From: an uncultured bacterium
GTDB lineage: Bacteria; Zhuqueibacterota; QNDG01; DSAB01
Assembly: GCA_964650065.1 (NCBI GenBank)
Contig: CAZYTI010000001.1
Span: forward strand, 1-26,002
Reading direction: 5' to 3'
Length of the DNA stretch: 26,002 nucleotides
Shown here: piece by piece, positions 1 through 26,002 of the stretch
Numbering within the stretch: position 1 is the stretch's first letter
Layout of the letters: every line of letters begins with the position of its first letter
Made by a program: the position numbers and the translations under genes
Notes under the pieces: model-generated
What the model saw: only the letters and a program-made list of their open reading frames with translations
The model's database searches: none
Told to the model about the DNA's origin: nothing

Positions 1-305
1 TATTTAAAGAAGACATGCAGGCATCGGTTCACCTTGAATTAAAACAGAATGCCCCCAATCCGTTTAATCCGCTGACCATGATTCGTTACCAGTTGGGAGA
101 ACCCAGTCGAGTTAGACTGACCGTCTACAACCTATTGGGCCAGGTGGTTCGAAGACTCCTGGACACAGAGCAGGAACAAGGATATCATACCATTCTATGG
201 GACGGTCGGAATGACCGAGGGCAACCCATGGGTACGGGGATCTATTTTTGTTCCTTAGAAACCGACAAACAGGTTTTCACCCAAAAACTTTCATTGATTC
301 GATAA
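1..305 (+). CDS. 3' end of a secreted protein: FlgD Ig-like / T9SS type A-like C-terminal sorting domain (partial, runs off left edge)
   Basis: Frame is open to the window edge (F-K-E-D before the ATG at 15); motif QNAPNPFNP...YNLLGQVVRRL...WDGRNDRGQ...GIYF is typical of this domain. Confidence 0.85.
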   Translation, partial: FKEDMQASVHLELKQNAPNPFNPLTMIRYQLGEPSRVRLTVYNLLGQVVRRLLDTEQEQGYHTILWDGRNDRGQPMGTGIYFCSLETDKQVFTQKLSLIR

Positions 306-331
306 CCACTTTCGGGCATGAAAAGAAGATA

Positions 332-3300
332 ATGATCTGGCTCATTAAAAATATGCGGACACTCCACAAACTGGTCTTGATCAGTATTTCTTTGATCCTG
401 ACACATCCGATTCATGCGGCTTTTCTTAGAAATGTTCCTCAAAAAGTCATCCAACCCGACGGGACAATCTTTAACTGCTTCGCATCAGGAGACGAATTTC
501 ACAACTGGTTACACGATAAAGACGGTTTCACAATCATCCAGGATCCGGTGACCGGATATTACGTATATGCAAAAAAAATAAATCAAAATCTCCATCCCAC
601 TCCATATATTGCAGGGAAGGCGAATCCCACTGTCATGCTCGTTGAACACGGCGTAAATACTGGTCGCCAAACAATTCGGGAGAGAAGGCAAAACTATATC
701 GAGACCTTACGTCTGAATGATAGTTACATGGCACCGACCCATGGCACATTGAATAATATCGTCATCTTTATACGTTTCAACGATCAGGGAGAATTCACCG
801 AACCATTGTCATTTTACGATGGTCAGTTCAATACCGACACCAATTCCATGAAAGGATACTACCAAGAAGCGTCCTATCAGACCCTGAGCATCGAATCCCA
901 ATTCTTTCCGGAATCCTTGAGCGATCAACTCGTGTCCTATCAGGACGCCCATCCCCGGAGCTATTATCGGCCTTACAACGTGGTAACAAATCCCAACGGG
1001 TACCAGAATGATGAGGAATCGAGAATCCGGGAACATACATTGTTGAAAAATGCACTCAATAGTGTTGCTCACCAGATCCCTGCCAATCTCGATCTGGATC
1101 TCGACAATGACGGTCTCGTCGACAACGTGTGTTTTATCATTCAAGGTGAAGCAGAAGGATGGAGTGATTTGCTCTGGCCGCACATGTGGGTTTTGTGGTC
1201 ATTTGATCCTCATTACGGTGATGGCACGGGAAACGTGATGATAAACGGTTCCATCGTATGGACGTATAATTTCAATCTCTCCGCTTTTTCCTCCAGCGGT
1301 CCAGGCGTGTTATGTCATGAAATGTTCCATTCCCTGGGTGCACCCGACTTATACCATTACACCAATAATGGTATATCACCCGTAGGCCCCTGGGACCTGA
1401 TGGAGAACGACCAGGATCCACCCCAGCATATGAGCAGTTACATGAAATACCGATACGGAGGCTGGATCGATAACATACCCGAAATTACAGCCGATGGCGT
1501 TTACAACCTCAGCCCCCTGACATCAGCAACGGGCAACTGCTACAGAATCGCATCCCCCAATTCAGGATCCGAATATTTCGTTGTGGAATACAGGAAAAAA
1601 GAGGGAACGTTCGAATCGAGTCTGCCAGGCTCCGGTCTCCTCGTTTATCGCATCAATACTGCTGAAGATGGTGATGGGAATGCGGATGGCCCTCCCGACG
1701 AAGTATATATCTATCGGCCGGGAGGAACGCCCACACAAAATGGGAACATCTACAATGCAAATTTTTCGTCGACTGTCGGCAGAACTCAAATCAACGATAT
1801 AACGGATCCATCACCATTTCTATCGGATGGCTCTCCCGGGGGATTAACCATTTCCAATATCGGCAGTGCAGGCAGTACCATTCAGTTCACCCTTGGGGGT
1901 TCATATCCTTCAATATCGACCGGTGGAGAACCCTTTTCTCAAACACTCAGTATCGATGAGGCTGACTCCCAGGTCCTCACCATTACAAACACGGGCGATC
2001 CTGGCTCCCTGTTAACCTACACCATTTCGTTCCAATCACCACCCCCAGGCAATAATCTTAGCAAAGCCATGGGGATTGGGGGCTCAACATTCGAAGGCAC
2101 ACCCAGCCTTTACCGACCAGGGACCACCTTTGACATCGTTTTCACAATCACAAACAGCAGTACAGATGAAGAATGGCTGGATGGGTCAAGTCTCAACGTC
2201 CCCTCCGGAGTCACGGTAAACAGCTCGACCCATTTTGTCGGTGGAAGCGGGGGCAATTTGGAAACGAACAATAACACCGGAGAAGGGGTGACTGTGACCT
2301 GGTCCGATGTAAACGGAGGTTTTGGCAATGTATTGGAAGGGGAAAGTGCCGTGGCAACGGTCAACATGACTGTGTCCGGTGGTTTATCGGGAGACATCAA
2401 TTTAGATTGGACGTTGTCTGGAGACAACTATGGAAGCACGCCCCACAATGTTTCCGGATCCGTCACACTGACGCATAGCTGGTTGATACCTTCGTCCGGC
2501 TCGGGCATGTGTGTCTACGGGGAGACCGATGACATTTCTCTGAATTTCAACGCCACCGGCTTTACTGCCGGCAGCTATAACGGAACAGTCATCATTACCC
2601 ACAACAGCGGCGATCCAGTCAATATACCCATCAGTTTAACCGTCACCGATAACACCGTAAAACCACCGCCTTCCTTAATATCCCTCCAATCTGTAAACGA
2701 TACAAACTTGCAGCTTACTTTTTCTGAGGTCGAAGGGGCGACTGCATACAACATCTACAGATCCACCACAGCGTCTTTCATTCCAGACATCATGGATGGA
2801 TCGAACCGTGTAGCCACCGGCATTACCGATGAGGATCCTATATCTGACGGAGTTCAGTGGACCGACCATGAAAATGTCGTGGGCGATCCATCGACGAACT
2901 ATTTTTATACCCTGACGACAGTCGGGTCGAGTGAGAGTGATCCATCCGAAAAGTTCGGAGAGTTCGATTTCGATCTGATCACCACGGGGACCACTGATTT
3001 CAACGAAATCGCCCTGCCCCTAATCACATCTGAGATCACCAATGCCCAGCATCTCATGGAAGCCATCACCGGGTGCAATTCCACGGCTCAGTGGAATTCC
3101 GGCATACAGGGTTACGAGCAGTACATTCCAGGGATACCACCTACCAACTTTACCGTCGAGATGGGATATCCCTATTATGTCAACGTAACCGGCAATACCG
3201 GTTTTACACTCCTGGGGAAGATAGCCACACCCTCATTCAATTTGATCACCACGCCGACAACGGATTTCAATGAAATTGTGCTTCCCCTGACGAAAACGGA

Positions 3301-4132
3301 AATTACCAAAGCATCTCAGCTCATGAACGACATTCCCAACTGTAACAGTGCCGCCTATTGGGATGCCTCAATCCAGGGCTACCAGCAGTATATCCCGGGC
3401 ATACCTCCCACCGATTTTGACGTTCGTGTCGGGTATCCCTACTATGTGAATGTCACGGCCCAGGTCTCCTGGCCCCAGGGTGGAACGCTGAAATACCGGA
3501 ACAGGCCCATTTCCCCCGTTCAGGATGGGGCAGGGATTCGGGCGCCCCATTGTGCCTGGGGACGATTCGATCTAAATGTAAATTTCAACATAGAAGATGT
3601 TCATTTTTCTGCATTCATCACGTCTCGAACCCCAGAAAAACTCACCGAACAATCCCCCGGATGCTCGATACCGGGAGGATACTGGATCGTCCAGTGCAGC
3701 TCATTTCCGTCACCATGGAAAGCCGGAGATACCCTCCATGTTGATGTATTGGACAAGACCGGACGAATTCTCTCGGAAGTCGAAGTCGAACTGTCCTATG
3801 AACCTGCCGATGAGGCGGAATCGGTTCTTGTGAACCCTTCCCCCTTGAGTCCTAACAGTTTCGAGTTGCAACAGAATATGCCCAATCCGTTTAACAGTTC
3901 AACCACACTCTTTTTCACTACAATTGAGGAGTGTCATGTTAGAATCATTGTTTACAACATGAAAGGACAAGAAGTTCGAAGTCTTCTGGACGAAATAAAA
4001 ACCGGCGGTTATCACAGCGTGGTCTGGAATGGGAGGGACAACAATCAGCATGCCGTGGACAGCGGTGTGTATTTCATACAAATGGAAGCGGCACTTTATA
4101 GCGAGAATATAAAAGTATTACTCCTTCAATAG
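332..4132 (+). CDS. Secreted M6-family (immune inhibitor A-like) zinc metalloprotease with Ig-like/FN3 modules, a tandem 89-aa repeat and a C-terminal FlgD-Ig sorting domain
   Basis: Signal peptide after M at 332/353; QPDG...GDEFHNW propeptide; HEMFHSLGAPDLY zinc motif; WDLM Met-turn; EYFVVEYR; C-terminal QNMPNPFN...WNGRD. The ORF-track start at 248 overlaps the upstream gene and is unlikely. Confidence 0.9.
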   Translation: MIWLIKNMRTLHKLVLISISLILTHPIHAAFLRNVPQKVIQPDGTIFNCFASGDEFHNWLHDKDGFTIIQDPVTGYYVYAKKINQNLHPTPYIAGKANPTVMLVEHGVNTGRQTIRERRQNYIETLRLNDSYMAPTHGTLNNIVIFIRFNDQGEFTEPLSFYDGQFNTDTNSMKGYYQEASYQTLSIESQFFPESLSDQLVSYQDAHPRSYYRPYNVVTNPNGYQNDEESRIREHTLLKNALNSVAHQIPANLDLDLDNDGLVDNVCFIIQGEAEGWSDLLWPHMWVLWSFDPHYGDGTGNVMINGSIVWTYNFNLSAFSSSGPGVLCHEMFHSLGAPDLYHYTNNGISPVGPWDLMENDQDPPQHMSSYMKYRYGGWIDNIPEITADGVYNLSPLTSATGNCYRIASPNSGSEYFVVEYRKKEGTFESSLPGSGLLVYRINTAEDGDGNADGPPDEVYIYRPGGTPTQNGNIYNANFSSTVGRTQINDITDPSPFLSDGSPGGLTISNIGSAGSTIQFTLGGSYPSISTGGEPFSQTLSIDEADSQVLTITNTGDPGSLLTYTISFQSPPPGNNLSKAMGIGGSTFEGTPSLYRPGTTFDIVFTITNSSTDEEWLDGSSLNVPSGVTVNSSTHFVGGSGGNLETNNNTGEGVTVTWSDVNGGFGNVLEGESAVATVNMTVSGGLSGDINLDWTLSGDNYGSTPHNVSGSVTLTHSWLIPSSGSGMCVYGETDDISLNFNATGFTAGSYNGTVIITHNSGDPVNIPISLTVTDNTVKPPPSLISLQSVNDTNLQLTFSEVEGATAYNIYRSTTASFIPDIMDGSNRVATGITDEDPISDGVQWTDHENVVGDPSTNYFYTLTTVGSSESDPSEKFGEFDFDLITTGTTDFNEIALPLITSEITNAQHLMEAITGCNSTAQWNSGIQGYEQYIPGIPPTNFTVEMGYPYYVNVTGNTGFTLLGKIATPSFNLITTPTTDFNEIVLPLTKTEITKASQLMNDIPNCNSAAYWDASIQGYQQYIPGIPPTDFDVRVGYPYYVNVTAQVSWPQGGTLKYRNRPISPVQDGAGIRAPHCAWGRFDLNVNFNIEDVHFSAFITSRTPEKLTEQSPGCSIPGGYWIVQCSSFPSPWKAGDTLHVDVLDKTGRILSEVEVELSYEPADEAESVLVNPSPLSPNSFELQQNMPNPFNSSTTLFFTTIEECHVRIIVYNMKGQEVRSLLDEIKTGGYHSVVWNGRDNNQHAVDSGVYFIQMEAALYSENIKVLLLQ
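2969..3457 (+). repeat. Intragenic tandem duplication, 267-bp period (2969-3190 and 3236-3457)
   Basis: FDLITTGTTDFNEIALPL...QGYEQYIPGIPPTNF...GYPYYVNVT versus FNLITTPTTDFNEIVLPL...QGYQQYIPGIPPTDF...GYPYYVNVT. Confidence 0.9.
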
Positions 4133-4223
4133 GTTTATATGACCACATGAGAGGCTAATTCTTTTTAATCAATCCGGCGTCGTTAATTCAAACACGCACC
4201 ATGTCAGGACCATCACTTTCTCC

Positions 4224-4252
4224 TTGACAACCGGCTCGGGAATCCGTAACTT
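4224..4252 (+). promoter_or_regulatory. Candidate sigma70 promoter for the DUF62 operon
   Basis: TTGACA (4224-4229), 17-nt spacer, TAACTT (4247-4252), 21 nt upstream of the ATG at 4274. Confidence 0.55.
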
Positions 4253-4273
4253 CTGCCACCGGAAAATTCAATC

Positions 4274-5059
4274 ATGGAGTTTAAAGTGATCATCACCTTA
4301 CTGACAGATTTCGGTGTCTCCGATTACTATGTGGGATCCATGAAGGGCGTCATCCTGAATATCAATCCAAATGTGCATATCGTGGATATCACCCATGAGA
4401 TTGCTTCCCAGAGTATTGAGGAAGCTGCCTTTATATTGAAGAGATCCTATGCCTATTATCCCCAAGGGACCATCCATGTTCTCGTCGTGGATCCGGGCGT
4501 CGGAAGTAAGCGGGCTATCCTGGCCGTTCAAACTGAACGGTATATCTTTCTTGCACCCGACAATGGCGCACTCAAGTATATCTTTCATACCCATCCCGAC
4601 GCTGTGGTGTATCGATTGACAAATTCATCTTTCTTTCTGACAAAGGTCAGTTCTACATTCCACGGAAGAGATATCTTTGCCCCGGTGGCCGCCCATTTAT
4701 CAAAAGGATGTAAATTGCAGACACTGGGTGAACTTTTTCCGAATTATATCGTTGGAGAAATAAAAATGCCTGTTCCGGAATTGCAGGGTATCTCCGGGGA
4801 AATCATCTACATTGACAAATTTGGAAATGGTGTCACCAACATCGAGGCGACCTCGCTCGGTGATCACGAACATGTCGAGATCCGGGTAAAATCCCAATTA
4901 TTGAAGGGGGTGAACAGAACCTATGCCGATGTGGAAGCAGGCGAACCTCTCGCCCTCATCGGGAGTGGTGGAACCCTTGAGATATCCCTGCATGGATCGA
5001 GTGTATCAGAAAAATTGGACTTGTGCATCGGAGACACGGTAACAGTGACTTTTGCATAA
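4274..5059 (+). CDS. SAM-dependent chlorinase/fluorinase family protein (DUF62, SAM hydroxide adenosyltransferase)
   Basis: TLLTDFG..DYYVGSMKGVI, VVDPGVGS.R, APDNG, STFHGRDIFAPVAAHL, IYIDKFGN motifs. Confidence 0.92.
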   Translation: MEFKVIITLLTDFGVSDYYVGSMKGVILNINPNVHIVDITHEIASQSIEEAAFILKRSYAYYPQGTIHVLVVDPGVGSKRAILAVQTERYIFLAPDNGALKYIFHTHPDAVVYRLTNSSFFLTKVSSTFHGRDIFAPVAAHLSKGCKLQTLGELFPNYIVGEIKMPVPELQGISGEIIYIDKFGNGVTNIEATSLGDHEHVEIRVKSQLLKGVNRTYADVEAGEPLALIGSGGTLEISLHGSSVSEKLDLCIGDTVTVTFA

Positions 5060-5072
5060 AATGGAGCATGAG

Positions 5073-5999
5073 ATGGAAAAAGATCGGTTTCCAGTATTCA
5101 CAAAACGCAATCGGACAGATGAAAATACAAACGTAACGGATATTTCTCCCAGGAAACGTAATATCACCATACACGTAGTGCTCTTCGTCTTGACCATCAT
5201 GTCCACCTACGTGGTGGCTCTGGGGGACGGCCCCCTCGGCGCGCTGTGGTATTCTCTGGGTATCATAACAATCCTGCTCACTCACGAGATGGGACATTAC
5301 CTGATGGCCAAAAAGCACAAGGTTCCGGCGACACTACCCTATTTCATTCCCCTTCCCATAGGGCCCTTTGGTACCATGGGTGCCGTTATAAAGATGAAAG
5401 GTCGGATTCCCAACCGCAGAGCTCTGTTCGACGTGGGTGTAGCAGGCCCATTGGCAGGACTGGTCATGATCATACCGGCGATTCTTATCGGTCTGAAGCT
5501 TTCCCCCATCGTGGAATTGTCTTCCCTGGATCAGGGGACCACAATCACCCTGGGGGATTCGCTCCTCTTTTCACTCTTTGCGCGTATCATACACGGATCT
5601 CTTCCCTCGGGACACGATATTTTTCTCCATCCCCTGGCCTTTGCAGGTTGGGTGGGTCTACTGGTAACGGCCCTGAACCTCCTCCCCATCGGCCAGTTGG
5701 ACGGAGGACATATCATGTATGCCTTATTTTGGAGAAACAGTAAAGTGGTTTCAACGATTGTCTATATCCTCTTCATCTTTGTCTGCCTGTTTTATTATGC
5801 CGGCTGGTTACTCTTCCTAATCGTTCTCTCCTTTGTCCGTCGGCATCCTCCTACAATGGATGATTACATACCCCTGGACACAAAAAGAAAAATCATCGGC
5901 GCTTTTGCGATCATTGTCTTCATCCTGGCTTTTACCCCCGTTCCTTTTGGTTTTGGCGACGGGCTCATCCCACTTATCATGCAACAGATCCGTCCATGA
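5073..5999 (+). CDS. Site-2 protease family (peptidase M50) intramembrane metalloprotease
   Basis: HEMGH, AGPLAG and NLLPIGQLDGGH motifs; multiple hydrophobic segments; GGAG at 5063-5066 supports the ATG at 5073 (5061 is an alternative). Confidence 0.92.
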   Translation: MEKDRFPVFTKRNRTDENTNVTDISPRKRNITIHVVLFVLTIMSTYVVALGDGPLGALWYSLGIITILLTHEMGHYLMAKKHKVPATLPYFIPLPIGPFGTMGAVIKMKGRIPNRRALFDVGVAGPLAGLVMIIPAILIGLKLSPIVELSSLDQGTTITLGDSLLFSLFARIIHGSLPSGHDIFLHPLAFAGWVGLLVTALNLLPIGQLDGGHIMYALFWRNSKVVSTIVYILFIFVCLFYYAGWLLFLIVLSFVRRHPPTMDDYIPLDTKRKIIGAFAIIVFILAFTPVPFGFGDGLIPLIMQQIRP

Positions 6000-6919
6000 A
6001 CTCCCAAAAACAAATTGTGGGCCTGGGAGAGGTCCTATGGGATCTATACCCTGAAGAAAAACACCTGGGAGGGTCCCCGGCCAATGCAGCCATCCATGCG
6101 CATCGATTGGGTGCGGAAGGTGTGATCGTCAGCGCCGTGGGCCAGGATGATTTAGGCGATGCGATTATGAGGTCCCTCGGTGCACAGGGGATCAACACAC
6201 ACCATATTCAAAGGTCACCATCCCGACCAACAGGTACGGTCCGGGTCAGGCTGGATCAGAACGGCATTCCCCAATTTCGATGTTCCAAGGATGTAGCCTT
6301 TGATGATCTCCGGTGGAATGAGAATCTTGACACCCTCCTCAAAACGGCGAACGCCATTGTCATCGGAACACTGGCCCAAAGGAATCCAACGTCAAGAGAA
6401 ACCATTCAAAATGCCATTAAAATCGCATCGGGAACCATTGTCTTCGATGTCAATTTCCGAGAATGGAATGATGGAATCGGCCAAATCGTAAAGGATACAT
6501 TGATTCATACTGATATCCTGAAAGTGAATGAAAACGAACTCCACGCTCTTAAAAAAGCATTCTCATCCCAAAAGAAAAGCATGTTCACTTTTCTCGAGTG
6601 GTTGATGGATACGTTTCCCATGAAACTGATCGCCGTATCATTGGGGAAAAAAGGGTGCTTGCTCACCAACGGGAACGAAACGGTCCTCTCCCCCGGTATC
6701 AACATTCCTCCTGTCGATACTACGGGCTGCGGGGACGCTTTCGTGGCCGGGATGGCATTCAAATATCTGAAGAACGCCACCCTGGAAGTGATGGCAGAAT
6801 TTGCCAACCAATTGGGGGCTTTTATTGCTACGATGAAGGGAGCTGCTCCCGAATACACAGTCAGTGACTTCATGAATTTTCAGAATAACCGGCACGACCG
6901 GAATCGGTTTCAACTCTGA
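5996..6919 (+). CDS. PfkB family carbohydrate kinase (fructokinase-like)
   Basis: GLGEVLWD, GGSPAN, FDVNFR, ILKVNENE, DTTGCGDAF signatures; ATGA overlap with the upstream stop. Confidence 0.92.
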   Translation: MNSQKQIVGLGEVLWDLYPEEKHLGGSPANAAIHAHRLGAEGVIVSAVGQDDLGDAIMRSLGAQGINTHHIQRSPSRPTGTVRVRLDQNGIPQFRCSKDVAFDDLRWNENLDTLLKTANAIVIGTLAQRNPTSRETIQNAIKIASGTIVFDVNFREWNDGIGQIVKDTLIHTDILKVNENELHALKKAFSSQKKSMFTFLEWLMDTFPMKLIAVSLGKKGCLLTNGNETVLSPGINIPPVDTTGCGDAFVAGMAFKYLKNATLEVMAEFANQLGAFIATMKGAAPEYTVSDFMNFQNNRHDRNRFQL

Positions 6920-7097
6920 AAATATTTTATAATAATTCCTCGAATTAGAGAATATCATTTTAAAATAAATCATCGTTCAGGCTTATCTTTTATTTTGCAT
7001 CAGTCCTATCGATGCAAAATAAAAATGGGCCTTTTTTTCTTGTTTTCCATATTGCAGACTATTATATTGATCCATCAATACTTAACAAGGACAAAGC

Positions 7098-7889
7098 GTG
7101 AAAATCGCCGTATATCAATTCGCTCCCGAGTTTGGAAACAAGGAAAAAAACCTCCGAAAAATCGAGGAGGCGGCTCAAACCACAGACGCAGACCTCCTCG
7201 TACTACCCGAGCTCTGTACCACCGGATACCAGTTCATATCCGGAACGGAGGTGAATGAGCTCTGCGAACCCATCCCAGATGGTCCCACAGTTCAGCGATG
7301 GGAGCAAATTTGTAAGGAAAAGGGGATGGTCCTCGTGGCCGGTCTCATTGAGATTGAGAGTCAGACCACTTACAATACAGCAGTACTCATTGGACCGGAT
7401 GGATTCATCGGATCCTATCGAAAGGTACATCTCTTCTGTGAAGAGAAACAGTGGTTCCAGTCGGGCAATCTCGGATTTCCCATCTGGAACATTGGCATGG
7501 CCAAAATCGGTATCCTGATCTGTTTTGACTGGGTCTTCCCCGAGGCAGCACGATCCTTAGCCCTCCAGGGTGCCGACATCCTCTGCCATCCTGTGAATCT
7601 GGTTTTACCTTATTGCCAGGATGCCATGGTCACTCGGTCCATCGAGAATGGCGTCTTTACCATCACGACCAACCGGATCGGAAGCGAAGCCAGGGGCGGC
7701 AAAGACAGACTCACTTTCACGGGAAGAAGTCAGACGGTGAATCCAAGAGGTAAAGTCCTCTTCAGATTGGAAGAAAACAACGAAATCCTCCATGAATTCG
7801 AGATAGATCCCATGGAAGCACGGGATAAAAACATCACTCCCCAAAACCATCTTTTTGACGATCGAATAACAGGTCAGTATTTAAGCTGA
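7098..7889 (+). CDS. Nitrilase / carbon-nitrogen hydrolase family amidohydrolase
   Basis: Glu-Lys-Cys triad contexts LPELCTTGY, YRKVHLF, ICFDWVFPE; GTG start preceded by AAGGA. Confidence 0.92.
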   Translation: MKIAVYQFAPEFGNKEKNLRKIEEAAQTTDADLLVLPELCTTGYQFISGTEVNELCEPIPDGPTVQRWEQICKEKGMVLVAGLIEIESQTTYNTAVLIGPDGFIGSYRKVHLFCEEKQWFQSGNLGFPIWNIGMAKIGILICFDWVFPEAARSLALQGADILCHPVNLVLPYCQDAMVTRSIENGVFTITTNRIGSEARGGKDRLTFTGRSQTVNPRGKVLFRLEENNEILHEFEIDPMEARDKNITPQNHLFDDRITGQYLS

Positions 7890-7895
7890 TAAAGA

Positions 7896-8107
7896 TTTTT
7901 TAGACAGGATTCACAGGACAATAAAGGAACTGAACAAAGATAGACATCGTTTTATCAATTGTGATTTTGGTCATTGCATATTATTTGGTATTTACCTGCC
8001 CGCCTTCAACACAATATTCGAAGTATGAGGTAAAAAAGGCAGGCGGGTTATTTGAGATTTGTAATTTCAATAATATCCTGTACATCCTGTTAATCCTGTC
8101 TAAAAAA
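7896..8107. repeat. Miniature palindromic element with 23-bp terminal inverted repeats (1 mismatch) and a nested inner element
   Basis: TTTTTTAGACAGGATTCACAGGA (7896-7918) versus TCCTGTTAATCCTGTCTAAAAAA (8085-8107); ATCCTGT recurs with 9-bp period at 8075/8084/8093. Confidence 0.8.
7995..8047. repeat. CCTGCCCGCC-N33-GGCAGGCGGG element, copy 1
   Basis: Arms at 7995-8004 and 8038-8047, inside ATTTG-based heptamer-like repeats; second copy at 18356-18408. Confidence 0.8.
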
Positions 8108-8121
8108 TAAAGGAAAAGAAC

Positions 8122-9579
8122 GTGGCTGAATCCTGGAACGGCCCCCTAGAAAAAATCGATGACTTCAGGTGGCGCATTCCGGCAACATATCAGAAAGGCA
8201 TGCGGGTGCCCGGTCTGATCTATGCGGACGAGGAAATGATCAAGCTCGTTCGCCGGGGCCAGGCCCTTCAACAAGTCGCGAATGTCGCCCACTTGCCGGG
8301 ACTTATCGGCTCCTCCATGGCCATGCCCGATATTCATTGGGGATATGGCTTCCCCATCGGTGGTGTGGCCGGTATGGATACGCAAGAAGGCGTGATTTCT
8401 CCCGGCGGTGTGGGTTATGACATCAACTGCGGTGTGAGACTCCTCCGAACCAATTTGACCTGTCCGGACATTAAAGATCGAATCCGGCTCCTGGTAGAGA
8501 GGCTATTCCAAAATATACCCTGCGGCGTGGGATCTTCAGGAAGATTGAAGCTTTCCTCCAAAGATGAAAAGAAAGTCCTTCGAGATGGTTCCTCATGGGC
8601 GGTAAAACAGGGATTCGGCTGGGCGGAAGATGTGGAACTCACGGAACAGAATGGATGCCTTCAAGGTGCCGATCCCGAAGCCCTGACAGCCCGGGCCCTG
8701 GAACGGGGCAGACCCCAATTGGGCACACTGGGATCTGGAAACCACTTTTTGGAAATTCAGGAGGTACAGAAAATCTACGACCAGGAGGCCGCCAGGGCCT
8801 TTGGCCTCCATGAAAAACAGATCACTGTGATGATTCATACGGGATCCCGTGGATTGGGGTATCAGGTTTGTGATGACAATCTGGATCGCATGGTGCGGGC
8901 CATGAATAAGTACCGGATTCATGTGCCGGACAAACAATTGGCCTGTACGCCGGTAACCTCTTCCGAAGGGAAGCAATACTTCGCCGCCATGGCAGCTGCG
9001 GCCAACTACGCCTGGACCAACCGTCAGCTCATTCTCCACTGGGTGCGGCAAACCTTCGAACAGATATTGCGGCAATCCGCTGAAAGCATGGACATGCACA
9101 TGGTTTATGACGTGGCCCATAACATCGCCAAGTTTGAAGATCATATCATCCAGGGAAACCAGACCAAGGTCGTGGTTCACCGGAAGGGCGCCACCCGGGC
9201 CTTCGCTGCCGGACATCCGGAGGTGCCGGAGAAGTATCGAAAATTCGGACAGCCCGTCTTGATCCCGGGAGATATGGGTACGGCTTCCTATGTGCTGGTC
9301 GGTACCCGGAAAGCCATGGAGGAAAGTTTCGGTTCTACCTGTCATGGTGCGGGACGGGTCATGAGCCGTCATGCGGCCATCAGGGCAACCAAGGGACGGG
9401 CACTGGCCCGGGAGCTGGAAGACCGGGGAATCATCGTACGCAGCAGGGGGCGAAAGACATTACAAGAGGAAGCGTCCGAGGCCTACAAAGACATCAATCG
9501 GGTGGTAGAAATCGTGCACAATGCCGGTCTCTCACGAAAAGTCGCCAAAATGAGACCCCTGGGTGTAGTGAAAGGATGA
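8122..9579 (+). CDS. rtcB: RtcB family RNA ligase (3'-phosphate/5'-hydroxyl), long archaeal/eukaryote-like type
   Basis: MPDIHWGYGFPIGG, DINCGVR, GTLGSGNHFLEIQ, HTGSRG, YDVAHN, HRKGAT, PGDMG, STCHGAGR, EEASEAYK motifs. Confidence 0.96.
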   Translation: MAESWNGPLEKIDDFRWRIPATYQKGMRVPGLIYADEEMIKLVRRGQALQQVANVAHLPGLIGSSMAMPDIHWGYGFPIGGVAGMDTQEGVISPGGVGYDINCGVRLLRTNLTCPDIKDRIRLLVERLFQNIPCGVGSSGRLKLSSKDEKKVLRDGSSWAVKQGFGWAEDVELTEQNGCLQGADPEALTARALERGRPQLGTLGSGNHFLEIQEVQKIYDQEAARAFGLHEKQITVMIHTGSRGLGYQVCDDNLDRMVRAMNKYRIHVPDKQLACTPVTSSEGKQYFAAMAAAANYAWTNRQLILHWVRQTFEQILRQSAESMDMHMVYDVAHNIAKFEDHIIQGNQTKVVVHRKGATRAFAAGHPEVPEKYRKFGQPVLIPGDMGTASYVLVGTRKAMEESFGSTCHGAGRVMSRHAAIRATKGRALARELEDRGIIVRSRGRKTLQEEASEAYKDINRVVEIVHNAGLSRKVAKMRPLGVVKG

Positions 9580-9588
9580 CCCCCCCCT

Positions 9589-9701
9589 GATGGAACGCGG
9601 ATTGAACGGATGAAACGGATATAGGGATTTAAAGAAATAAAAATCAAATCTATTCAATATCCGTTCTGATCCGTCCAATCCGTTTAAATCCGCGTTCCAT
9701 C
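9589..9701. repeat. Imperfect inverted repeat built from about 9-bp ACGGAT units
   Basis: GATGGAACGCGGATT (9589-9603) is a perfect inverted repeat of AATCCGCGTTCCATC (9687-9701); CGGAT at 9598/9607/9616 is mirrored by ATCCG at 9659/9669/9678/9688. Confidence 0.8.
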
Positions 9702-9735
9702 GGAGGGAGGGATAAATTGATATACAGGAGATAAA

Positions 9736-10140
9736 ATGCAGTTTCGAACAACACCAAAAAGAAGCGTCATCATCAATATCACTTCCCTTATCGATGTCCT
9801 TTTCCTCCTCCTCATTTTCTTCATTGTATCCTCCACTTTTTTGGAACAACCGGGTATGAAGCTGGATCTGCCCCAAACGTCTCGGAATGAGGTCGTACAG
9901 ATGGAAGGATATACATTATTTATCATGTCCGACGGTTCCATGTATATCAACGAGGAATCCGTCGACCTGGAATCGTTACCGGAGAAATTAGAAGCCATTG
10001 CACCGGCAGTCGAAGAAAAAGGACTCATTCTAAAGGCCGATGAAGGGGTCCGCTATGGTATCGTCGTGGAGATCATGGATATCGCAAAGCAAAACGGCAT
10101 CATCAAACTGGTGATCGCAACCAGAACAAGGGAGGAATAA
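9736..10140 (+). CDS. exbD: Biopolymer transporter ExbD/TolR family protein
   Basis: INITSLIDVLFLLLIFFIV transmembrane segment with the conserved Asp; LPQ; ILKADE..YG.VVEIMD; AGGAG RBS. Confidence 0.9.
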   Translation: MQFRTTPKRSVIINITSLIDVLFLLLIFFIVSSTFLEQPGMKLDLPQTSRNEVVQMEGYTLFIMSDGSMYINEESVDLESLPEKLEAIAPAVEEKGLILKADEGVRYGIVVEIMDIAKQNGIIKLVIATRTREE

Positions 10141-10143
10141 TTT

Positions 10144-10219
10144 ACCACGGATCAACACGGAATACCACGGAATATGTAATTATGTGATCCTCCGTGACTC
10201 TCTGTGTTTCTCTGTGGTT
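10144..10219. repeat. Imperfect inverted repeat built from 10-bp CACGGA/CACAGA units
   Basis: ACCACGGATCAACACGGAATACCACGGAAT followed by TCCGTGACTCTCTGTGTTTCTCTGTGGTT. Confidence 0.7.
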
Positions 10220-10243
10220 ATTTTTTCTTAGGAAACGACAACG

Positions 10244-11089
10244 ATGAAAATCATCCGAACTGTTCGAGAAATGCAAACCGAAGCCGACACCTTGCGGCAG
10301 GCGGGGAAAAAAATCGGCTTTGTTCCCACCATGGGATACCTCCATGAGGGACACCTCAGCCTGATACGGATTGCCCGGTCCAGGGCCGATGTGGTCGTGG
10401 TTTCCATATTCATCAATCCCACGCAATTTGGTCCCGATGAAGACCTGGATCAATATCCCAGAGATTTTACGCGGGACGAGCGTCTGGCTGAAGTATCTGG
10501 AACGGACATCATTTTCTATCCATCTAAAGAAGAGATGTATCCTTTGGGTTATATGACCTATGTAAACGTTGAAGAAATGACAAATACACTTTGCGGAGCT
10601 TCACGTCCCACCCATTTTCGGGGTGTGACGACTATCTGTACGAAACTATTTCTGGCCGTCAAACCCCACTTCGCTGTATTCGGTCAAAAGGATGCCCAAC
10701 AAGCAGTCGTTATCCGGCGAATGGTAAAGGACCTCAATATCGACATGGATATCATCGTGGGCCCCATCATCAGGGAAGACGATGGCCTTGCCAAGAGCTC
10801 CCGGAATGCCTACCTCTCCCCTGACGAACGGCAGGATGCATTGGCCTTAAATGAATCTCTCCGGATAGCAGAATACCTCATCGCAAAAGGCGAGCGAAAA
10901 ACGGAGATCATCATCCAATCCGTTCGAGATCATATCGATGCCAGGACACAAACGCGGATCGATTACATCCGTATCGTTCATCCCGAGACATTATACCCTC
11001 TGAATAAAATCGAAGATCGTGCCCTCATCGCCCTGGCCGTTTTTGTGGGAGAATCGCGGCTGATCGATAATACGGCGATTGAATTGTGA
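10244..11089 (+). CDS. panC: Pantoate--beta-alanine ligase (pantothenate synthetase)
   Basis: GFVPTMGYLHEGH, SIFINPTQF, RPTHFRGV, FGQKDAQQ, DGLAKSSRN, RLIDN. Confidence 0.97.
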   Translation: MKIIRTVREMQTEADTLRQAGKKIGFVPTMGYLHEGHLSLIRIARSRADVVVVSIFINPTQFGPDEDLDQYPRDFTRDERLAEVSGTDIIFYPSKEEMYPLGYMTYVNVEEMTNTLCGASRPTHFRGVTTICTKLFLAVKPHFAVFGQKDAQQAVVIRRMVKDLNIDMDIIVGPIIREDDGLAKSSRNAYLSPDERQDALALNESLRIAEYLIAKGERKTEIIIQSVRDHIDARTQTRIDYIRIVHPETLYPLNKIEDRALIALAVFVGESRLIDNTAIEL

Positions 11090-11168
11090 TTACAGTGAAG
11101 CCGTGCCCCATAGTCCAACCACCATCAATCCTGGACAGCACTAACTTCTTTCCAAAAGTATCGTCTTA

Positions 11169-12230
11169 TCATTTAGATTTTACAATTCTGAAACCGGAGT
11201 TATTACACCGATCGTTTCTAATCCAGAAACTGCGATGAAAAGCTCGCGCCTCGAATGCATCGCCTCCCCATCTACCACCACGCAATGCATGCATTTCGCC
11301 ACCGGCATTCCAGGGATCAATCTGATCTTCGCTTCCATATTTCACATTGATTGCATCCGTCCACTCCCAGACATTTCCGCTCATGTCGTACAAGCCGAGG
11401 CTATTTGGCGGGAAGCTCCCCACTGCAGTCGTTCCCATTCTATATTCTCCTAACTCTAGATAATCATAATCACCGACGTCACCTTGAAAGTTTATCCCGG
11501 ATGACCTGGCAATGTCCTGACCATTTCCGAATCTAACTTTTCTGCCACCCTCTCTTGCGGCATATTCCCATTCGGCCTCGGTAGGTAATCTTAAACCACG
11601 GACCTGTGTCACATCCGTGGTTGGATTCCCGTCTTCATCGAGCAGTTCTCCGGTTGTTACATTATAAGCGCAGGGTAGCCCTGCCTTCTTACTGAGCCAG
11701 TTACAGTAATGCATGGCATCTTCCGGGGAAACTGCCAAAACCGGCTCGTCCTCTTCTTGATTAATTCCGGGATTTTTCCAGTTGATGTTCGACCGATAAT
11801 CTTCCCATCGACGATTTTTCGCATCCCAGTATCCCGTTCCGCTCAGCTTAAGATACTCTTTTCTTAAGGCTAACATTTCCTCTCGGGTAAGATTCCCGGA
11901 GGTAAACTTTTCGATCATCTTCTGTTTTTTATCCGGGTCGTCCGGTGCTTCTGCTGAAGTCTTGTATCCCGTTTCTTCAACAAACCTCCCGAAATCACCA
12001 ATCGTGACTTCATACTTAGCCATCAAAAAATCGGATAATGTCACTTTGTGAACCGGTCTTTCATTTTCACCTCCCTCACCGTAGACGTCACCCATCAAAA
12101 AAGTCCCTCCATTTACTTGCACCAAATCTTTTAAGGGGGAGTCCTTGTTTTTATCAAACAATGAACAGCCGGTAAAAACAATTCCAAGAATGGAGAGCAA
12201 GAACATAATGGCAGGTCTGTAGTTTTTCAT
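11169..12230 (-). CDS. Lipoprotein with a formylglycine-generating-enzyme (SUMF1/EgtB/PvdO) fold
   Basis: Start MKNYR at 12230 with GAGGTG RBS; lipobox VFTG-C; GGTFLMG, RLPTEAEWEYAAR, GLYDMSGNVWEW, RGG, GFR. The ORF-track extension to 12404 reads through a repeat. Confidence 0.9.
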   Translation of the reverse strand: MKNYRPAIMFLLSILGIVFTGCSLFDKNKDSPLKDLVQVNGGTFLMGDVYGEGGENERPVHKVTLSDFLMAKYEVTIGDFGRFVEETGYKTSAEAPDDPDKKQKMIEKFTSGNLTREEMLALRKEYLKLSGTGYWDAKNRRWEDYRSNINWKNPGINQEEDEPVLAVSPEDAMHYCNWLSKKAGLPCAYNVTTGELLDEDGNPTTDVTQVRGLRLPTEAEWEYAAREGGRKVRFGNGQDIARSSGINFQGDVGDYDYLELGEYRMGTTAVGSFPPNSLGLYDMSGNVWEWTDAINVKYGSEDQIDPWNAGGEMHALRGGRWGGDAFEARAFHRSFWIRNDRCNNSGFRIVKSK

Positions 12231-12272
12231 ATCACACCTCCAATGAGTCGTTATGCTAATTAGATCTTTCAC

Positions 12273-12344
12273 ACCTGTGTCCCAAGTTGTACTTGGGACA
12301 CCACTAACAATAGAAGCTTCGCTTCTAATCTCTAACAGACAACT
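12273..12344. repeat. 72-bp double-hairpin (REP/MITE-like) repeat, copy 1
   Basis: 60 bp identical to 15530-15589 and 70/72 overall; hairpins GTGTCCCAAGT-TGT-ACTTGGGACAC and TAGAAGC-TTC-GCTTCTA. Confidence 0.92.
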
Positions 12345-12438
12345 TTTCCAGTTGAAATAAATTCTATTCATTAACAATGATACATCGGAAAAAACCAAAT
12401 GCATTCAAATAATTTATCGAAAGATAATTGACCAAAAC

Positions 12439-15417
12439 TCACCTGATCATCAACAATTTACCCACATAGGTATTTTCACGGGTTTGCACTTTGACGATAT
12501 ACATCCCCGATGTCACCATATGCCCGGCATCATCGCTCCCATTCCAAGGAACATGATGGCGTCCAGGTTCCAACATCTCATCCACCAATATCCGAATCTG
12601 TTGACCAAGGATATTTTTGATTTCCATGTGAACATGGGATCTTTGGGGTAAATCATAGATAAACATCGTCTGTGAATTAAAAGGATTGGGCGTATTGGGA
12701 TAGACTTTAAATAAAAGGGGCAGTCGCACCTCCTCCACACCGGTTTCTGACCCATTGGATCGTCCCGGGGTTCCCCCCACCTGTTCACTGGCCCGCCAAC
12801 TGCCCGGGAGGACATTATCCTTGGACGCATCGATCAGCTCCAGAGACGGACCGTCGCCATCGGGAGGGGGCGGCCAGGGTGCTGTATCATCATAATTCAC
12901 AGAATCGATCCTGTGGTTTTCGCCATCAAAGAGACACAATGCTTCTCCTTCGTTGGCCAGTTTGCCGCTGGCCGATTGAAACACCTGAAATTCCTGATTG
13001 CGATATGTCGAACTGTTCTTGGCAATGATGATATATTCTCCACCCCTTATGGTCGTCCCGGAGGGAAAGATGAAACCGATTCCCCTGGTGAACCGGTAAT
13101 GGGATAGATCGATATCCGCGTCTCCTCGATTGAAAAGTTCAACAAATTCATAATTGTCATCACTGCCCTGATGAAAGGATGAGGGATTGTAATGGATCTC
13201 ATTGATGACGATGGGAGACAGATCTACCCGTTCAAAAATGGCCTTTACAGAATCAGAGCCTGATAAAATGACGGTGAGCGTATCCGATGAGCCATCCGAG
13301 TATCCCTCCCATCTCATAAATTGACTTCCGTAATCCGGTTTGGCTATTAACCGGACAGGGGCATGTTTAAAATACAGCCCCGTAAATAGACTGTCCCGCA
13401 GATCCATATCACCGATATTCACCCGACCCGATCCGGATCCCGACATACGTACCGTGAGGGTTGTGATGCCCTGAAGAGAGAGGGTCTCATTGATATGCTG
13501 CCGGACAAAATCGGGACGCTCCCTGGCAAAGACCCTCAATATTTCAATTTCCCTCTCCCAGTAGTCCAGATCCGCAATGGCACCCCAACGATCAATATGC
13601 CGCTCCATTTCAGGTTCGATCTGTGCCCTGATCCCATCGATGATATGGATGACCCGCTCCGGATTGAACGTCAGGTTGAGATGGCTGGCGAACCGTTGTG
13701 CAAATGCATGCTTAAATTCGAGATTATCCAATAAACGTGAAAGCAGAATGGATGCCTCACCTTGATTGAGTGCCCATTCCAGGGAATTCGTCCTGTACTG
13801 TTGCTCCCCCTCCCGCGTCTCTCCCCCGAATCCCCAGTCCAAATCGAAGAGCATCCAGCGCCACCTGCCCTGGGGACCCCGCTCCCGCCAGTATTTGGTG
13901 TTCCGGTGCAGCCAGTCATGGTTACGATAATAAATCTCAGCAATCTGGTAATTCATGAATTCATCGACATCCATCTGGGTCTTGACATACGCATAATTAT
14001 CAGGCAGGGCCATATCGTTGGATTTCACAAAATCAATCAAATTCTCAAAATGAGATGGATCGCCTGCACCGACCTCTCCGATATTTTCCAGTAAATCGAC
14101 CTCATTGGGATCGATCCCGTAGTTGCTCTCTGGATAGTGCTCATTCATTTTTTCGCGGATATTGTACAATCCCCAGTATTGACCATTGAGAAACATGATG
14201 GCCGGTTGATAGGCCTGATAATCGACATCCATCTGATCCACGGTTAACTTTTGCATCATGGCATCCCTGAAAAAAGTCATGTTAAAATCATTGCTGGAAC
14301 ACCGCAATATCCATCTTCTGAAGGTATCGATGGACTTGGTGGGAAACATGGGATATCGGACCTGGTGGGTACCGTATTTATCTCTTGTGAATATGGAAAA
14401 AGCCTTTTGGCGTATCTGTCTGCCAAAGGCGCCTCCGAAAATTTTGATGCCTGCATCCATTTTGAATCCCAGATGACCCTCTTGTTCATAGAATTCGTAG
14501 CTTATCGGTCTCTCCCAATCATGCCAAAAATTGGCATGGGGGTCAAAAGGAGGATCGGCTCTGATGGAATCGTTCACACAAATACCTACAGTAATGCCCA
14601 CGGTATCATCAAATAAGAAATCCGGATCCGTGGCAATGGAAATGATGGGTAAGGTCGATGATTCATCGATGAAAAATGTGTGGGTCACGACACGGCTCGG
14701 CAGAAAAGCGGGTGCATCGGCCCTGGCTCGGATCACCGTTGTTTTATCAATTTGAATCGGAATCGTGTATTCATCCGAGGATTGTTTCGGGACTGATCCA
14801 TCTGTTGTGTATCGAATCGATCCATGGGGCGTGCAAGTGAGGGTTACCGATTGTAGACCACTGTAAAATCCTCCCTGTACTGAAAACTCAGGTTCCATCA
14901 CCCTGATCGGCTCATTGACTCCTCGTGTCCCATTCGGTCCGGAAAGGGTGGATTCTACAAAATACATCCACTCCGATTCACCATCGGGATACCGTCCAAA
15001 ACTGATATCGCTCAGTTGACTATTGTAAGTGATAAAATCGATGACCCTGCCATCGGGACGAAAAAGGCCGATTTCTTCGGATGGGCAGTTCAATTTAAAA
15101 TTGGTATGGTTCTCTCGATTCGACCCATCCGCCCAAACAACCAGAAATCCTCTGGGATCGATCACCATTCCCTCGGGAATCCGCCATTTCATCGGCTTAT
15201 TCAAGTTATCGGTCAAGAACAACCCGCCCAGTTGTACAGGAGCGTCTCCTCGATTATAGAGCTCGATCCAGTCCGGGAAATCGGACAAATCGGGAGCCAT
15301 GATCGCATATGAATTCGACGCCATAAACTCATTGATGACGATGGCATCATATTCGTCTGCCATTAAACACGGGACAATCCAGAATACGAATAGCAGACCC
15401 ATTCTTTTTTTTGACAT
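12439..15417 (-). CDS. Secreted CotH kinase family protein with lamin-tail domains, a chitobiase/FN3-associated domain and a C-terminal FlgD-Ig domain
   Basis: Signal peptide; VINEFMA/DWIELYN and VINEIHYNP/EFVELFN (LTD); IRYTTDGSVP; NGQYWGLYNIREK, DWLHRNTK, RWMLFDLDWGF (CotH); NTPNPFN...WNGSD. Confidence 0.9.
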   Translation of the reverse strand: MSKKRMGLLFVFWIVPCLMADEYDAIVINEFMASNSYAIMAPDLSDFPDWIELYNRGDAPVQLGGLFLTDNLNKPMKWRIPEGMVIDPRGFLVVWADGSNRENHTNFKLNCPSEEIGLFRPDGRVIDFITYNSQLSDISFGRYPDGESEWMYFVESTLSGPNGTRGVNEPIRVMEPEFSVQGGFYSGLQSVTLTCTPHGSIRYTTDGSVPKQSSDEYTIPIQIDKTTVIRARADAPAFLPSRVVTHTFFIDESSTLPIISIATDPDFLFDDTVGITVGICVNDSIRADPPFDPHANFWHDWERPISYEFYEQEGHLGFKMDAGIKIFGGAFGRQIRQKAFSIFTRDKYGTHQVRYPMFPTKSIDTFRRWILRCSSNDFNMTFFRDAMMQKLTVDQMDVDYQAYQPAIMFLNGQYWGLYNIREKMNEHYPESNYGIDPNEVDLLENIGEVGAGDPSHFENLIDFVKSNDMALPDNYAYVKTQMDVDEFMNYQIAEIYYRNHDWLHRNTKYWRERGPQGRWRWMLFDLDWGFGGETREGEQQYRTNSLEWALNQGEASILLSRLLDNLEFKHAFAQRFASHLNLTFNPERVIHIIDGIRAQIEPEMERHIDRWGAIADLDYWEREIEILRVFARERPDFVRQHINETLSLQGITTLTVRMSGSGSGRVNIGDMDLRDSLFTGLYFKHAPVRLIAKPDYGSQFMRWEGYSDGSSDTLTVILSGSDSVKAIFERVDLSPIVINEIHYNPSSFHQGSDDNYEFVELFNRGDADIDLSHYRFTRGIGFIFPSGTTIRGGEYIIIAKNSSTYRNQEFQVFQSASGKLANEGEALCLFDGENHRIDSVNYDDTAPWPPPPDGDGPSLELIDASKDNVLPGSWRASEQVGGTPGRSNGSETGVEEVRLPLLFKVYPNTPNPFNSQTMFIYDLPQRSHVHMEIKNILGQQIRILVDEMLEPGRHHVPWNGSDDAGHMVTSGMYIVKVQTRENTYVGKLLMIR

Positions 15418-15529
15418 TCATGACTCCTTCTGTTTCAGAATGAAATTTAAGTCCTCATGAATAGCAATCTTTCTTTCTCAGTCAAAAAAAATGTCCCAAT
15501 ATTCATACCAAACCGGCTTATATATTATA

Positions 15530-15601
15530 ACCTGTGTCCCAAGTTGTACTTGGGACACCACTAACAATAGAAGCTTCGCTTCTAATCTCCAACAGGCAAC
15601 T
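15530..15601. repeat. 72-bp double-hairpin (REP/MITE-like) repeat, copy 2
   Basis: Direct repeat of 12273-12344. Confidence 0.92.
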
Positions 15602-15621
15602 CTCCCCGTAAAAAAATCCTA

Positions 15622-18264
15622 TCATTCGTATTTCAAACTGTCCACCGGATTCGCCTGCGCTGCCCTAAAAGCCTGATAACTCACAGTCAGAAAGGCAATG
15701 CCGAATGCCAATCCACCCGAGAGAATAAAGGTCAATGCACCGATTCCCGTGTGGTATGCAAAATCCCGAAGCCAATACCTCATGGCAAAATAGGAAATCG
15801 GCCACGCGATCAAATTGGCAATCAAAACCCATTTCATGTATGTTTTTGAAAGCAGCACAATAATACCCGAAATGGATGAACCCAGAATCTTCCGAATACC
15901 GATCTCCCTGGTCCGTTGTTCTGCGGTGAAGGCGGCGAGTCCCAGCAATCCCAGGCAACCGATGAATACCGCCAATCCGGCAAAAACCCCAAAGAGTCGC
16001 CCGATTCTTTGCTCGCTCCCATACATCGCATTAAAACGATCATCAAGAAATGAGAATTCAAAAGCATGATTTAGCTCAAAATCCTGCCACGTATTTTTCA
16101 TCCGTCGCACCGTTTCGGATAATTGATCACCCTTTACCCGAAAGGAAATCAGATTGGTGCTCGATGCGAGATGAAGAATGAGGGGCCCTATCCGATCACG
16201 CAATGATTCGAAATGAAAATCCTTGACGACACCGATGACCGGCCAATCGATGAGCCGACGCTCAGGGGGTGCCGTGTAGTCTCCGACGACCTTCCCAATA
16301 GGATGGTTCCAACCAAAATGCTTCACTGCCGCCTCGTTGATAATAATGGCGGATGAGTCCGTTGAAAAACCTCTCGAGAAATTCCTTCCCTCGACAATCT
16401 CCATGCCCAAGGTCTTGATATAATCATAGTCCACCAGCCATCTCTGCATGGGAGTGCCGTTCTCCCGGTATAACCCTTCAGGACAACAAACATCCATCAT
16501 TCTTTCTGAAGTCACAGGCAGGAATCCTGACACTGTTGCACTTTCGATCTCCGGGTACTGAAGGAGTTCGTTCTTGAATGATTCGATCTGCTCTCCCAGA
16601 ACATGGGCATCATGAACGATGACCACCCGTTCTTGATTGAATCCTAAATTCTTATGTTGAATATAATCCAGCTGTTTATCAACGACCACTGTCCCGGTGA
16701 TCAGGGCAATGGATATTGTAAATTGAAAGACCACCAGTGCGCTTCTCAACCGGCGGCTGCTCAAACCTCGAGTGCATGACAGTTTGAGAACTGAAATCGG
16801 CTTAAAAGAACTCAAAAACATGGCCGGGTAGAGTCCTGCTAAAATACCCGGAAAAATAACAATACCGACGAGGGCAACAGGGATTGTTCCGCTTGTTAAG
16901 TCGTTCAACACAAAAACCTTCCCGGCCACTTGATTGAAAGACGGGAGTATGATGGCCACAAATATCAGTGCAAAAATCATGGCCATGAAACTCATTATCG
17001 TCGATTCGGCTAAAAATTGTAATATGAGTTGATGCCGCGTTGATCCCACAACCTTTCGAATCCCCACTTCTCTCGCACGATGAATGGACCGGGCCGTGGA
17101 AAGATTCATGAAATTAATACACGCAAGGACCAGAATGAAAAATGCAATGACAGAAAAAATGATCACATATTTAATATCCCCGTTTGGCTCGAACTCTTCT
17201 TCAAGATTTGAATGTAGATGAATATCCGAAATCGATTGAAGATGATAGTCTATTCGCAATCCGGACTGTAAAAGTTCGTCGAAACTCACCTCTCGAAATT
17301 GTTCCATCATCGGACCGATATATTTGCGAACCATATCGGGAAACTTGTCTTCGAATTGCCGAGGATTCGTTCCCTCTTTGAGCAGGACATAAGTACGGAA
17401 CGCCAGGTTGTTCAACCACCATGGATCACGGCTGTCATCCAGAGTGACAAGGGAAGGGATAAAATTAAAATGGAAATGACTATTACTGGGTATGTCGTGA
17501 AACACGCCGGTGATTTCGTAATCTGTGGTACCATCGAAGGTGAGTATTTGACCCATTGGATCTTCATTCCCGAAGTATTTTTGAGCCGTTTTACCGCTGA
17601 TCACAATCGTGTTAGGCTCCGCAAGAGCTGTCACCGGATCACCCTTCAGGAGAGGAACCGTAAACACATCGAACATATTCGCATCGGCAAAGACGATACG
17701 CGTCTCTTTGAAAGTCTTATCGCGATGCCTGACAAATCGCTCCGATCGTCTCGTCTGTGTGTAGAGTCGTGTGGCCTCTGAGACTTCAGGAAAATCTTTC
17801 ATCAAGGCCCCGGCAGTGGGTGCGGCCAGCGCAGCCACCCGGAACTCGCTATCCCCGATCCTACCCGACAGGGTCAACCGATGGATTCGATCGGCCTTCT
17901 CATGATAACGGTCATAGCTCAGCTCATGCAGGTCGTATAAGAGAATAAACAGGCAGCAGCTGATGCCAATGGCCAGGCCGACAATATTGATCAAAGAATA
18001 ATATCGATGCTTAAAAAGATTTCTCAAAACGATCTTCAAATAATTCCGGAACATGGCCATTCTCCAGTAAATCGAATTCATTAAAAATGATGGCAGCGCC
18101 TTCAGAACCTGATACCAGTACCACAGGTCTGCCCAGCTCTTCCCCTTATCTTCACAGTGAACCCGATAGATCTCATCAAAATCTCCGATGAGAGATTCAT
18201 GGGCCGCTTTACTTCTAAAACAGCAAAGTATCCAACGAGCGATTTTCGGGGATCGTTTCTTCAT
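15622..18264 (-). CDS. MacB/FtsX-like duplicated ABC transporter permease with an N-terminal permease-prefix region
   Basis: ESLIGDFDE...WYWYQ prefix; RNYLKIVLRNL; INFMNLSTARS..RAREVGIRKVVG; EQRTREIGIRKILG; ANPVDSLKYE terminus. Confidence 0.93.
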   Translation of the reverse strand: MKKRSPKIARWILCCFRSKAAHESLIGDFDEIYRVHCEDKGKSWADLWYWYQVLKALPSFLMNSIYWRMAMFRNYLKIVLRNLFKHRYYSLINIVGLAIGISCCLFILLYDLHELSYDRYHEKADRIHRLTLSGRIGDSEFRVAALAAPTAGALMKDFPEVSEATRLYTQTRRSERFVRHRDKTFKETRIVFADANMFDVFTVPLLKGDPVTALAEPNTIVISGKTAQKYFGNEDPMGQILTFDGTTDYEITGVFHDIPSNSHFHFNFIPSLVTLDDSRDPWWLNNLAFRTYVLLKEGTNPRQFEDKFPDMVRKYIGPMMEQFREVSFDELLQSGLRIDYHLQSISDIHLHSNLEEEFEPNGDIKYVIIFSVIAFFILVLACINFMNLSTARSIHRAREVGIRKVVGSTRHQLILQFLAESTIMSFMAMIFALIFVAIILPSFNQVAGKVFVLNDLTSGTIPVALVGIVIFPGILAGLYPAMFLSSFKPISVLKLSCTRGLSSRRLRSALVVFQFTISIALITGTVVVDKQLDYIQHKNLGFNQERVVIVHDAHVLGEQIESFKNELLQYPEIESATVSGFLPVTSERMMDVCCPEGLYRENGTPMQRWLVDYDYIKTLGMEIVEGRNFSRGFSTDSSAIIINEAAVKHFGWNHPIGKVVGDYTAPPERRLIDWPVIGVVKDFHFESLRDRIGPLILHLASSTNLISFRVKGDQLSETVRRMKNTWQDFELNHAFEFSFLDDRFNAMYGSEQRIGRLFGVFAGLAVFIGCLGLLGLAAFTAEQRTREIGIRKILGSSISGIIVLLSKTYMKWVLIANLIAWPISYFAMRYWLRDFAYHTGIGALTFILSGGLAFGIAFLTVSYQAFRAAQANPVDSLKYE

Positions 18265-18355
18265 ATGTTTCTATCTTAAAGTATTAAATTCATTTTTTTG
18301 CGAATTGTGGTTTTGGTTGCTTGACCTTGGTCATTTGATATTTATTTGATATTTG

Positions 18356-18408
18356 CCTGCCCGCCAGTTGAATTAATTATGAAAAATTAGGGAAACTTGG
18401 CAGGCGGG
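18356..18408. repeat. CCTGCCCGCC-N33-GGCAGGCGGG element, copy 2
   Basis: Arms at 18356-18365 and 18399-18408; flanks TTGGTCATT...TATTTG and ATTTGTAATTT shared with copy 1. Confidence 0.8.
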
Positions 18409-18461
18409 GGATTTGTAATTTGTGATTTAAAACAATGAACGAATAACCGGAAAATAATTGA

Positions 18462-18797
18462 TTAGACACGCTTGTATTTCTTGTAATGTCCCAACAGTTC
18501 ATTAAATCCCTCCATGATTGTATCATGGATCTCCTTCGATTTGATAAGTTTTTCAACACCTGCATCTGTTATTTCGTAATACTTCTTTCTCATCCCGCCT
18601 CTCGTGGGTGTTGGATCGCCCATGGTTGTTACCAGGTATCCCTTCATCCGTAACCTTTCCAGGATATCGTAAACAACACCCAGTGTGATGCGTTTCTCGT
18701 TCATCTTTTCAAGATATCGAAAAACATTCACGCCGTACCCCTCTCCCTGAAAACGCCAGACGGTCATGAGTATCTGTTCTTCCATTTTTGTGAGCAT
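18462..18797 (-). CDS. PadR family transcriptional regulator
   Basis: MLTKMEEQILM..GYGV..LGVVYDILERL..KGY..RGGMRKKYYEIT..G; AGGAG RBS before the ATG at 18797. Confidence 0.9.
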   Translation of the reverse strand: MLTKMEEQILMTVWRFQGEGYGVNVFRYLEKMNEKRITLGVVYDILERLRMKGYLVTTMGDPTPTRGGMRKKYYEITDAGVEKLIKSKEIHDTIMEGFNELLGHYKKYKRV

Positions 18798-18913
18798 GGT
18801 CTCTCCTGTTGGTTTGTTCCATGGGTCATGATTTATTCGTGATTCACGAAGGTATACGGGATAAAACACTTTAAAGTTTCGTGTTTTACGAAAGAATGGA
18901 ATCTTTAACTGAT

Positions 18914-18997
18914 TGGGAATGCAGATTGGCTCCAGCGTCTTGTGTATTAATGGACGCAGAGCGTCCTTGAAGGCATTCCCACGTAAAACGTGGGAAC
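18914..18997. repeat. REP-like multi-hairpin element
   Basis: GGACGC-AGA-GCGTCC (18952-18966); TTCCCACGT-AAA-ACGTGGGAA (18976-18996); TGGGAATGC (18914-18922) inverted to GCATTCCCA (18973-18981). Confidence 0.75.
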
Positions 18998-19046
18998 CTC
19001 AAGTTTGGACGTTTTCAAATTTAAGAGGTCAATGTTTAAAATATAA

Positions 19047-19358
19047 ATGAGTAAGGGTGAATTGGAGGATGAATTTCTAAATGCCTCCCGATACCGTCTA
19101 TCCATTCCCAGGGATACCAAAGGCTTCCTGCACTCCAATTACGATTTCATCGTGAAAGTAGAAGACAAATCCGGTGTGATTACATCCATTTCCACTGCCC
19201 TTTCCCGGGCAGACATCAATATCAAAGATATCGAGATACTCAAGGTCAGAGTAGGTGATGCAGGCACCCTGCGTCTCTCATTGGAATCGGAAGATCTTCG
19301 GAAACAGGTCCGGGTTATTCTCGATGAAATCGGATACCAATACAGAATAAAGAACTAA
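19047..19358 (+). pseudogene. ACT-domain fragment resembling the C-terminus of prephenate dehydrogenase (TyrA-ACT); 5'-truncated gene or stand-alone ACT protein
   Basis: R..IP...KG.L...YD..V.VEDKSGVI..I...L....INIKDIEILKVR.G..GTLRL pattern; in-frame stop immediately before the ATG; no dehydrogenase domain upstream. Confidence 0.65.
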
Positions 19359-19386
19359 TGAATTCTATTGATCGATCACCATAAAT

Positions 19387-19422
19387 AAATGAAAAGGGCT
19401 CGATGATGAGCCCTTTTCATTT
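19387..19422. terminator. Bidirectional intrinsic terminator
   Basis: AAATGAAAAGGGCTC-GATGAT-GAGCCCTTTTCATTT, a 15-bp stem between convergent genes. Confidence 0.85.
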
Positions 19423-19444
19423 TTATCGGAATTCATTGAATCGC

Positions 19445-20722
19445 TTATTTATTATTCATTTCTTTCTGAATTAATTCCAAATGCTCTCGAGCATCCTCAT
19501 TCTCAGGATCAAGCTCTACAGCTCTGTTAACGGCAACCAAAGCATTTTGATAATTCTTCATCTTCCGGTGAACGGCAGCCAGGACATTCCACGTCCGTGC
19601 ATCTGGTTTCAACTCTACGACCTTTTTGGCCGATTGCAGGGCACTCTCGAGATTTTGCTCTTTATCTGCCCAGAACCGGGCATACCTGGTCAATAGATTG
19701 GCATCTTCCATATTCTTTAGGATGTACGCCGTCCCATAAGCCTCAAGAGCCTCACTTTTTTTATTATTCTTCAGGAACAAATTAGCCGCATTCTGACGAT
19801 AACCACCAGATTCGGGAGCCAGTTTGATGAGCTTCTTGGCGTACCGTTCCCCTTCATCAAGATTTTTACCGGTTTTAATATAATACCGAACAATATTGTT
19901 TAAAATCGAAGGATTCTCCGGATACATCTTTTTGAGGTCTGCATAAAAGGCGTCGCTTTTTTTAGATACCGGCAGCCTTAAATAAAAGTTAGCGAGATCC
20001 GAATAGACCCCGTCGATCAAAGCACTCTTGGGAAATTCGGCCCGAAACGCTTCTAGCCCCTTTGTAGATCGCTTGGAGTACATATCGCCATACCCCGCCG
20101 AATAGTTCGCAGCCTCGTAAAGATTAATCGCTTTCGCTTGGAACGTGACATCAATGGTTTTTGCTTCATCCGCACGTTCGAGCACTTTCTGACTCATCGC
20201 AGCGGCCTTCTCCATCTGGTACATTTGAGAATGCTTATTCGCTAGAGCGAACATCTTTTCAAGATTATCTGGATCTTGATCGTGCTGCGCTTTTATCGAA
20301 GCATAGGTATCGATGCCCTTCAGGGATCCCTTTACTCTTTCAAAATAGTTATCAGGATCTCTTTTATAACCTGCAATGATATCAGACAAGGAACCATCGG
20401 GCTTTACAATAGCCACTGAGGGATGGCCTCCGATCTCGAATTTCTCCTCAATCTCTTCTCCATTCCCTTCACCCGGAATGGCATGAATGGGAACGAAATT
20501 TTCATGGATAAACTGAACGTATTTGTCGTTTCCGAAAAATTGCTGACCCAGCAATACACACGAGCCTCAGGTGCGGGACCATGCAAAGATGAGCACATCC
20601 TTTTCGGCATTCTCCGCTTCGACCATGGCCTCATCAAGTGAGCCCGTAAACCACTGTGTCCCCTGTCCGAAGACTGAGGAAACAAAAAGCAGAAGTAGTG
20701 AAACTAAAATCCATTTTTTCAT
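19445..20722 (-). CDS. Secreted thioredoxin-fold + TPR protein, predicted selenoprotein (425 aa, Sec at codon 52, UxxC motif)
   Basis: GGAGG RBS and ATG at 20722; signal peptide MKKWILVSLLLLFVSSVFG; W..SLDEAM..A....K.VLI.AWSRT-[TGA 20569-20567]-GSC; same frame as the 369-aa track ORF; SECIS-like hairpin; C-terminal TPR repeats. Confidence 0.85.
20539..20555 (-). promoter_or_regulatory. Bacterial SECIS-like hairpin
   Basis: mRNA UGA-GGCUCGUGUGU-AUUGCUG-GGU-CAGCAAU: 7-bp stem with a GGU loop at +19 to +21 after the UGA. Confidence 0.75.
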
Positions 20723-20808
20723 GACTGCCTCCAAAATTTAATGAGTTGAGTTATAATATACTAAAATGGTAGGGATTATCCAAAATAATTATTTTATGAA
20801 ACATTTCA

Positions 20809-21168
20809 ATGTGGTTCTCTGTACAAATAAAAGAATGTTCAAGACCATCATTGAAGAGAGGTACACATGAGGAAGAACCACTTCACTTTCCACAAAAAAA
20901 TCTGGATATGATCATTATGGTCTATGTCCTCCATCACCTCGACAAACCAATAAAATTTCTTGAAAATTTAAAACCGTATCTAAAACCTGACGCCCCATTG
21001 GTGATCATTGAACAAAATACAAACAGGGAGAGGGCTCATCCTCCCTCTTTCATGACGAAAAAGCAGATCTTAGAAACCATAGATAATACAGCCTTTGAAC
21101 TTTTAAGGACAGAGACTTTCTTACCTCGAGACACCATCTATATCTATAAATTAAAAACCACCTCTTAA
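20809..21168 (+). pseudogene. C-terminal half of a class I SAM-dependent methyltransferase (5'-truncated)
   Basis: EEPLHFPQKNLDMIIMVYVLHHLDKP..FL..LK..LKP...LVIIE; the N-terminal glycine-rich SAM-binding motif is absent. Confidence 0.7.
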
Positions 21169-21364
21169 AGATAATCATTTGATTATAATTATTTTTCTTC
21201 GAAAATAGAAAATATTTTGCAACTTTTTCCGGGTTCACCCTACGAATTTTTCTTTCGGGTTTCTTGGCAATCATCATTGCATTGTTCACAGTCAGTACAC
21301 AGCGAAAAAAGTGTTGTTTGATGGATATAATTGCATAACAATGCAATGTCGACATATAGGGTTT

Positions 21365-21604
21365 TCATTCATTAATATGATCCCACCCTTTACATCCATG
21401 ACCCGCTGCTCTTTTTTTCTCGTTTCGTTTGGGATATCCTCTACAGACATCTGGTCGTAATTCATAGATTCTACATTTGTACTTTTCTCTATTTGGTAGT
21501 TTCCTTATAATAGGTTCTGCAGCAAGTCCCACATTGTTTACAGATAAATCCAGTTGGATGCTTGAAAGAGGTTTTACTTTTATTTTTTTTATTTTGTTCA
21601 ACAA
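21365..21604 (-). pseudogene. Fragment of a YkgJ family cysteine-cluster (CxxCxxCC, UPF0153) protein
   Basis: C-terminal motif CRIYELRPDVCRGYP present; N-terminal CxxCxxCC absent. Confidence 0.6.
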
Positions 21605-21653
21605 TGCTCATAAAATGTGTAAATATTCAATGTTTTAGGTTTAGTTTTTGACC

Positions 21654-21780
21654 TTCTAACGGCTTGCGTTTGACCAGACGAAAAGTTAAGCGAAATTAGT
21701 ATCACTGAAGTGATTCCACATAGCCAACATGAATGGAAAAATTGTACGCGTTTCGTTCTGTGTCCAAACACGGGTTAACA
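21654..21780 (-). mobile_element. attC-like site downstream of the PIN toxin gene
   Basis: - strand TGTTAAC-CCGTGTTTGGACACAGA ... TCTGGTCAAACGCAAGCC-GTTAGAA; the arms differ by a roughly 3-nt gap. Confidence 0.6.
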
Positions 21781-21789
21781 TGCCATGTT

Positions 21790-22191
21790 CTACAGATACT
21801 TACTAATAAATGCCTTCGGGGTAATAATTTCTATTCCCTTGTATCCGGTTATTTTCAATAAATGTTTATCGCCAGTAACAATTATTTTGGAATTACTGGA
21901 TAAAGCGCATGAAATAAATTTTTCATCATCAGGGTCAGCACATATGTTTTGGGAAAATATTATTGGTTGGAAGAATTCAGCATTGATAGCTATTAAATCT
22001 AGGATGTCACGAATATCAATTGATTTAAATTGCCAGGAAAGTCTTTCTGCCACTCTGCGATACTCATCGAATATTTCTTTTGATAGTATCAATTTAAATC
22101 TTCCATCTCTCCAACTTTGTAGTATTTGATAAGGCGGGCCAGTAAAGAAGATTCCAGAAATTAATACATTTGTATCAATAATTATTTTCAA
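21790..22191 (-). CDS. PIN-domain toxin (VapC-like, PIN family putative TA toxin)
   Basis: IIIDTNVLISG, DPDDEKFISCAL, IVTGDKHLL; TTG start overlapping the antitoxin TGA. Confidence 0.92.
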   Translation of the reverse strand: MKIIIDTNVLISGIFFTGPPYQILQSWRDGRFKLILSKEIFDEYRRVAERLSWQFKSIDIRDILDLIAINAEFFQPIIFSQNICADPDDEKFISCALSSNSKIIVTGDKHLLKITGYKGIEIITPKAFISKYL

Positions 22192-22451
22192 TGTTTGTCC
22201 CGAACTTTCGAAATTGCGGAAGAGATATCAGATTTCTTTAGACCGGCCACTTTAGCTTGTTTGCGAGCCCTCTTTATTAGACCATCAAATTCAGCAATAG
22301 ATGGTGGGGATATTGTCTTTAATATTACGACATCCTTTTCTCCAATAACTAAAAACTTTGAACCTGATTCCAATCCGAGTTTATTACGAATTTCTTCAGG
22401 TATAACTATCTGGCCTTTTGATGACATTTTAGTTGTCGATACAGTTGACAT
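22188..22451 (-). CDS. AbrB/MazE/SpoVT family antitoxin
   Basis: TKMSSKGQIVIPEEIRNKLGL..G motif; GAGGAAG RBS before the ATG at 22451. Confidence 0.92.
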   Translation of the reverse strand: MSTVSTTKMSSKGQIVIPEEIRNKLGLESGSKFLVIGEKDVVILKTISPPSIAEFDGLIKRARKQAKVAGLKKSDISSAISKVRDKH

Positions 22452-22475
22452 GATGACCTTCCTCAATATGATTGT

Positions 22476-22517
22476 TCTTACTAGTAAGATATTAAGTCAT
22501 ATTGAGCTAAATTGCAA
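22476..22517 (-). promoter_or_regulatory. TA cassette promoter with a palindromic operator
   Basis: TTGCAA (22517-22512), 17 nt, TAATAT (22494-22489); perfect 14-bp palindrome TCTTACTAGTAAGA at 22476-22489. Confidence 0.65.
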
Positions 22518-22532
22518 GTATTATTTTGGGCA

Positions 22533-22646
22533 TGCTAACATCGGTATCAGCCGCCCGTAGCATCAATATAAAGAATTTAACTGTCAGCCCAGAAAACACT
22601 CAAAATGCGCCCGTGTTACGGGTTAGCTGAATACGAGTGTTTAGTG
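22533..22646 (-). mobile_element. attC site downstream of the DUF2971 cassette
   Basis: Arms AACACTCGTATTCAGCTAACCCGTA and TACGGGCGGCTGATACCGAT-GTTAGCA pair with unpaired extrahelical bases. Confidence 0.72.
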
Positions 22647-22682
22647 CTAAAAGTAGATACTTTTCATGTAAATAATCCATTA

Positions 22683-23485
22683 TTAACATGTTCCTGAAAT
22701 CTCAGTAAAGACCTCTGGTACAGAATAAAGCTCCGATTTTCGAATATTCTTTGTATAACGAGATAAAAAGATTTTATCCTCATCAAACTGTTGCTTGTCA
22801 AACCTAGGATCAAATAATACCTCATCAATTAAAGGGCTTGGATCAATATTGGGTAATATTAAATGAGTTCTATCTTTGGGTAATTGTTTATGAAAATCAT
22901 AGACAATTAATCTTACCTCCTCTTCATGATCAAATTCTTTACGTTTAAATAATAAAGAATGTGCTATACCTTTATTTACTGAACTAATATATTTTTGTCT
23001 GATCTTCGGATCTTTGATAATATCTATAATTTCTTGTTTATATAAATACTCTACTTTTCCCATAAAAAGTCCATAGGGAATTGACATTTTAGGAATTGAA
23101 TCAAAATTTCGATATATCAAACTCCAAAGTTCCCTAATCGTCGTTCTAACCCTTATCCTATTTTTAAAGGTGAATATATTCTCCAAAATGCATCTGTCTC
23201 GCGGCCTTGCAAAGTCCAGCACTGTCCATAAAGAAAACTTCTTTCAAAAAGCTTCTTCATCTTCCCATCATTAAATTTGAGATGTGTATTTAAAATAATG
23301 TTTTCAAATGGATCATCCCATTGACTCGGTTTGGATAAATACAATTCCTTTTTAATATACCAATTGTAAAGATGATCATACTCTAGATACCTGTAAATAT
23401 AATCATCTTTGATTTGATCAAGATTGTTCAGCAAATTTGTATAAAAAACTGGTTTTCGGATGACCTCTTTCTGTTCATCACCCAT
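22683..23485 (-). pseudogene. DUF2971 domain protein split by a -1 frameshift at about 23161-23169 (267 aa if joined)
   Basis: 5' ORF: IYRY, WDDPFEN, CWT, DAFWRIYSP; 3' ORF in the -1 frame: KNRIRVRTT, GKVEY, LLFKRKEFDHEEEVRLI, IDEVLFDPR. Confidence 0.78.
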
Positions 23486-23581
23486 ATATTACTCCCGTGA
23501 TGTTGATTTGAGTTACATCCGTATTTTTTTATTGAAGAATAAAATTGATATCCATATGCCTTCATCTTGCGTTTGATTAAG

Positions 23582-23766
23582 CACTAACGATTGGCTCTTA
23601 GGTGCGGCCAACTGCTACCGTCCCGAAACCACGTTAAATATTAAAATGAACGCGCGGTAATGTCCGCACTGCTTTTCTTTTCATGGTCGGCGAAAGCCGT
23701 CCAAATCCGAACTGAAAAATGAAAAAGAACCGTTGCGGCCGTATCCTTAGCAGCCATGGGTTATGC
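23582..23766 (-). mobile_element. attC site downstream of the DUF3800 cassette
   Basis: - strand GCATAAC-CCATGGCTGCTAAGGATACGGCC ... GGCCGCACCTAAGAGCCAATC-GTTAGTG, starting 4 nt after the stop codon. Confidence 0.82.
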
Positions 23767-23770
23767 AGAA

Positions 23771-24718
23771 TTATGCCCATGGATTTGTACCAATTTCTCC
23801 AACTCTACGATTAAAGTCAAAATCATTTAAAACAACGCATTCAATTTTACCATCATCAGTAAAAAAATGTTTAATGATTTCATATAGTTCTGTGCACTCG
23901 TTTGTATTCCAATACCGGTTTAATATCGTAGATATTGTATCTGCTATCCTAATTTCAAAATGTCTATGTGAATCAAGAAAATCTGTATTTTGCCAAAACA
24001 ATTTGTTAAAGTCATAATTTTCACCAGAATGATATTTAAGGTAAAATGGATGGTTTTCAGTTTTCCATTCGATTAAACATGGTACAGGATCTTTTTCTGA
24101 ATACGAATATAATTGATTGCGCATTAACTCATGCCAGAAGGCATTTTGTTCAAGGCCTCTGAGGAATATTTTGTCTATTTTATATCGTAAATTTACTAAT
24201 TCATGATCGTATTCACCACTAATTGAGTGACCGATAGAATTTAAAAGCCCCTTATACATACATTTGCCGAGCAACAAAATTTTAAAGAATTGAACATAAT
24301 TTATCTTCCTGTACCAATTTGCAAATTGTGAATACATTTTTGCCTGGCGGTGTCGGCCCAATTTATTATATTCCAAAATCCCATTATTTATGCCTGCAAG
24401 ATGTAAGTTTTTATGTTTTTCAACTATCGTTTGTGGGTTTAAAATGGTTTTTACACAAACTGGAGAAATTCCATTTATAGGCTCTTCCACGATAATTTTA
24501 ATTAGAAAATCATGTAATATTTCATTTGGCAGTTGGGAAGATTTGATTTCACCTTTATGATCTTTATAGGAACCATCAATCTGGTTTTCCCAATCGTTGA
24601 ATTGTTGCTTTTTCAAAATATACAAATCATGATCTTGCCGTAAATGGGCACAAACGAAAAAGTTCAATTTATCTGATTCAGGTCTAAAGTCGCCATATTC
24701 ATCAATTGCAAGTATCAT
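23771..24718 (-). CDS. DUF3800 domain-containing protein
   Basis: N-terminal LAIDEYGD and C-terminal IRIADTIS patterns fit the DUF3800 DESG...ADxxA layout. Confidence 0.6.
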   Translation of the reverse strand: MILAIDEYGDFRPESDKLNFFVCAHLRQDHDLYILKKQQFNDWENQIDGSYKDHKGEIKSSQLPNEILHDFLIKIIVEEPINGISPVCVKTILNPQTIVEKHKNLHLAGINNGILEYNKLGRHRQAKMYSQFANWYRKINYVQFFKILLLGKCMYKGLLNSIGHSISGEYDHELVNLRYKIDKIFLRGLEQNAFWHELMRNQLYSYSEKDPVPCLIEWKTENHPFYLKYHSGENYDFNKLFWQNTDFLDSHRHFEIRIADTISTILNRYWNTNECTELYEIIKHFFTDDGKIECVVLNDFDFNRRVGEIGTNPWA

Positions 24719-24739
24719 AATAACTGAATTCTTTTAATG

Positions 24740-24835
24740 CCCTAACCTTAGATTCAGTCGCACCCTCCTCCCTTTGTCAATACCGTAGCTGGTGGCTTCG
24801 TATGGAGAAAGTACGCATGATTCTAAATTTAAAAA
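24740..24835 (-). mobile_element. Degenerate attC (or attI-like) site heading the array
   Basis: GTTAGGG core at 24746-24740; 24811-24831 is a 15/21 inverted match to 24743-24763. Confidence 0.4.
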
Positions 24836-24927
24836 TATCAAAATATTATATCCATAATAATTTATTCATTTGTAAAAGCAAGGGAAATTTAAGCGGATGG
24901 AAGCCGATAGGCTGATGGTTTCCACTC

Positions 24928-26002
24928 CTAATCTCCATTCGGCTCCTTGTCAAAATTGACCGCTATTTCTTGTATATGTCGCCATGCTTCTTTAACGTGG
25001 TTCTCCTCAGTATGCGTCTGTCCCACACAGAATCGAAGCGTATATTGTCCATTGAGTTTGGTGTGGGTCAAATACAATTTACCGCCGCGATTGAGGTTTT
25101 CCAGCAAACGCTGGTTGATATCATCCCCACCTCTGTGGCGGAAACAGACGAGGTTTAAAGGAGGAGGCATGGTGAGTTCGAATCGATCATCCTCCTGGAT
25201 CCACTCCGATAATTGTTGGGCCAATAGGACGTGGCGCCGAATGTGGTACTGCAAACCTTCAATACCATAATACCGAATGACAAACCACAGCTTCAGGGAT
25301 CGAAATCTCCGGCCCAGGGGGACCTGCCAGTCCCTGTAATCGATGACAGCCCCGGACTCGGTGGCCTTATTGCGCAAATATTCGGGCAGGATACTCAGAG
25401 CCCGGATCAAGGCCGCCCTGTCAGCCACATAGAAACAATCGCAATCAAAATTGGTGAACATCCATTTGTGGGGATTGAAGCAATAACTATCTGCTTTCTC
25501 CAATCCATCATGAATAAAACGGAACTCGGGACAGATTGCGGCGGTTCCGGCCATGGCCGCATCCACATGTAACCAGAGCCTCTCTTCTCTGCAGATCTCT
25601 CCGATCTCGGGCAGAGGATCGATACCATTGGAAGACGTGGTGCCTATAGTGGCTCCGACGAAGCAGGGAATCAATCCGGCTTCCCGATCCGCAGTGATCT
25701 GTCTTTTCAATAGATCGGGTCGGAGTGCAAAACGGTCATCCACTTCAATCAGATGAAGGTTTTGCCGTCCCAGGCCGGCAATCTTCACTGCCTTTTCGAT
25801 GGAAGAGTGGGCCTGGGTCGAGGCATAGGCTACCAATTGCCCATCGCATCCTTTCTCGTTGCTATGATAGTTTGTTGCCCGTTCCCGGGCGGCTAACAGC
25901 GCACAGAGGGACGCGCTGGAAGCGGAATCCTGAATCACACCTCCCCCGGTATTTGAGGATCTGAACTTTTCCGGTAGTCCCAACATATCCACCATCCAGT
26001 CC
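24928..26002 (-). CDS. PLP-dependent group II decarboxylase, aromatic-L-amino-acid decarboxylase (DDC/TDC)-like; 5' end beyond the window
   Basis: AHSSIEKA, GTTSS...D, WLHVDAAMAG, FNPHKW (PLP lysine), DYRDWQVPLGRRFRSLKLW; frame open to the right edge. Confidence 0.93.
   Translation of the reverse strand, partial: DWMVDMLGLPEKFRSSNTGGGVIQDSASSASLCALLAARERATNYHSNEKGCDGQLVAYASTQAHSSIEKAVKIAGLGRQNLHLIEVDDRFALRPDLLKRQITADREAGLIPCFVGATIGTTSSNGIDPLPEIGEICREERLWLHVDAAMAGTAAICPEFRFIHDGLEKADSYCFNPHKWMFTNFDCDCFYVADRAALIRALSILPEYLRNKATESGAVIDYRDWQVPLGRRFRSLKLWFVIRYYGIEGLQYHIRRHVLLAQQLSEWIQEDDRFELTMPPPLNLVCFRHRGGDDINQRLLENLNRGGKLYLTHTKLNGQYTLRFCVGQTHTEENHVKEAWRHIQEIAVNFDKEPNGD

What the first reader, a model, noticed from the sequence alone, without database searches (positions are those of the whole stretch)
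7995..18408. Two CCTGCCCGCC-N33-GGCAGGCGGG elements: identical arms, unrelated spacers of exactly 33 nt
Seen: copy 1 (7995-8047) has spacer TTCAACACAATATTCGAAGTATGAGGTAAAAAA and copy 2 (18356-18408) has AGTTGAATTAATTATGAAAAATTAGGGAAACTT. Both are 33 nt, AT-rich and dissimilar. The 10-nt arms are identical between copies, near-complementary to each other, and sit at the same position in a shared TTGGTCATT...TATTTG[element]ATTTGTAATTT scaffold. Fixed length with free sequence suggests a ruler mechanism: a recombinase or protein site with set arm spacing, or a hairpin presenting captured or guide-like sequence. The function is unknown to me.
Basis: seen in the sequence. Interest (0 to 1): 0.62.

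Follow-up and report, generated by a model that had tools for sequence, protein, structure and literature searches.

The report
Tiny mobile hairpin in heptamer repeats
The two look-alike sites are copies of a 53-base, gene-less hairpin element that has been cleanly inserted into runs of 7-base repeats; a close relative has the same site empty, and the same 10-base ends occur on similar mini-elements in many bacterial phyla and in phage contigs, moved by an enzyme nobody has identified.

Summary
CCTGCCCGCC-N33-GGCAGGCGGG stands at 7995-8047 and 18356-18408, twice in the window and never in shuffles.

The ruler or guide reading is mostly not supported.
- A strain 94.9% identical in DNA (L154) has the same gap before rtcB, but it lacks exactly these 53 bases and shows no target duplication. 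The arms therefore mark the ends of a discrete insertion/excision unit.
- The shared TTGGTCATT...ATTTG scaffold is not part of the element. It is the degenerate heptamer array the element sits in.
- The same arm pair occurs in more than 180 loci from many phyla and in 45 viral contigs, with interiors of 3 to 49 nt.
- In four Desulfobacterales loci one copy sits inside another, always after nt 21 of the host copy.
- Total length is a multiple of 3 in 161 of 219 occurrences. Orientation relative to genes is random.
- Relatives of copy 2 in marine-sediment runs have AT-rich interiors of 33, 33 and 34 nt. They link the two window interiors as diverged homologues.

Best reading: a non-autonomous mini hairpin element, akin to the cyanobacterial small dispersed repeats, with conserved ends and a drifting interior. 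The mobilising enzyme is unknown.

The parts
7995..8047 (+). Copy 1 of the 53-nt mini hairpin element: 5' arm 7995-8004, AT-rich interior 8005-8037, 3' arm 8038-8047
   Evidence: Exactly these 53 nt are the only large gap against the 94.9%-identical strain L154. It is single-copy in run X1.
18356..18408 (+). Copy 2 of the element: 5' arm 18356-18365, interior 18366-18398, 3' arm 18399-18408. It is antisense to the flanking padR and permease genes.
   Evidence: It is absent from the padR-permease gap of the relative with 80% permease amino-acid identity (L149/L150). Relatives with the same flank and arm, and interiors of 33, 33 and 34 nt, occur in runs X2 and X4.
7956..7994 (+). Left part of the degenerate NNATTTG heptamer array (AATTGTGATTTTGGTCATTGCATATTATTTGGTATTTA). 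This is the target context of copy 1, not part of the element.
   Evidence: Present in L154 without the element. Homologous to the array at copy 2.
8048..8074 (+). Right part of the heptamer array at copy 1 (TTATTTGAGATTTGTAATTTCAATAA...)
18296..18355 (+). Left part of the heptamer array at copy 2 (AATTGTGGTTTTGGTTGCTTGACCTTGGTCATTTGATATTTATTTGATATTTG)
   Evidence: 11-nt period, 18333-18354. Matched at 85-95% by contigs of other loci or organisms in X2 and X4.
18409..18432 (+). Right part of the heptamer array at copy 2 (GGATTTGTAATTTGTGATTTAAAA)
7895..7918 (+). Left arm of the outer inverted array of 9-mers (AGACAGGAT TCACAGGA) around copy 1
   Evidence: I2: 24 nt, 96% complementary. Conserved in the relatives L151-L153 (RtcB 87% amino-acid identity), which lack both inner layers.
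8085..8108 (+). Right arm of the outer inverted 9-mer array (ATCCTGTNN units, 8075-8099 by TRF)
   Evidence: Summed contig depth of about 5000 in sediment metagenomes shows this 9-mer array type is very common there.

Best explanation
Each site is one copy of a 53-nt, non-coding, non-autonomous mobile hairpin element. It has 10-nt GC-rich terminal arms (CCTGCCCGCC / GGCAGGCGGG; 8 Watson-Crick pairs plus one T.G and one C.A) and a 33-nt AT-rich interior. It has been inserted, without target-site duplication, at a unit boundary inside a degenerate array of NNATTTG heptamers.

Shown here:
- Exact presence/absence at an orthologous site.
- Exact nested insertions elsewhere in the family.
- The same termini across phyla and in phage contigs.
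- Either orientation relative to genes.

Inferred:
- The arms are kept by selection because an enzyme acting in trans recognises the folded ends. The two transition mismatches make the two strands distinguishable.
- The interior is not needed for movement and drifts. The two window copies are therefore old, diverged relatives of one 53-nt ancestor, and the equal length reflects descent with few indels rather than a ruler.
- The most likely chemistry is structure-specific single-strand cut-and-paste into unpaired DNA (slipped tandem repeats, hairpin loops), as in IS200/IS605- or REP/RAYT-type HUH systems. No such gene was seen, and this step is a guess (about 0.3).
For: 1. Empty site. L154 (RtcB 97% amino-acid identity, 94.9% nt identity over 2136 nt) aligns end to end with the window. 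The single large gap is window 7995-8047. The sequences read ..GGTATTTA[53 nt]TTATTTGAG.. in the window and ..GATATTTA^TCATTTGAG.. in L154.
2. Layering by age. Relatives L151-L153 (RtcB 87% amino-acid identity) keep only the outer 9-mer inverted arrays. The relative with 80% permease amino-acid identity lacks the hairpin in the padR-permease gap.
3. Family. Interiors run from 3 to 49 nt and fall into lineage-specific subfamilies.
4. Nested insertion. In L020, L039, L051 and L079, removing the inner 66-nt copy restores an intact 66-nt copy that was split after nt 21. In L145, removing the 57-nt element restores the symmetry of a CTCTGTG array.
5. Flanks. There is no target duplication, and position -1 is a purine in 83 of 100 cases.
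6. Tandem repeats. Repeats of period 7-9 lie within 30 nt in 17% of cases against 6% of control positions, and 21 of the 26 flanks scored positive have period 7.
7. Orientation. Relative to genes it is random: 28/23 inside ORFs and 24/23 between tandem genes. The two window copies are sense and antisense to their neighbouring genes.
8. Length. Total length is a multiple of 3 in 161 of 219 occurrences, as expected for elements that must be tolerated inside genes.
9. Interiors are related. Relatives in runs X2 and X4 have interiors of 33, 33 and 34 nt. Copy 1 against relative 'a' is 17/33 (p=0.01), and 12/20 in the 3' part (p=0.005).
10. No sign of an RNA function. There is no Rfam family, no terminator and no promoter above chance.
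Against: - Only one clean filled/empty pair involves the window itself, and L154 is a 2.1-kb contig of 2.7x coverage.
- Insertion in the window's lineage and precise excision in L154's lineage cannot be told apart.
- No second copy with copy 1's interior exists in run X1. A recent copy-and-paste from an identical master is therefore not seen.
- No transposase or other recurrent gene lies near the elements, and no gene lies between distant arms. Movement itself was not observed.
- Copy density on the contig is low: two copies plus one variant in about 62 kb.
- The interiors of the relatives were read from 30-letter 'loose end' consensus strings, not from full contigs. The p-values are modest.
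Some of the high-GC hits must be chance.
Confidence: 0.75

Rival explanations
1. Ruler or guide element. A protein or recombinase site with two arms held exactly 33 nt apart, or a hairpin that displays captured, guide-like sequence of fixed length.
For: Both window copies have 33 nt. Three relatives from sediment metagenomes have 33, 33 and 34 nt although their sequences have diverged strongly. The arms are invariant while the interior is about 42-57% identical.
Against: The same arms occur with interiors of 3 to 49 nt, and with 15/37 on the same contig. The interiors are homologous in register rather than unrelated. Neither element, searched with 10-nt flanks, matches phage records above chance. 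Neither interior matches 62 kb of own-genome DNA. The elements do not vary between the two JGI contigs that span them, from samples 3300009431 and 3300009320. The 33-nt length is not frame-neutral, unlike most of the family.
Confidence: 0.07
2. Functional RNA or transcription signal: a terminator, attenuator, processing site or small RNA encoded between genes.
For: Both copies are intergenic, 75 nt upstream of rtcB and between padR and its permease. Copy 2 folds better than shuffles of its interior (p=0.024). In some Patescibacteria the 42-nt form follows tRNA genes.
Against: The two copies have opposite orientation relative to local transcription, and the family shows no orientation bias. There is no T-run and no terminator call. 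No Rfam match was found. The element is absent from a 95%-identical strain with an otherwise conserved leader. About a third of family members lie inside long ORFs.
Confidence: 0.08
3. No dedicated enzyme. The hairpin spreads between arrays of the same heptamer by ectopic homologous recombination or gene conversion, or is lost by hairpin-stimulated replication slippage, so the clean borders are by-products of repeat homology.
For: The elements sit in arrays whose units are shared between loci. Relatives of copy 2 in other contigs share at least 33 nt of upstream array plus arm. Divergence between the window and L154 is raised within about 30 nt of the site. Tandem repeats near the elements are enriched.
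Against: The nested insertions in Desulfobacterales lie at one fixed position inside another copy, and their flanks are unlike those of the other insertion sites. Most family members (83%) have no tandem repeat nearby by my criterion. In-frame copies lie in phage and housekeeping genes without flanking repeats. No direct repeat brackets the 53 nt that could explain a slippage deletion.
Confidence: 0.1

Closest known systems
Small dispersed repeats (SDR1-8) of Nostoc punctiforme and relatives (Elhai et al. 2008, Genome Res 18:1484). The paper is cited in PMC3116915 but is not held in the library, so its content is from my own knowledge.
   Same: Elements far below 100 nt with no coding capacity. 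Some are hairpins. They are dispersed, found nested in one another and in or near tandem heptamer repeats. Mobility is inferred from filled and empty orthologous sites. The enzyme is unknown.
   Different: SDRs are 21-27 nt and were described only in cyanobacteria. Here the ends are a fixed 10+10 nt, the interior varies from 3 to 49 nt (33 nt and AT-rich in this window), and the same ends occur in many phyla and in viral contigs.
REP / REPIN elements mobilised by RAYT (IS200/IS605-like Y1 HUH transposases), PMC3116915
   Same: Short imperfect palindromes, extragenic, non-autonomous. Stem mismatches give them polarity. A single-strand hairpin-recognising enzyme acting in trans is the working model.
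   Different: There is no GTAG head, no inverted doublets (REPINs) were seen, and no RAYT gene was found in the DNA available. Many family members lie in frame inside genes.
IS200/IS605-derived palindrome-associated elements and the IS608/ISDra2 'peel and paste' mechanism (own knowledge)
   Same: No target-site duplication, seamless excision, imperfect hairpins at the ends, and insertion next to a short preferred sequence in single-stranded DNA.
   Different: Those elements carry two different subterminal hairpins and insert 3' of a strict tetra- or pentanucleotide. Here a single hairpin is the whole element, and the target preference is weak (purine at -1).
Rickettsia palindromic elements (RPE) (own knowledge)
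   Same: Small palindromic elements tolerated in frame inside protein-coding genes, which matches the family-wide length rule of multiples of 3.
   Different: RPEs are 100-150 nt and confined to Rickettsia. The two window copies are 53 nt (not a multiple of 3) and intergenic.
Tandem heptamer/octamer arrays of bacteria: cyanobacterial STRR, Xanthomonas/Nostoc GGGAATC (Rehm 2015, PMC4692102), four- to five-unit arrays of Geobacter metallireducens (Aklujkar 2009, PMC2700814)
   Same: The scaffold around both copies is such an array (NNATTTG units, about 5-10 units). Inverted pairs of arrays with a variable interior also occur here (the ATCCTGTNN 9-mers).
   Different: These papers describe the arrays, not a GC-rich hairpin inserted in them. 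The arrays are the landing site, not the element.

Membership tests
Very small mobile repeats (SDR-like mini elements) | Under 100 nt with no coding capacity | tested here: met
   The element is 53 nt, and its only reading frames are ATG plus 1-2 codons. Family members are 23-70 nt.
Very small mobile repeats (SDR-like mini elements) | Filled and empty orthologous sites with exact borders | tested here: met
   Window against L154: the single 53-nt gap is at 7995-8047 in 2136 aligned nt of 94.9% identity.
Very small mobile repeats (SDR-like mini elements) | Copies nested in one another or in other repeats | tested here: met
   Four nested 66-in-66 cases, each split after nt 21, and L145 inside a CTCTGTG array. 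Window copy 1 lies inside a heptamer array that lies inside a 9-mer inverted array.
Very small mobile repeats (SDR-like mini elements) | Many dispersed copies within one genome | tested here: inconclusive
   Two copies plus one variant in about 62 kb of the 207-kb contig. Desulfobacterales MAGs hold many copies per contig.
REP/REPIN-RAYT | Conserved GTAG at the 5' end of the palindrome | tested here: not met
   The arms begin with CCTG, and the flank logo shows only a purine at -1.
REP/REPIN-RAYT | A RAYT (Y1 HUH) gene in the genome, often flanked by REPs | not testable with these tools
No such gene appears among the Pfam hits of the called genes on about 62 kb. No recurrent gene lies near 140 loci.
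IS200/IS605-type ssDNA transposon derivative | No target-site duplication and seamless excision | tested here: met
IS200/IS605-type ssDNA transposon derivative | Two distinct subterminal hairpins and a strict 4-5 nt target at the left end | tested here: not met
   One hairpin spans the whole element. The upstream flank shows no conserved tetranucleotide.
Classical MITE | Terminal inverted repeats plus a target-site duplication | tested here: not met
   Inverted termini are present. A duplication of 2-5 nt is no more frequent than chance (4, 1, 0 and 0 of 100).
Intrinsic terminator | GC stem, loop of 3-8 nt, and a T-run after the stem | tested here: not met
   No terminator-like site in either region. 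The loop is about 29 nt, and the tails read TTATTTGAG and GGATTTGTA.
CRISPR or other spacer-capturing array | Direct repeats alternating with unique spacers that match foreign DNA | tested here: not met
   The arms are inverted, not direct. The copies are single and 10 kb apart. Phage hits are only at chance level, E of 2 or more.
Known RNA family (Rfam 15) | A match at the gathering score | tested here: not met
   No hit for the window or for 8 family loci apart from tRNAs. At E up to 1, only two matches far below threshold.

The most novel reading that the evidence does not exclude
CCTGCCCGCC...GGCAGGCGGG marks one pan-bacterial superfamily of mini hairpin elements, also carried by phages, of 23 to about 70 nt. 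Only the 10-nt ends are fixed, and the interior is free and grows by nested insertion. Most members keep a length that is a multiple of 3, so they can live inside genes. They would be moved in trans by a single, still unrecognised, widely conserved enzyme that targets unpaired DNA in short tandem repeats and hairpin loops. This could be the same process that underlies cyanobacterial SDRs and the long-unexplained excess of heptamer arrays.
Probability: 0.4. Interest if true: 0.8.

Novelty: new variant of a known kind. Interest (0 to 1): 0.58.

Why it matters
Mobile DNA well under 100 nt has been documented almost only in cyanobacteria, and no enzyme is known for it.

This case adds:
- an exact filled/empty site;
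- exact, position-specific nested insertions;
- a 20-base signature that can be searched across phyla and phages.

The unknown mobilising function therefore becomes testable by phylogenetic profiling, that is, by asking which gene families co-occur with the signature.

The finding also bears on annotation. These inserts sit in leaders and inside genes, usually in frame, and they can be mistaken for regulatory hairpins or for odd protein segments.

Tried and rejected
- **Whole-genome regex.** I walked the JGI contig with the look-up of encoding contigs instead. This gave about 36 kb beyond the window and found only one related element.
- **Metagenome scan.** The scan with NNATTTG required after the 3' arm did not return the window's own contigs, so that collection lacks them.
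- **Sigma-54 or Bacteroidota-type promoter in the scaffold.** By eye the spacings do not fit. The sigma-70 scan is at chance level.
- **Terminator or a known RNA.** None found.
- **Spacer capture.** Neither element, searched with 10-nt flanks, has a hit above chance in 50,697 phage records. Neither interior has a source in 62 kb of own-genome DNA.
- **DGR-like adenine mutagenesis of the interior.** Six of the 19 differences between the copies involve no adenine on either side (inspection of the sequences).
- **Strain-level hypervariability.** The elements are identical in the two JGI contigs that span them, from samples 3300009431 and 3300009320.
- **An autonomous version or a linked gene.** No recurrent neighbouring protein cluster. 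No gene lies between arms 70-3000 nt apart. The PDDEXK_3 gene on the contig is flanked by different repeats.
- **Population polymorphism in Logan contigs.** Only the filled allele of copy 1 was seen in X1, and copy 2's locus is not assembled there.
- **An empty-site strain for copy 2.** Not found.
- **The AGTTG subfamily in viral contigs.** Absent.
- **Literature search for the arm sequences.** Only unrelated primer or promoter strings.
Full report
**1. Observation**

- Copy 1 is CCTGCCCGCC (7995-8004), 33 nt, GGCAGGCGGG (8038-8047).
- Copy 2 is the same at 18356-18365 / 18399-18408.

The degenerate pattern with a gap of 20-50 nt matches only these two places. It matched none of 100 dinucleotide-preserving shuffles.

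The arms are not perfect complements. As a hairpin they give 8 Watson-Crick pairs, one T.G and one C.A. The opposite strand gives the mirror image (G.T and A.C). The two strands of the element are therefore distinguishable.

Folding extends the stem into the interior by a pair that is flipped between the copies: T8005-A8037 in copy 1 and A18366-T18398 in copy 2. Across 120 distinct interiors of the wider family, the first and last interior bases are A...T in 59 cases and Watson-Crick in 52%.

The interiors agree at 14 of 33 positions in register (p=0.15). Their 3' halves agree at 11 of 15 (p about 0.01 after correcting for the choice of window).

**2. Context in the window**

- Copy 1 lies between a CN-hydrolase gene and rtcB, both on the + strand.
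- Copy 2 lies between padR and a MacB/FtsX-type permease gene, both on the - strand.

The element is therefore sense to local transcription in one case and antisense in the other.

The 'scaffold' shared by the two sites resolves into a degenerate array of heptamers of the form NNATTTG. TTGGTCATT is simply a unit junction in that array.

Copy 1's array in turn sits inside a 24-nt inverted repeat made of ATCCTGTNN 9-mers (7895-7918 / 8085-8108).

The window is 99.97% identical to JGI contigs Ga0120401_1000043 (207 kb) and Ga0117909_1000034. I walked about 36 kb further along the first contig.

The walk found no further N33 copy. It found one related element at L145:3112-3168, CCTGCCTGCC-N15-GGCAGGCAGG-N12-GGCAGGCAGG. 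This element interrupts one arm of an inverted CACAGAG array, and removing its 57 nt restores the symmetry of that array.

**4. The decisive result: an empty site**

RtcB homologues led to contigs of relatives.

L154 (ENA ERZ24794671) has RtcB 97% identical. It aligns with the window over 2136 nt at 94.9% identity. The only large gap is window 7995-8047, exactly the 53-nt element.
- The flanks read ..GGTATTTA[element]TTATTTGAG.. in the window and ..GATATTTA^TCATTTGAG.. in L154.
- There is no duplication.
- No direct repeat brackets the element that could explain a slippage deletion.

L154 keeps both the heptamer array and the outer 9-mer arrays. Relatives L151-L153 (RtcB 87% amino-acid identity) keep only the outer 9-mer arrays, with a different interior. 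The three layers therefore have three different ages, and the GC hairpin is the youngest or the most labile.

At copy 2's site, the relative with 80% permease amino-acid identity has a 122-nt padR-permease gap with a short CAAAT-type tract and no hairpin.

The elements themselves do not vary between the two JGI contigs that span them, from samples 3300009431 and 3300009320.

**5. The same ends elsewhere**

Three collection scans used the exact arms.
- Metagenome contigs, with NNATTTG required downstream, gave 21 loci.
- Viral contigs with N{3,33} gave 45 loci.

The hits form clear subfamilies, not noise.
- Many Patescibacteria and others carry interiors of 21/22 nt, ATTGCC...GGCG[AT]T.
- Desulfobacterales MAGs carry 45/46-nt interiors, several per contig.
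- Other classes have 34 and 37 nt.
- Minimal forms have loops of 3-10 nt. In L135, two 24-nt elements are separated by a single GGATTTG heptamer.

Interior lengths thus run from 3 to 49 nt.

In four independent loci (L020, L039, L051, L079), deleting an inner 66-nt copy restores an intact outer 66-nt copy that had been split after its nt 21. This is position-specific insertion with exact borders.

Flanks of 100 distinct occurrences show no target duplication. Position -1 is a purine in 83 of them.

Tandem repeats of period 7-9 lie within 30 nt of 17% of elements, against 6% of random positions in the same loci. Period 7 accounts for 21 of the 26 flanks scored positive. The link to heptamer arrays is real, but it is a preference and not a rule.

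Orientation relative to genes is random: 28/23 inside ORFs and 24/23 between co-directional genes.

Total length is a multiple of 3 in 161 of 219 occurrences. Elements outside long ORFs follow this too: 58 of 90 in genome contigs, 14 of 15 in metagenome contigs and 15 of 15 in viral contigs. This fits elements that are often read through inside genes. The two window copies (53 nt) are exceptions, and both are intergenic.

No protein family recurs next to the elements, and no gene lies between distant arms. The elements are non-autonomous.

**6. Are the two interiors unrelated?**

I laid Logan contigs of marine-sediment runs on copy 2's region. Eight contigs from X2 and X4 match the heptamer array plus the 5' arm and then run on with their own interiors. 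Three of the interiors read there begin with AGTTG, like copy 2.

| Relative | Interior | Length |
|---|---|---|
| a | AGTTG+TACTAAATTTACAGTATTAGCATAAAAT | 33 |
| b | AGTTGAATTA+TCCTGAAAATATTTATTAAAAAT | 33 |
| e | AGTTGAATT+CAATTGACAATATTTCACAAAACCC | 34 |

For 'a', the 33-nt length assumes that the final GG of the read begins the 3' arm.

In register, copy 1 matches 'a' at 17 of 33 positions (p=0.01) and at 12 of the last 20 (p=0.005). It matches 'b' at 12 of the last 20 (p=0.013).

The interiors are therefore diverged homologues, linked by intermediates, of nearly constant length. They are not free sequence.

Neither element, searched with 10-nt flanks, has a match above chance in the phage collection. 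Neither interior has a match in the 62 kb of the organism's own DNA that I hold.

Copy 1's exact sequence is single-copy in run X1. One 387-nt contig spans it with unique flanks. No identical master copy is visible, so copy 1 may be old and may have been excised in L154's lineage rather than newly inserted in the window's lineage.

**7. What it is not**

- No Rfam family matches at gathering score, and none comes close at E up to 1.
- There is no intrinsic terminator, and promoter-like sites are at chance level.
- It is not a CRISPR-like repeat-spacer unit. The arms are inverted and the copies are solitary.
- It is not a classical MITE, because there is no target-site duplication.
- It lacks the REP hallmark GTAG.

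**8. Mechanism**

Shown here:
- a discrete 53-nt unit present or absent with exact borders;
- conserved ends and a drifting interior;
- insertion into tandem-repeat tracts and into a fixed place in the loop region of other copies;
- either orientation;
- no linked gene.

Inferred:
- The folded ends are the recognition site of an enzyme supplied in trans.
- The two transition mismatches give strand polarity.
- The targets are places where DNA is transiently unpaired.

The nearest worked-out chemistry is single-strand 'peel and paste' by HUH Y1 enzymes (IS200/IS605, RAYT). I saw no such gene and could not search the genome, so this step is a hypothesis (about 0.3). Spread by ectopic recombination between like arrays is a live alternative for some copies. 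It does not explain the nested insertions.

**9. Known relatives and novelty**

The closest described things are the small dispersed repeats of Nostocaceae (Elhai et al. 2008). That paper is cited in PMC3116915 but is not held in the library, so its content is from my own knowledge.

The landing sites match the heptamer/octamer arrays described in Xanthomonas and Nostoc (PMC4692102) and in Geobacter metallireducens (PMC2700814).

The arm sequences do not appear in any relevant paper of the searchable library.

Earlier notes of this scan describe similar mini hairpins in a Nitrospirota and a Patescibacteria genome. They agree with what I found independently, but they are AI notes and not evidence.

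I file this as a new variant of a known kind. It is the same sort of element as SDRs, but with fixed 10+10-nt ends, a variable interior, and a distribution across phyla and phages.

**10. Verdict**

- The ruler/guide interpretation is largely not supported.
- The hairpin-with-important-arms part is supported.
- Interest is moderate to high, because the exact empty site and the searchable signature make the unknown mobilising activity testable.

Noticed in passing
family-wide (L001-L120, L124-L144, L155-L199): Interior length is 1 mod 3 in 161 of 219 occurrences, so total element length is a multiple of 3. This holds for 51 of 56 occurrences in viral contigs. It also holds for elements outside long ORFs: 58 of 90 in genome contigs, 14 of 15 in metagenome contigs and 15 of 15 in viral contigs. 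Some copies are clearly read through in phage and housekeeping genes, for example a 27-nt insert coding PARQGLAGG in L170/L175/L189.
   Followed up: partly
L147:16590-17140 (same contig as the window, about 25 kb upstream of the window's first base): A PDDEXK_3 / GxxExxY gene (PF13366, 126 aa) is bracketed on both sides by hairpins built of inverted GGAATACAC 9-mer arrays. A related TACCACGGAA tandem repeat lies in the window at 10143-10174.
   Followed up: no
window 8076-8109: The ATCCTGTNN 9-mer array reaches a summed contig depth of about 1000-5500 in three marine-sediment runs, against about 5-30 for the neighbouring DNA. Contigs of other loci join the two outer arms around different 20-33-nt interiors. 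This array type is very abundant in those communities.
   Followed up: no
L148:11350-11390 (same contig): A hairpin TCCCCCTTTTTCAAAGGGGGA followed by TTTAGGGGGA is nearly the same as the sequences that flank CCTGCCCGCC elements in Desulfobacterales loci L017 and L079. This may be a second cross-phylum mini hairpin.
   Followed up: no
window 15622-18264 (-): The permease ORF is 880 aa from the ATG at 18264, but most homologues, including the 80% relative, are called at 795-825 aa (mostly 807-810). The true start may be the ATG at 18054. If so, the 5' leader that holds copy 2 would be about 400 nt long.
   Followed up: no
window 12273-12357 and 15530-15614: An 85-nt direct repeat (92% identical), containing a GTGTCCCAAGT/ACTTGGGACAC hairpin, brackets the CotH-domain gene. 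An earlier first-stage note covers it.
   Followed up: no
L135:2391-2446: Two minimal 24-nt elements (loops CATT and GATC) stand in tandem, separated by exactly one GGATTTG heptamer, inside a GGAATTTG/GGGATTT array. This is the smallest form of the family seen.
   Followed up: partly

Follow-up and report, generated by a model that had tools for sequence, protein, structure and literature searches.

Does the TGA that ends a short ORF on the minus strand of this stretch of bacterial DNA stop translation, so that two separate genes follow one another, or is it read through within a single gene? In the ORF list for the window (the whole stretch that was analysed, 26,002 nucleotides from an uncultured bacterium), a 369-aa gene starts at TTG 20554 and a separate 55-aa ORF closes at the TGA. 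Read directly, the minus-strand frame 20722..19445 comprises 425 sense codons from ATG to TAA with one in-frame TGA, and it extends 56 codons upstream of the listed TTG, up to an ATG at 20722-20720. A first-pass annotation had proposed this upstream ATG with its GGAGG, a signal peptide, and a frame interrupted only by the TGA at 20569-20567. The ATG and the GGAGG are both present in the sequence (Table 1), no other interruption occurs between ATG and TAA, and GGAGG or GGGAGG is found at the equivalent spot in the orthologous loci L001-L003. The N-terminus, MKKWILVSLLLLFVSSVFG/QG, has a signal-like layout as judged by eye, i.e., a positively charged n-region, a hydrophobic core, and small residues ahead of the cut. 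Lipoprotein-type boxes are present in the orthologues L002 (LALAAC), L016 (LLFSC), and L017 (FIAC). From its sequence, the protein looks like an exported one, with some orthologues lipid-anchored and others of the signal-peptidase-I type.

Table 1. Features of the TGA-containing gene and its surroundings (coordinates as positions in the window)
Feature	Position	Strand	Basis
Shine-Dalgarno GGAGG, 5-nt spacer to ATG	20728..20732	-	Read directly
True start codon ATG	20720..20722	-	Orthologues begin at equivalent ATG
Putative signal peptide, residues 1-19, MKKWILVSLLLLFVSSVFG	20666..20722	-	Sequence inspection
Thioredoxin_7 domain, residues 25-108 (Pfam); fold to ~residue 128	20399..20650	-	PF13899
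In-frame TGA, probable Sec codon 52	20567..20569	-	Read directly and comparison with relatives
Predicted redox motif U-G-S-C (family consensus U-[G/P]-x-C)	20558..20569	-	Sequence comparison
Predicted SECIS hairpin AUUGCUG-GGU-CAGCAAU, 7 bp, 3-nt loop	20539..20555	-	Folding and covariation
TTG mis-called as start; read here as Leu57, within the SECIS stem	20552..20554	-	ORF list
All-alpha TPR-like solenoid, residues ~130-425	19448..20335	-	Pfam; P0030 AF2 model; Foldseek
Last repeat, residues 375-408, the only canonical-scoring TPR	19499-19600	-	Pfam
True stop codon TAA	19445..19447	-	Read directly
Intrinsic terminator-like hairpin and T-run, 23 nt past the stop	19387..19422	-	Consensus scan only

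The TGA lies within a recognizable redox domain. The context of codon 52 is FAWSRT-U-GSC-VLL, and the peptide across the TGA reads ...DVLIFAWSRT-U-GSCVLLGQQFFGNDK. With U replaced by C in the query, Pfam Thioredoxin_7 (PF13899) matched residues 25-108, a span that includes the TGA (34.1 bits, cut-off 27, E 3e-8); PF13098 reached 22.7 bits, under its own cut-off of 27. Among solved structures, the N-terminal domain is closest to a 'putative disulphide-isomerase' (PDB 2kuc_A, profile E 1.2e-9), in which the first (attacking) Cys of W-C-G-P-C aligns with Sec52 of T-U-G-S-C. The TGA is thus placed where the first Cys of a thioredoxin CxxC had been expected in the first-pass annotation. When the N-terminal Trx domain was used by itself as query (U to C), no homologues came back, only 12 word-index candidates. 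In the C-terminal part, residues 375-408 were matched by TPR_1 (39.9 bits, threshold 27.8) and TPR_2 (33.3 bits, threshold 27). For the three-dimensional structure, the AF2 model of P0030, a full-length Cys-form member of the family, was used to stand in for the window protein (pLDDT 90.5, pTM 0.81). It contains one continuous Trx fold (beta-alpha-beta-alpha-beta-beta-alpha) with CQGC 55-58 at the N-terminus of helix alpha1 (helix 56-66), and is helical from residue 143 to the C-terminus, forming a TPR-like solenoid with one beta-hairpin insertion; a low-confidence N-terminal helix (6-22) is detached from the fold. Foldseek matches to the solenoid were TPR superhelices, including OGT, SPY, and the periplasmic adaptor LbcA. 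Because the modelled Trx fold is continuous, a stop at the TGA would be predicted to halve a single domain.

The same TGA recurs throughout the family. The three closest homologues are 60, 55, and 48% identical and stem from sequencing runs that are unrelated to one another. In the annotation of each, a 12-nt gap separates a 51-54-aa ORF from a ~370-aa ORF; upon read-through, each has the same in-frame TGA, with the protein conserved on both sides. Twenty-two related loci came out of a scan of one genome per species. TGA occupies the aligned codon in the 14 closer ones (Aminicenantes, Ignavibacteria/Ignavibacteriales, Bacteroidota, Neomarinimicrobiota, and unclassified MAGs), and W-C-x-x-C is found in the eight most distant (Nannocystaceae, Planctomycetota, Halieaceae, and Steroidobacteraceae). 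Tandem paralogues occur in Aminicenantes (three copies at L005, two at L011, four at L012, and two at L014), with TGA in every copy. The first-pass annotation had named position 52 of the homologues as the place to look for Cys or TGA: taken together, each of the 27 Sec-type gene copies examined has TGA at that codon, far more than chance would produce, and Cys (TGC) is present in all nine distant or Cys-form relatives, namely, L018-L025 with W-C-x-x-C and P0030/L033 with G-C-Q-G-C. The conserved motif is U-[G/P]-x-C; the exact spelling U-G-S-C occurs in 6 of the 27 copies, and the others include UGGC, UGAC, UPGC, UPSC, and UGPC.

A full-length search returned four true orthologues followed by generic TPR proteins, and an exhaustive profile search separated these. 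The best 150 representatives of its 50%-identity clusters were sorted by type: 44 are generic giant TPR proteins, ~45 begin exactly past U-x-x-C-x, and 62 are fragments or have later starts, an intact CxxC being present in one only, P0030. Sec forms therefore stand to Cys forms at ~45 : 1 among these best 150 cluster representatives. It is unusual for Sec forms to outnumber Cys forms to this extent in bacterial selenoprotein families. A large subfamily with 'LLD(E/Q)QFF' has two members that were read at the DNA level, both with TGA. A metagenome contig scan with the family alignment gave one partial locus and added nothing. The TTG mis-call is repeated in all database entries seen for the family, in line with the earlier suspicion that the gene had been annotated as truncated: the entries split it into a short ORF (51-55 aa) and a ~370-aa 'TPR protein'.

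Downstream of the UGA, an RNA element is conserved along with it. The hairpin AUUGCUG-GGU-CAGCAAU (17 nt) begins 11 nt after the UGA, inside the coding sequence. A perfectly paired stem-loop of 6 bp or more (6-7 bp), starting 10-11 nt after the UGA, is present in 27 of 27 Sec copies, in 11 sequence variants, and in 0 of 9 Cys copies, including P0030 despite its similar peptide (DLLSRQFF). Covariation was assessed in an alignment of 18 sequences, 16 of which make up the main family. All seven pairs are kept in these 16, with two-sided compensatory changes at about three pairs (3-4), e.g., A-U to G-C or U-A, U-A to C-G (seven sequences), and G-C to C-G (three). The covariation score was reached by 0 of 500 shuffles, and slid registers were 17-62% paired, compared to 90.5% for the actual structure. 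The U-A to C-G change consists of two synonymous substitutions (TTG to CTG, CAA to CAG) and could in part reflect the G+C content of the genomes. Composition does not account for the change from G-C to C-G, because a synonymous Leu change is coupled here with a Gln-to-Glu replacement. Among codons for residues conserved in five orthologues, four of the five in the hairpin are identical at the codon level, versus 7 of 106 elsewhere in the gene (Fisher p = 2.6e-4). The most divergent Sec forms, L016 and L017, encode a different peptide (RLDAETL) and have a 6-bp hairpin with a UGGAU loop that is shifted by one nucleotide; a G-C pair in one of these two hairpins is an A-U pair in the other, a compensatory change.

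Folding of the 60 nt that follow the UGA gives -11.1 kcal/mol. Published limits for bSECIS elements are a 3-9 nt loop, a stem of at least 4 bp, a G in loop positions 1-2, and a UGA-loop distance of 16-37 nt (PMC13188914), and the window hairpin falls within them, with a UGA-to-loop distance of 18 nt. It resembles the bacterial SECIS consensus (bSECISearch; E. coli fdhF type) in being a hairpin just past the UGA within the ORF, with a 7-bp stem and, across the family, a 3-5-nt apical loop with G and then G/U/A. It differs from this consensus in that the stem is very short and simple, without a bulged U, and the stem sequence is constrained by encoding L-L-x-Q/E-Q. No Rfam SECIS family matched the whole window at gathering thresholds, and a search of 20450-20640 at E<=10 gave only chance snoRNA matches; this is unsurprising, since the element is very small and such models represent bacterial SECIS elements poorly.

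Together, these observations make it very probable that the gene encodes an exported selenoprotein with a UxxC-type Trx fold joined to TPR repeats, in which the UGA would be decoded through an in-ORF SECIS and which would serve as an envelope thiol-disulfide oxidoreductase. An exported Sec-containing redox domain with TPR repeats had been the central proposal of the first-pass annotation, and the conserved UGA, the Cys homologues, and the covarying hairpin that is missing from the Cys forms back it. Of the other ways to account for the UGA, the one that fares best is recoding via SelB and SECIS but with insertion of Cys by a selC*-type tRNA, which would yield an ordinary CxxC oxidoreductase by an unusual path; this alternative had been raised in the first-pass annotation as well. 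The RNA-level evidence (UGA and SECIS) fits such Cys insertion equally well. However, selC*-type tRNAs are rare and known from only a few lineages, and the UGA is kept in 27 of 27 copies from at least five phylum-level lineages, while a single change from TGA to TGC or TGT would give Cys, as in P0030 and L018-L025. Because the UGA is kept across at least five lineages though a one-base change gives Cys, it is argued that Sec itself is under selection, and insertion of Cys is considered very unlikely. Genes for selA, selB, selD, and tRNA-Sec were absent from the window and its ~10 kb flank (~36 kb of the 207-kb contig), and there were no tRNAs in the window or in loci L001-L017. Nothing informative was found in the literature on Sec use in Aminicenantes or Marinimicrobia.

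A real stop, whether as a nonsense mutation, a sequencing error, or the boundary between two genes (one for a secreted peptide of 51 aa, the other for a TPR protein of the cytoplasm), agrees with the annotation by every gene caller, and is nevertheless extremely unlikely. The TGA is common to the 27 copies, the Trx fold would be split in two, the downstream TTG lies inside the hairpin and has no separate RBS, the 51 codons upstream show conservation at the protein level, and the hairpin covaries with its synonymous sites frozen. The window is part of the 207-kb contig Ga0120401_1000043, and independent assemblies of the JGI metagenomes 3300009431, 3300009314, and 3300009128 contain the identical gene, TGA included. 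A read error is ruled out because the TGA is identical in the three independent assemblies; these and the TGA in 27 copies exclude both a sequencing error and a pseudogene. Translation of UGA as a sense codon genome-wide (a Trp or Gly code) has nothing more in its favour than the in-frame TGA itself and is scarcely credible, as the homologues have Cys at the codon, neither Trp nor Gly, and the genetic code is standard given that TGA is the ordinary stop of 9 of the 19 confident genes in the window and no internal stop occurs in the others. Among 18 TGA-joined ORF pairs in the window, there was no other credible selenoprotein gene.

On the selenoprotein reading, the UGA at codon 52 would be read as Sec to give a product of 425 residues, with the 7-bp, GGU-loop hairpin 11 nt downstream acting as a bacterial SECIS that recruits SelB with Sec-tRNA(Sec). 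The protein would then be exported via the Sec translocon, with lipid anchoring in some orthologues. In the envelope, Sec52-Gly-Ser-Cys55 may cycle between the selenol/thiol and selenenylsulfide states as a thiol-disulfide oxidoreductase (a reductase or isomerase), with the TPR solenoid (~300 residues) presumably binding a client polypeptide or a partner. The outcome would be an envelope counterpart of the Trx-TPR 'chaperedoxins', a redox/chaperone function that is inferred from the domains only. The gene neighbourhood is not conserved across lineages in the loci compared, and individual neighbours can be taken as hints toward envelope folding and redox: L016 and L017 have a gene for a tandem-FKBP prolyl isomerase immediately upstream in the same orientation, a TlpA/Redoxin-domain protein and a BamD/YfiO-like lipoprotein adjoin the gene (after it) in L007 and L004, respectively, and an AhpC/Redoxin gene and a DUF1858 gene are in the vicinity of L030. 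An envelope protein-disulfide reductase or isomerase with a client-binding module is favoured because of the combination of UxxC Trx_7 domain, TPR solenoid, and envelope folding/redox neighbours.

The job of the protein might be narrower, i.e., that of a reductase for one client class such as the apocytochrome c CxxCH motif, as for CcmH/CcmI or ResA, with the TPR part as the apocytochrome-binding module. Thiol reductase and TPR chaperone are likewise combined in the CcmH/CcmI architecture, and the C-terminal repeats gave a sub-threshold match to TPR_CcmH_CycH (25.7 bits, cut-off 42), a similarity also precomputed for P0001-P0003. This match is generic, however, and no ccsBA, ccdA, or ccm gene adjoins the family gene in any locus, so that a role confined to cytochromes appears unlikely. 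Because two to four diverged tandem paralogues occur in Aminicenantes, several clients are suggested rather than one housekeeping substrate. Even less probable is a role of the U-x-x-C pair in binding or detoxifying metals or metalloids (Hg, As, Cu, or selenite) in the envelope, in place of protein disulfide exchange. Several catalogued UxxC bacterial selenoproteins are metal-related (Table 1 in PMC13188914), but the Trx_7 fold here is canonical and closest to a putative disulfide isomerase, and no metal-resistance genes adjoin.

Comparison with known systems places the disulfide oxidoreductase reading among related proteins. The spelling of the motif had been noted earlier as matching the UGSC (seleno)protein family. 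U-G-S-C is indeed present in the window, but the likeness to that family (NF041046) is confined to these four letters: its HMM gave no match at E<=0.1, and no homology is detectable. Membership is rejected and the resemblance regarded as coincidental, given the missing match and an exact UGSC in only 6 of 27 copies. Other selenoprotein HMMs, a comparison also proposed in the first-pass annotation, likewise contained no matching NCBIfam family, the best matches being insignificant (TsoB, 16 bits against a cut-off of 805; VPGUxxT type 2, 14.8 against 275). In a May 2026 review of prokaryotic selenoproteins, 119 families are tabulated (PMC13188914); PF13899, 'TPR', and 'tetratricopeptide' do not occur in its text. 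The entries that come closest are the PF13098 'Thiol:disulfide interchange protein' (UxxC) and 'Trx7/PDZ' (CxxU) (PMC13188914). The catalogued PF13098, DsbA-like, DsbG-like, and TlpA-type UGC selenoproteins resemble the window protein as Trx-fold envelope oxidoreductases with Sec for the attacking Cys, an in-ORF SECIS, and Cys homologues elsewhere, but they belong to a different Pfam family and none is TPR-fused (PMC13188914). The Trx7/PDZ selenoprotein NF041199 likewise combines a Thioredoxin_7-type domain with a protein-binding module. It has Sec in second position (CxxU) and a PDZ partner, whereas the window protein is UxxC and without PDZ in Pfam, and its model gave no match to the window protein at E<=0.1.

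Further relatives in design are 2kuc and CnoX/YbbN. The active site of 2kuc (PF13899) aligns residue for residue, and both proteins have an N-terminal export signal context; 2kuc (130 aa) lacks the ~300-residue TPR solenoid, and in the window protein Sec takes the place of the first Cys and the preceding Trp is replaced. In CnoX/YbbN, an N-terminal Trx fold is followed by TPR repeats, and redox protection is coupled to holdase activity (PMC10998233, PMC8129009). The window family shares this Trx-then-TPR architecture only. CnoX/YbbN resides in the cytoplasm, cooperates with GroEL/DnaK, and carries SxxC or CxxC (PMC10998233, PMC8129009), whereas the window family is marked by a signal peptide or lipobox, a domain of the Trx_7 type, and Sec. 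Neither the PDB sequence matches of the Trx domain nor the 50 best fold matches included a CnoX/YbbN structure. The likeness to CnoX lies in a possible mode of working, not in family membership.

The gene appears to represent a new family within a known kind (Trx-fold UxxC with an in-ORF SECIS), which the supplementary lists of large screens could still contain. There is an even chance that it represents a widespread, almost obligately Sec-dependent, exported or lipid-anchored Trx_7-TPR family, perhaps a periplasmic 'seleno-chaperedoxin' coupling TPR client binding to Sec disulfide chemistry. The proposed mechanism is conventional; the interest lies in a family that is widespread, mostly Sec, apparently exported, TPR-fused, tandem-expanded, and apparently unannotated. 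It is invisible in essentially all annotations, being absent from the 119-family catalogue and from NCBIfam. The split annotation (a tiny ORF and a 'TPR protein') would hide a selenium requirement in abundant uncultured phyla of sediments and waters, and, since the protein appears to be exported, selenium chemistry would be placed in the cell envelope. The catalytic domain would be carried on a long, presumably client-binding TPR solenoid, and the family has expanded into tandem arrays of up to four paralogues. In addition, a small natural SECIS of 17 nt, with 11 variants and Cys forms as negative controls, may provide training material for SECIS and selenoprotein predictors, and a dedicated HMM would mend many annotations.

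Lastly, the terminator-like hairpin downstream of the stop codon (15 pairs, 6 of them G-C, followed by ATTTAT...) sits between the probable selenoprotein gene and a convergent ACT-domain ORF.

Diverged paralogues of the thioredoxin-TPR (Trx-TPR) selenoprotein are arranged head-to-tail in Aminicenantes MAGs, with 2-4 copies per array, and each paralogue carries its own TGA and SECIS hairpin (see table). These arrays suggest that client specificity has diversified. At the loci of the two most divergent Sec-type homologues (L016 and L017), the Trx-TPR gene is directly preceded, on the same strand, by a gene for a tandem-FKBP peptidyl-prolyl isomerase, and the two genes may form an envelope-folding operon. 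In L030, which holds a member of the 'LLD(E/Q)QFF' subfamily (here of the 'LLDEQFF' type), this member is adjoined by an AhpC/TSA-Redoxin gene and a small gene of the DUF1858 family; Table 1 of PMC13188914 lists DUF1858 among the families that include selenoproteins.

In the window itself, the selenoprotein gene shares a terminator-like hairpin (19387-19422) with a convergent ACT-domain ORF. Immediately upstream of the selenoprotein gene, and divergent from it, lies a methyltransferase-like ORF. Its similarity to SAM-methyltransferase models is confined to their C-terminal portion (positions 66-125 of the 164 in Methyltransf_23), and it appears to be a truncated gene or a remnant. A small Cys-rich ORF was without a Pfam match at 1e-5; its terminal TGA is followed by 104 further in-frame codons, and since these appear non-coding, the TGA was taken as an ordinary stop. 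The genes for a PIN_3-domain toxin and a MazE/AbrB-type antitoxin overlap by 4 nt and constitute a toxin-antitoxin pair typical of type II.

The window and its left flank encode several secreted proteins of very large size, including a 1294-aa protein and a CotH kinase with lamin-tail domains, that end in a FlgD_ig-like domain. This C-terminal domain may tag them for sorting by a dedicated secretion system of this uncultured bacterium. MacB-type permeases are encoded both in the window and in its right flank.

Features in the window, its left (L029) and right (L026) flanks, and loci with Trx-TPR homologues
Feature	Location	Strand
Trx-TPR paralogue array	L012:600-7404	
Trx-TPR paralogue array	L005:4400-9145	
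Trx-TPR paralogue array	L011:1600-5043	
Trx-TPR paralogue array	L014:4100-7400	
Tandem-FKBP isomerase	L016:1656-2165	as Trx-TPR gene
Tandem-FKBP isomerase	L017:2295-3128	as Trx-TPR gene
DUF1858 and AhpC/TSA-Redoxin genes	L030:2993-3750	
Secreted protein, FlgD_ig-like C-terminus	window 248-4132	+
Secreted protein, FlgD_ig-like C-terminus	window 12439-15417	-
Two further FlgD_ig-ended proteins	L029:2766-9859	
PadR-family regulator, then 880-aa MacB/FtsX-type permease	window 15622-18869	-
Stand-alone ACT-domain ORF, 103 aa	window 19047-19358	+
Methyltransferase-like ORF, 119 aa	window 20809-21168	+
Cys-rich ORF (KQCGTCC...; ...DVCRGYP...)	window 21365-21604	-
PIN_3 toxin, MazE/AbrB-type antitoxin	window 21790-22466	-
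Second MacB-type permease	L026:1-2127	
'23S rRNA intervening sequence protein' family gene (PF05635), just beyond the window's right end	L026:3698-4090

Follow-up and report, generated by a model that had tools for sequence, protein, structure and literature searches.

Comparative sequence analyses indicate that a 17-nt hairpin located on the minus strand directly downstream of an in-frame UGA codon (UGA52), within a window of 26,002 nt (i.e., the whole stretch of DNA analyzed here, from an uncultured bacterium), is very probably a functional bacterial SECIS element (bSECIS). If the E. coli paradigm applies, the hairpin would begin 11 nt downstream, at the mRNA entrance, when UGA52 is in the ribosomal A site; there, SelB loaded with GTP and Sec-tRNA(Sec) would be bound through its C-terminal domain, and the UGA would then be decoded as selenocysteine (Sec) rather than as a stop. 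SelB binding and Sec insertion at UGA52 are thus predicted by analogy, and the product, 425 aa long, would be an exported oxidoreductase of the thioredoxin fold that carries a U-G-S-C active site and a fused TPR domain. The mechanism is standard bacterial Sec recoding, and the known picture of this process is unchanged. Coordinates of the features are presented in Table 1.

Table 1. Features of the predicted selenoprotein gene and its hairpin (positions in the window)
Feature	Position	Strand	Remarks
Read-through CDS	19445..20722	-	425 codons; ATG 20722-20720, Sec-UGA at codon 52, TAA 19447-19445
GGAGG, putative ribosome-binding site	20728..20732	-	5 nt upstream of ATG; read from the sequence
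Predicted N-terminal signal peptide MKKWILVSLLLLFVSSVFG	20666..20722	-	Predicted from the hydrophobic N-terminus
Thioredoxin_7 domain, residues 25-108	20399..20650	-	Pfam PF13899; spans the UGA
In-frame UGA, predicted Sec codon (U52)	20567..20569	-	Cys homologues have the first Cys of CxxC here
Redox motif U-G-S-C (UxxC)	20558..20569	-	From the translation
Spacer between UGA and hairpin base	20556..20566	-	11 nt
Predicted SECIS hairpin	20539..20555	-	17 nt; nt 15-31, counting the U of UGA as nt 1
Hairpin 5' arm AUUGCUG	20555-20549	-
TTG Leu codon, first of the 5' arm	20552..20554	-	False start chosen by gene callers (369-aa 'TPR protein')
Hairpin loop GGU	20548-20546	-
Hairpin 3' arm CAGCAAU	20545-20539	-
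C-terminal TPR region, about residues 258-416	19475..19951	-	Pfam and NCBIfam TPR matches

Gene, predicted protein and database records

The reading frame stays open for 373 codons downstream of the UGA, and these codons contain conserved domains. The match of the read-through product to Pfam PF13899 scored 34.1 bits (cut-off 27; E = 3e-8), while none of the NCBIfam selenoprotein models reached its cut-off on this protein. The structure was modelled on a Cys-form homologue (P0028), and the following positions are those of P0028: in its AlphaFold model (pLDDT 92), a strand (residues 45-51) is followed by C55-x-x-C58 and a helix (residues 56-66), and the C-terminal part is an all-helical solenoid matching TPR structures. 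A Foldseek search of this model against the PDB was dominated by TPR solenoids and returned nothing for the thioredoxin domain. Two homologues (L001 and L002) carry a lipobox-like ...ACGGG in place of a signal peptide of the kind predicted here.

In public databases, the family is represented by truncated products. The Leu of the hairpin is the first residue of database proteins P0001-P0004 and of more than 40 cluster representatives, and the NCBI name for one such product is 'tetratricopeptide repeat protein'. Dozens of 50%-identity clusters are stored as truncated TPR proteins with a false start inside the SECIS stem; the full-length products behind these entries would be exported selenoenzymes.

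The annotated split could also be taken at face value, i.e., the UGA could be a true stop that separates a 51-aa secreted peptide from a separate 369-aa TPR protein initiated at TTG or CTG, with the hairpin and a GAGG string serving translational coupling or regulation. All gene callers indeed split the gene at the UGA, and UGA-GG creates a GAGG Shine-Dalgarno-like string approx. 10 nt before the TTG. However, such a split would sever the thioredoxin fold between the beta-strand and the active-site helix and part the U from the C of UxxC, while both the Pfam Thioredoxin_7 match and the AlphaFold model of the Cys-form run continuously through the site. Full-length Cys homologues exist, the frame and the 12-nt distance to the hairpin are kept in 37 of 38 TGA-bearing copies, and the supposed start codon is often CTG. 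We thus consider a true stop very unlikely.

Layout and folding of the hairpin

Read on the minus strand from the UGA, the sequence is TGA GGC TCG TGT GTA TTG CTG GGT CAG CAA TTT. This agrees to the base with the original prediction, which described a UGA followed by 12 nt and UUGCUG-GGU-CAGCAA, extended by an A-U pair; the seventh pair is formed by the flanking A (20555) and U (20539), and the GGU loop occupies nt 22-24 (i.e., +19 to +21 past the UGA). The E. coli fdhF SECIS given there for comparison is also correct, as NC_000913.3 reads TGA CACGGCCCATCG GTTGCA GGT CTGCAC. The hairpin encodes (V)LLGQQ(F), with the loop GGU as the Gly codon.

The hairpin alone (21 nt) folded with -6.3 kcal/mol (z = -2.8), a value equalled by 3 of 200 dinucleotide shuffles, while z was -0.58 for a 63-nt context and about -0.6 for contexts of 40-63 nt. 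Whether the minimum free energy reaches the bSECIS criterion of ≤ -7.5 kcal/mol varies with the length that is folded (21-nt hairpin, -6.3 kcal/mol; 40 nt from the UGA, -8.2 kcal/mol). Perfect hairpins with 7 bp and a 3-nt loop occur 11 times in the window (approx. 1 per 2.4 kb), and only the one at 20555-20539 sits 11 nt past a UGA, which here is the in-frame one. Rfam produced no match at the gathering threshold across the window, and no SECIS family in a permissive local search; a snoRNA match obtained in the latter was rejected as chance (E = 3.1). The support that folding energy gives in this single sequence is modest, and the decisive evidence is comparative.

Conservation and covariation among TGA-bearing homologues

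Relatives were found with an alignment as query, whereas a genome scan with a single protein retrieved none and a metagenome scan yielded one partial locus only; as alignment A4 was too diverse to serve as a scan seed, A5 was used instead. The TGA at the Sec codon was kept in all 37 aligned homologous copies (alignment A6), which came from MAGs labelled Aminicenantes, Acidobacteriota, Ignavibacteria, Bacteroidota, Calditrichaeota and Zixibacteria, as well as from unclassified MAGs. A 38th TGA-bearing copy (L131), left out of A6, also has the hairpin, with 18 nt between TGA and hairpin (a spacer 6 nt longer) and a loop 24 nt from the UGA; its Cys is found at +5 (U-x-x-x-x-C), while the Cys at +3 of UxxC is invariant across the 37 aligned sequences. 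The hairpin accordingly lies 12 nt after the TGA (i.e., an 11-nt spacer to its base) in 37 of the 38 copies, and 18 nt separate the UGA from the loop in the window as in each of the 37 aligned copies.

Across the family the loop reads G-N-Y (GGU, GAU, GAC, GUU, GUC or GGC), with Asp (GAY) as the commonest loop codon; the first G (G22) is invariant (37/37), while G, A and U all occur at position 23, and U and C at position 24. The G-initial loop codons (D/G/V/E) of 47 truncated cluster representatives likewise imply a first loop G. Both spacing and loop shared with fdhF had been offered as evidence for recoding; the spacing is borne out by the family and the GGU loop is not.

The original prediction had made recoding depend on conservation of the stem among TGA-bearing homologues, and across the 37 copies the stem is both conserved and covarying. 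Its length is 7 bp in the window and 8 bp in most relatives; over the 8-bp helix, pairing holds in 94.3% of 296 cells, as compared to 15-66% after shifting the partner by 1-3 columns, and the U17-A29 pair is U-A in 35 of 37 copies, with a continuous helix. Double changes were observed in five of the eight pairs (U-A/C-G in the outer and G-C/C-G in the inner part, as well as A-U/G-U/G-C and A-U/U-A). None of 500 shuffles reached the covariation score of the helix, although the events are few and phylogenetically nested, so that shuffle statistics overstate their independence. A subset of 21 sequences was also analyzed for covariation, and RNAalifold independently predicted the same helix.

A covariance model trained on 21 copies recovered 16 further, untrained copies (E from 5e-13 to 0.018) and matched the window at the hairpin only (46.6 bits, E = 2.7e-11); it had no match in unrelated control loci (approx. 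95 kb) or in the loci of Cys homologues. Two distant TGA homologues have a different hairpin (GUUCGGC-UGGAU-GCUGAAC), which also includes a compensatory change and whose loop starts 16-17 nt past the UGA, as compared to 18 nt here.

Nucleotide conservation of this kind could also reflect selection on the peptide LLGQQF alone, which would leave the hairpin incidental and without an RNA function. The hairpin does lie inside a conserved protein motif where helix alpha-1 begins, and four of the eight pairs never vary (three of eight in the larger set). Against this explanation, the freezing of synonymous positions is confined to the hairpin codons, i.e., only codons +5, +7 and +8 show a third-position entropy as low as 0-0.3 bit, while invariant Gly and Leu residues outside the hairpin use 3-4 codons. 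Moreover, TTG..CAA is replaced by CTG..CAG in doubly synonymous compensatory swaps, observed in both the GGU-loop and the GAU-loop subgroups and even with an identical peptide (L113/L116 vs. L114). Where Q is replaced by E, a synonymous change of the Leu codon from CTG to CTC accompanies it and restores pairing, and the residue pairs I/V..Y and K/E..F track the eighth base pair. The motif is also missing from all distant Cys homologues and decays in the close Cys-form. Selection on the peptide alone is, on these grounds, extremely unlikely, and a functional bSECIS is the better reading of the conservation.

Cys-containing homologues

In tblastn alignments, the TGA aligns with TGC or TGT in eight distant loci and in P0028, with the sequence conserved on both sides. 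Presence of the same hairpin in Cys homologues had been named beforehand as an observation that would speak against SECIS function; the eight distant homologues (WCPPC/WCPYC) lack both LLGQQ and the hairpin, and the sole close Cys-form (P0028/L112) has a decayed stem with a C.C mismatch, a G.U pair and an AGC loop. It had further been suggested that the hairpin explains the atypical VLLGQQ residues after the motif. This view gains support, as all Sec forms carry L-L-[G/D/V/E]-[Q/E/K]-Q with frozen codons and the Cys forms do not; the equivalent residues are located, as had been proposed, within the helix right after CxxC in the AlphaFold model of P0028.

UGA usage, Sec machinery and sequence variation

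Genome-wide reassignment of TGA (codes 4 or 25) was considered and ruled out because TGA is the ordinary stop of 9 of the 19 long ORFs in the window. None of the other in-frame TGAs in the window (with at least 40 open codons upstream and at least 60 downstream) resembles a coding gene. No tRNA genes, including tRNA-Sec, were found in the window or in 41 further loci, and neither the window nor the further loci examined contained selA, selB, selC or selD.

Downstream hairpins can stimulate stop-codon read-through in general. The UGA might accordingly be read by near-cognate insertion of Trp or Cys, with the hairpin as a SelB-independent stimulator. However, the UGA takes the place of the nucleophilic Cys in a CxxC redox motif, i.e., a classic Sec/Cys pair, and Trp or Gly at position 52 would kill the redox center. 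The hairpin furthermore fits the bSECIS consensus and, nucleotide for nucleotide, the fdhF geometry, with a G-first loop (PMC13188914; PMC8659212). Near-cognate read-through consequently appears most improbable, and Sec insertion directed by a bSECIS is preferred.

A pseudogene or a sequencing or assembly error behind the TGA, for which nothing speaks except that the window is a metagenomic contig, has a negligible probability and appears already refuted by the comparative sequence data, i.e., by an identical TGA in at least three JGI assemblies (the gene is identical in two assemblies other than that of the window) and in four independent marine metagenome sequencing runs, by the TGA in 37 homologous copies from different phyla, and by the 373 open codons with conserved domains downstream. 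Strain variation comprised 14 variable sites in 283 nt around the UGA and none in the 31-nt stretch from UGA to hairpin, where approx. 1.5 would be expected; this lends weak support to the conservation of the stretch.

Implications for protein sequence and SelB recognition

As the hairpin lies inside the reading frame, the peptide x-L-L-G-Q-Q-F is fixed where the helix right after the active site begins. The family is a clean natural example of protein sequence being dictated by an RNA element in a coding region: Gly, Asp or Val is imposed on the active-site helix by the loop codon, and pairing in the stem couples residue choices (a Leu codon with Q/E/K, I/V with Y, and K/E with F). It also represents a natural mutational series of a minimal, fdhF-spaced SECIS without the bulged U, which could inform the specificity of SelB-SECIS recognition and help in designing short SECIS tags for recombinant selenoproteins. 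We tentatively propose, with somewhat less than even confidence, that the hairpin marks a large family of exported Thioredoxin_7-TPR selenoproteins with a UGxC active site, present in MAGs of the six labels named above and in unclassified marine MAGs and recorded publicly as truncated 'TPR protein', and that its bulge-less 7-8 bp SECIS with a G-N-Y triloop at the fdhF distance would point to a SelB recognition code unlike that of E. coli (bulged U17 plus G23/U24).

Comparison with known systems

The only solved structure that matched the N-terminal domain by sequence was 2KUC, a thioredoxin-like putative disulphide isomerase (E = 1.4e-5, residues 9-110 of the query); unlike the window protein, it is a stand-alone domain of 130 residues, solved without a TPR part. 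Bacterial thioredoxin-fold selenoproteins with UxxC include 'thiol:disulfide interchange protein' (PF13098), Trx, DsbA-like and DsbG-like proteins (PMC9312934, PMC13188914). The protein described here resembles these in that a predicted Sec replaces the N-terminal Cys of CxxC, that it has Cys homologues and that its SECIS is part of the ORF; it differs from them in its best Pfam match (Thioredoxin_7, PF13899), its fused long TPR solenoid and its predicted signal peptide. A Thioredoxin_7-TPR family with UxxC is not listed in these two reviews, where the sole Thioredoxin_7 entry is a PDZ protein with CxxU (PMC9312934, PMC13188914), and a literature search returned nothing relevant on a TPR-fused UxxC selenoprotein or on Sec use in Aminicenantes.

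The bSECIS consensus (bSECISearch, Zhang & Gladyshev 2005, as summarised in PMC13188914) specifies a loop of 3-9 nt, an upper stem with 4-16 bp, a G at one or both of loop positions 1 and 2 (as a rule G and then G/U), a distance of 16-37 nt from UGA to apical loop and an MFE ≤ -7.5 kcal/mol. The stem-loop in the window, located within the ORF after an in-frame UGA, fits with its 3-nt loop, 7-8 bp, G-first loop and distance of 18 nt, and it lies at the minimal end of every range.

The minimal SECIS of E. coli fdhF is a 17-nt element (nt 15-31 from the U of UGA) with G23 and U24 in the loop; on the 5' side of its stem, U17 is bulged and makes contact with SelB (PMC8659212). Both hairpins are located within the coding sequence directly 3' of the Sec-UGA, and in both the stem-loop has 17 nt (nt 15-31) and an 11-nt distance to the UGA; GGU fills nt 22-24 in each, which puts G23 and U24 at the same positions. 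In contrast to fdhF, the window hairpin has no bulged U17, as U17 pairs with A29, and its GGU triloop is closed by G21-C25, as compared to a GGUC tetraloop closed by A21-U26 in fdhF. The window family also has no conserved lower helix that includes the UGA, and among relatives of the window gene only G22 is invariant while position 23 varies (G/A/U). Finally, the host protein is thioredoxin-like here and a formate dehydrogenase in the case of fdhF.

Hairpin and host gene

On the minus strand the site reads ...GCA TGG TCC CGC ACC TGA GGC TCG TGT GTA TTG CTG GGT CAG CAA TTT TTC..., i.e., 12 nt separate the in-frame TGA from UUGCUG-GGU-CAGCAA, with a seventh stem pair formed by A at 20555 and U at 20539; the interval of the original prediction (20539-20569) proved exact when read from this sequence. 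With the U of UGA numbered nt 1, the hairpin runs from nt 15 to nt 31, its GGU loop being nt 22-24; the stem is bulge-free, U17 being paired with A29.

The read-through product has a hydrophobic predicted signal peptide in its N-terminal part, a Thioredoxin_7 domain that spans the TGA (Pfam, 34.1 bits vs. a cut-off of 27) and, in a profile search, TPR repeats at its C-terminus; the TGA codon represents the first position of a U-G-S-C motif. Gene callers report two pieces: an ORF of 51 aa, and a "TPR protein" of 369 aa whose start is the leading codon (TTG) of the hairpin 5' arm. The window uses the standard genetic code, as TGA is the ordinary stop of 9 of its 19 long ORFs. Two further JGI assemblies contain an identical gene, TGA included, and TGA and hairpin are constant in four independent marine/sediment metagenome runs, while 14 other nearby sites vary between contigs. 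An unclassified MAG represents the nearest genome (RtcB 81% identical) and also has a 48%-identical copy of the selenoprotein gene. No tRNA genes were found in the window or in the retrieved homologue loci.

Coordinates of the hairpin, its gene and other features of the window
Feature	Position	Strand	Remark
In-frame TGA	20569-20567	minus	
Hairpin	20555-20539	minus	very probable bacterial SECIS (bSECIS)
Read-through ORF	20722 to 19445	minus	425 residues, translation through TGA
SAM methyltransferase piece	20809-21168	plus	
CxxCxxCC gene	21365-21611	minus	PF03692, YkgJ-like
Toxin-antitoxin pair	21790-22466	minus	
PIN_3 toxin	21790-22191	minus	
MazE/AbrB-type antitoxin	22188-22466	minus	
85-nt direct repeat	12273-12357 and 15530-15614		copies 92% identical
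Very large secreted proteins	248-4132 and 12439-15417		

In the single sequence, the hairpin exceeds chance only moderately, and the case depends on comparison with relatives. When the region after the UGA was folded, the 21-nt hairpin reached -6.3 kcal/mol (z = -2.8; equalled by 3 of 200 shuffles), and contexts of 40-63 nt were unremarkable (z about -0.6). Among the 11 perfect hairpins with 7 bp and a 3-nt loop in the window, only the one after the in-frame UGA lies 11 nt after a UGA.

Conservation of the hairpin among TGA-bearing homologues

Two scans of GTDB species genomes yielded 40 loci, and 37 distinct gene copies have TGA at the same codon with the hairpin 12 nt downstream. Carriers are MAGs labelled Aminicenantes, Acidobacteriota, Ignavibacteria, Bacteroidota, Calditrichaeota and Zixibacteria as well as unclassified MAGs. 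A 38th copy (L131, 1477-1518; motif U-G-S-S-A-C, i.e., UxxxxC) has TGA and hairpin with 6 extra nt between them and was excluded from the alignment; as its loop is located 24 nt from the UGA, the spacing is not absolutely fixed. The copies include tandem paralogues, three of them consecutive in one Aminicenantes MAG (locus L005, at 1544, 3154 and 4820) and two each in Aminicenantes loci L011, L012 and L014; each of these has its own UGA and SECIS, with a loop-closing pair that varies (G-C vs. C-G).

The identical split point is found in three database homologues (48-60% identity). When the C-terminal fragment was used for an exhaustive search without a profile, 66 clusters were obtained at E <= 1e-30, and all 47 split products inspected (43 cluster representatives plus database proteins P0001-P0004) start [M/L]-L-[D/G/V/E]-[Q/E/K]-Q, the mark of the same split. 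NCBI and JGI label the split products "tetratricopeptide repeat protein".

Stem covariation, which was proposed as a check on the hairpin, is present in the 37-sequence alignment: 94.3% of the cells in the 8-bp helix are paired (15-66% in controls with the 3' partner slid by 1-3 columns), and both partners change in five of the eight pairs. The outer core pair is C-G in 23 copies and U-A in 13, the loop-closing pair G-C in 26 and C-G in 7, the seventh pair A-U, G-U or G-C, and the eighth A-U in 20, U-A in 6 and G-U in 2; one core pair changed once from U-A to G-U. Covariation was computed on this alignment and on a 21-sequence subset, and the observed score was reached by 0 of 500 shuffles, although the small number of compensatory events and their nesting in the tree mean that shuffle and covariation statistics overstate independence. 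RNAalifold independently gives the same helix. A covariance model trained on the first 21 copies retrieves the 16 later copies, on which it was not trained, and has a single match in the window (46.6 bits); neither the Cys-homologue loci nor unrelated control loci totalling about 95 kb give a match.

Neither side of the swap from TTG..CAA to CTG..CAG alters the amino acid; it is seen in each of the two loop subgroups and distinguishes even copies that encode the same peptide (L113/L116 vs. L114), and the inner-pair swap combines a synonymous Leu change (CTG to CTC) with Q to E. Only codons +5, +7 and +8 show third-position entropy as low as 0-0.3 bit; elsewhere in the domain, invariant Gly and Leu employ 3-4 codons. 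Even with so few events, the pattern is a coherent one of selection at the RNA level.

Homologues with Cys at the motif codon

The same hairpin was not found in Cys-form homologues. All eight distant ones (WCPPC/WCPYC; Nannocystaceae, Halieaceae, Planctomycetota and others) lack both LLGQQ and complementarity at the hairpin site. In the close protein P0028 (L112, 1439-1474; TGC CAA GGC TGC GAT CTC CTG AGC CGG CAG), the only full-length Cys form among the cluster representatives, the stem has decayed to CTCCTG-AGC-CGGCAG, which contains a C.C mismatch and a G.U pair and has AGC as its loop. P0028 retains LL..QFF and is likely a Sec-to-Cys conversion; relaxed constraint after such a replacement would produce this decay. 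Two distant TGA-bearing homologues (L016, 2313-2352, and L017, 3097-3136; one MAG labelled Neomarinimicrobiota, one unclassified) have a different, SECIS-like hairpin, GUUCGGC-UGGAU-GCUGAAC, which likewise shows a compensatory G-C to A-U change and whose loop starts 16-17 nt after the UGA, as compared to 18 in the window. Across Sec and Cys homologues, a G-loop hairpin thus accompanies UGA, and none accompanies Cys.

In the AlphaFold model of P0028 (pLDDT 92.3), CxxC lies where strand 45-51 gives way to helix 56-66, so that the residues encoded by the hairpin make up two turns at the start of the active-site helix. The stem arms encode L-L and Q/E/K-Q, the loop codon, which specifies Gly in the window, encodes Asp, Val or Glu in relatives, and the eighth pair ties I/V to Y and K/E to F. 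This imprint and coupling support the proposal that the hairpin may explain the atypical "VLLGQQ". Covariation and peptide imprint are unusually clean, and the sequence comparisons support the hairpin as a genuine, strongly conserved bacterial SECIS in the gene for a secreted thioredoxin-like/TPR selenoprotein.

Other features of the window

Divergent from the selenoprotein gene, the C-terminal half only of a class-I SAM methyltransferase domain (profile positions about 52-125) looks like a truncated gene remnant. The CxxCxxCC gene appears frameshifted, its N-terminal piece ("FICKQCGTCC") and C-terminal piece being two overlapping ORFs in different frames, and the toxin and antitoxin genes overlap by 4 nt. 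Within the 85-nt repeat lie GTGTCCCAAGT-TGT-ACTTGGGACAC and TAGAAGC-TTC-GCTTCTA, both of them perfect hairpins; its copies closely follow, on the minus strand, the stops of a MacB/FtsX-like gene and a CotH/LTD gene, and it may act as a terminator or represent a REP-like intergenic element. Both very large secreted proteins have a FlgD_ig-type domain at the C-terminal end, and one unites CotH, LTD, Fn3_assoc and CHB_HEX_C. FlgD_ig and a faint Por_Secre_tail match also occur together in a neighbour of homologue L002; such ends may be compatible with a putative type-IX-secretion-like sorting signal.

Comparison with known systems

The predicted product falls into the well-known class of thioredoxin-fold UxxC selenoproteins, and the proposed recoding mechanism of its gene is the ordinary bacterial one. 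None of the NCBIfam selenoprotein models fits the product, two reviews tabulating prokaryotic selenoprotein families do not contain a Thioredoxin_7+TPR UxxC family, and a full-text literature search for a TPR-fused UxxC selenoprotein found nothing; the family appears to be unrecognised and systematically mis-annotated.

In E. coli (NC_000913.3), the region of fdhF codon 140 reads TGA CACGGCCCATCG GTTGCA GGT CTGCAC, so that the SECIS given in the original prediction is borne out, with spacing and GGU position identical to those of the window hairpin. The minimal E. coli SECIS is a 17-nt stem-loop (nt 15-31) located 11 nt from the UGA, with bulged U17, G23 and U24 as critical residues (PMC8659212). 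The window hairpin shares its position, length, G23 and U24 but lacks the bulged U17, a defining E. coli feature. It agrees with the published bSECIS consensus in its 3-nt loop, 7-8 bp stem, G as first loop base and UGA-loop distance of 18 nt, and is borderline in energy (PMC13188914). The proposed fdhF geometry thus holds for spacing and, in the window, for GGU; as the bulge is absent and the family-wide loop is G-N-Y rather than GGU, the element is not strictly "fdhF-type" and would be filed as a bSECIS working like that of fdhF.

What the first reader, a model, noticed from the sequence alone, without database searches (positions are those of the whole stretch)
21654..24835. Integrase-less integron cassette array (CALIN) between a selenoprotein gene and a decarboxylase
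Seen: three long imperfect inverted repeats (about 127, 114 and 185 bp) run from an ...AAC core to a GTTA.. core. Each sits just downstream of a co-oriented AT-rich gene, and a degenerate fourth site heads the array. No intI lies at the 5' end, where a decarboxylase gene sits instead. The attC sequences differ from each other, suggesting mixed cassette origins. Integrons are little described in KSB1-like lineages (inference on taxonomy).
Basis: partly seen in the sequence, partly recalled or inferred. Interest (0 to 1): 0.65.

Follow-up and report, generated by a model that had tools for sequence, protein, structure and literature searches.

The report
Likely integrase-less integron cassette array
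A 3-kb AT-rich insert in an uncultured marine-sediment bacterium is most likely a short row of integron gene cassettes that lacks its integrase; this is a common kind of element, but its recombination sites are too divergent for the covariance models I could build.

Summary
Four hairpin sites on the minus strand (A 21654-21780, B 22533-22646, C 23582-23766, D 24740-24834) each follow a co-oriented gene in a 32-35% GC island, and each ends in GTTAG. A, B and C rank 7th, 4th and 5th of 778 AAC..GTT pairs in the window for arm pairing.

The CALIN reading is likely (about 0.7) but fails the usual test. Two attC covariance models built here found 164 sites beside 80 intI genes and gave no significant hit in the window.

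Three results support it:
- The R'' ends of A and B are complementary to the start of their own cassette rather than to the adjacent R' (scores 9 and 8; null P 0.0012 and 0.005). Four genuine class 1 cassettes show the same pattern.
- Site C fits the attC layout, including the position of the extrahelical base.
- C and D belong to multi-copy repeat families in sediment and cold-seep metagenomes, and their copies end at GTT.

Cargo: a rare 315-aa gene, a frameshifted PDC-S31 defence gene and an AbrB/PIN toxin-antitoxin pair. No integrase lies in the window or in the 10 kb read beyond the decarboxylase. CALINs are common, so novelty and interest are modest.

The parts
24740..24834 (-). Site D, the head site. 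A 95-nt imperfect hairpin ending in R' GTTAGGG (G at 24746). The R'' core is degenerate (TTTAAAT, no AAC).
   Evidence: Fold; sequence. In metagenome run X1, 24741-24826 is multi-copy (summed depth about 100 against 4.7 for the flank). The copies break off at 24741-24750, at the GTT, and have unlike flanks.
23771..24718 (-). Cassette 1 gene. A 315-aa protein with no Pfam, NCBIfam or PADLOC match, from a rare family. The cassette runs 23588-24745.
   Evidence: Only 29 homologs among 5.8 billion proteins. A 43% homolog lies in L181 among small co-oriented ORFs and 223-227-nt attC sites. Nucleotide homology to the 79% homolog stops 3 nt after the stop codon, where site C begins.
23582..23766 (-). 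Site C, a 185-nt attC-like site. Layout: R'' GCATAAC, 5-nt spacer, L'' GCT[G]CTAAGG, a long variable centre, L' CCTAAGAGC, spacer, R' GTTAGTG.
   Evidence: End-to-end alignment to the attC model with the extrahelical base at the model position, but only 4.1 bits because of an insertion of more than 100 nt. Fold -30.5 kcal/mol, z = -2.0. Best arms-only score on this strand, 22.7 bits. Multi-copy in X1 (48 contigs, summed depth about 150 against 4-6) and in cold-seep runs X5-X7. Copies are bounded at 23584/5 and 23763-23768.
22683..23485 (-). Cassette 2 gene. A PDC-S31 candidate phage-defence gene split by a frameshift near 23153-23222. The cassette runs 22539-23587.
   Evidence: ORF 23153-23485 matches PADLOC PDLC04993 positions 4-95 (E = 3e-29). 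ORF 22683-23222 matches positions 94-240 (E = 8e-32).
22533..22646 (-). Site B, a 113-114-nt attC-like site. R'' CACTAAAC, an arm stem of about 25 bp with more unpaired bases on the 5' arm, R' GTTAGCA. It has no clear unpaired central spacer.
   Evidence: Arm pairing -12.0 kcal/mol, rank 4 of 778. Its R'' matches the start of its own cassette (GCACTAAAC against the reverse complement GCACTAAC): score 8, null P = 0.005, against 3 for the adjacent R'. It folds end to end only in the circularised form.
21790..22466 (-). Cassette 3 genes. An AbrB/MazE-type antitoxin (22188-22466) and a PIN_3 toxin (21790-22191) that overlap by 4 nt. The cassette runs 21660-22538.
   Evidence: Pfam PF04014 and PF13470. 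TIGR01439 and TIGR00305.
21654..21780 (-). Site A, a 127-nt attC-like site. R'' (GGCA)TGTTAAC, L box GTGTTTG[G]AC[A]CAGA[A]CG pairing with CGTCTGGTCAAACGC, R' GTTAGAA.
   Evidence: Arm pairing -10.2 kcal/mol, rank 7 of 778. Arms-only profile 17.5 bits, rank 5. Its R'' matches the start of its own cassette in 10 of 11 positions: score 9, null P = 0.0012, against 4 for the adjacent R'. The circularised form folds as one hairpin at -18.1 against -12.1 kcal/mol.
21365..21611 (-). Trailing remnant. A CxxCxxCC (YkgJ-like) gene in two reading frames, with no closing attC-like site.
   Evidence: ORFs in two frames. PF03692 matches the second part. No AAC..GTT hairpin follows it.
20809..21168 (+). A SAM-methyltransferase fragment (C-terminal part only) at the far edge of the AT-rich island, on the opposite strand.
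   Evidence: Pfam matches begin at profile position about 52-66. GC 35-39%.
24928..26002 (-). Flank. A PLP-dependent decarboxylase gene (484 aa in the full contig) with 50-54% GC, belonging to the host backbone.
   Evidence: PF00282, E = 8e-91..

Best explanation
The stretch 21654-24834 (minus strand) is a short array of three integron-type gene cassettes with no integron integrase nearby, i.e. a CALIN. It sits between a decarboxylase gene and a decayed tail.

Each cassette runs from the TT of one GTTAG core to the G of the next. Each carries its own attC-like hairpin at its 3' end.

Inferred mechanism: the cassettes were once circles. An IntI-type tyrosine recombinase bound the folded bottom strand (here the window's plus strand) and joined them by exchange at G|TT. 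It acted either at the attI site of an integron that has since been lost or moved away, or at a secondary GTT site in the chromosome.

Without an integrase the array is now stranded. The toxin-antitoxin cassette may hold it in place while other genes decay, which would fit the two frameshifts.

Shown here: the hairpins, their positions, the junction signature, and the repeat-family behaviour of sites C and D. Inferred: recombination by IntI, how the array arose, and any present activity.
For: 1. Arm pairing. Sites B, C and A rank 4th, 5th and 7th of 778 AAC..GTT pairs, and each follows a co-oriented ORF.

2. Junction signature. In an integron the crossover at G|TT means that a cassette's R'' pairs with the bases at that cassette's own 5' end, not with the adjacent R'.
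- Site A scores 9 against its own start and 4 against the adjacent R' (null P = 0.0012).
- Site B scores 8 against 3 (null P = 0.005).
- The same test on four genuine class 1 cassettes (VIM-2, arr-3, aadA2, aacA4) gives 8-12 against 4-6.
- When rejoined as circles, A and B fold into one end-to-end hairpin.

3. Layout of site C. It aligns end to end with an attC covariance model: 7-nt R box, 5-nt spacer, and the extrahelical base after the third L-box pair.

4. Asymmetry. A, B and C each carry 2-3 net extra bases on the 5' arm, as attC sites do, and this agrees with the ORF orientation.

5. Repeat families. C and D are multi-copy in marine-sediment metagenomes, and C also in cold-seep metagenomes. 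Their copies end at the AAC and GTT cores and have unlike flanks.

6. Island and cargo. The island has 32-35% GC against about 47% elsewhere. It carries a toxin-antitoxin pair and a candidate defence gene, both typical cassette cargo (bioRxiv 10.1101/2024.07.02.601719).

7. Gene family in an array. A homolog of the 315-aa gene lies in an array with canonical attC arms, 223-227 nt long.
Against: - Two attC covariance models that recover 164 sites beside 80 intI genes, 162 of them on the expected strand, give nothing significant in the window. The best hit is 9.1 bits, E = 2.6, and the full site C scores 4.1 bits.
- Without the length penalty the sites score 13.8-22.7 bits. Genuine attC sites score 31-65, and chance hits elsewhere in the window reach 19.5-24.1.
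- The strict core consensus is not met at any site.
- Site B has no unpaired spacer, and site D has no AAC core.
- Cassette 1 does not show the junction signature: score 4 against its own start, 6 against the adjacent R'.
- No intI was seen, and no excision joints appear in the metagenome contigs.
- The 79% homolog of the 315-aa gene carries no such site.
- The same genome has another multi-copy palindrome outside the island, so being multi-copy does not prove a site is an attC.
Confidence: 0.7

Rival explanations
1. The island is a small defence and toxin-antitoxin island acquired by another route. Its hairpins would then be dispersed palindromic repeats of the MITE/REP/ERIC type (C and D) plus long gene-end stem-loops (A and B) that only happen to end in AAC and GTTAG.
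For: - C and D are multi-copy with sharp, symmetric ends, as expected for a miniature element with terminal inverted repeats.
- An unrelated palindrome at 9590-9700 also has multi-copy arms.
- The attC covariance models are negative.
- The 79% homolog of the 315-aa gene lacks site C.
- Terminator-like hairpins lie inside C.
Against: - It does not explain why the R'' of A and of B match the bases just after the previous site's GTT, 0.9-1 kb away, better than their own 3' ends. Genuine cassettes show exactly this pattern.
- It does not explain four of four sites ending in GTTAG.
- It does not explain the extra bases always lying on the same arm.
- It does not explain the attC-like layout of C.
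- No target-site duplication is visible at C.
Confidence: 0.2
2. The modules were moved by a different recombinase that acts on hairpins or short inverted repeats (for example a Y1/HUH enzyme or a Xer/dif-module-like system), not by an integron integrase.
For: - The junction signature only shows that exchange happened at the GTT cores. It does not show which enzyme did it.
- The R boxes of A and B are unusually long, 8-11 bp.
- The attC covariance models fail.
Against: - No such recombinase gene lies in the 45 kb inspected.
- The AAC/GTT cores, the asymmetric arms and the layout of site C are those of attC sites.
- dif modules use 28-bp sites, not hairpins of 113-185 nt (established knowledge of pdif modules).
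Confidence: 0.06
3. The hairpins are chance structures or ordinary transcription terminators with no role in recombination.
For: - Folding of A and D is no better than that of shuffled sequence.
- The arms-only profile scores fall within the range of chance hits in the window.
Against: - Three of the seven best AAC..GTT arm pairings in 26 kb fall in the three gene gaps of a 3-kb island.
- The shared GTTAG ends, the junction signature (P about 1e-3 each) and the multi-copy families are not expected by chance.
Confidence: 0.04

Closest known systems
CALIN (cluster of attC sites lacking an integron integrase), as defined by IntegronFinder (Cury et al. 2016, PMC4889954; Néron et al. 2022, bioRxiv 10.1101/2022.02.28.482270)
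   Same: - At least two co-oriented attC-like sites less than 4 kb apart, each after a co-oriented ORF.
- No intI in the window or in the 10 kb read beyond the decarboxylase.
- A few cassettes of unknown, defence or toxin-antitoxin function, and no resistance genes.
- Genes in decay, as expected for a degraded integron.
   Different: - The sites are not recognised at a significant level by the attC covariance models built here.
- Site C is 185 nt, against 57-141 nt for class 1 attC sites.
- The R boxes of A and B span 8-11 bp.
- Site B lacks the unpaired spacer.
attC repeat families of sedentary chromosomal integrons (for example the Vibrio cholerae repeats)
   Same: Sites C and D belong to families with many copies 80-92% alike. 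Copies are conserved from the AAC core to the GTT core and have unlike flanks.
   Different: - Only one copy of each family lies in the 45 kb seen here.
- No array of these copies, and no integrase, has been seen.
- Sites A and B are single-copy.
The cassette array in locus L181 (ENA ERZ25039554 contig_15632), which carries a homolog of the 315-aa gene
   Same: - An AT-rich (about 30% GC) run of small co-oriented ORFs.
- Long attC sites with very long variable centres, which the covariance model penalises heavily.
- The same gene family as cargo.
   Different: The L181 sites have canonical attC arms (arms-only 24.8-39.5 bits; model E = 0.038) and repeat within the array. The window's sites score lower and are all different from each other.
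Miniature palindromic repeats (MITE, ERIC, REP/BIME)
   Same: Intergenic, imperfectly palindromic, 95-185 nt, multi-copy with sharp ends (sites C and D).
   Different: These repeats have no reason to show cassette-end complementarity, a shared GTTAG end, one-sided extra bases, or one site per gene in a single orientation.

Membership tests
integron attC site | Significant match to an attC covariance model (the operational test of IntegronFinder) | tested here: not met
   Models R1 (6 class 1 sites) and R2 (150 sites from 80 intI loci) found 164 sites in the control loci. In the window the best hit is 9.1 bits, E = 2.6, and the full site C scores 4.1 bits. IntegronFinder's own model was not available.
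integron attC site | Conserved cores: 5' ...AAC (R'') and GTT... 3' (R') | tested here: met
   A, B and C run from AAC to GTTAG. D has GTTAG but no AAC. The wider consensus RYYYAAC/GTTRRRY is not met.
integron attC site | Paired L''/L' boxes next to the R box, separated by an unpaired central spacer | tested here: inconclusive
   L boxes pair strongly in A, B and C. The spacer is canonical in C (5 nt each side), uneven in A (2 against 5 nt) and absent in B.
integron attC site | Extrahelical bases on the R''-L'' arm, which mark the recombining strand | tested here: met
   There are 2-3 net extra bases on the 5' arm in A, B and C. In C one sits at the exact model position, but it is G on the top strand where the consensus has C.
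integron attC site | R'' complementary to the cassette's own 5' end, the footprint of exchange at G|TT | tested here: met
   A scores 9 and B scores 8 against their own cassette starts (null P = 0.0012 and 0.005). C scores 4, not significant. Four genuine class 1 cassettes score 8-12.
integron attC site | Recombined by an integron integrase as a folded single strand | not testable with these tools
   This needs an integrase assay. Metagenome contigs showed no excision joints, but contigs cannot show rare events.
CALIN | At least two attC sites within 4 kb on one strand and no intI nearby | tested here: inconclusive
   Spacing (0.9-1.2 kb) and strand fit. No tyrosine recombinase lies in the window or in the 10 kb read beyond the decarboxylase. 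Membership depends on accepting the sites as attC, which the covariance model does not.
MITE / REP-like palindromic repeat | Many dispersed copies with terminal inverted repeats, usually with target-site duplications | tested here: inconclusive
   C and D are multi-copy with sharp ends. A and B are not. No duplication is visible at C. How the other copies are arranged could not be seen.

The most novel reading that the evidence does not exclude
Sites C and D would represent lineage-specific attC classes with centres of 95-185 nt or more and divergent cores. They are present in dozens of copies in marine-sediment metagenomes (C also in cold-seep ones). Together with the 223-227-nt sites of L181, this would mean that AT-rich uncultured bacteria hold large integron arrays that current detection largely misses, because the models are trained on Proteobacteria and IntegronFinder applies a 200-nt size limit (from my own knowledge; not checked here).
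Probability: 0.3. Interest if true: 0.55.

Novelty: new member of a known kind. Interest (0 to 1): 0.35.

Why it matters
If the reading is right, this adds one more small, decaying CALIN to the thousands already catalogued, so the biology is not new.

Two things are of practical value:
- The junction-complementarity test (R'' against the cassette's own start) identified cassette boundaries where the covariance models failed. It could complement model-based detection in divergent lineages.
- Long attC-like sites (185 nt here, 223-227 nt in L181) suggest that integron surveys of sediment metagenomes undercount cassettes.

The cargo fits the recent view of integron cassettes as stores of defence genes: a rare 315-aa family seen next to an AbiJ-domain gene elsewhere, and a PDC-S31 candidate defence gene.

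Tried and rejected
- Rfam and tRNA scans of the window found nothing.
- Strict RYYYAAC/GTTRRRY pattern search: no match at any site.
- Empty-site test via the decarboxylase: 80 metagenome loci at 72-82% protein identity share no neighbouring gene with the window.
- Empty-site test via the Trx-TPR gene: relatives at 47-60% identity have other neighbours.
- Contigs from the same population are identical across the array, so they show no variation in cassette content.
- Two exact-protein look-ups of the TPR protein found no record.
- Search for other copies of A-D in all fetched loci: none.
- Exact-pattern scans of viral contigs for the C and D arms: none.
- Taxonomy from protein cluster names: no names are held. 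The literature has nothing on integrons in KSB1.
- Excision joints in metagenome contigs: none within the island.
- The 12-bp perfect inverted repeat at 21275-21348 runs GTT...AAC, the wrong way round, so I rejected it as a closing attC.
- A possible 185-nt version of site D starting at TGGAAAC just after the decarboxylase stop pairs weakly (-5.9 kcal/mol, not anchored), so I did not adopt it.
Full report
**What is there**

The window is about 47% GC, but 20.8-24.9 kb is 32-37% GC. In that island all genes but one lie on the minus strand. Reading down from the decarboxylase gene (24928 onward, 50-54% GC), they are:
- a 315-aa gene with no family match (23771-24718);
- a gene split by a frameshift, whose two halves match positions 4-95 and 94-240 of the PADLOC candidate defence family PDC-S31 (22683-23485);
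- an AbrB/MazE antitoxin and a PIN toxin (21790-22466);
- a CxxCxxCC gene in two reading frames (21365-21611);
- a methyltransferase fragment on the other strand (20809-21168).

The window comes from a 207-kb JGI metagenome contig. The 10 kb beyond the decarboxylase encodes ordinary genes and no recombinase. The rest of the window has none either.

**The observation**

I took every AAC..GTT pair 50-200 nt apart on the minus strand of the whole window (778 pairs) and folded the two 25-nt arms against each other. Sites B (22646-22533), C (23766-23582) and A (21780-21654) rank 4th, 5th and 7th. Each starts 4-38 nt after the stop codon of a co-oriented gene.

A fourth, 95-nt hairpin (D, 24834-24740) precedes the first gene. 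It ends in GTTAGGG but has no AAC core. Four of the five GTTAG on this strand of the island are the 3' ends of the four sites. The sites are 41-49% GC while the genes are 30-34% GC.

The strict consensus RYYYAAC/GTTRRRY is not met at any site. Only C folds clearly better than shuffled sequence.

**The covariance-model test**

No attC model was on hand, so I built one independently of the window.
- I confirmed an IntI1 protein sequence against plasmids at 100% identity.
- I read six attC sites from class 1 arrays.
- I built model R1 from them.
- I fetched 80 loci with integron integrases from GTDB genomes.

R1 found 164 sites in those loci, 162 of them on the expected strand; the integrase match begins at or after position 10001 in many loci, and the listed hits lie before it. 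That is a good positive control. Model R2 was built from 150 of these sites.

On the window, with filters off, neither model gives a significant hit. The best is 9.1 bits, E = 2.6, on a 38-nt piece of site A, no better than hits elsewhere in the window.

In a search of the island alone, site C aligns to the whole model with the canonical layout: a 7-nt R box, a 5-nt spacer, and the extrahelical base after the third L-box pair. It still scores only 4.1 bits because of an insertion of more than 100 nt.

I then made an arms-only profile from the same 150 sites, with no length penalty. It puts C first on the minus strand (22.7 bits), A 5th (17.5), B 8th (13.9) and a D-region candidate (24912-24740) 9th (13.8). 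Chance hits elsewhere in the window reach 19.5-24.1 bits, and genuine sites score 31-65. By this standard the sites are not significant individually. Both models derive from Beta- and Gammaproteobacteria, so the negative result is weaker for a distant AT-rich lineage.

**An integron-specific signature**

Integrase exchange occurs between the G and the TT of R'. In an array, therefore, the bases after each GTT belong to the next cassette, and a cassette's R'' is complementary to its own 5' end rather than to the R' beside it.

I scored this for each site:
- Site A's R'' (GGCATGTTAAC) matches the bases after site B's GTT (reverse complement GGCATGCTAAC). The score is 9, null P = 0.0012, against 4 for its adjacent R'.
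- Site B's R'' (GCACTAAAC) matches the bases after site C's GTT (GCACTAAC). The score is 8, null P = 0.005, against 3.
- Site C scores 4 against its own start and 6 against its adjacent R', which is not informative.

The same test on four genuine class 1 cassettes (VIM-2, arr-3, aadA2, aacA4) gives 8-12 against the cassette's own start and 4-6 against the adjacent R'.

When A and B are rejoined as excised circles, they fold into single end-to-end hairpins: -18.1 against -12.1 kcal/mol for A, and -18.3 against -16.7 for B. In A, B and C the net extra bases (2-3) lie on the 5' arm, as in attC sites, and this agrees with the orientation of the genes. This is the strongest evidence that the units were joined by exchange at the GTT cores.

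**Repeat families**

Logan contigs of a marine-sediment metagenome (run X1) cover the unique parts of the island at depth 4-6. Site C is matched by 48 contigs at 80% identity or more, with a summed depth of about 150. Those matches are bounded at 23584/5 and 23764-23768, which are the GTT and AAC cores, and their flanks are unlike each other. Cold-seep metagenomes from another study hold 9-12 such contigs each, without the window's flanking genes.

Site D behaves the same way across 24741-24826, and its copies break off at the GTT. Sites A and B are single-copy.

This fits attC families from large arrays, but it equally fits miniature palindromic elements. As a control, the arms of an unrelated palindrome at 9590-9700 are also multi-copy, 4-5 further contigs in each of two runs. 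Being multi-copy is therefore not proof.

**Context of the cargo**

The 315-aa family is rare, with 29 homologs among 5.8 billion proteins.
- The 79% homolog sits in front of a 313-aa partner gene and has no hairpin. Nucleotide homology to the window ends 3 nt after the stop codon, exactly where site C begins.
- A 59% homolog neighbours an AbiJ-domain gene.
- A 43% homolog lies in locus L181, a 30% GC run of small co-oriented ORFs. Its repeated 223-227-nt sites have canonical attC arms: R2 gives 16.2 bits, E = 0.038 with filters off, and the arms-only profile gives 24.8-39.5 bits.

So the family does occur in a real cassette array. L181 also shows that long attC sites in AT-rich genomes are heavily penalised by the model.

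**What could not be tested**

No relative was close enough for an empty-site comparison. Contigs from the same population are identical across the array. Taxonomy could not be established. No excision joints were seen, but contigs cannot show rare events.

**Comparison with what is known**

CALINs are well described. There were 279 in 2,484 genomes in 2016 and 2,961 in RefSeq in 2022, with about 5-6 sites on average, few resistance genes, and most with no intI pseudogene nearby (PMC4889954; bioRxiv 10.1101/2022.02.28.482270). They are more abundant among Bacteria and more widely distributed across taxa than complete integrons (PMC9668308). Cassettes can also be inserted at secondary genomic sites by the integrase (bioRxiv 10.1101/2022.09.11.507474), and cassettes often encode defence systems (bioRxiv 10.1101/2024.07.02.601719).

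This locus works like a CALIN and most likely is one. Formal membership is inconclusive, however, because the model-based criterion was tested and not met.

**Verdict**

- Integrase-less cassette array: about 0.7.
- Palindromic repeats and gene-end hairpins in a defence/toxin-antitoxin island: about 0.2.
- Another recombination system, or chance: about 0.1 together.

I rate it a new member of a known kind, with interest 0.35.

Noticed in passing
window 19445-20734 (-), TGA at 20567-20569: A secreted thioredoxin-like/TPR protein has an in-frame TGA in a UGSC (UxxC) motif. Read through, the N-terminus matches Thioredoxin_7 across the TGA. A 7-bp hairpin (UUGCUGG/CAGCAA) with a 3-nt loop starts 14 nt downstream. 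Relatives of 370-375 aa are truncated at the same point by gene callers, and the Cys forms of about 450 aa carry Thioredoxin_2.
   Followed up: partly
window 9590-9700: A 111-nt near-perfect palindrome lies between the RtcB and ExbD genes and gives the strongest arm pairing in the window (-27 kcal/mol). Its arms of about 33 nt are multi-copy in metagenome runs X1 and X3, so it is a dispersed repeat unrelated to sites A-D.
   Followed up: partly
L181 282-508, 4299-4521, 4837-5062: A genome contig (ENA ERZ25039554 contig_15632) carries a cassette array with canonical attC arms but sites 223-227 nt long. That is above IntegronFinder's 200-nt size limit as I recall it (not checked here). The model built here barely detects them: none at E <= 1 with default filters, and 16.2 and 11.6 bits for two sites with filters off.
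   Followed up: partly
window 22683-23485 (-): A PDC-S31 candidate phage-defence gene is split by a frameshift near 23153-23222. Across the array the sequence from a second sample's contig is the same (site blocks 100% identical, ORF spacing unchanged), which suggests a real pseudogene rather than an assembly error.
   Followed up: partly
L172 4501-6602; L175 2259-4087: Closer homologs of the 315-aa protein are followed by a 313-aa partner gene of unknown function (L172-L173) or by an AbiJ_NTD5 gene (L175). This hints that the family belongs to a two-gene defence system, of which the window keeps only the first gene.
   Followed up: no
window 21275-21286 and 21337-21348: A perfect 12-bp inverted repeat (CATTGCATTGTT / AACAATGCAATG) with a 50-nt loop lies just downstream of the broken CxxCxxCC gene. 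It runs GTT...AAC, so it is not an attC-type site. Its function is unknown.
   Followed up: no
window 15622-18869 (-) and L001 3397-6291: PadR regulator plus MacB/FtsX-type permease gene pairs occur on both sides of the decarboxylase-island region. They may be paralogous pairs.
   Followed up: no
window 21654-21691 (-): Inside site A there is a second core, GCTTAAC, which with GTTAGAA forms a 38-nt mini-site. This is the best covariance-model hit in the window (9.1 bits), and a 37-nt partial match to it occurs in metagenome run X1.
   Followed up: no
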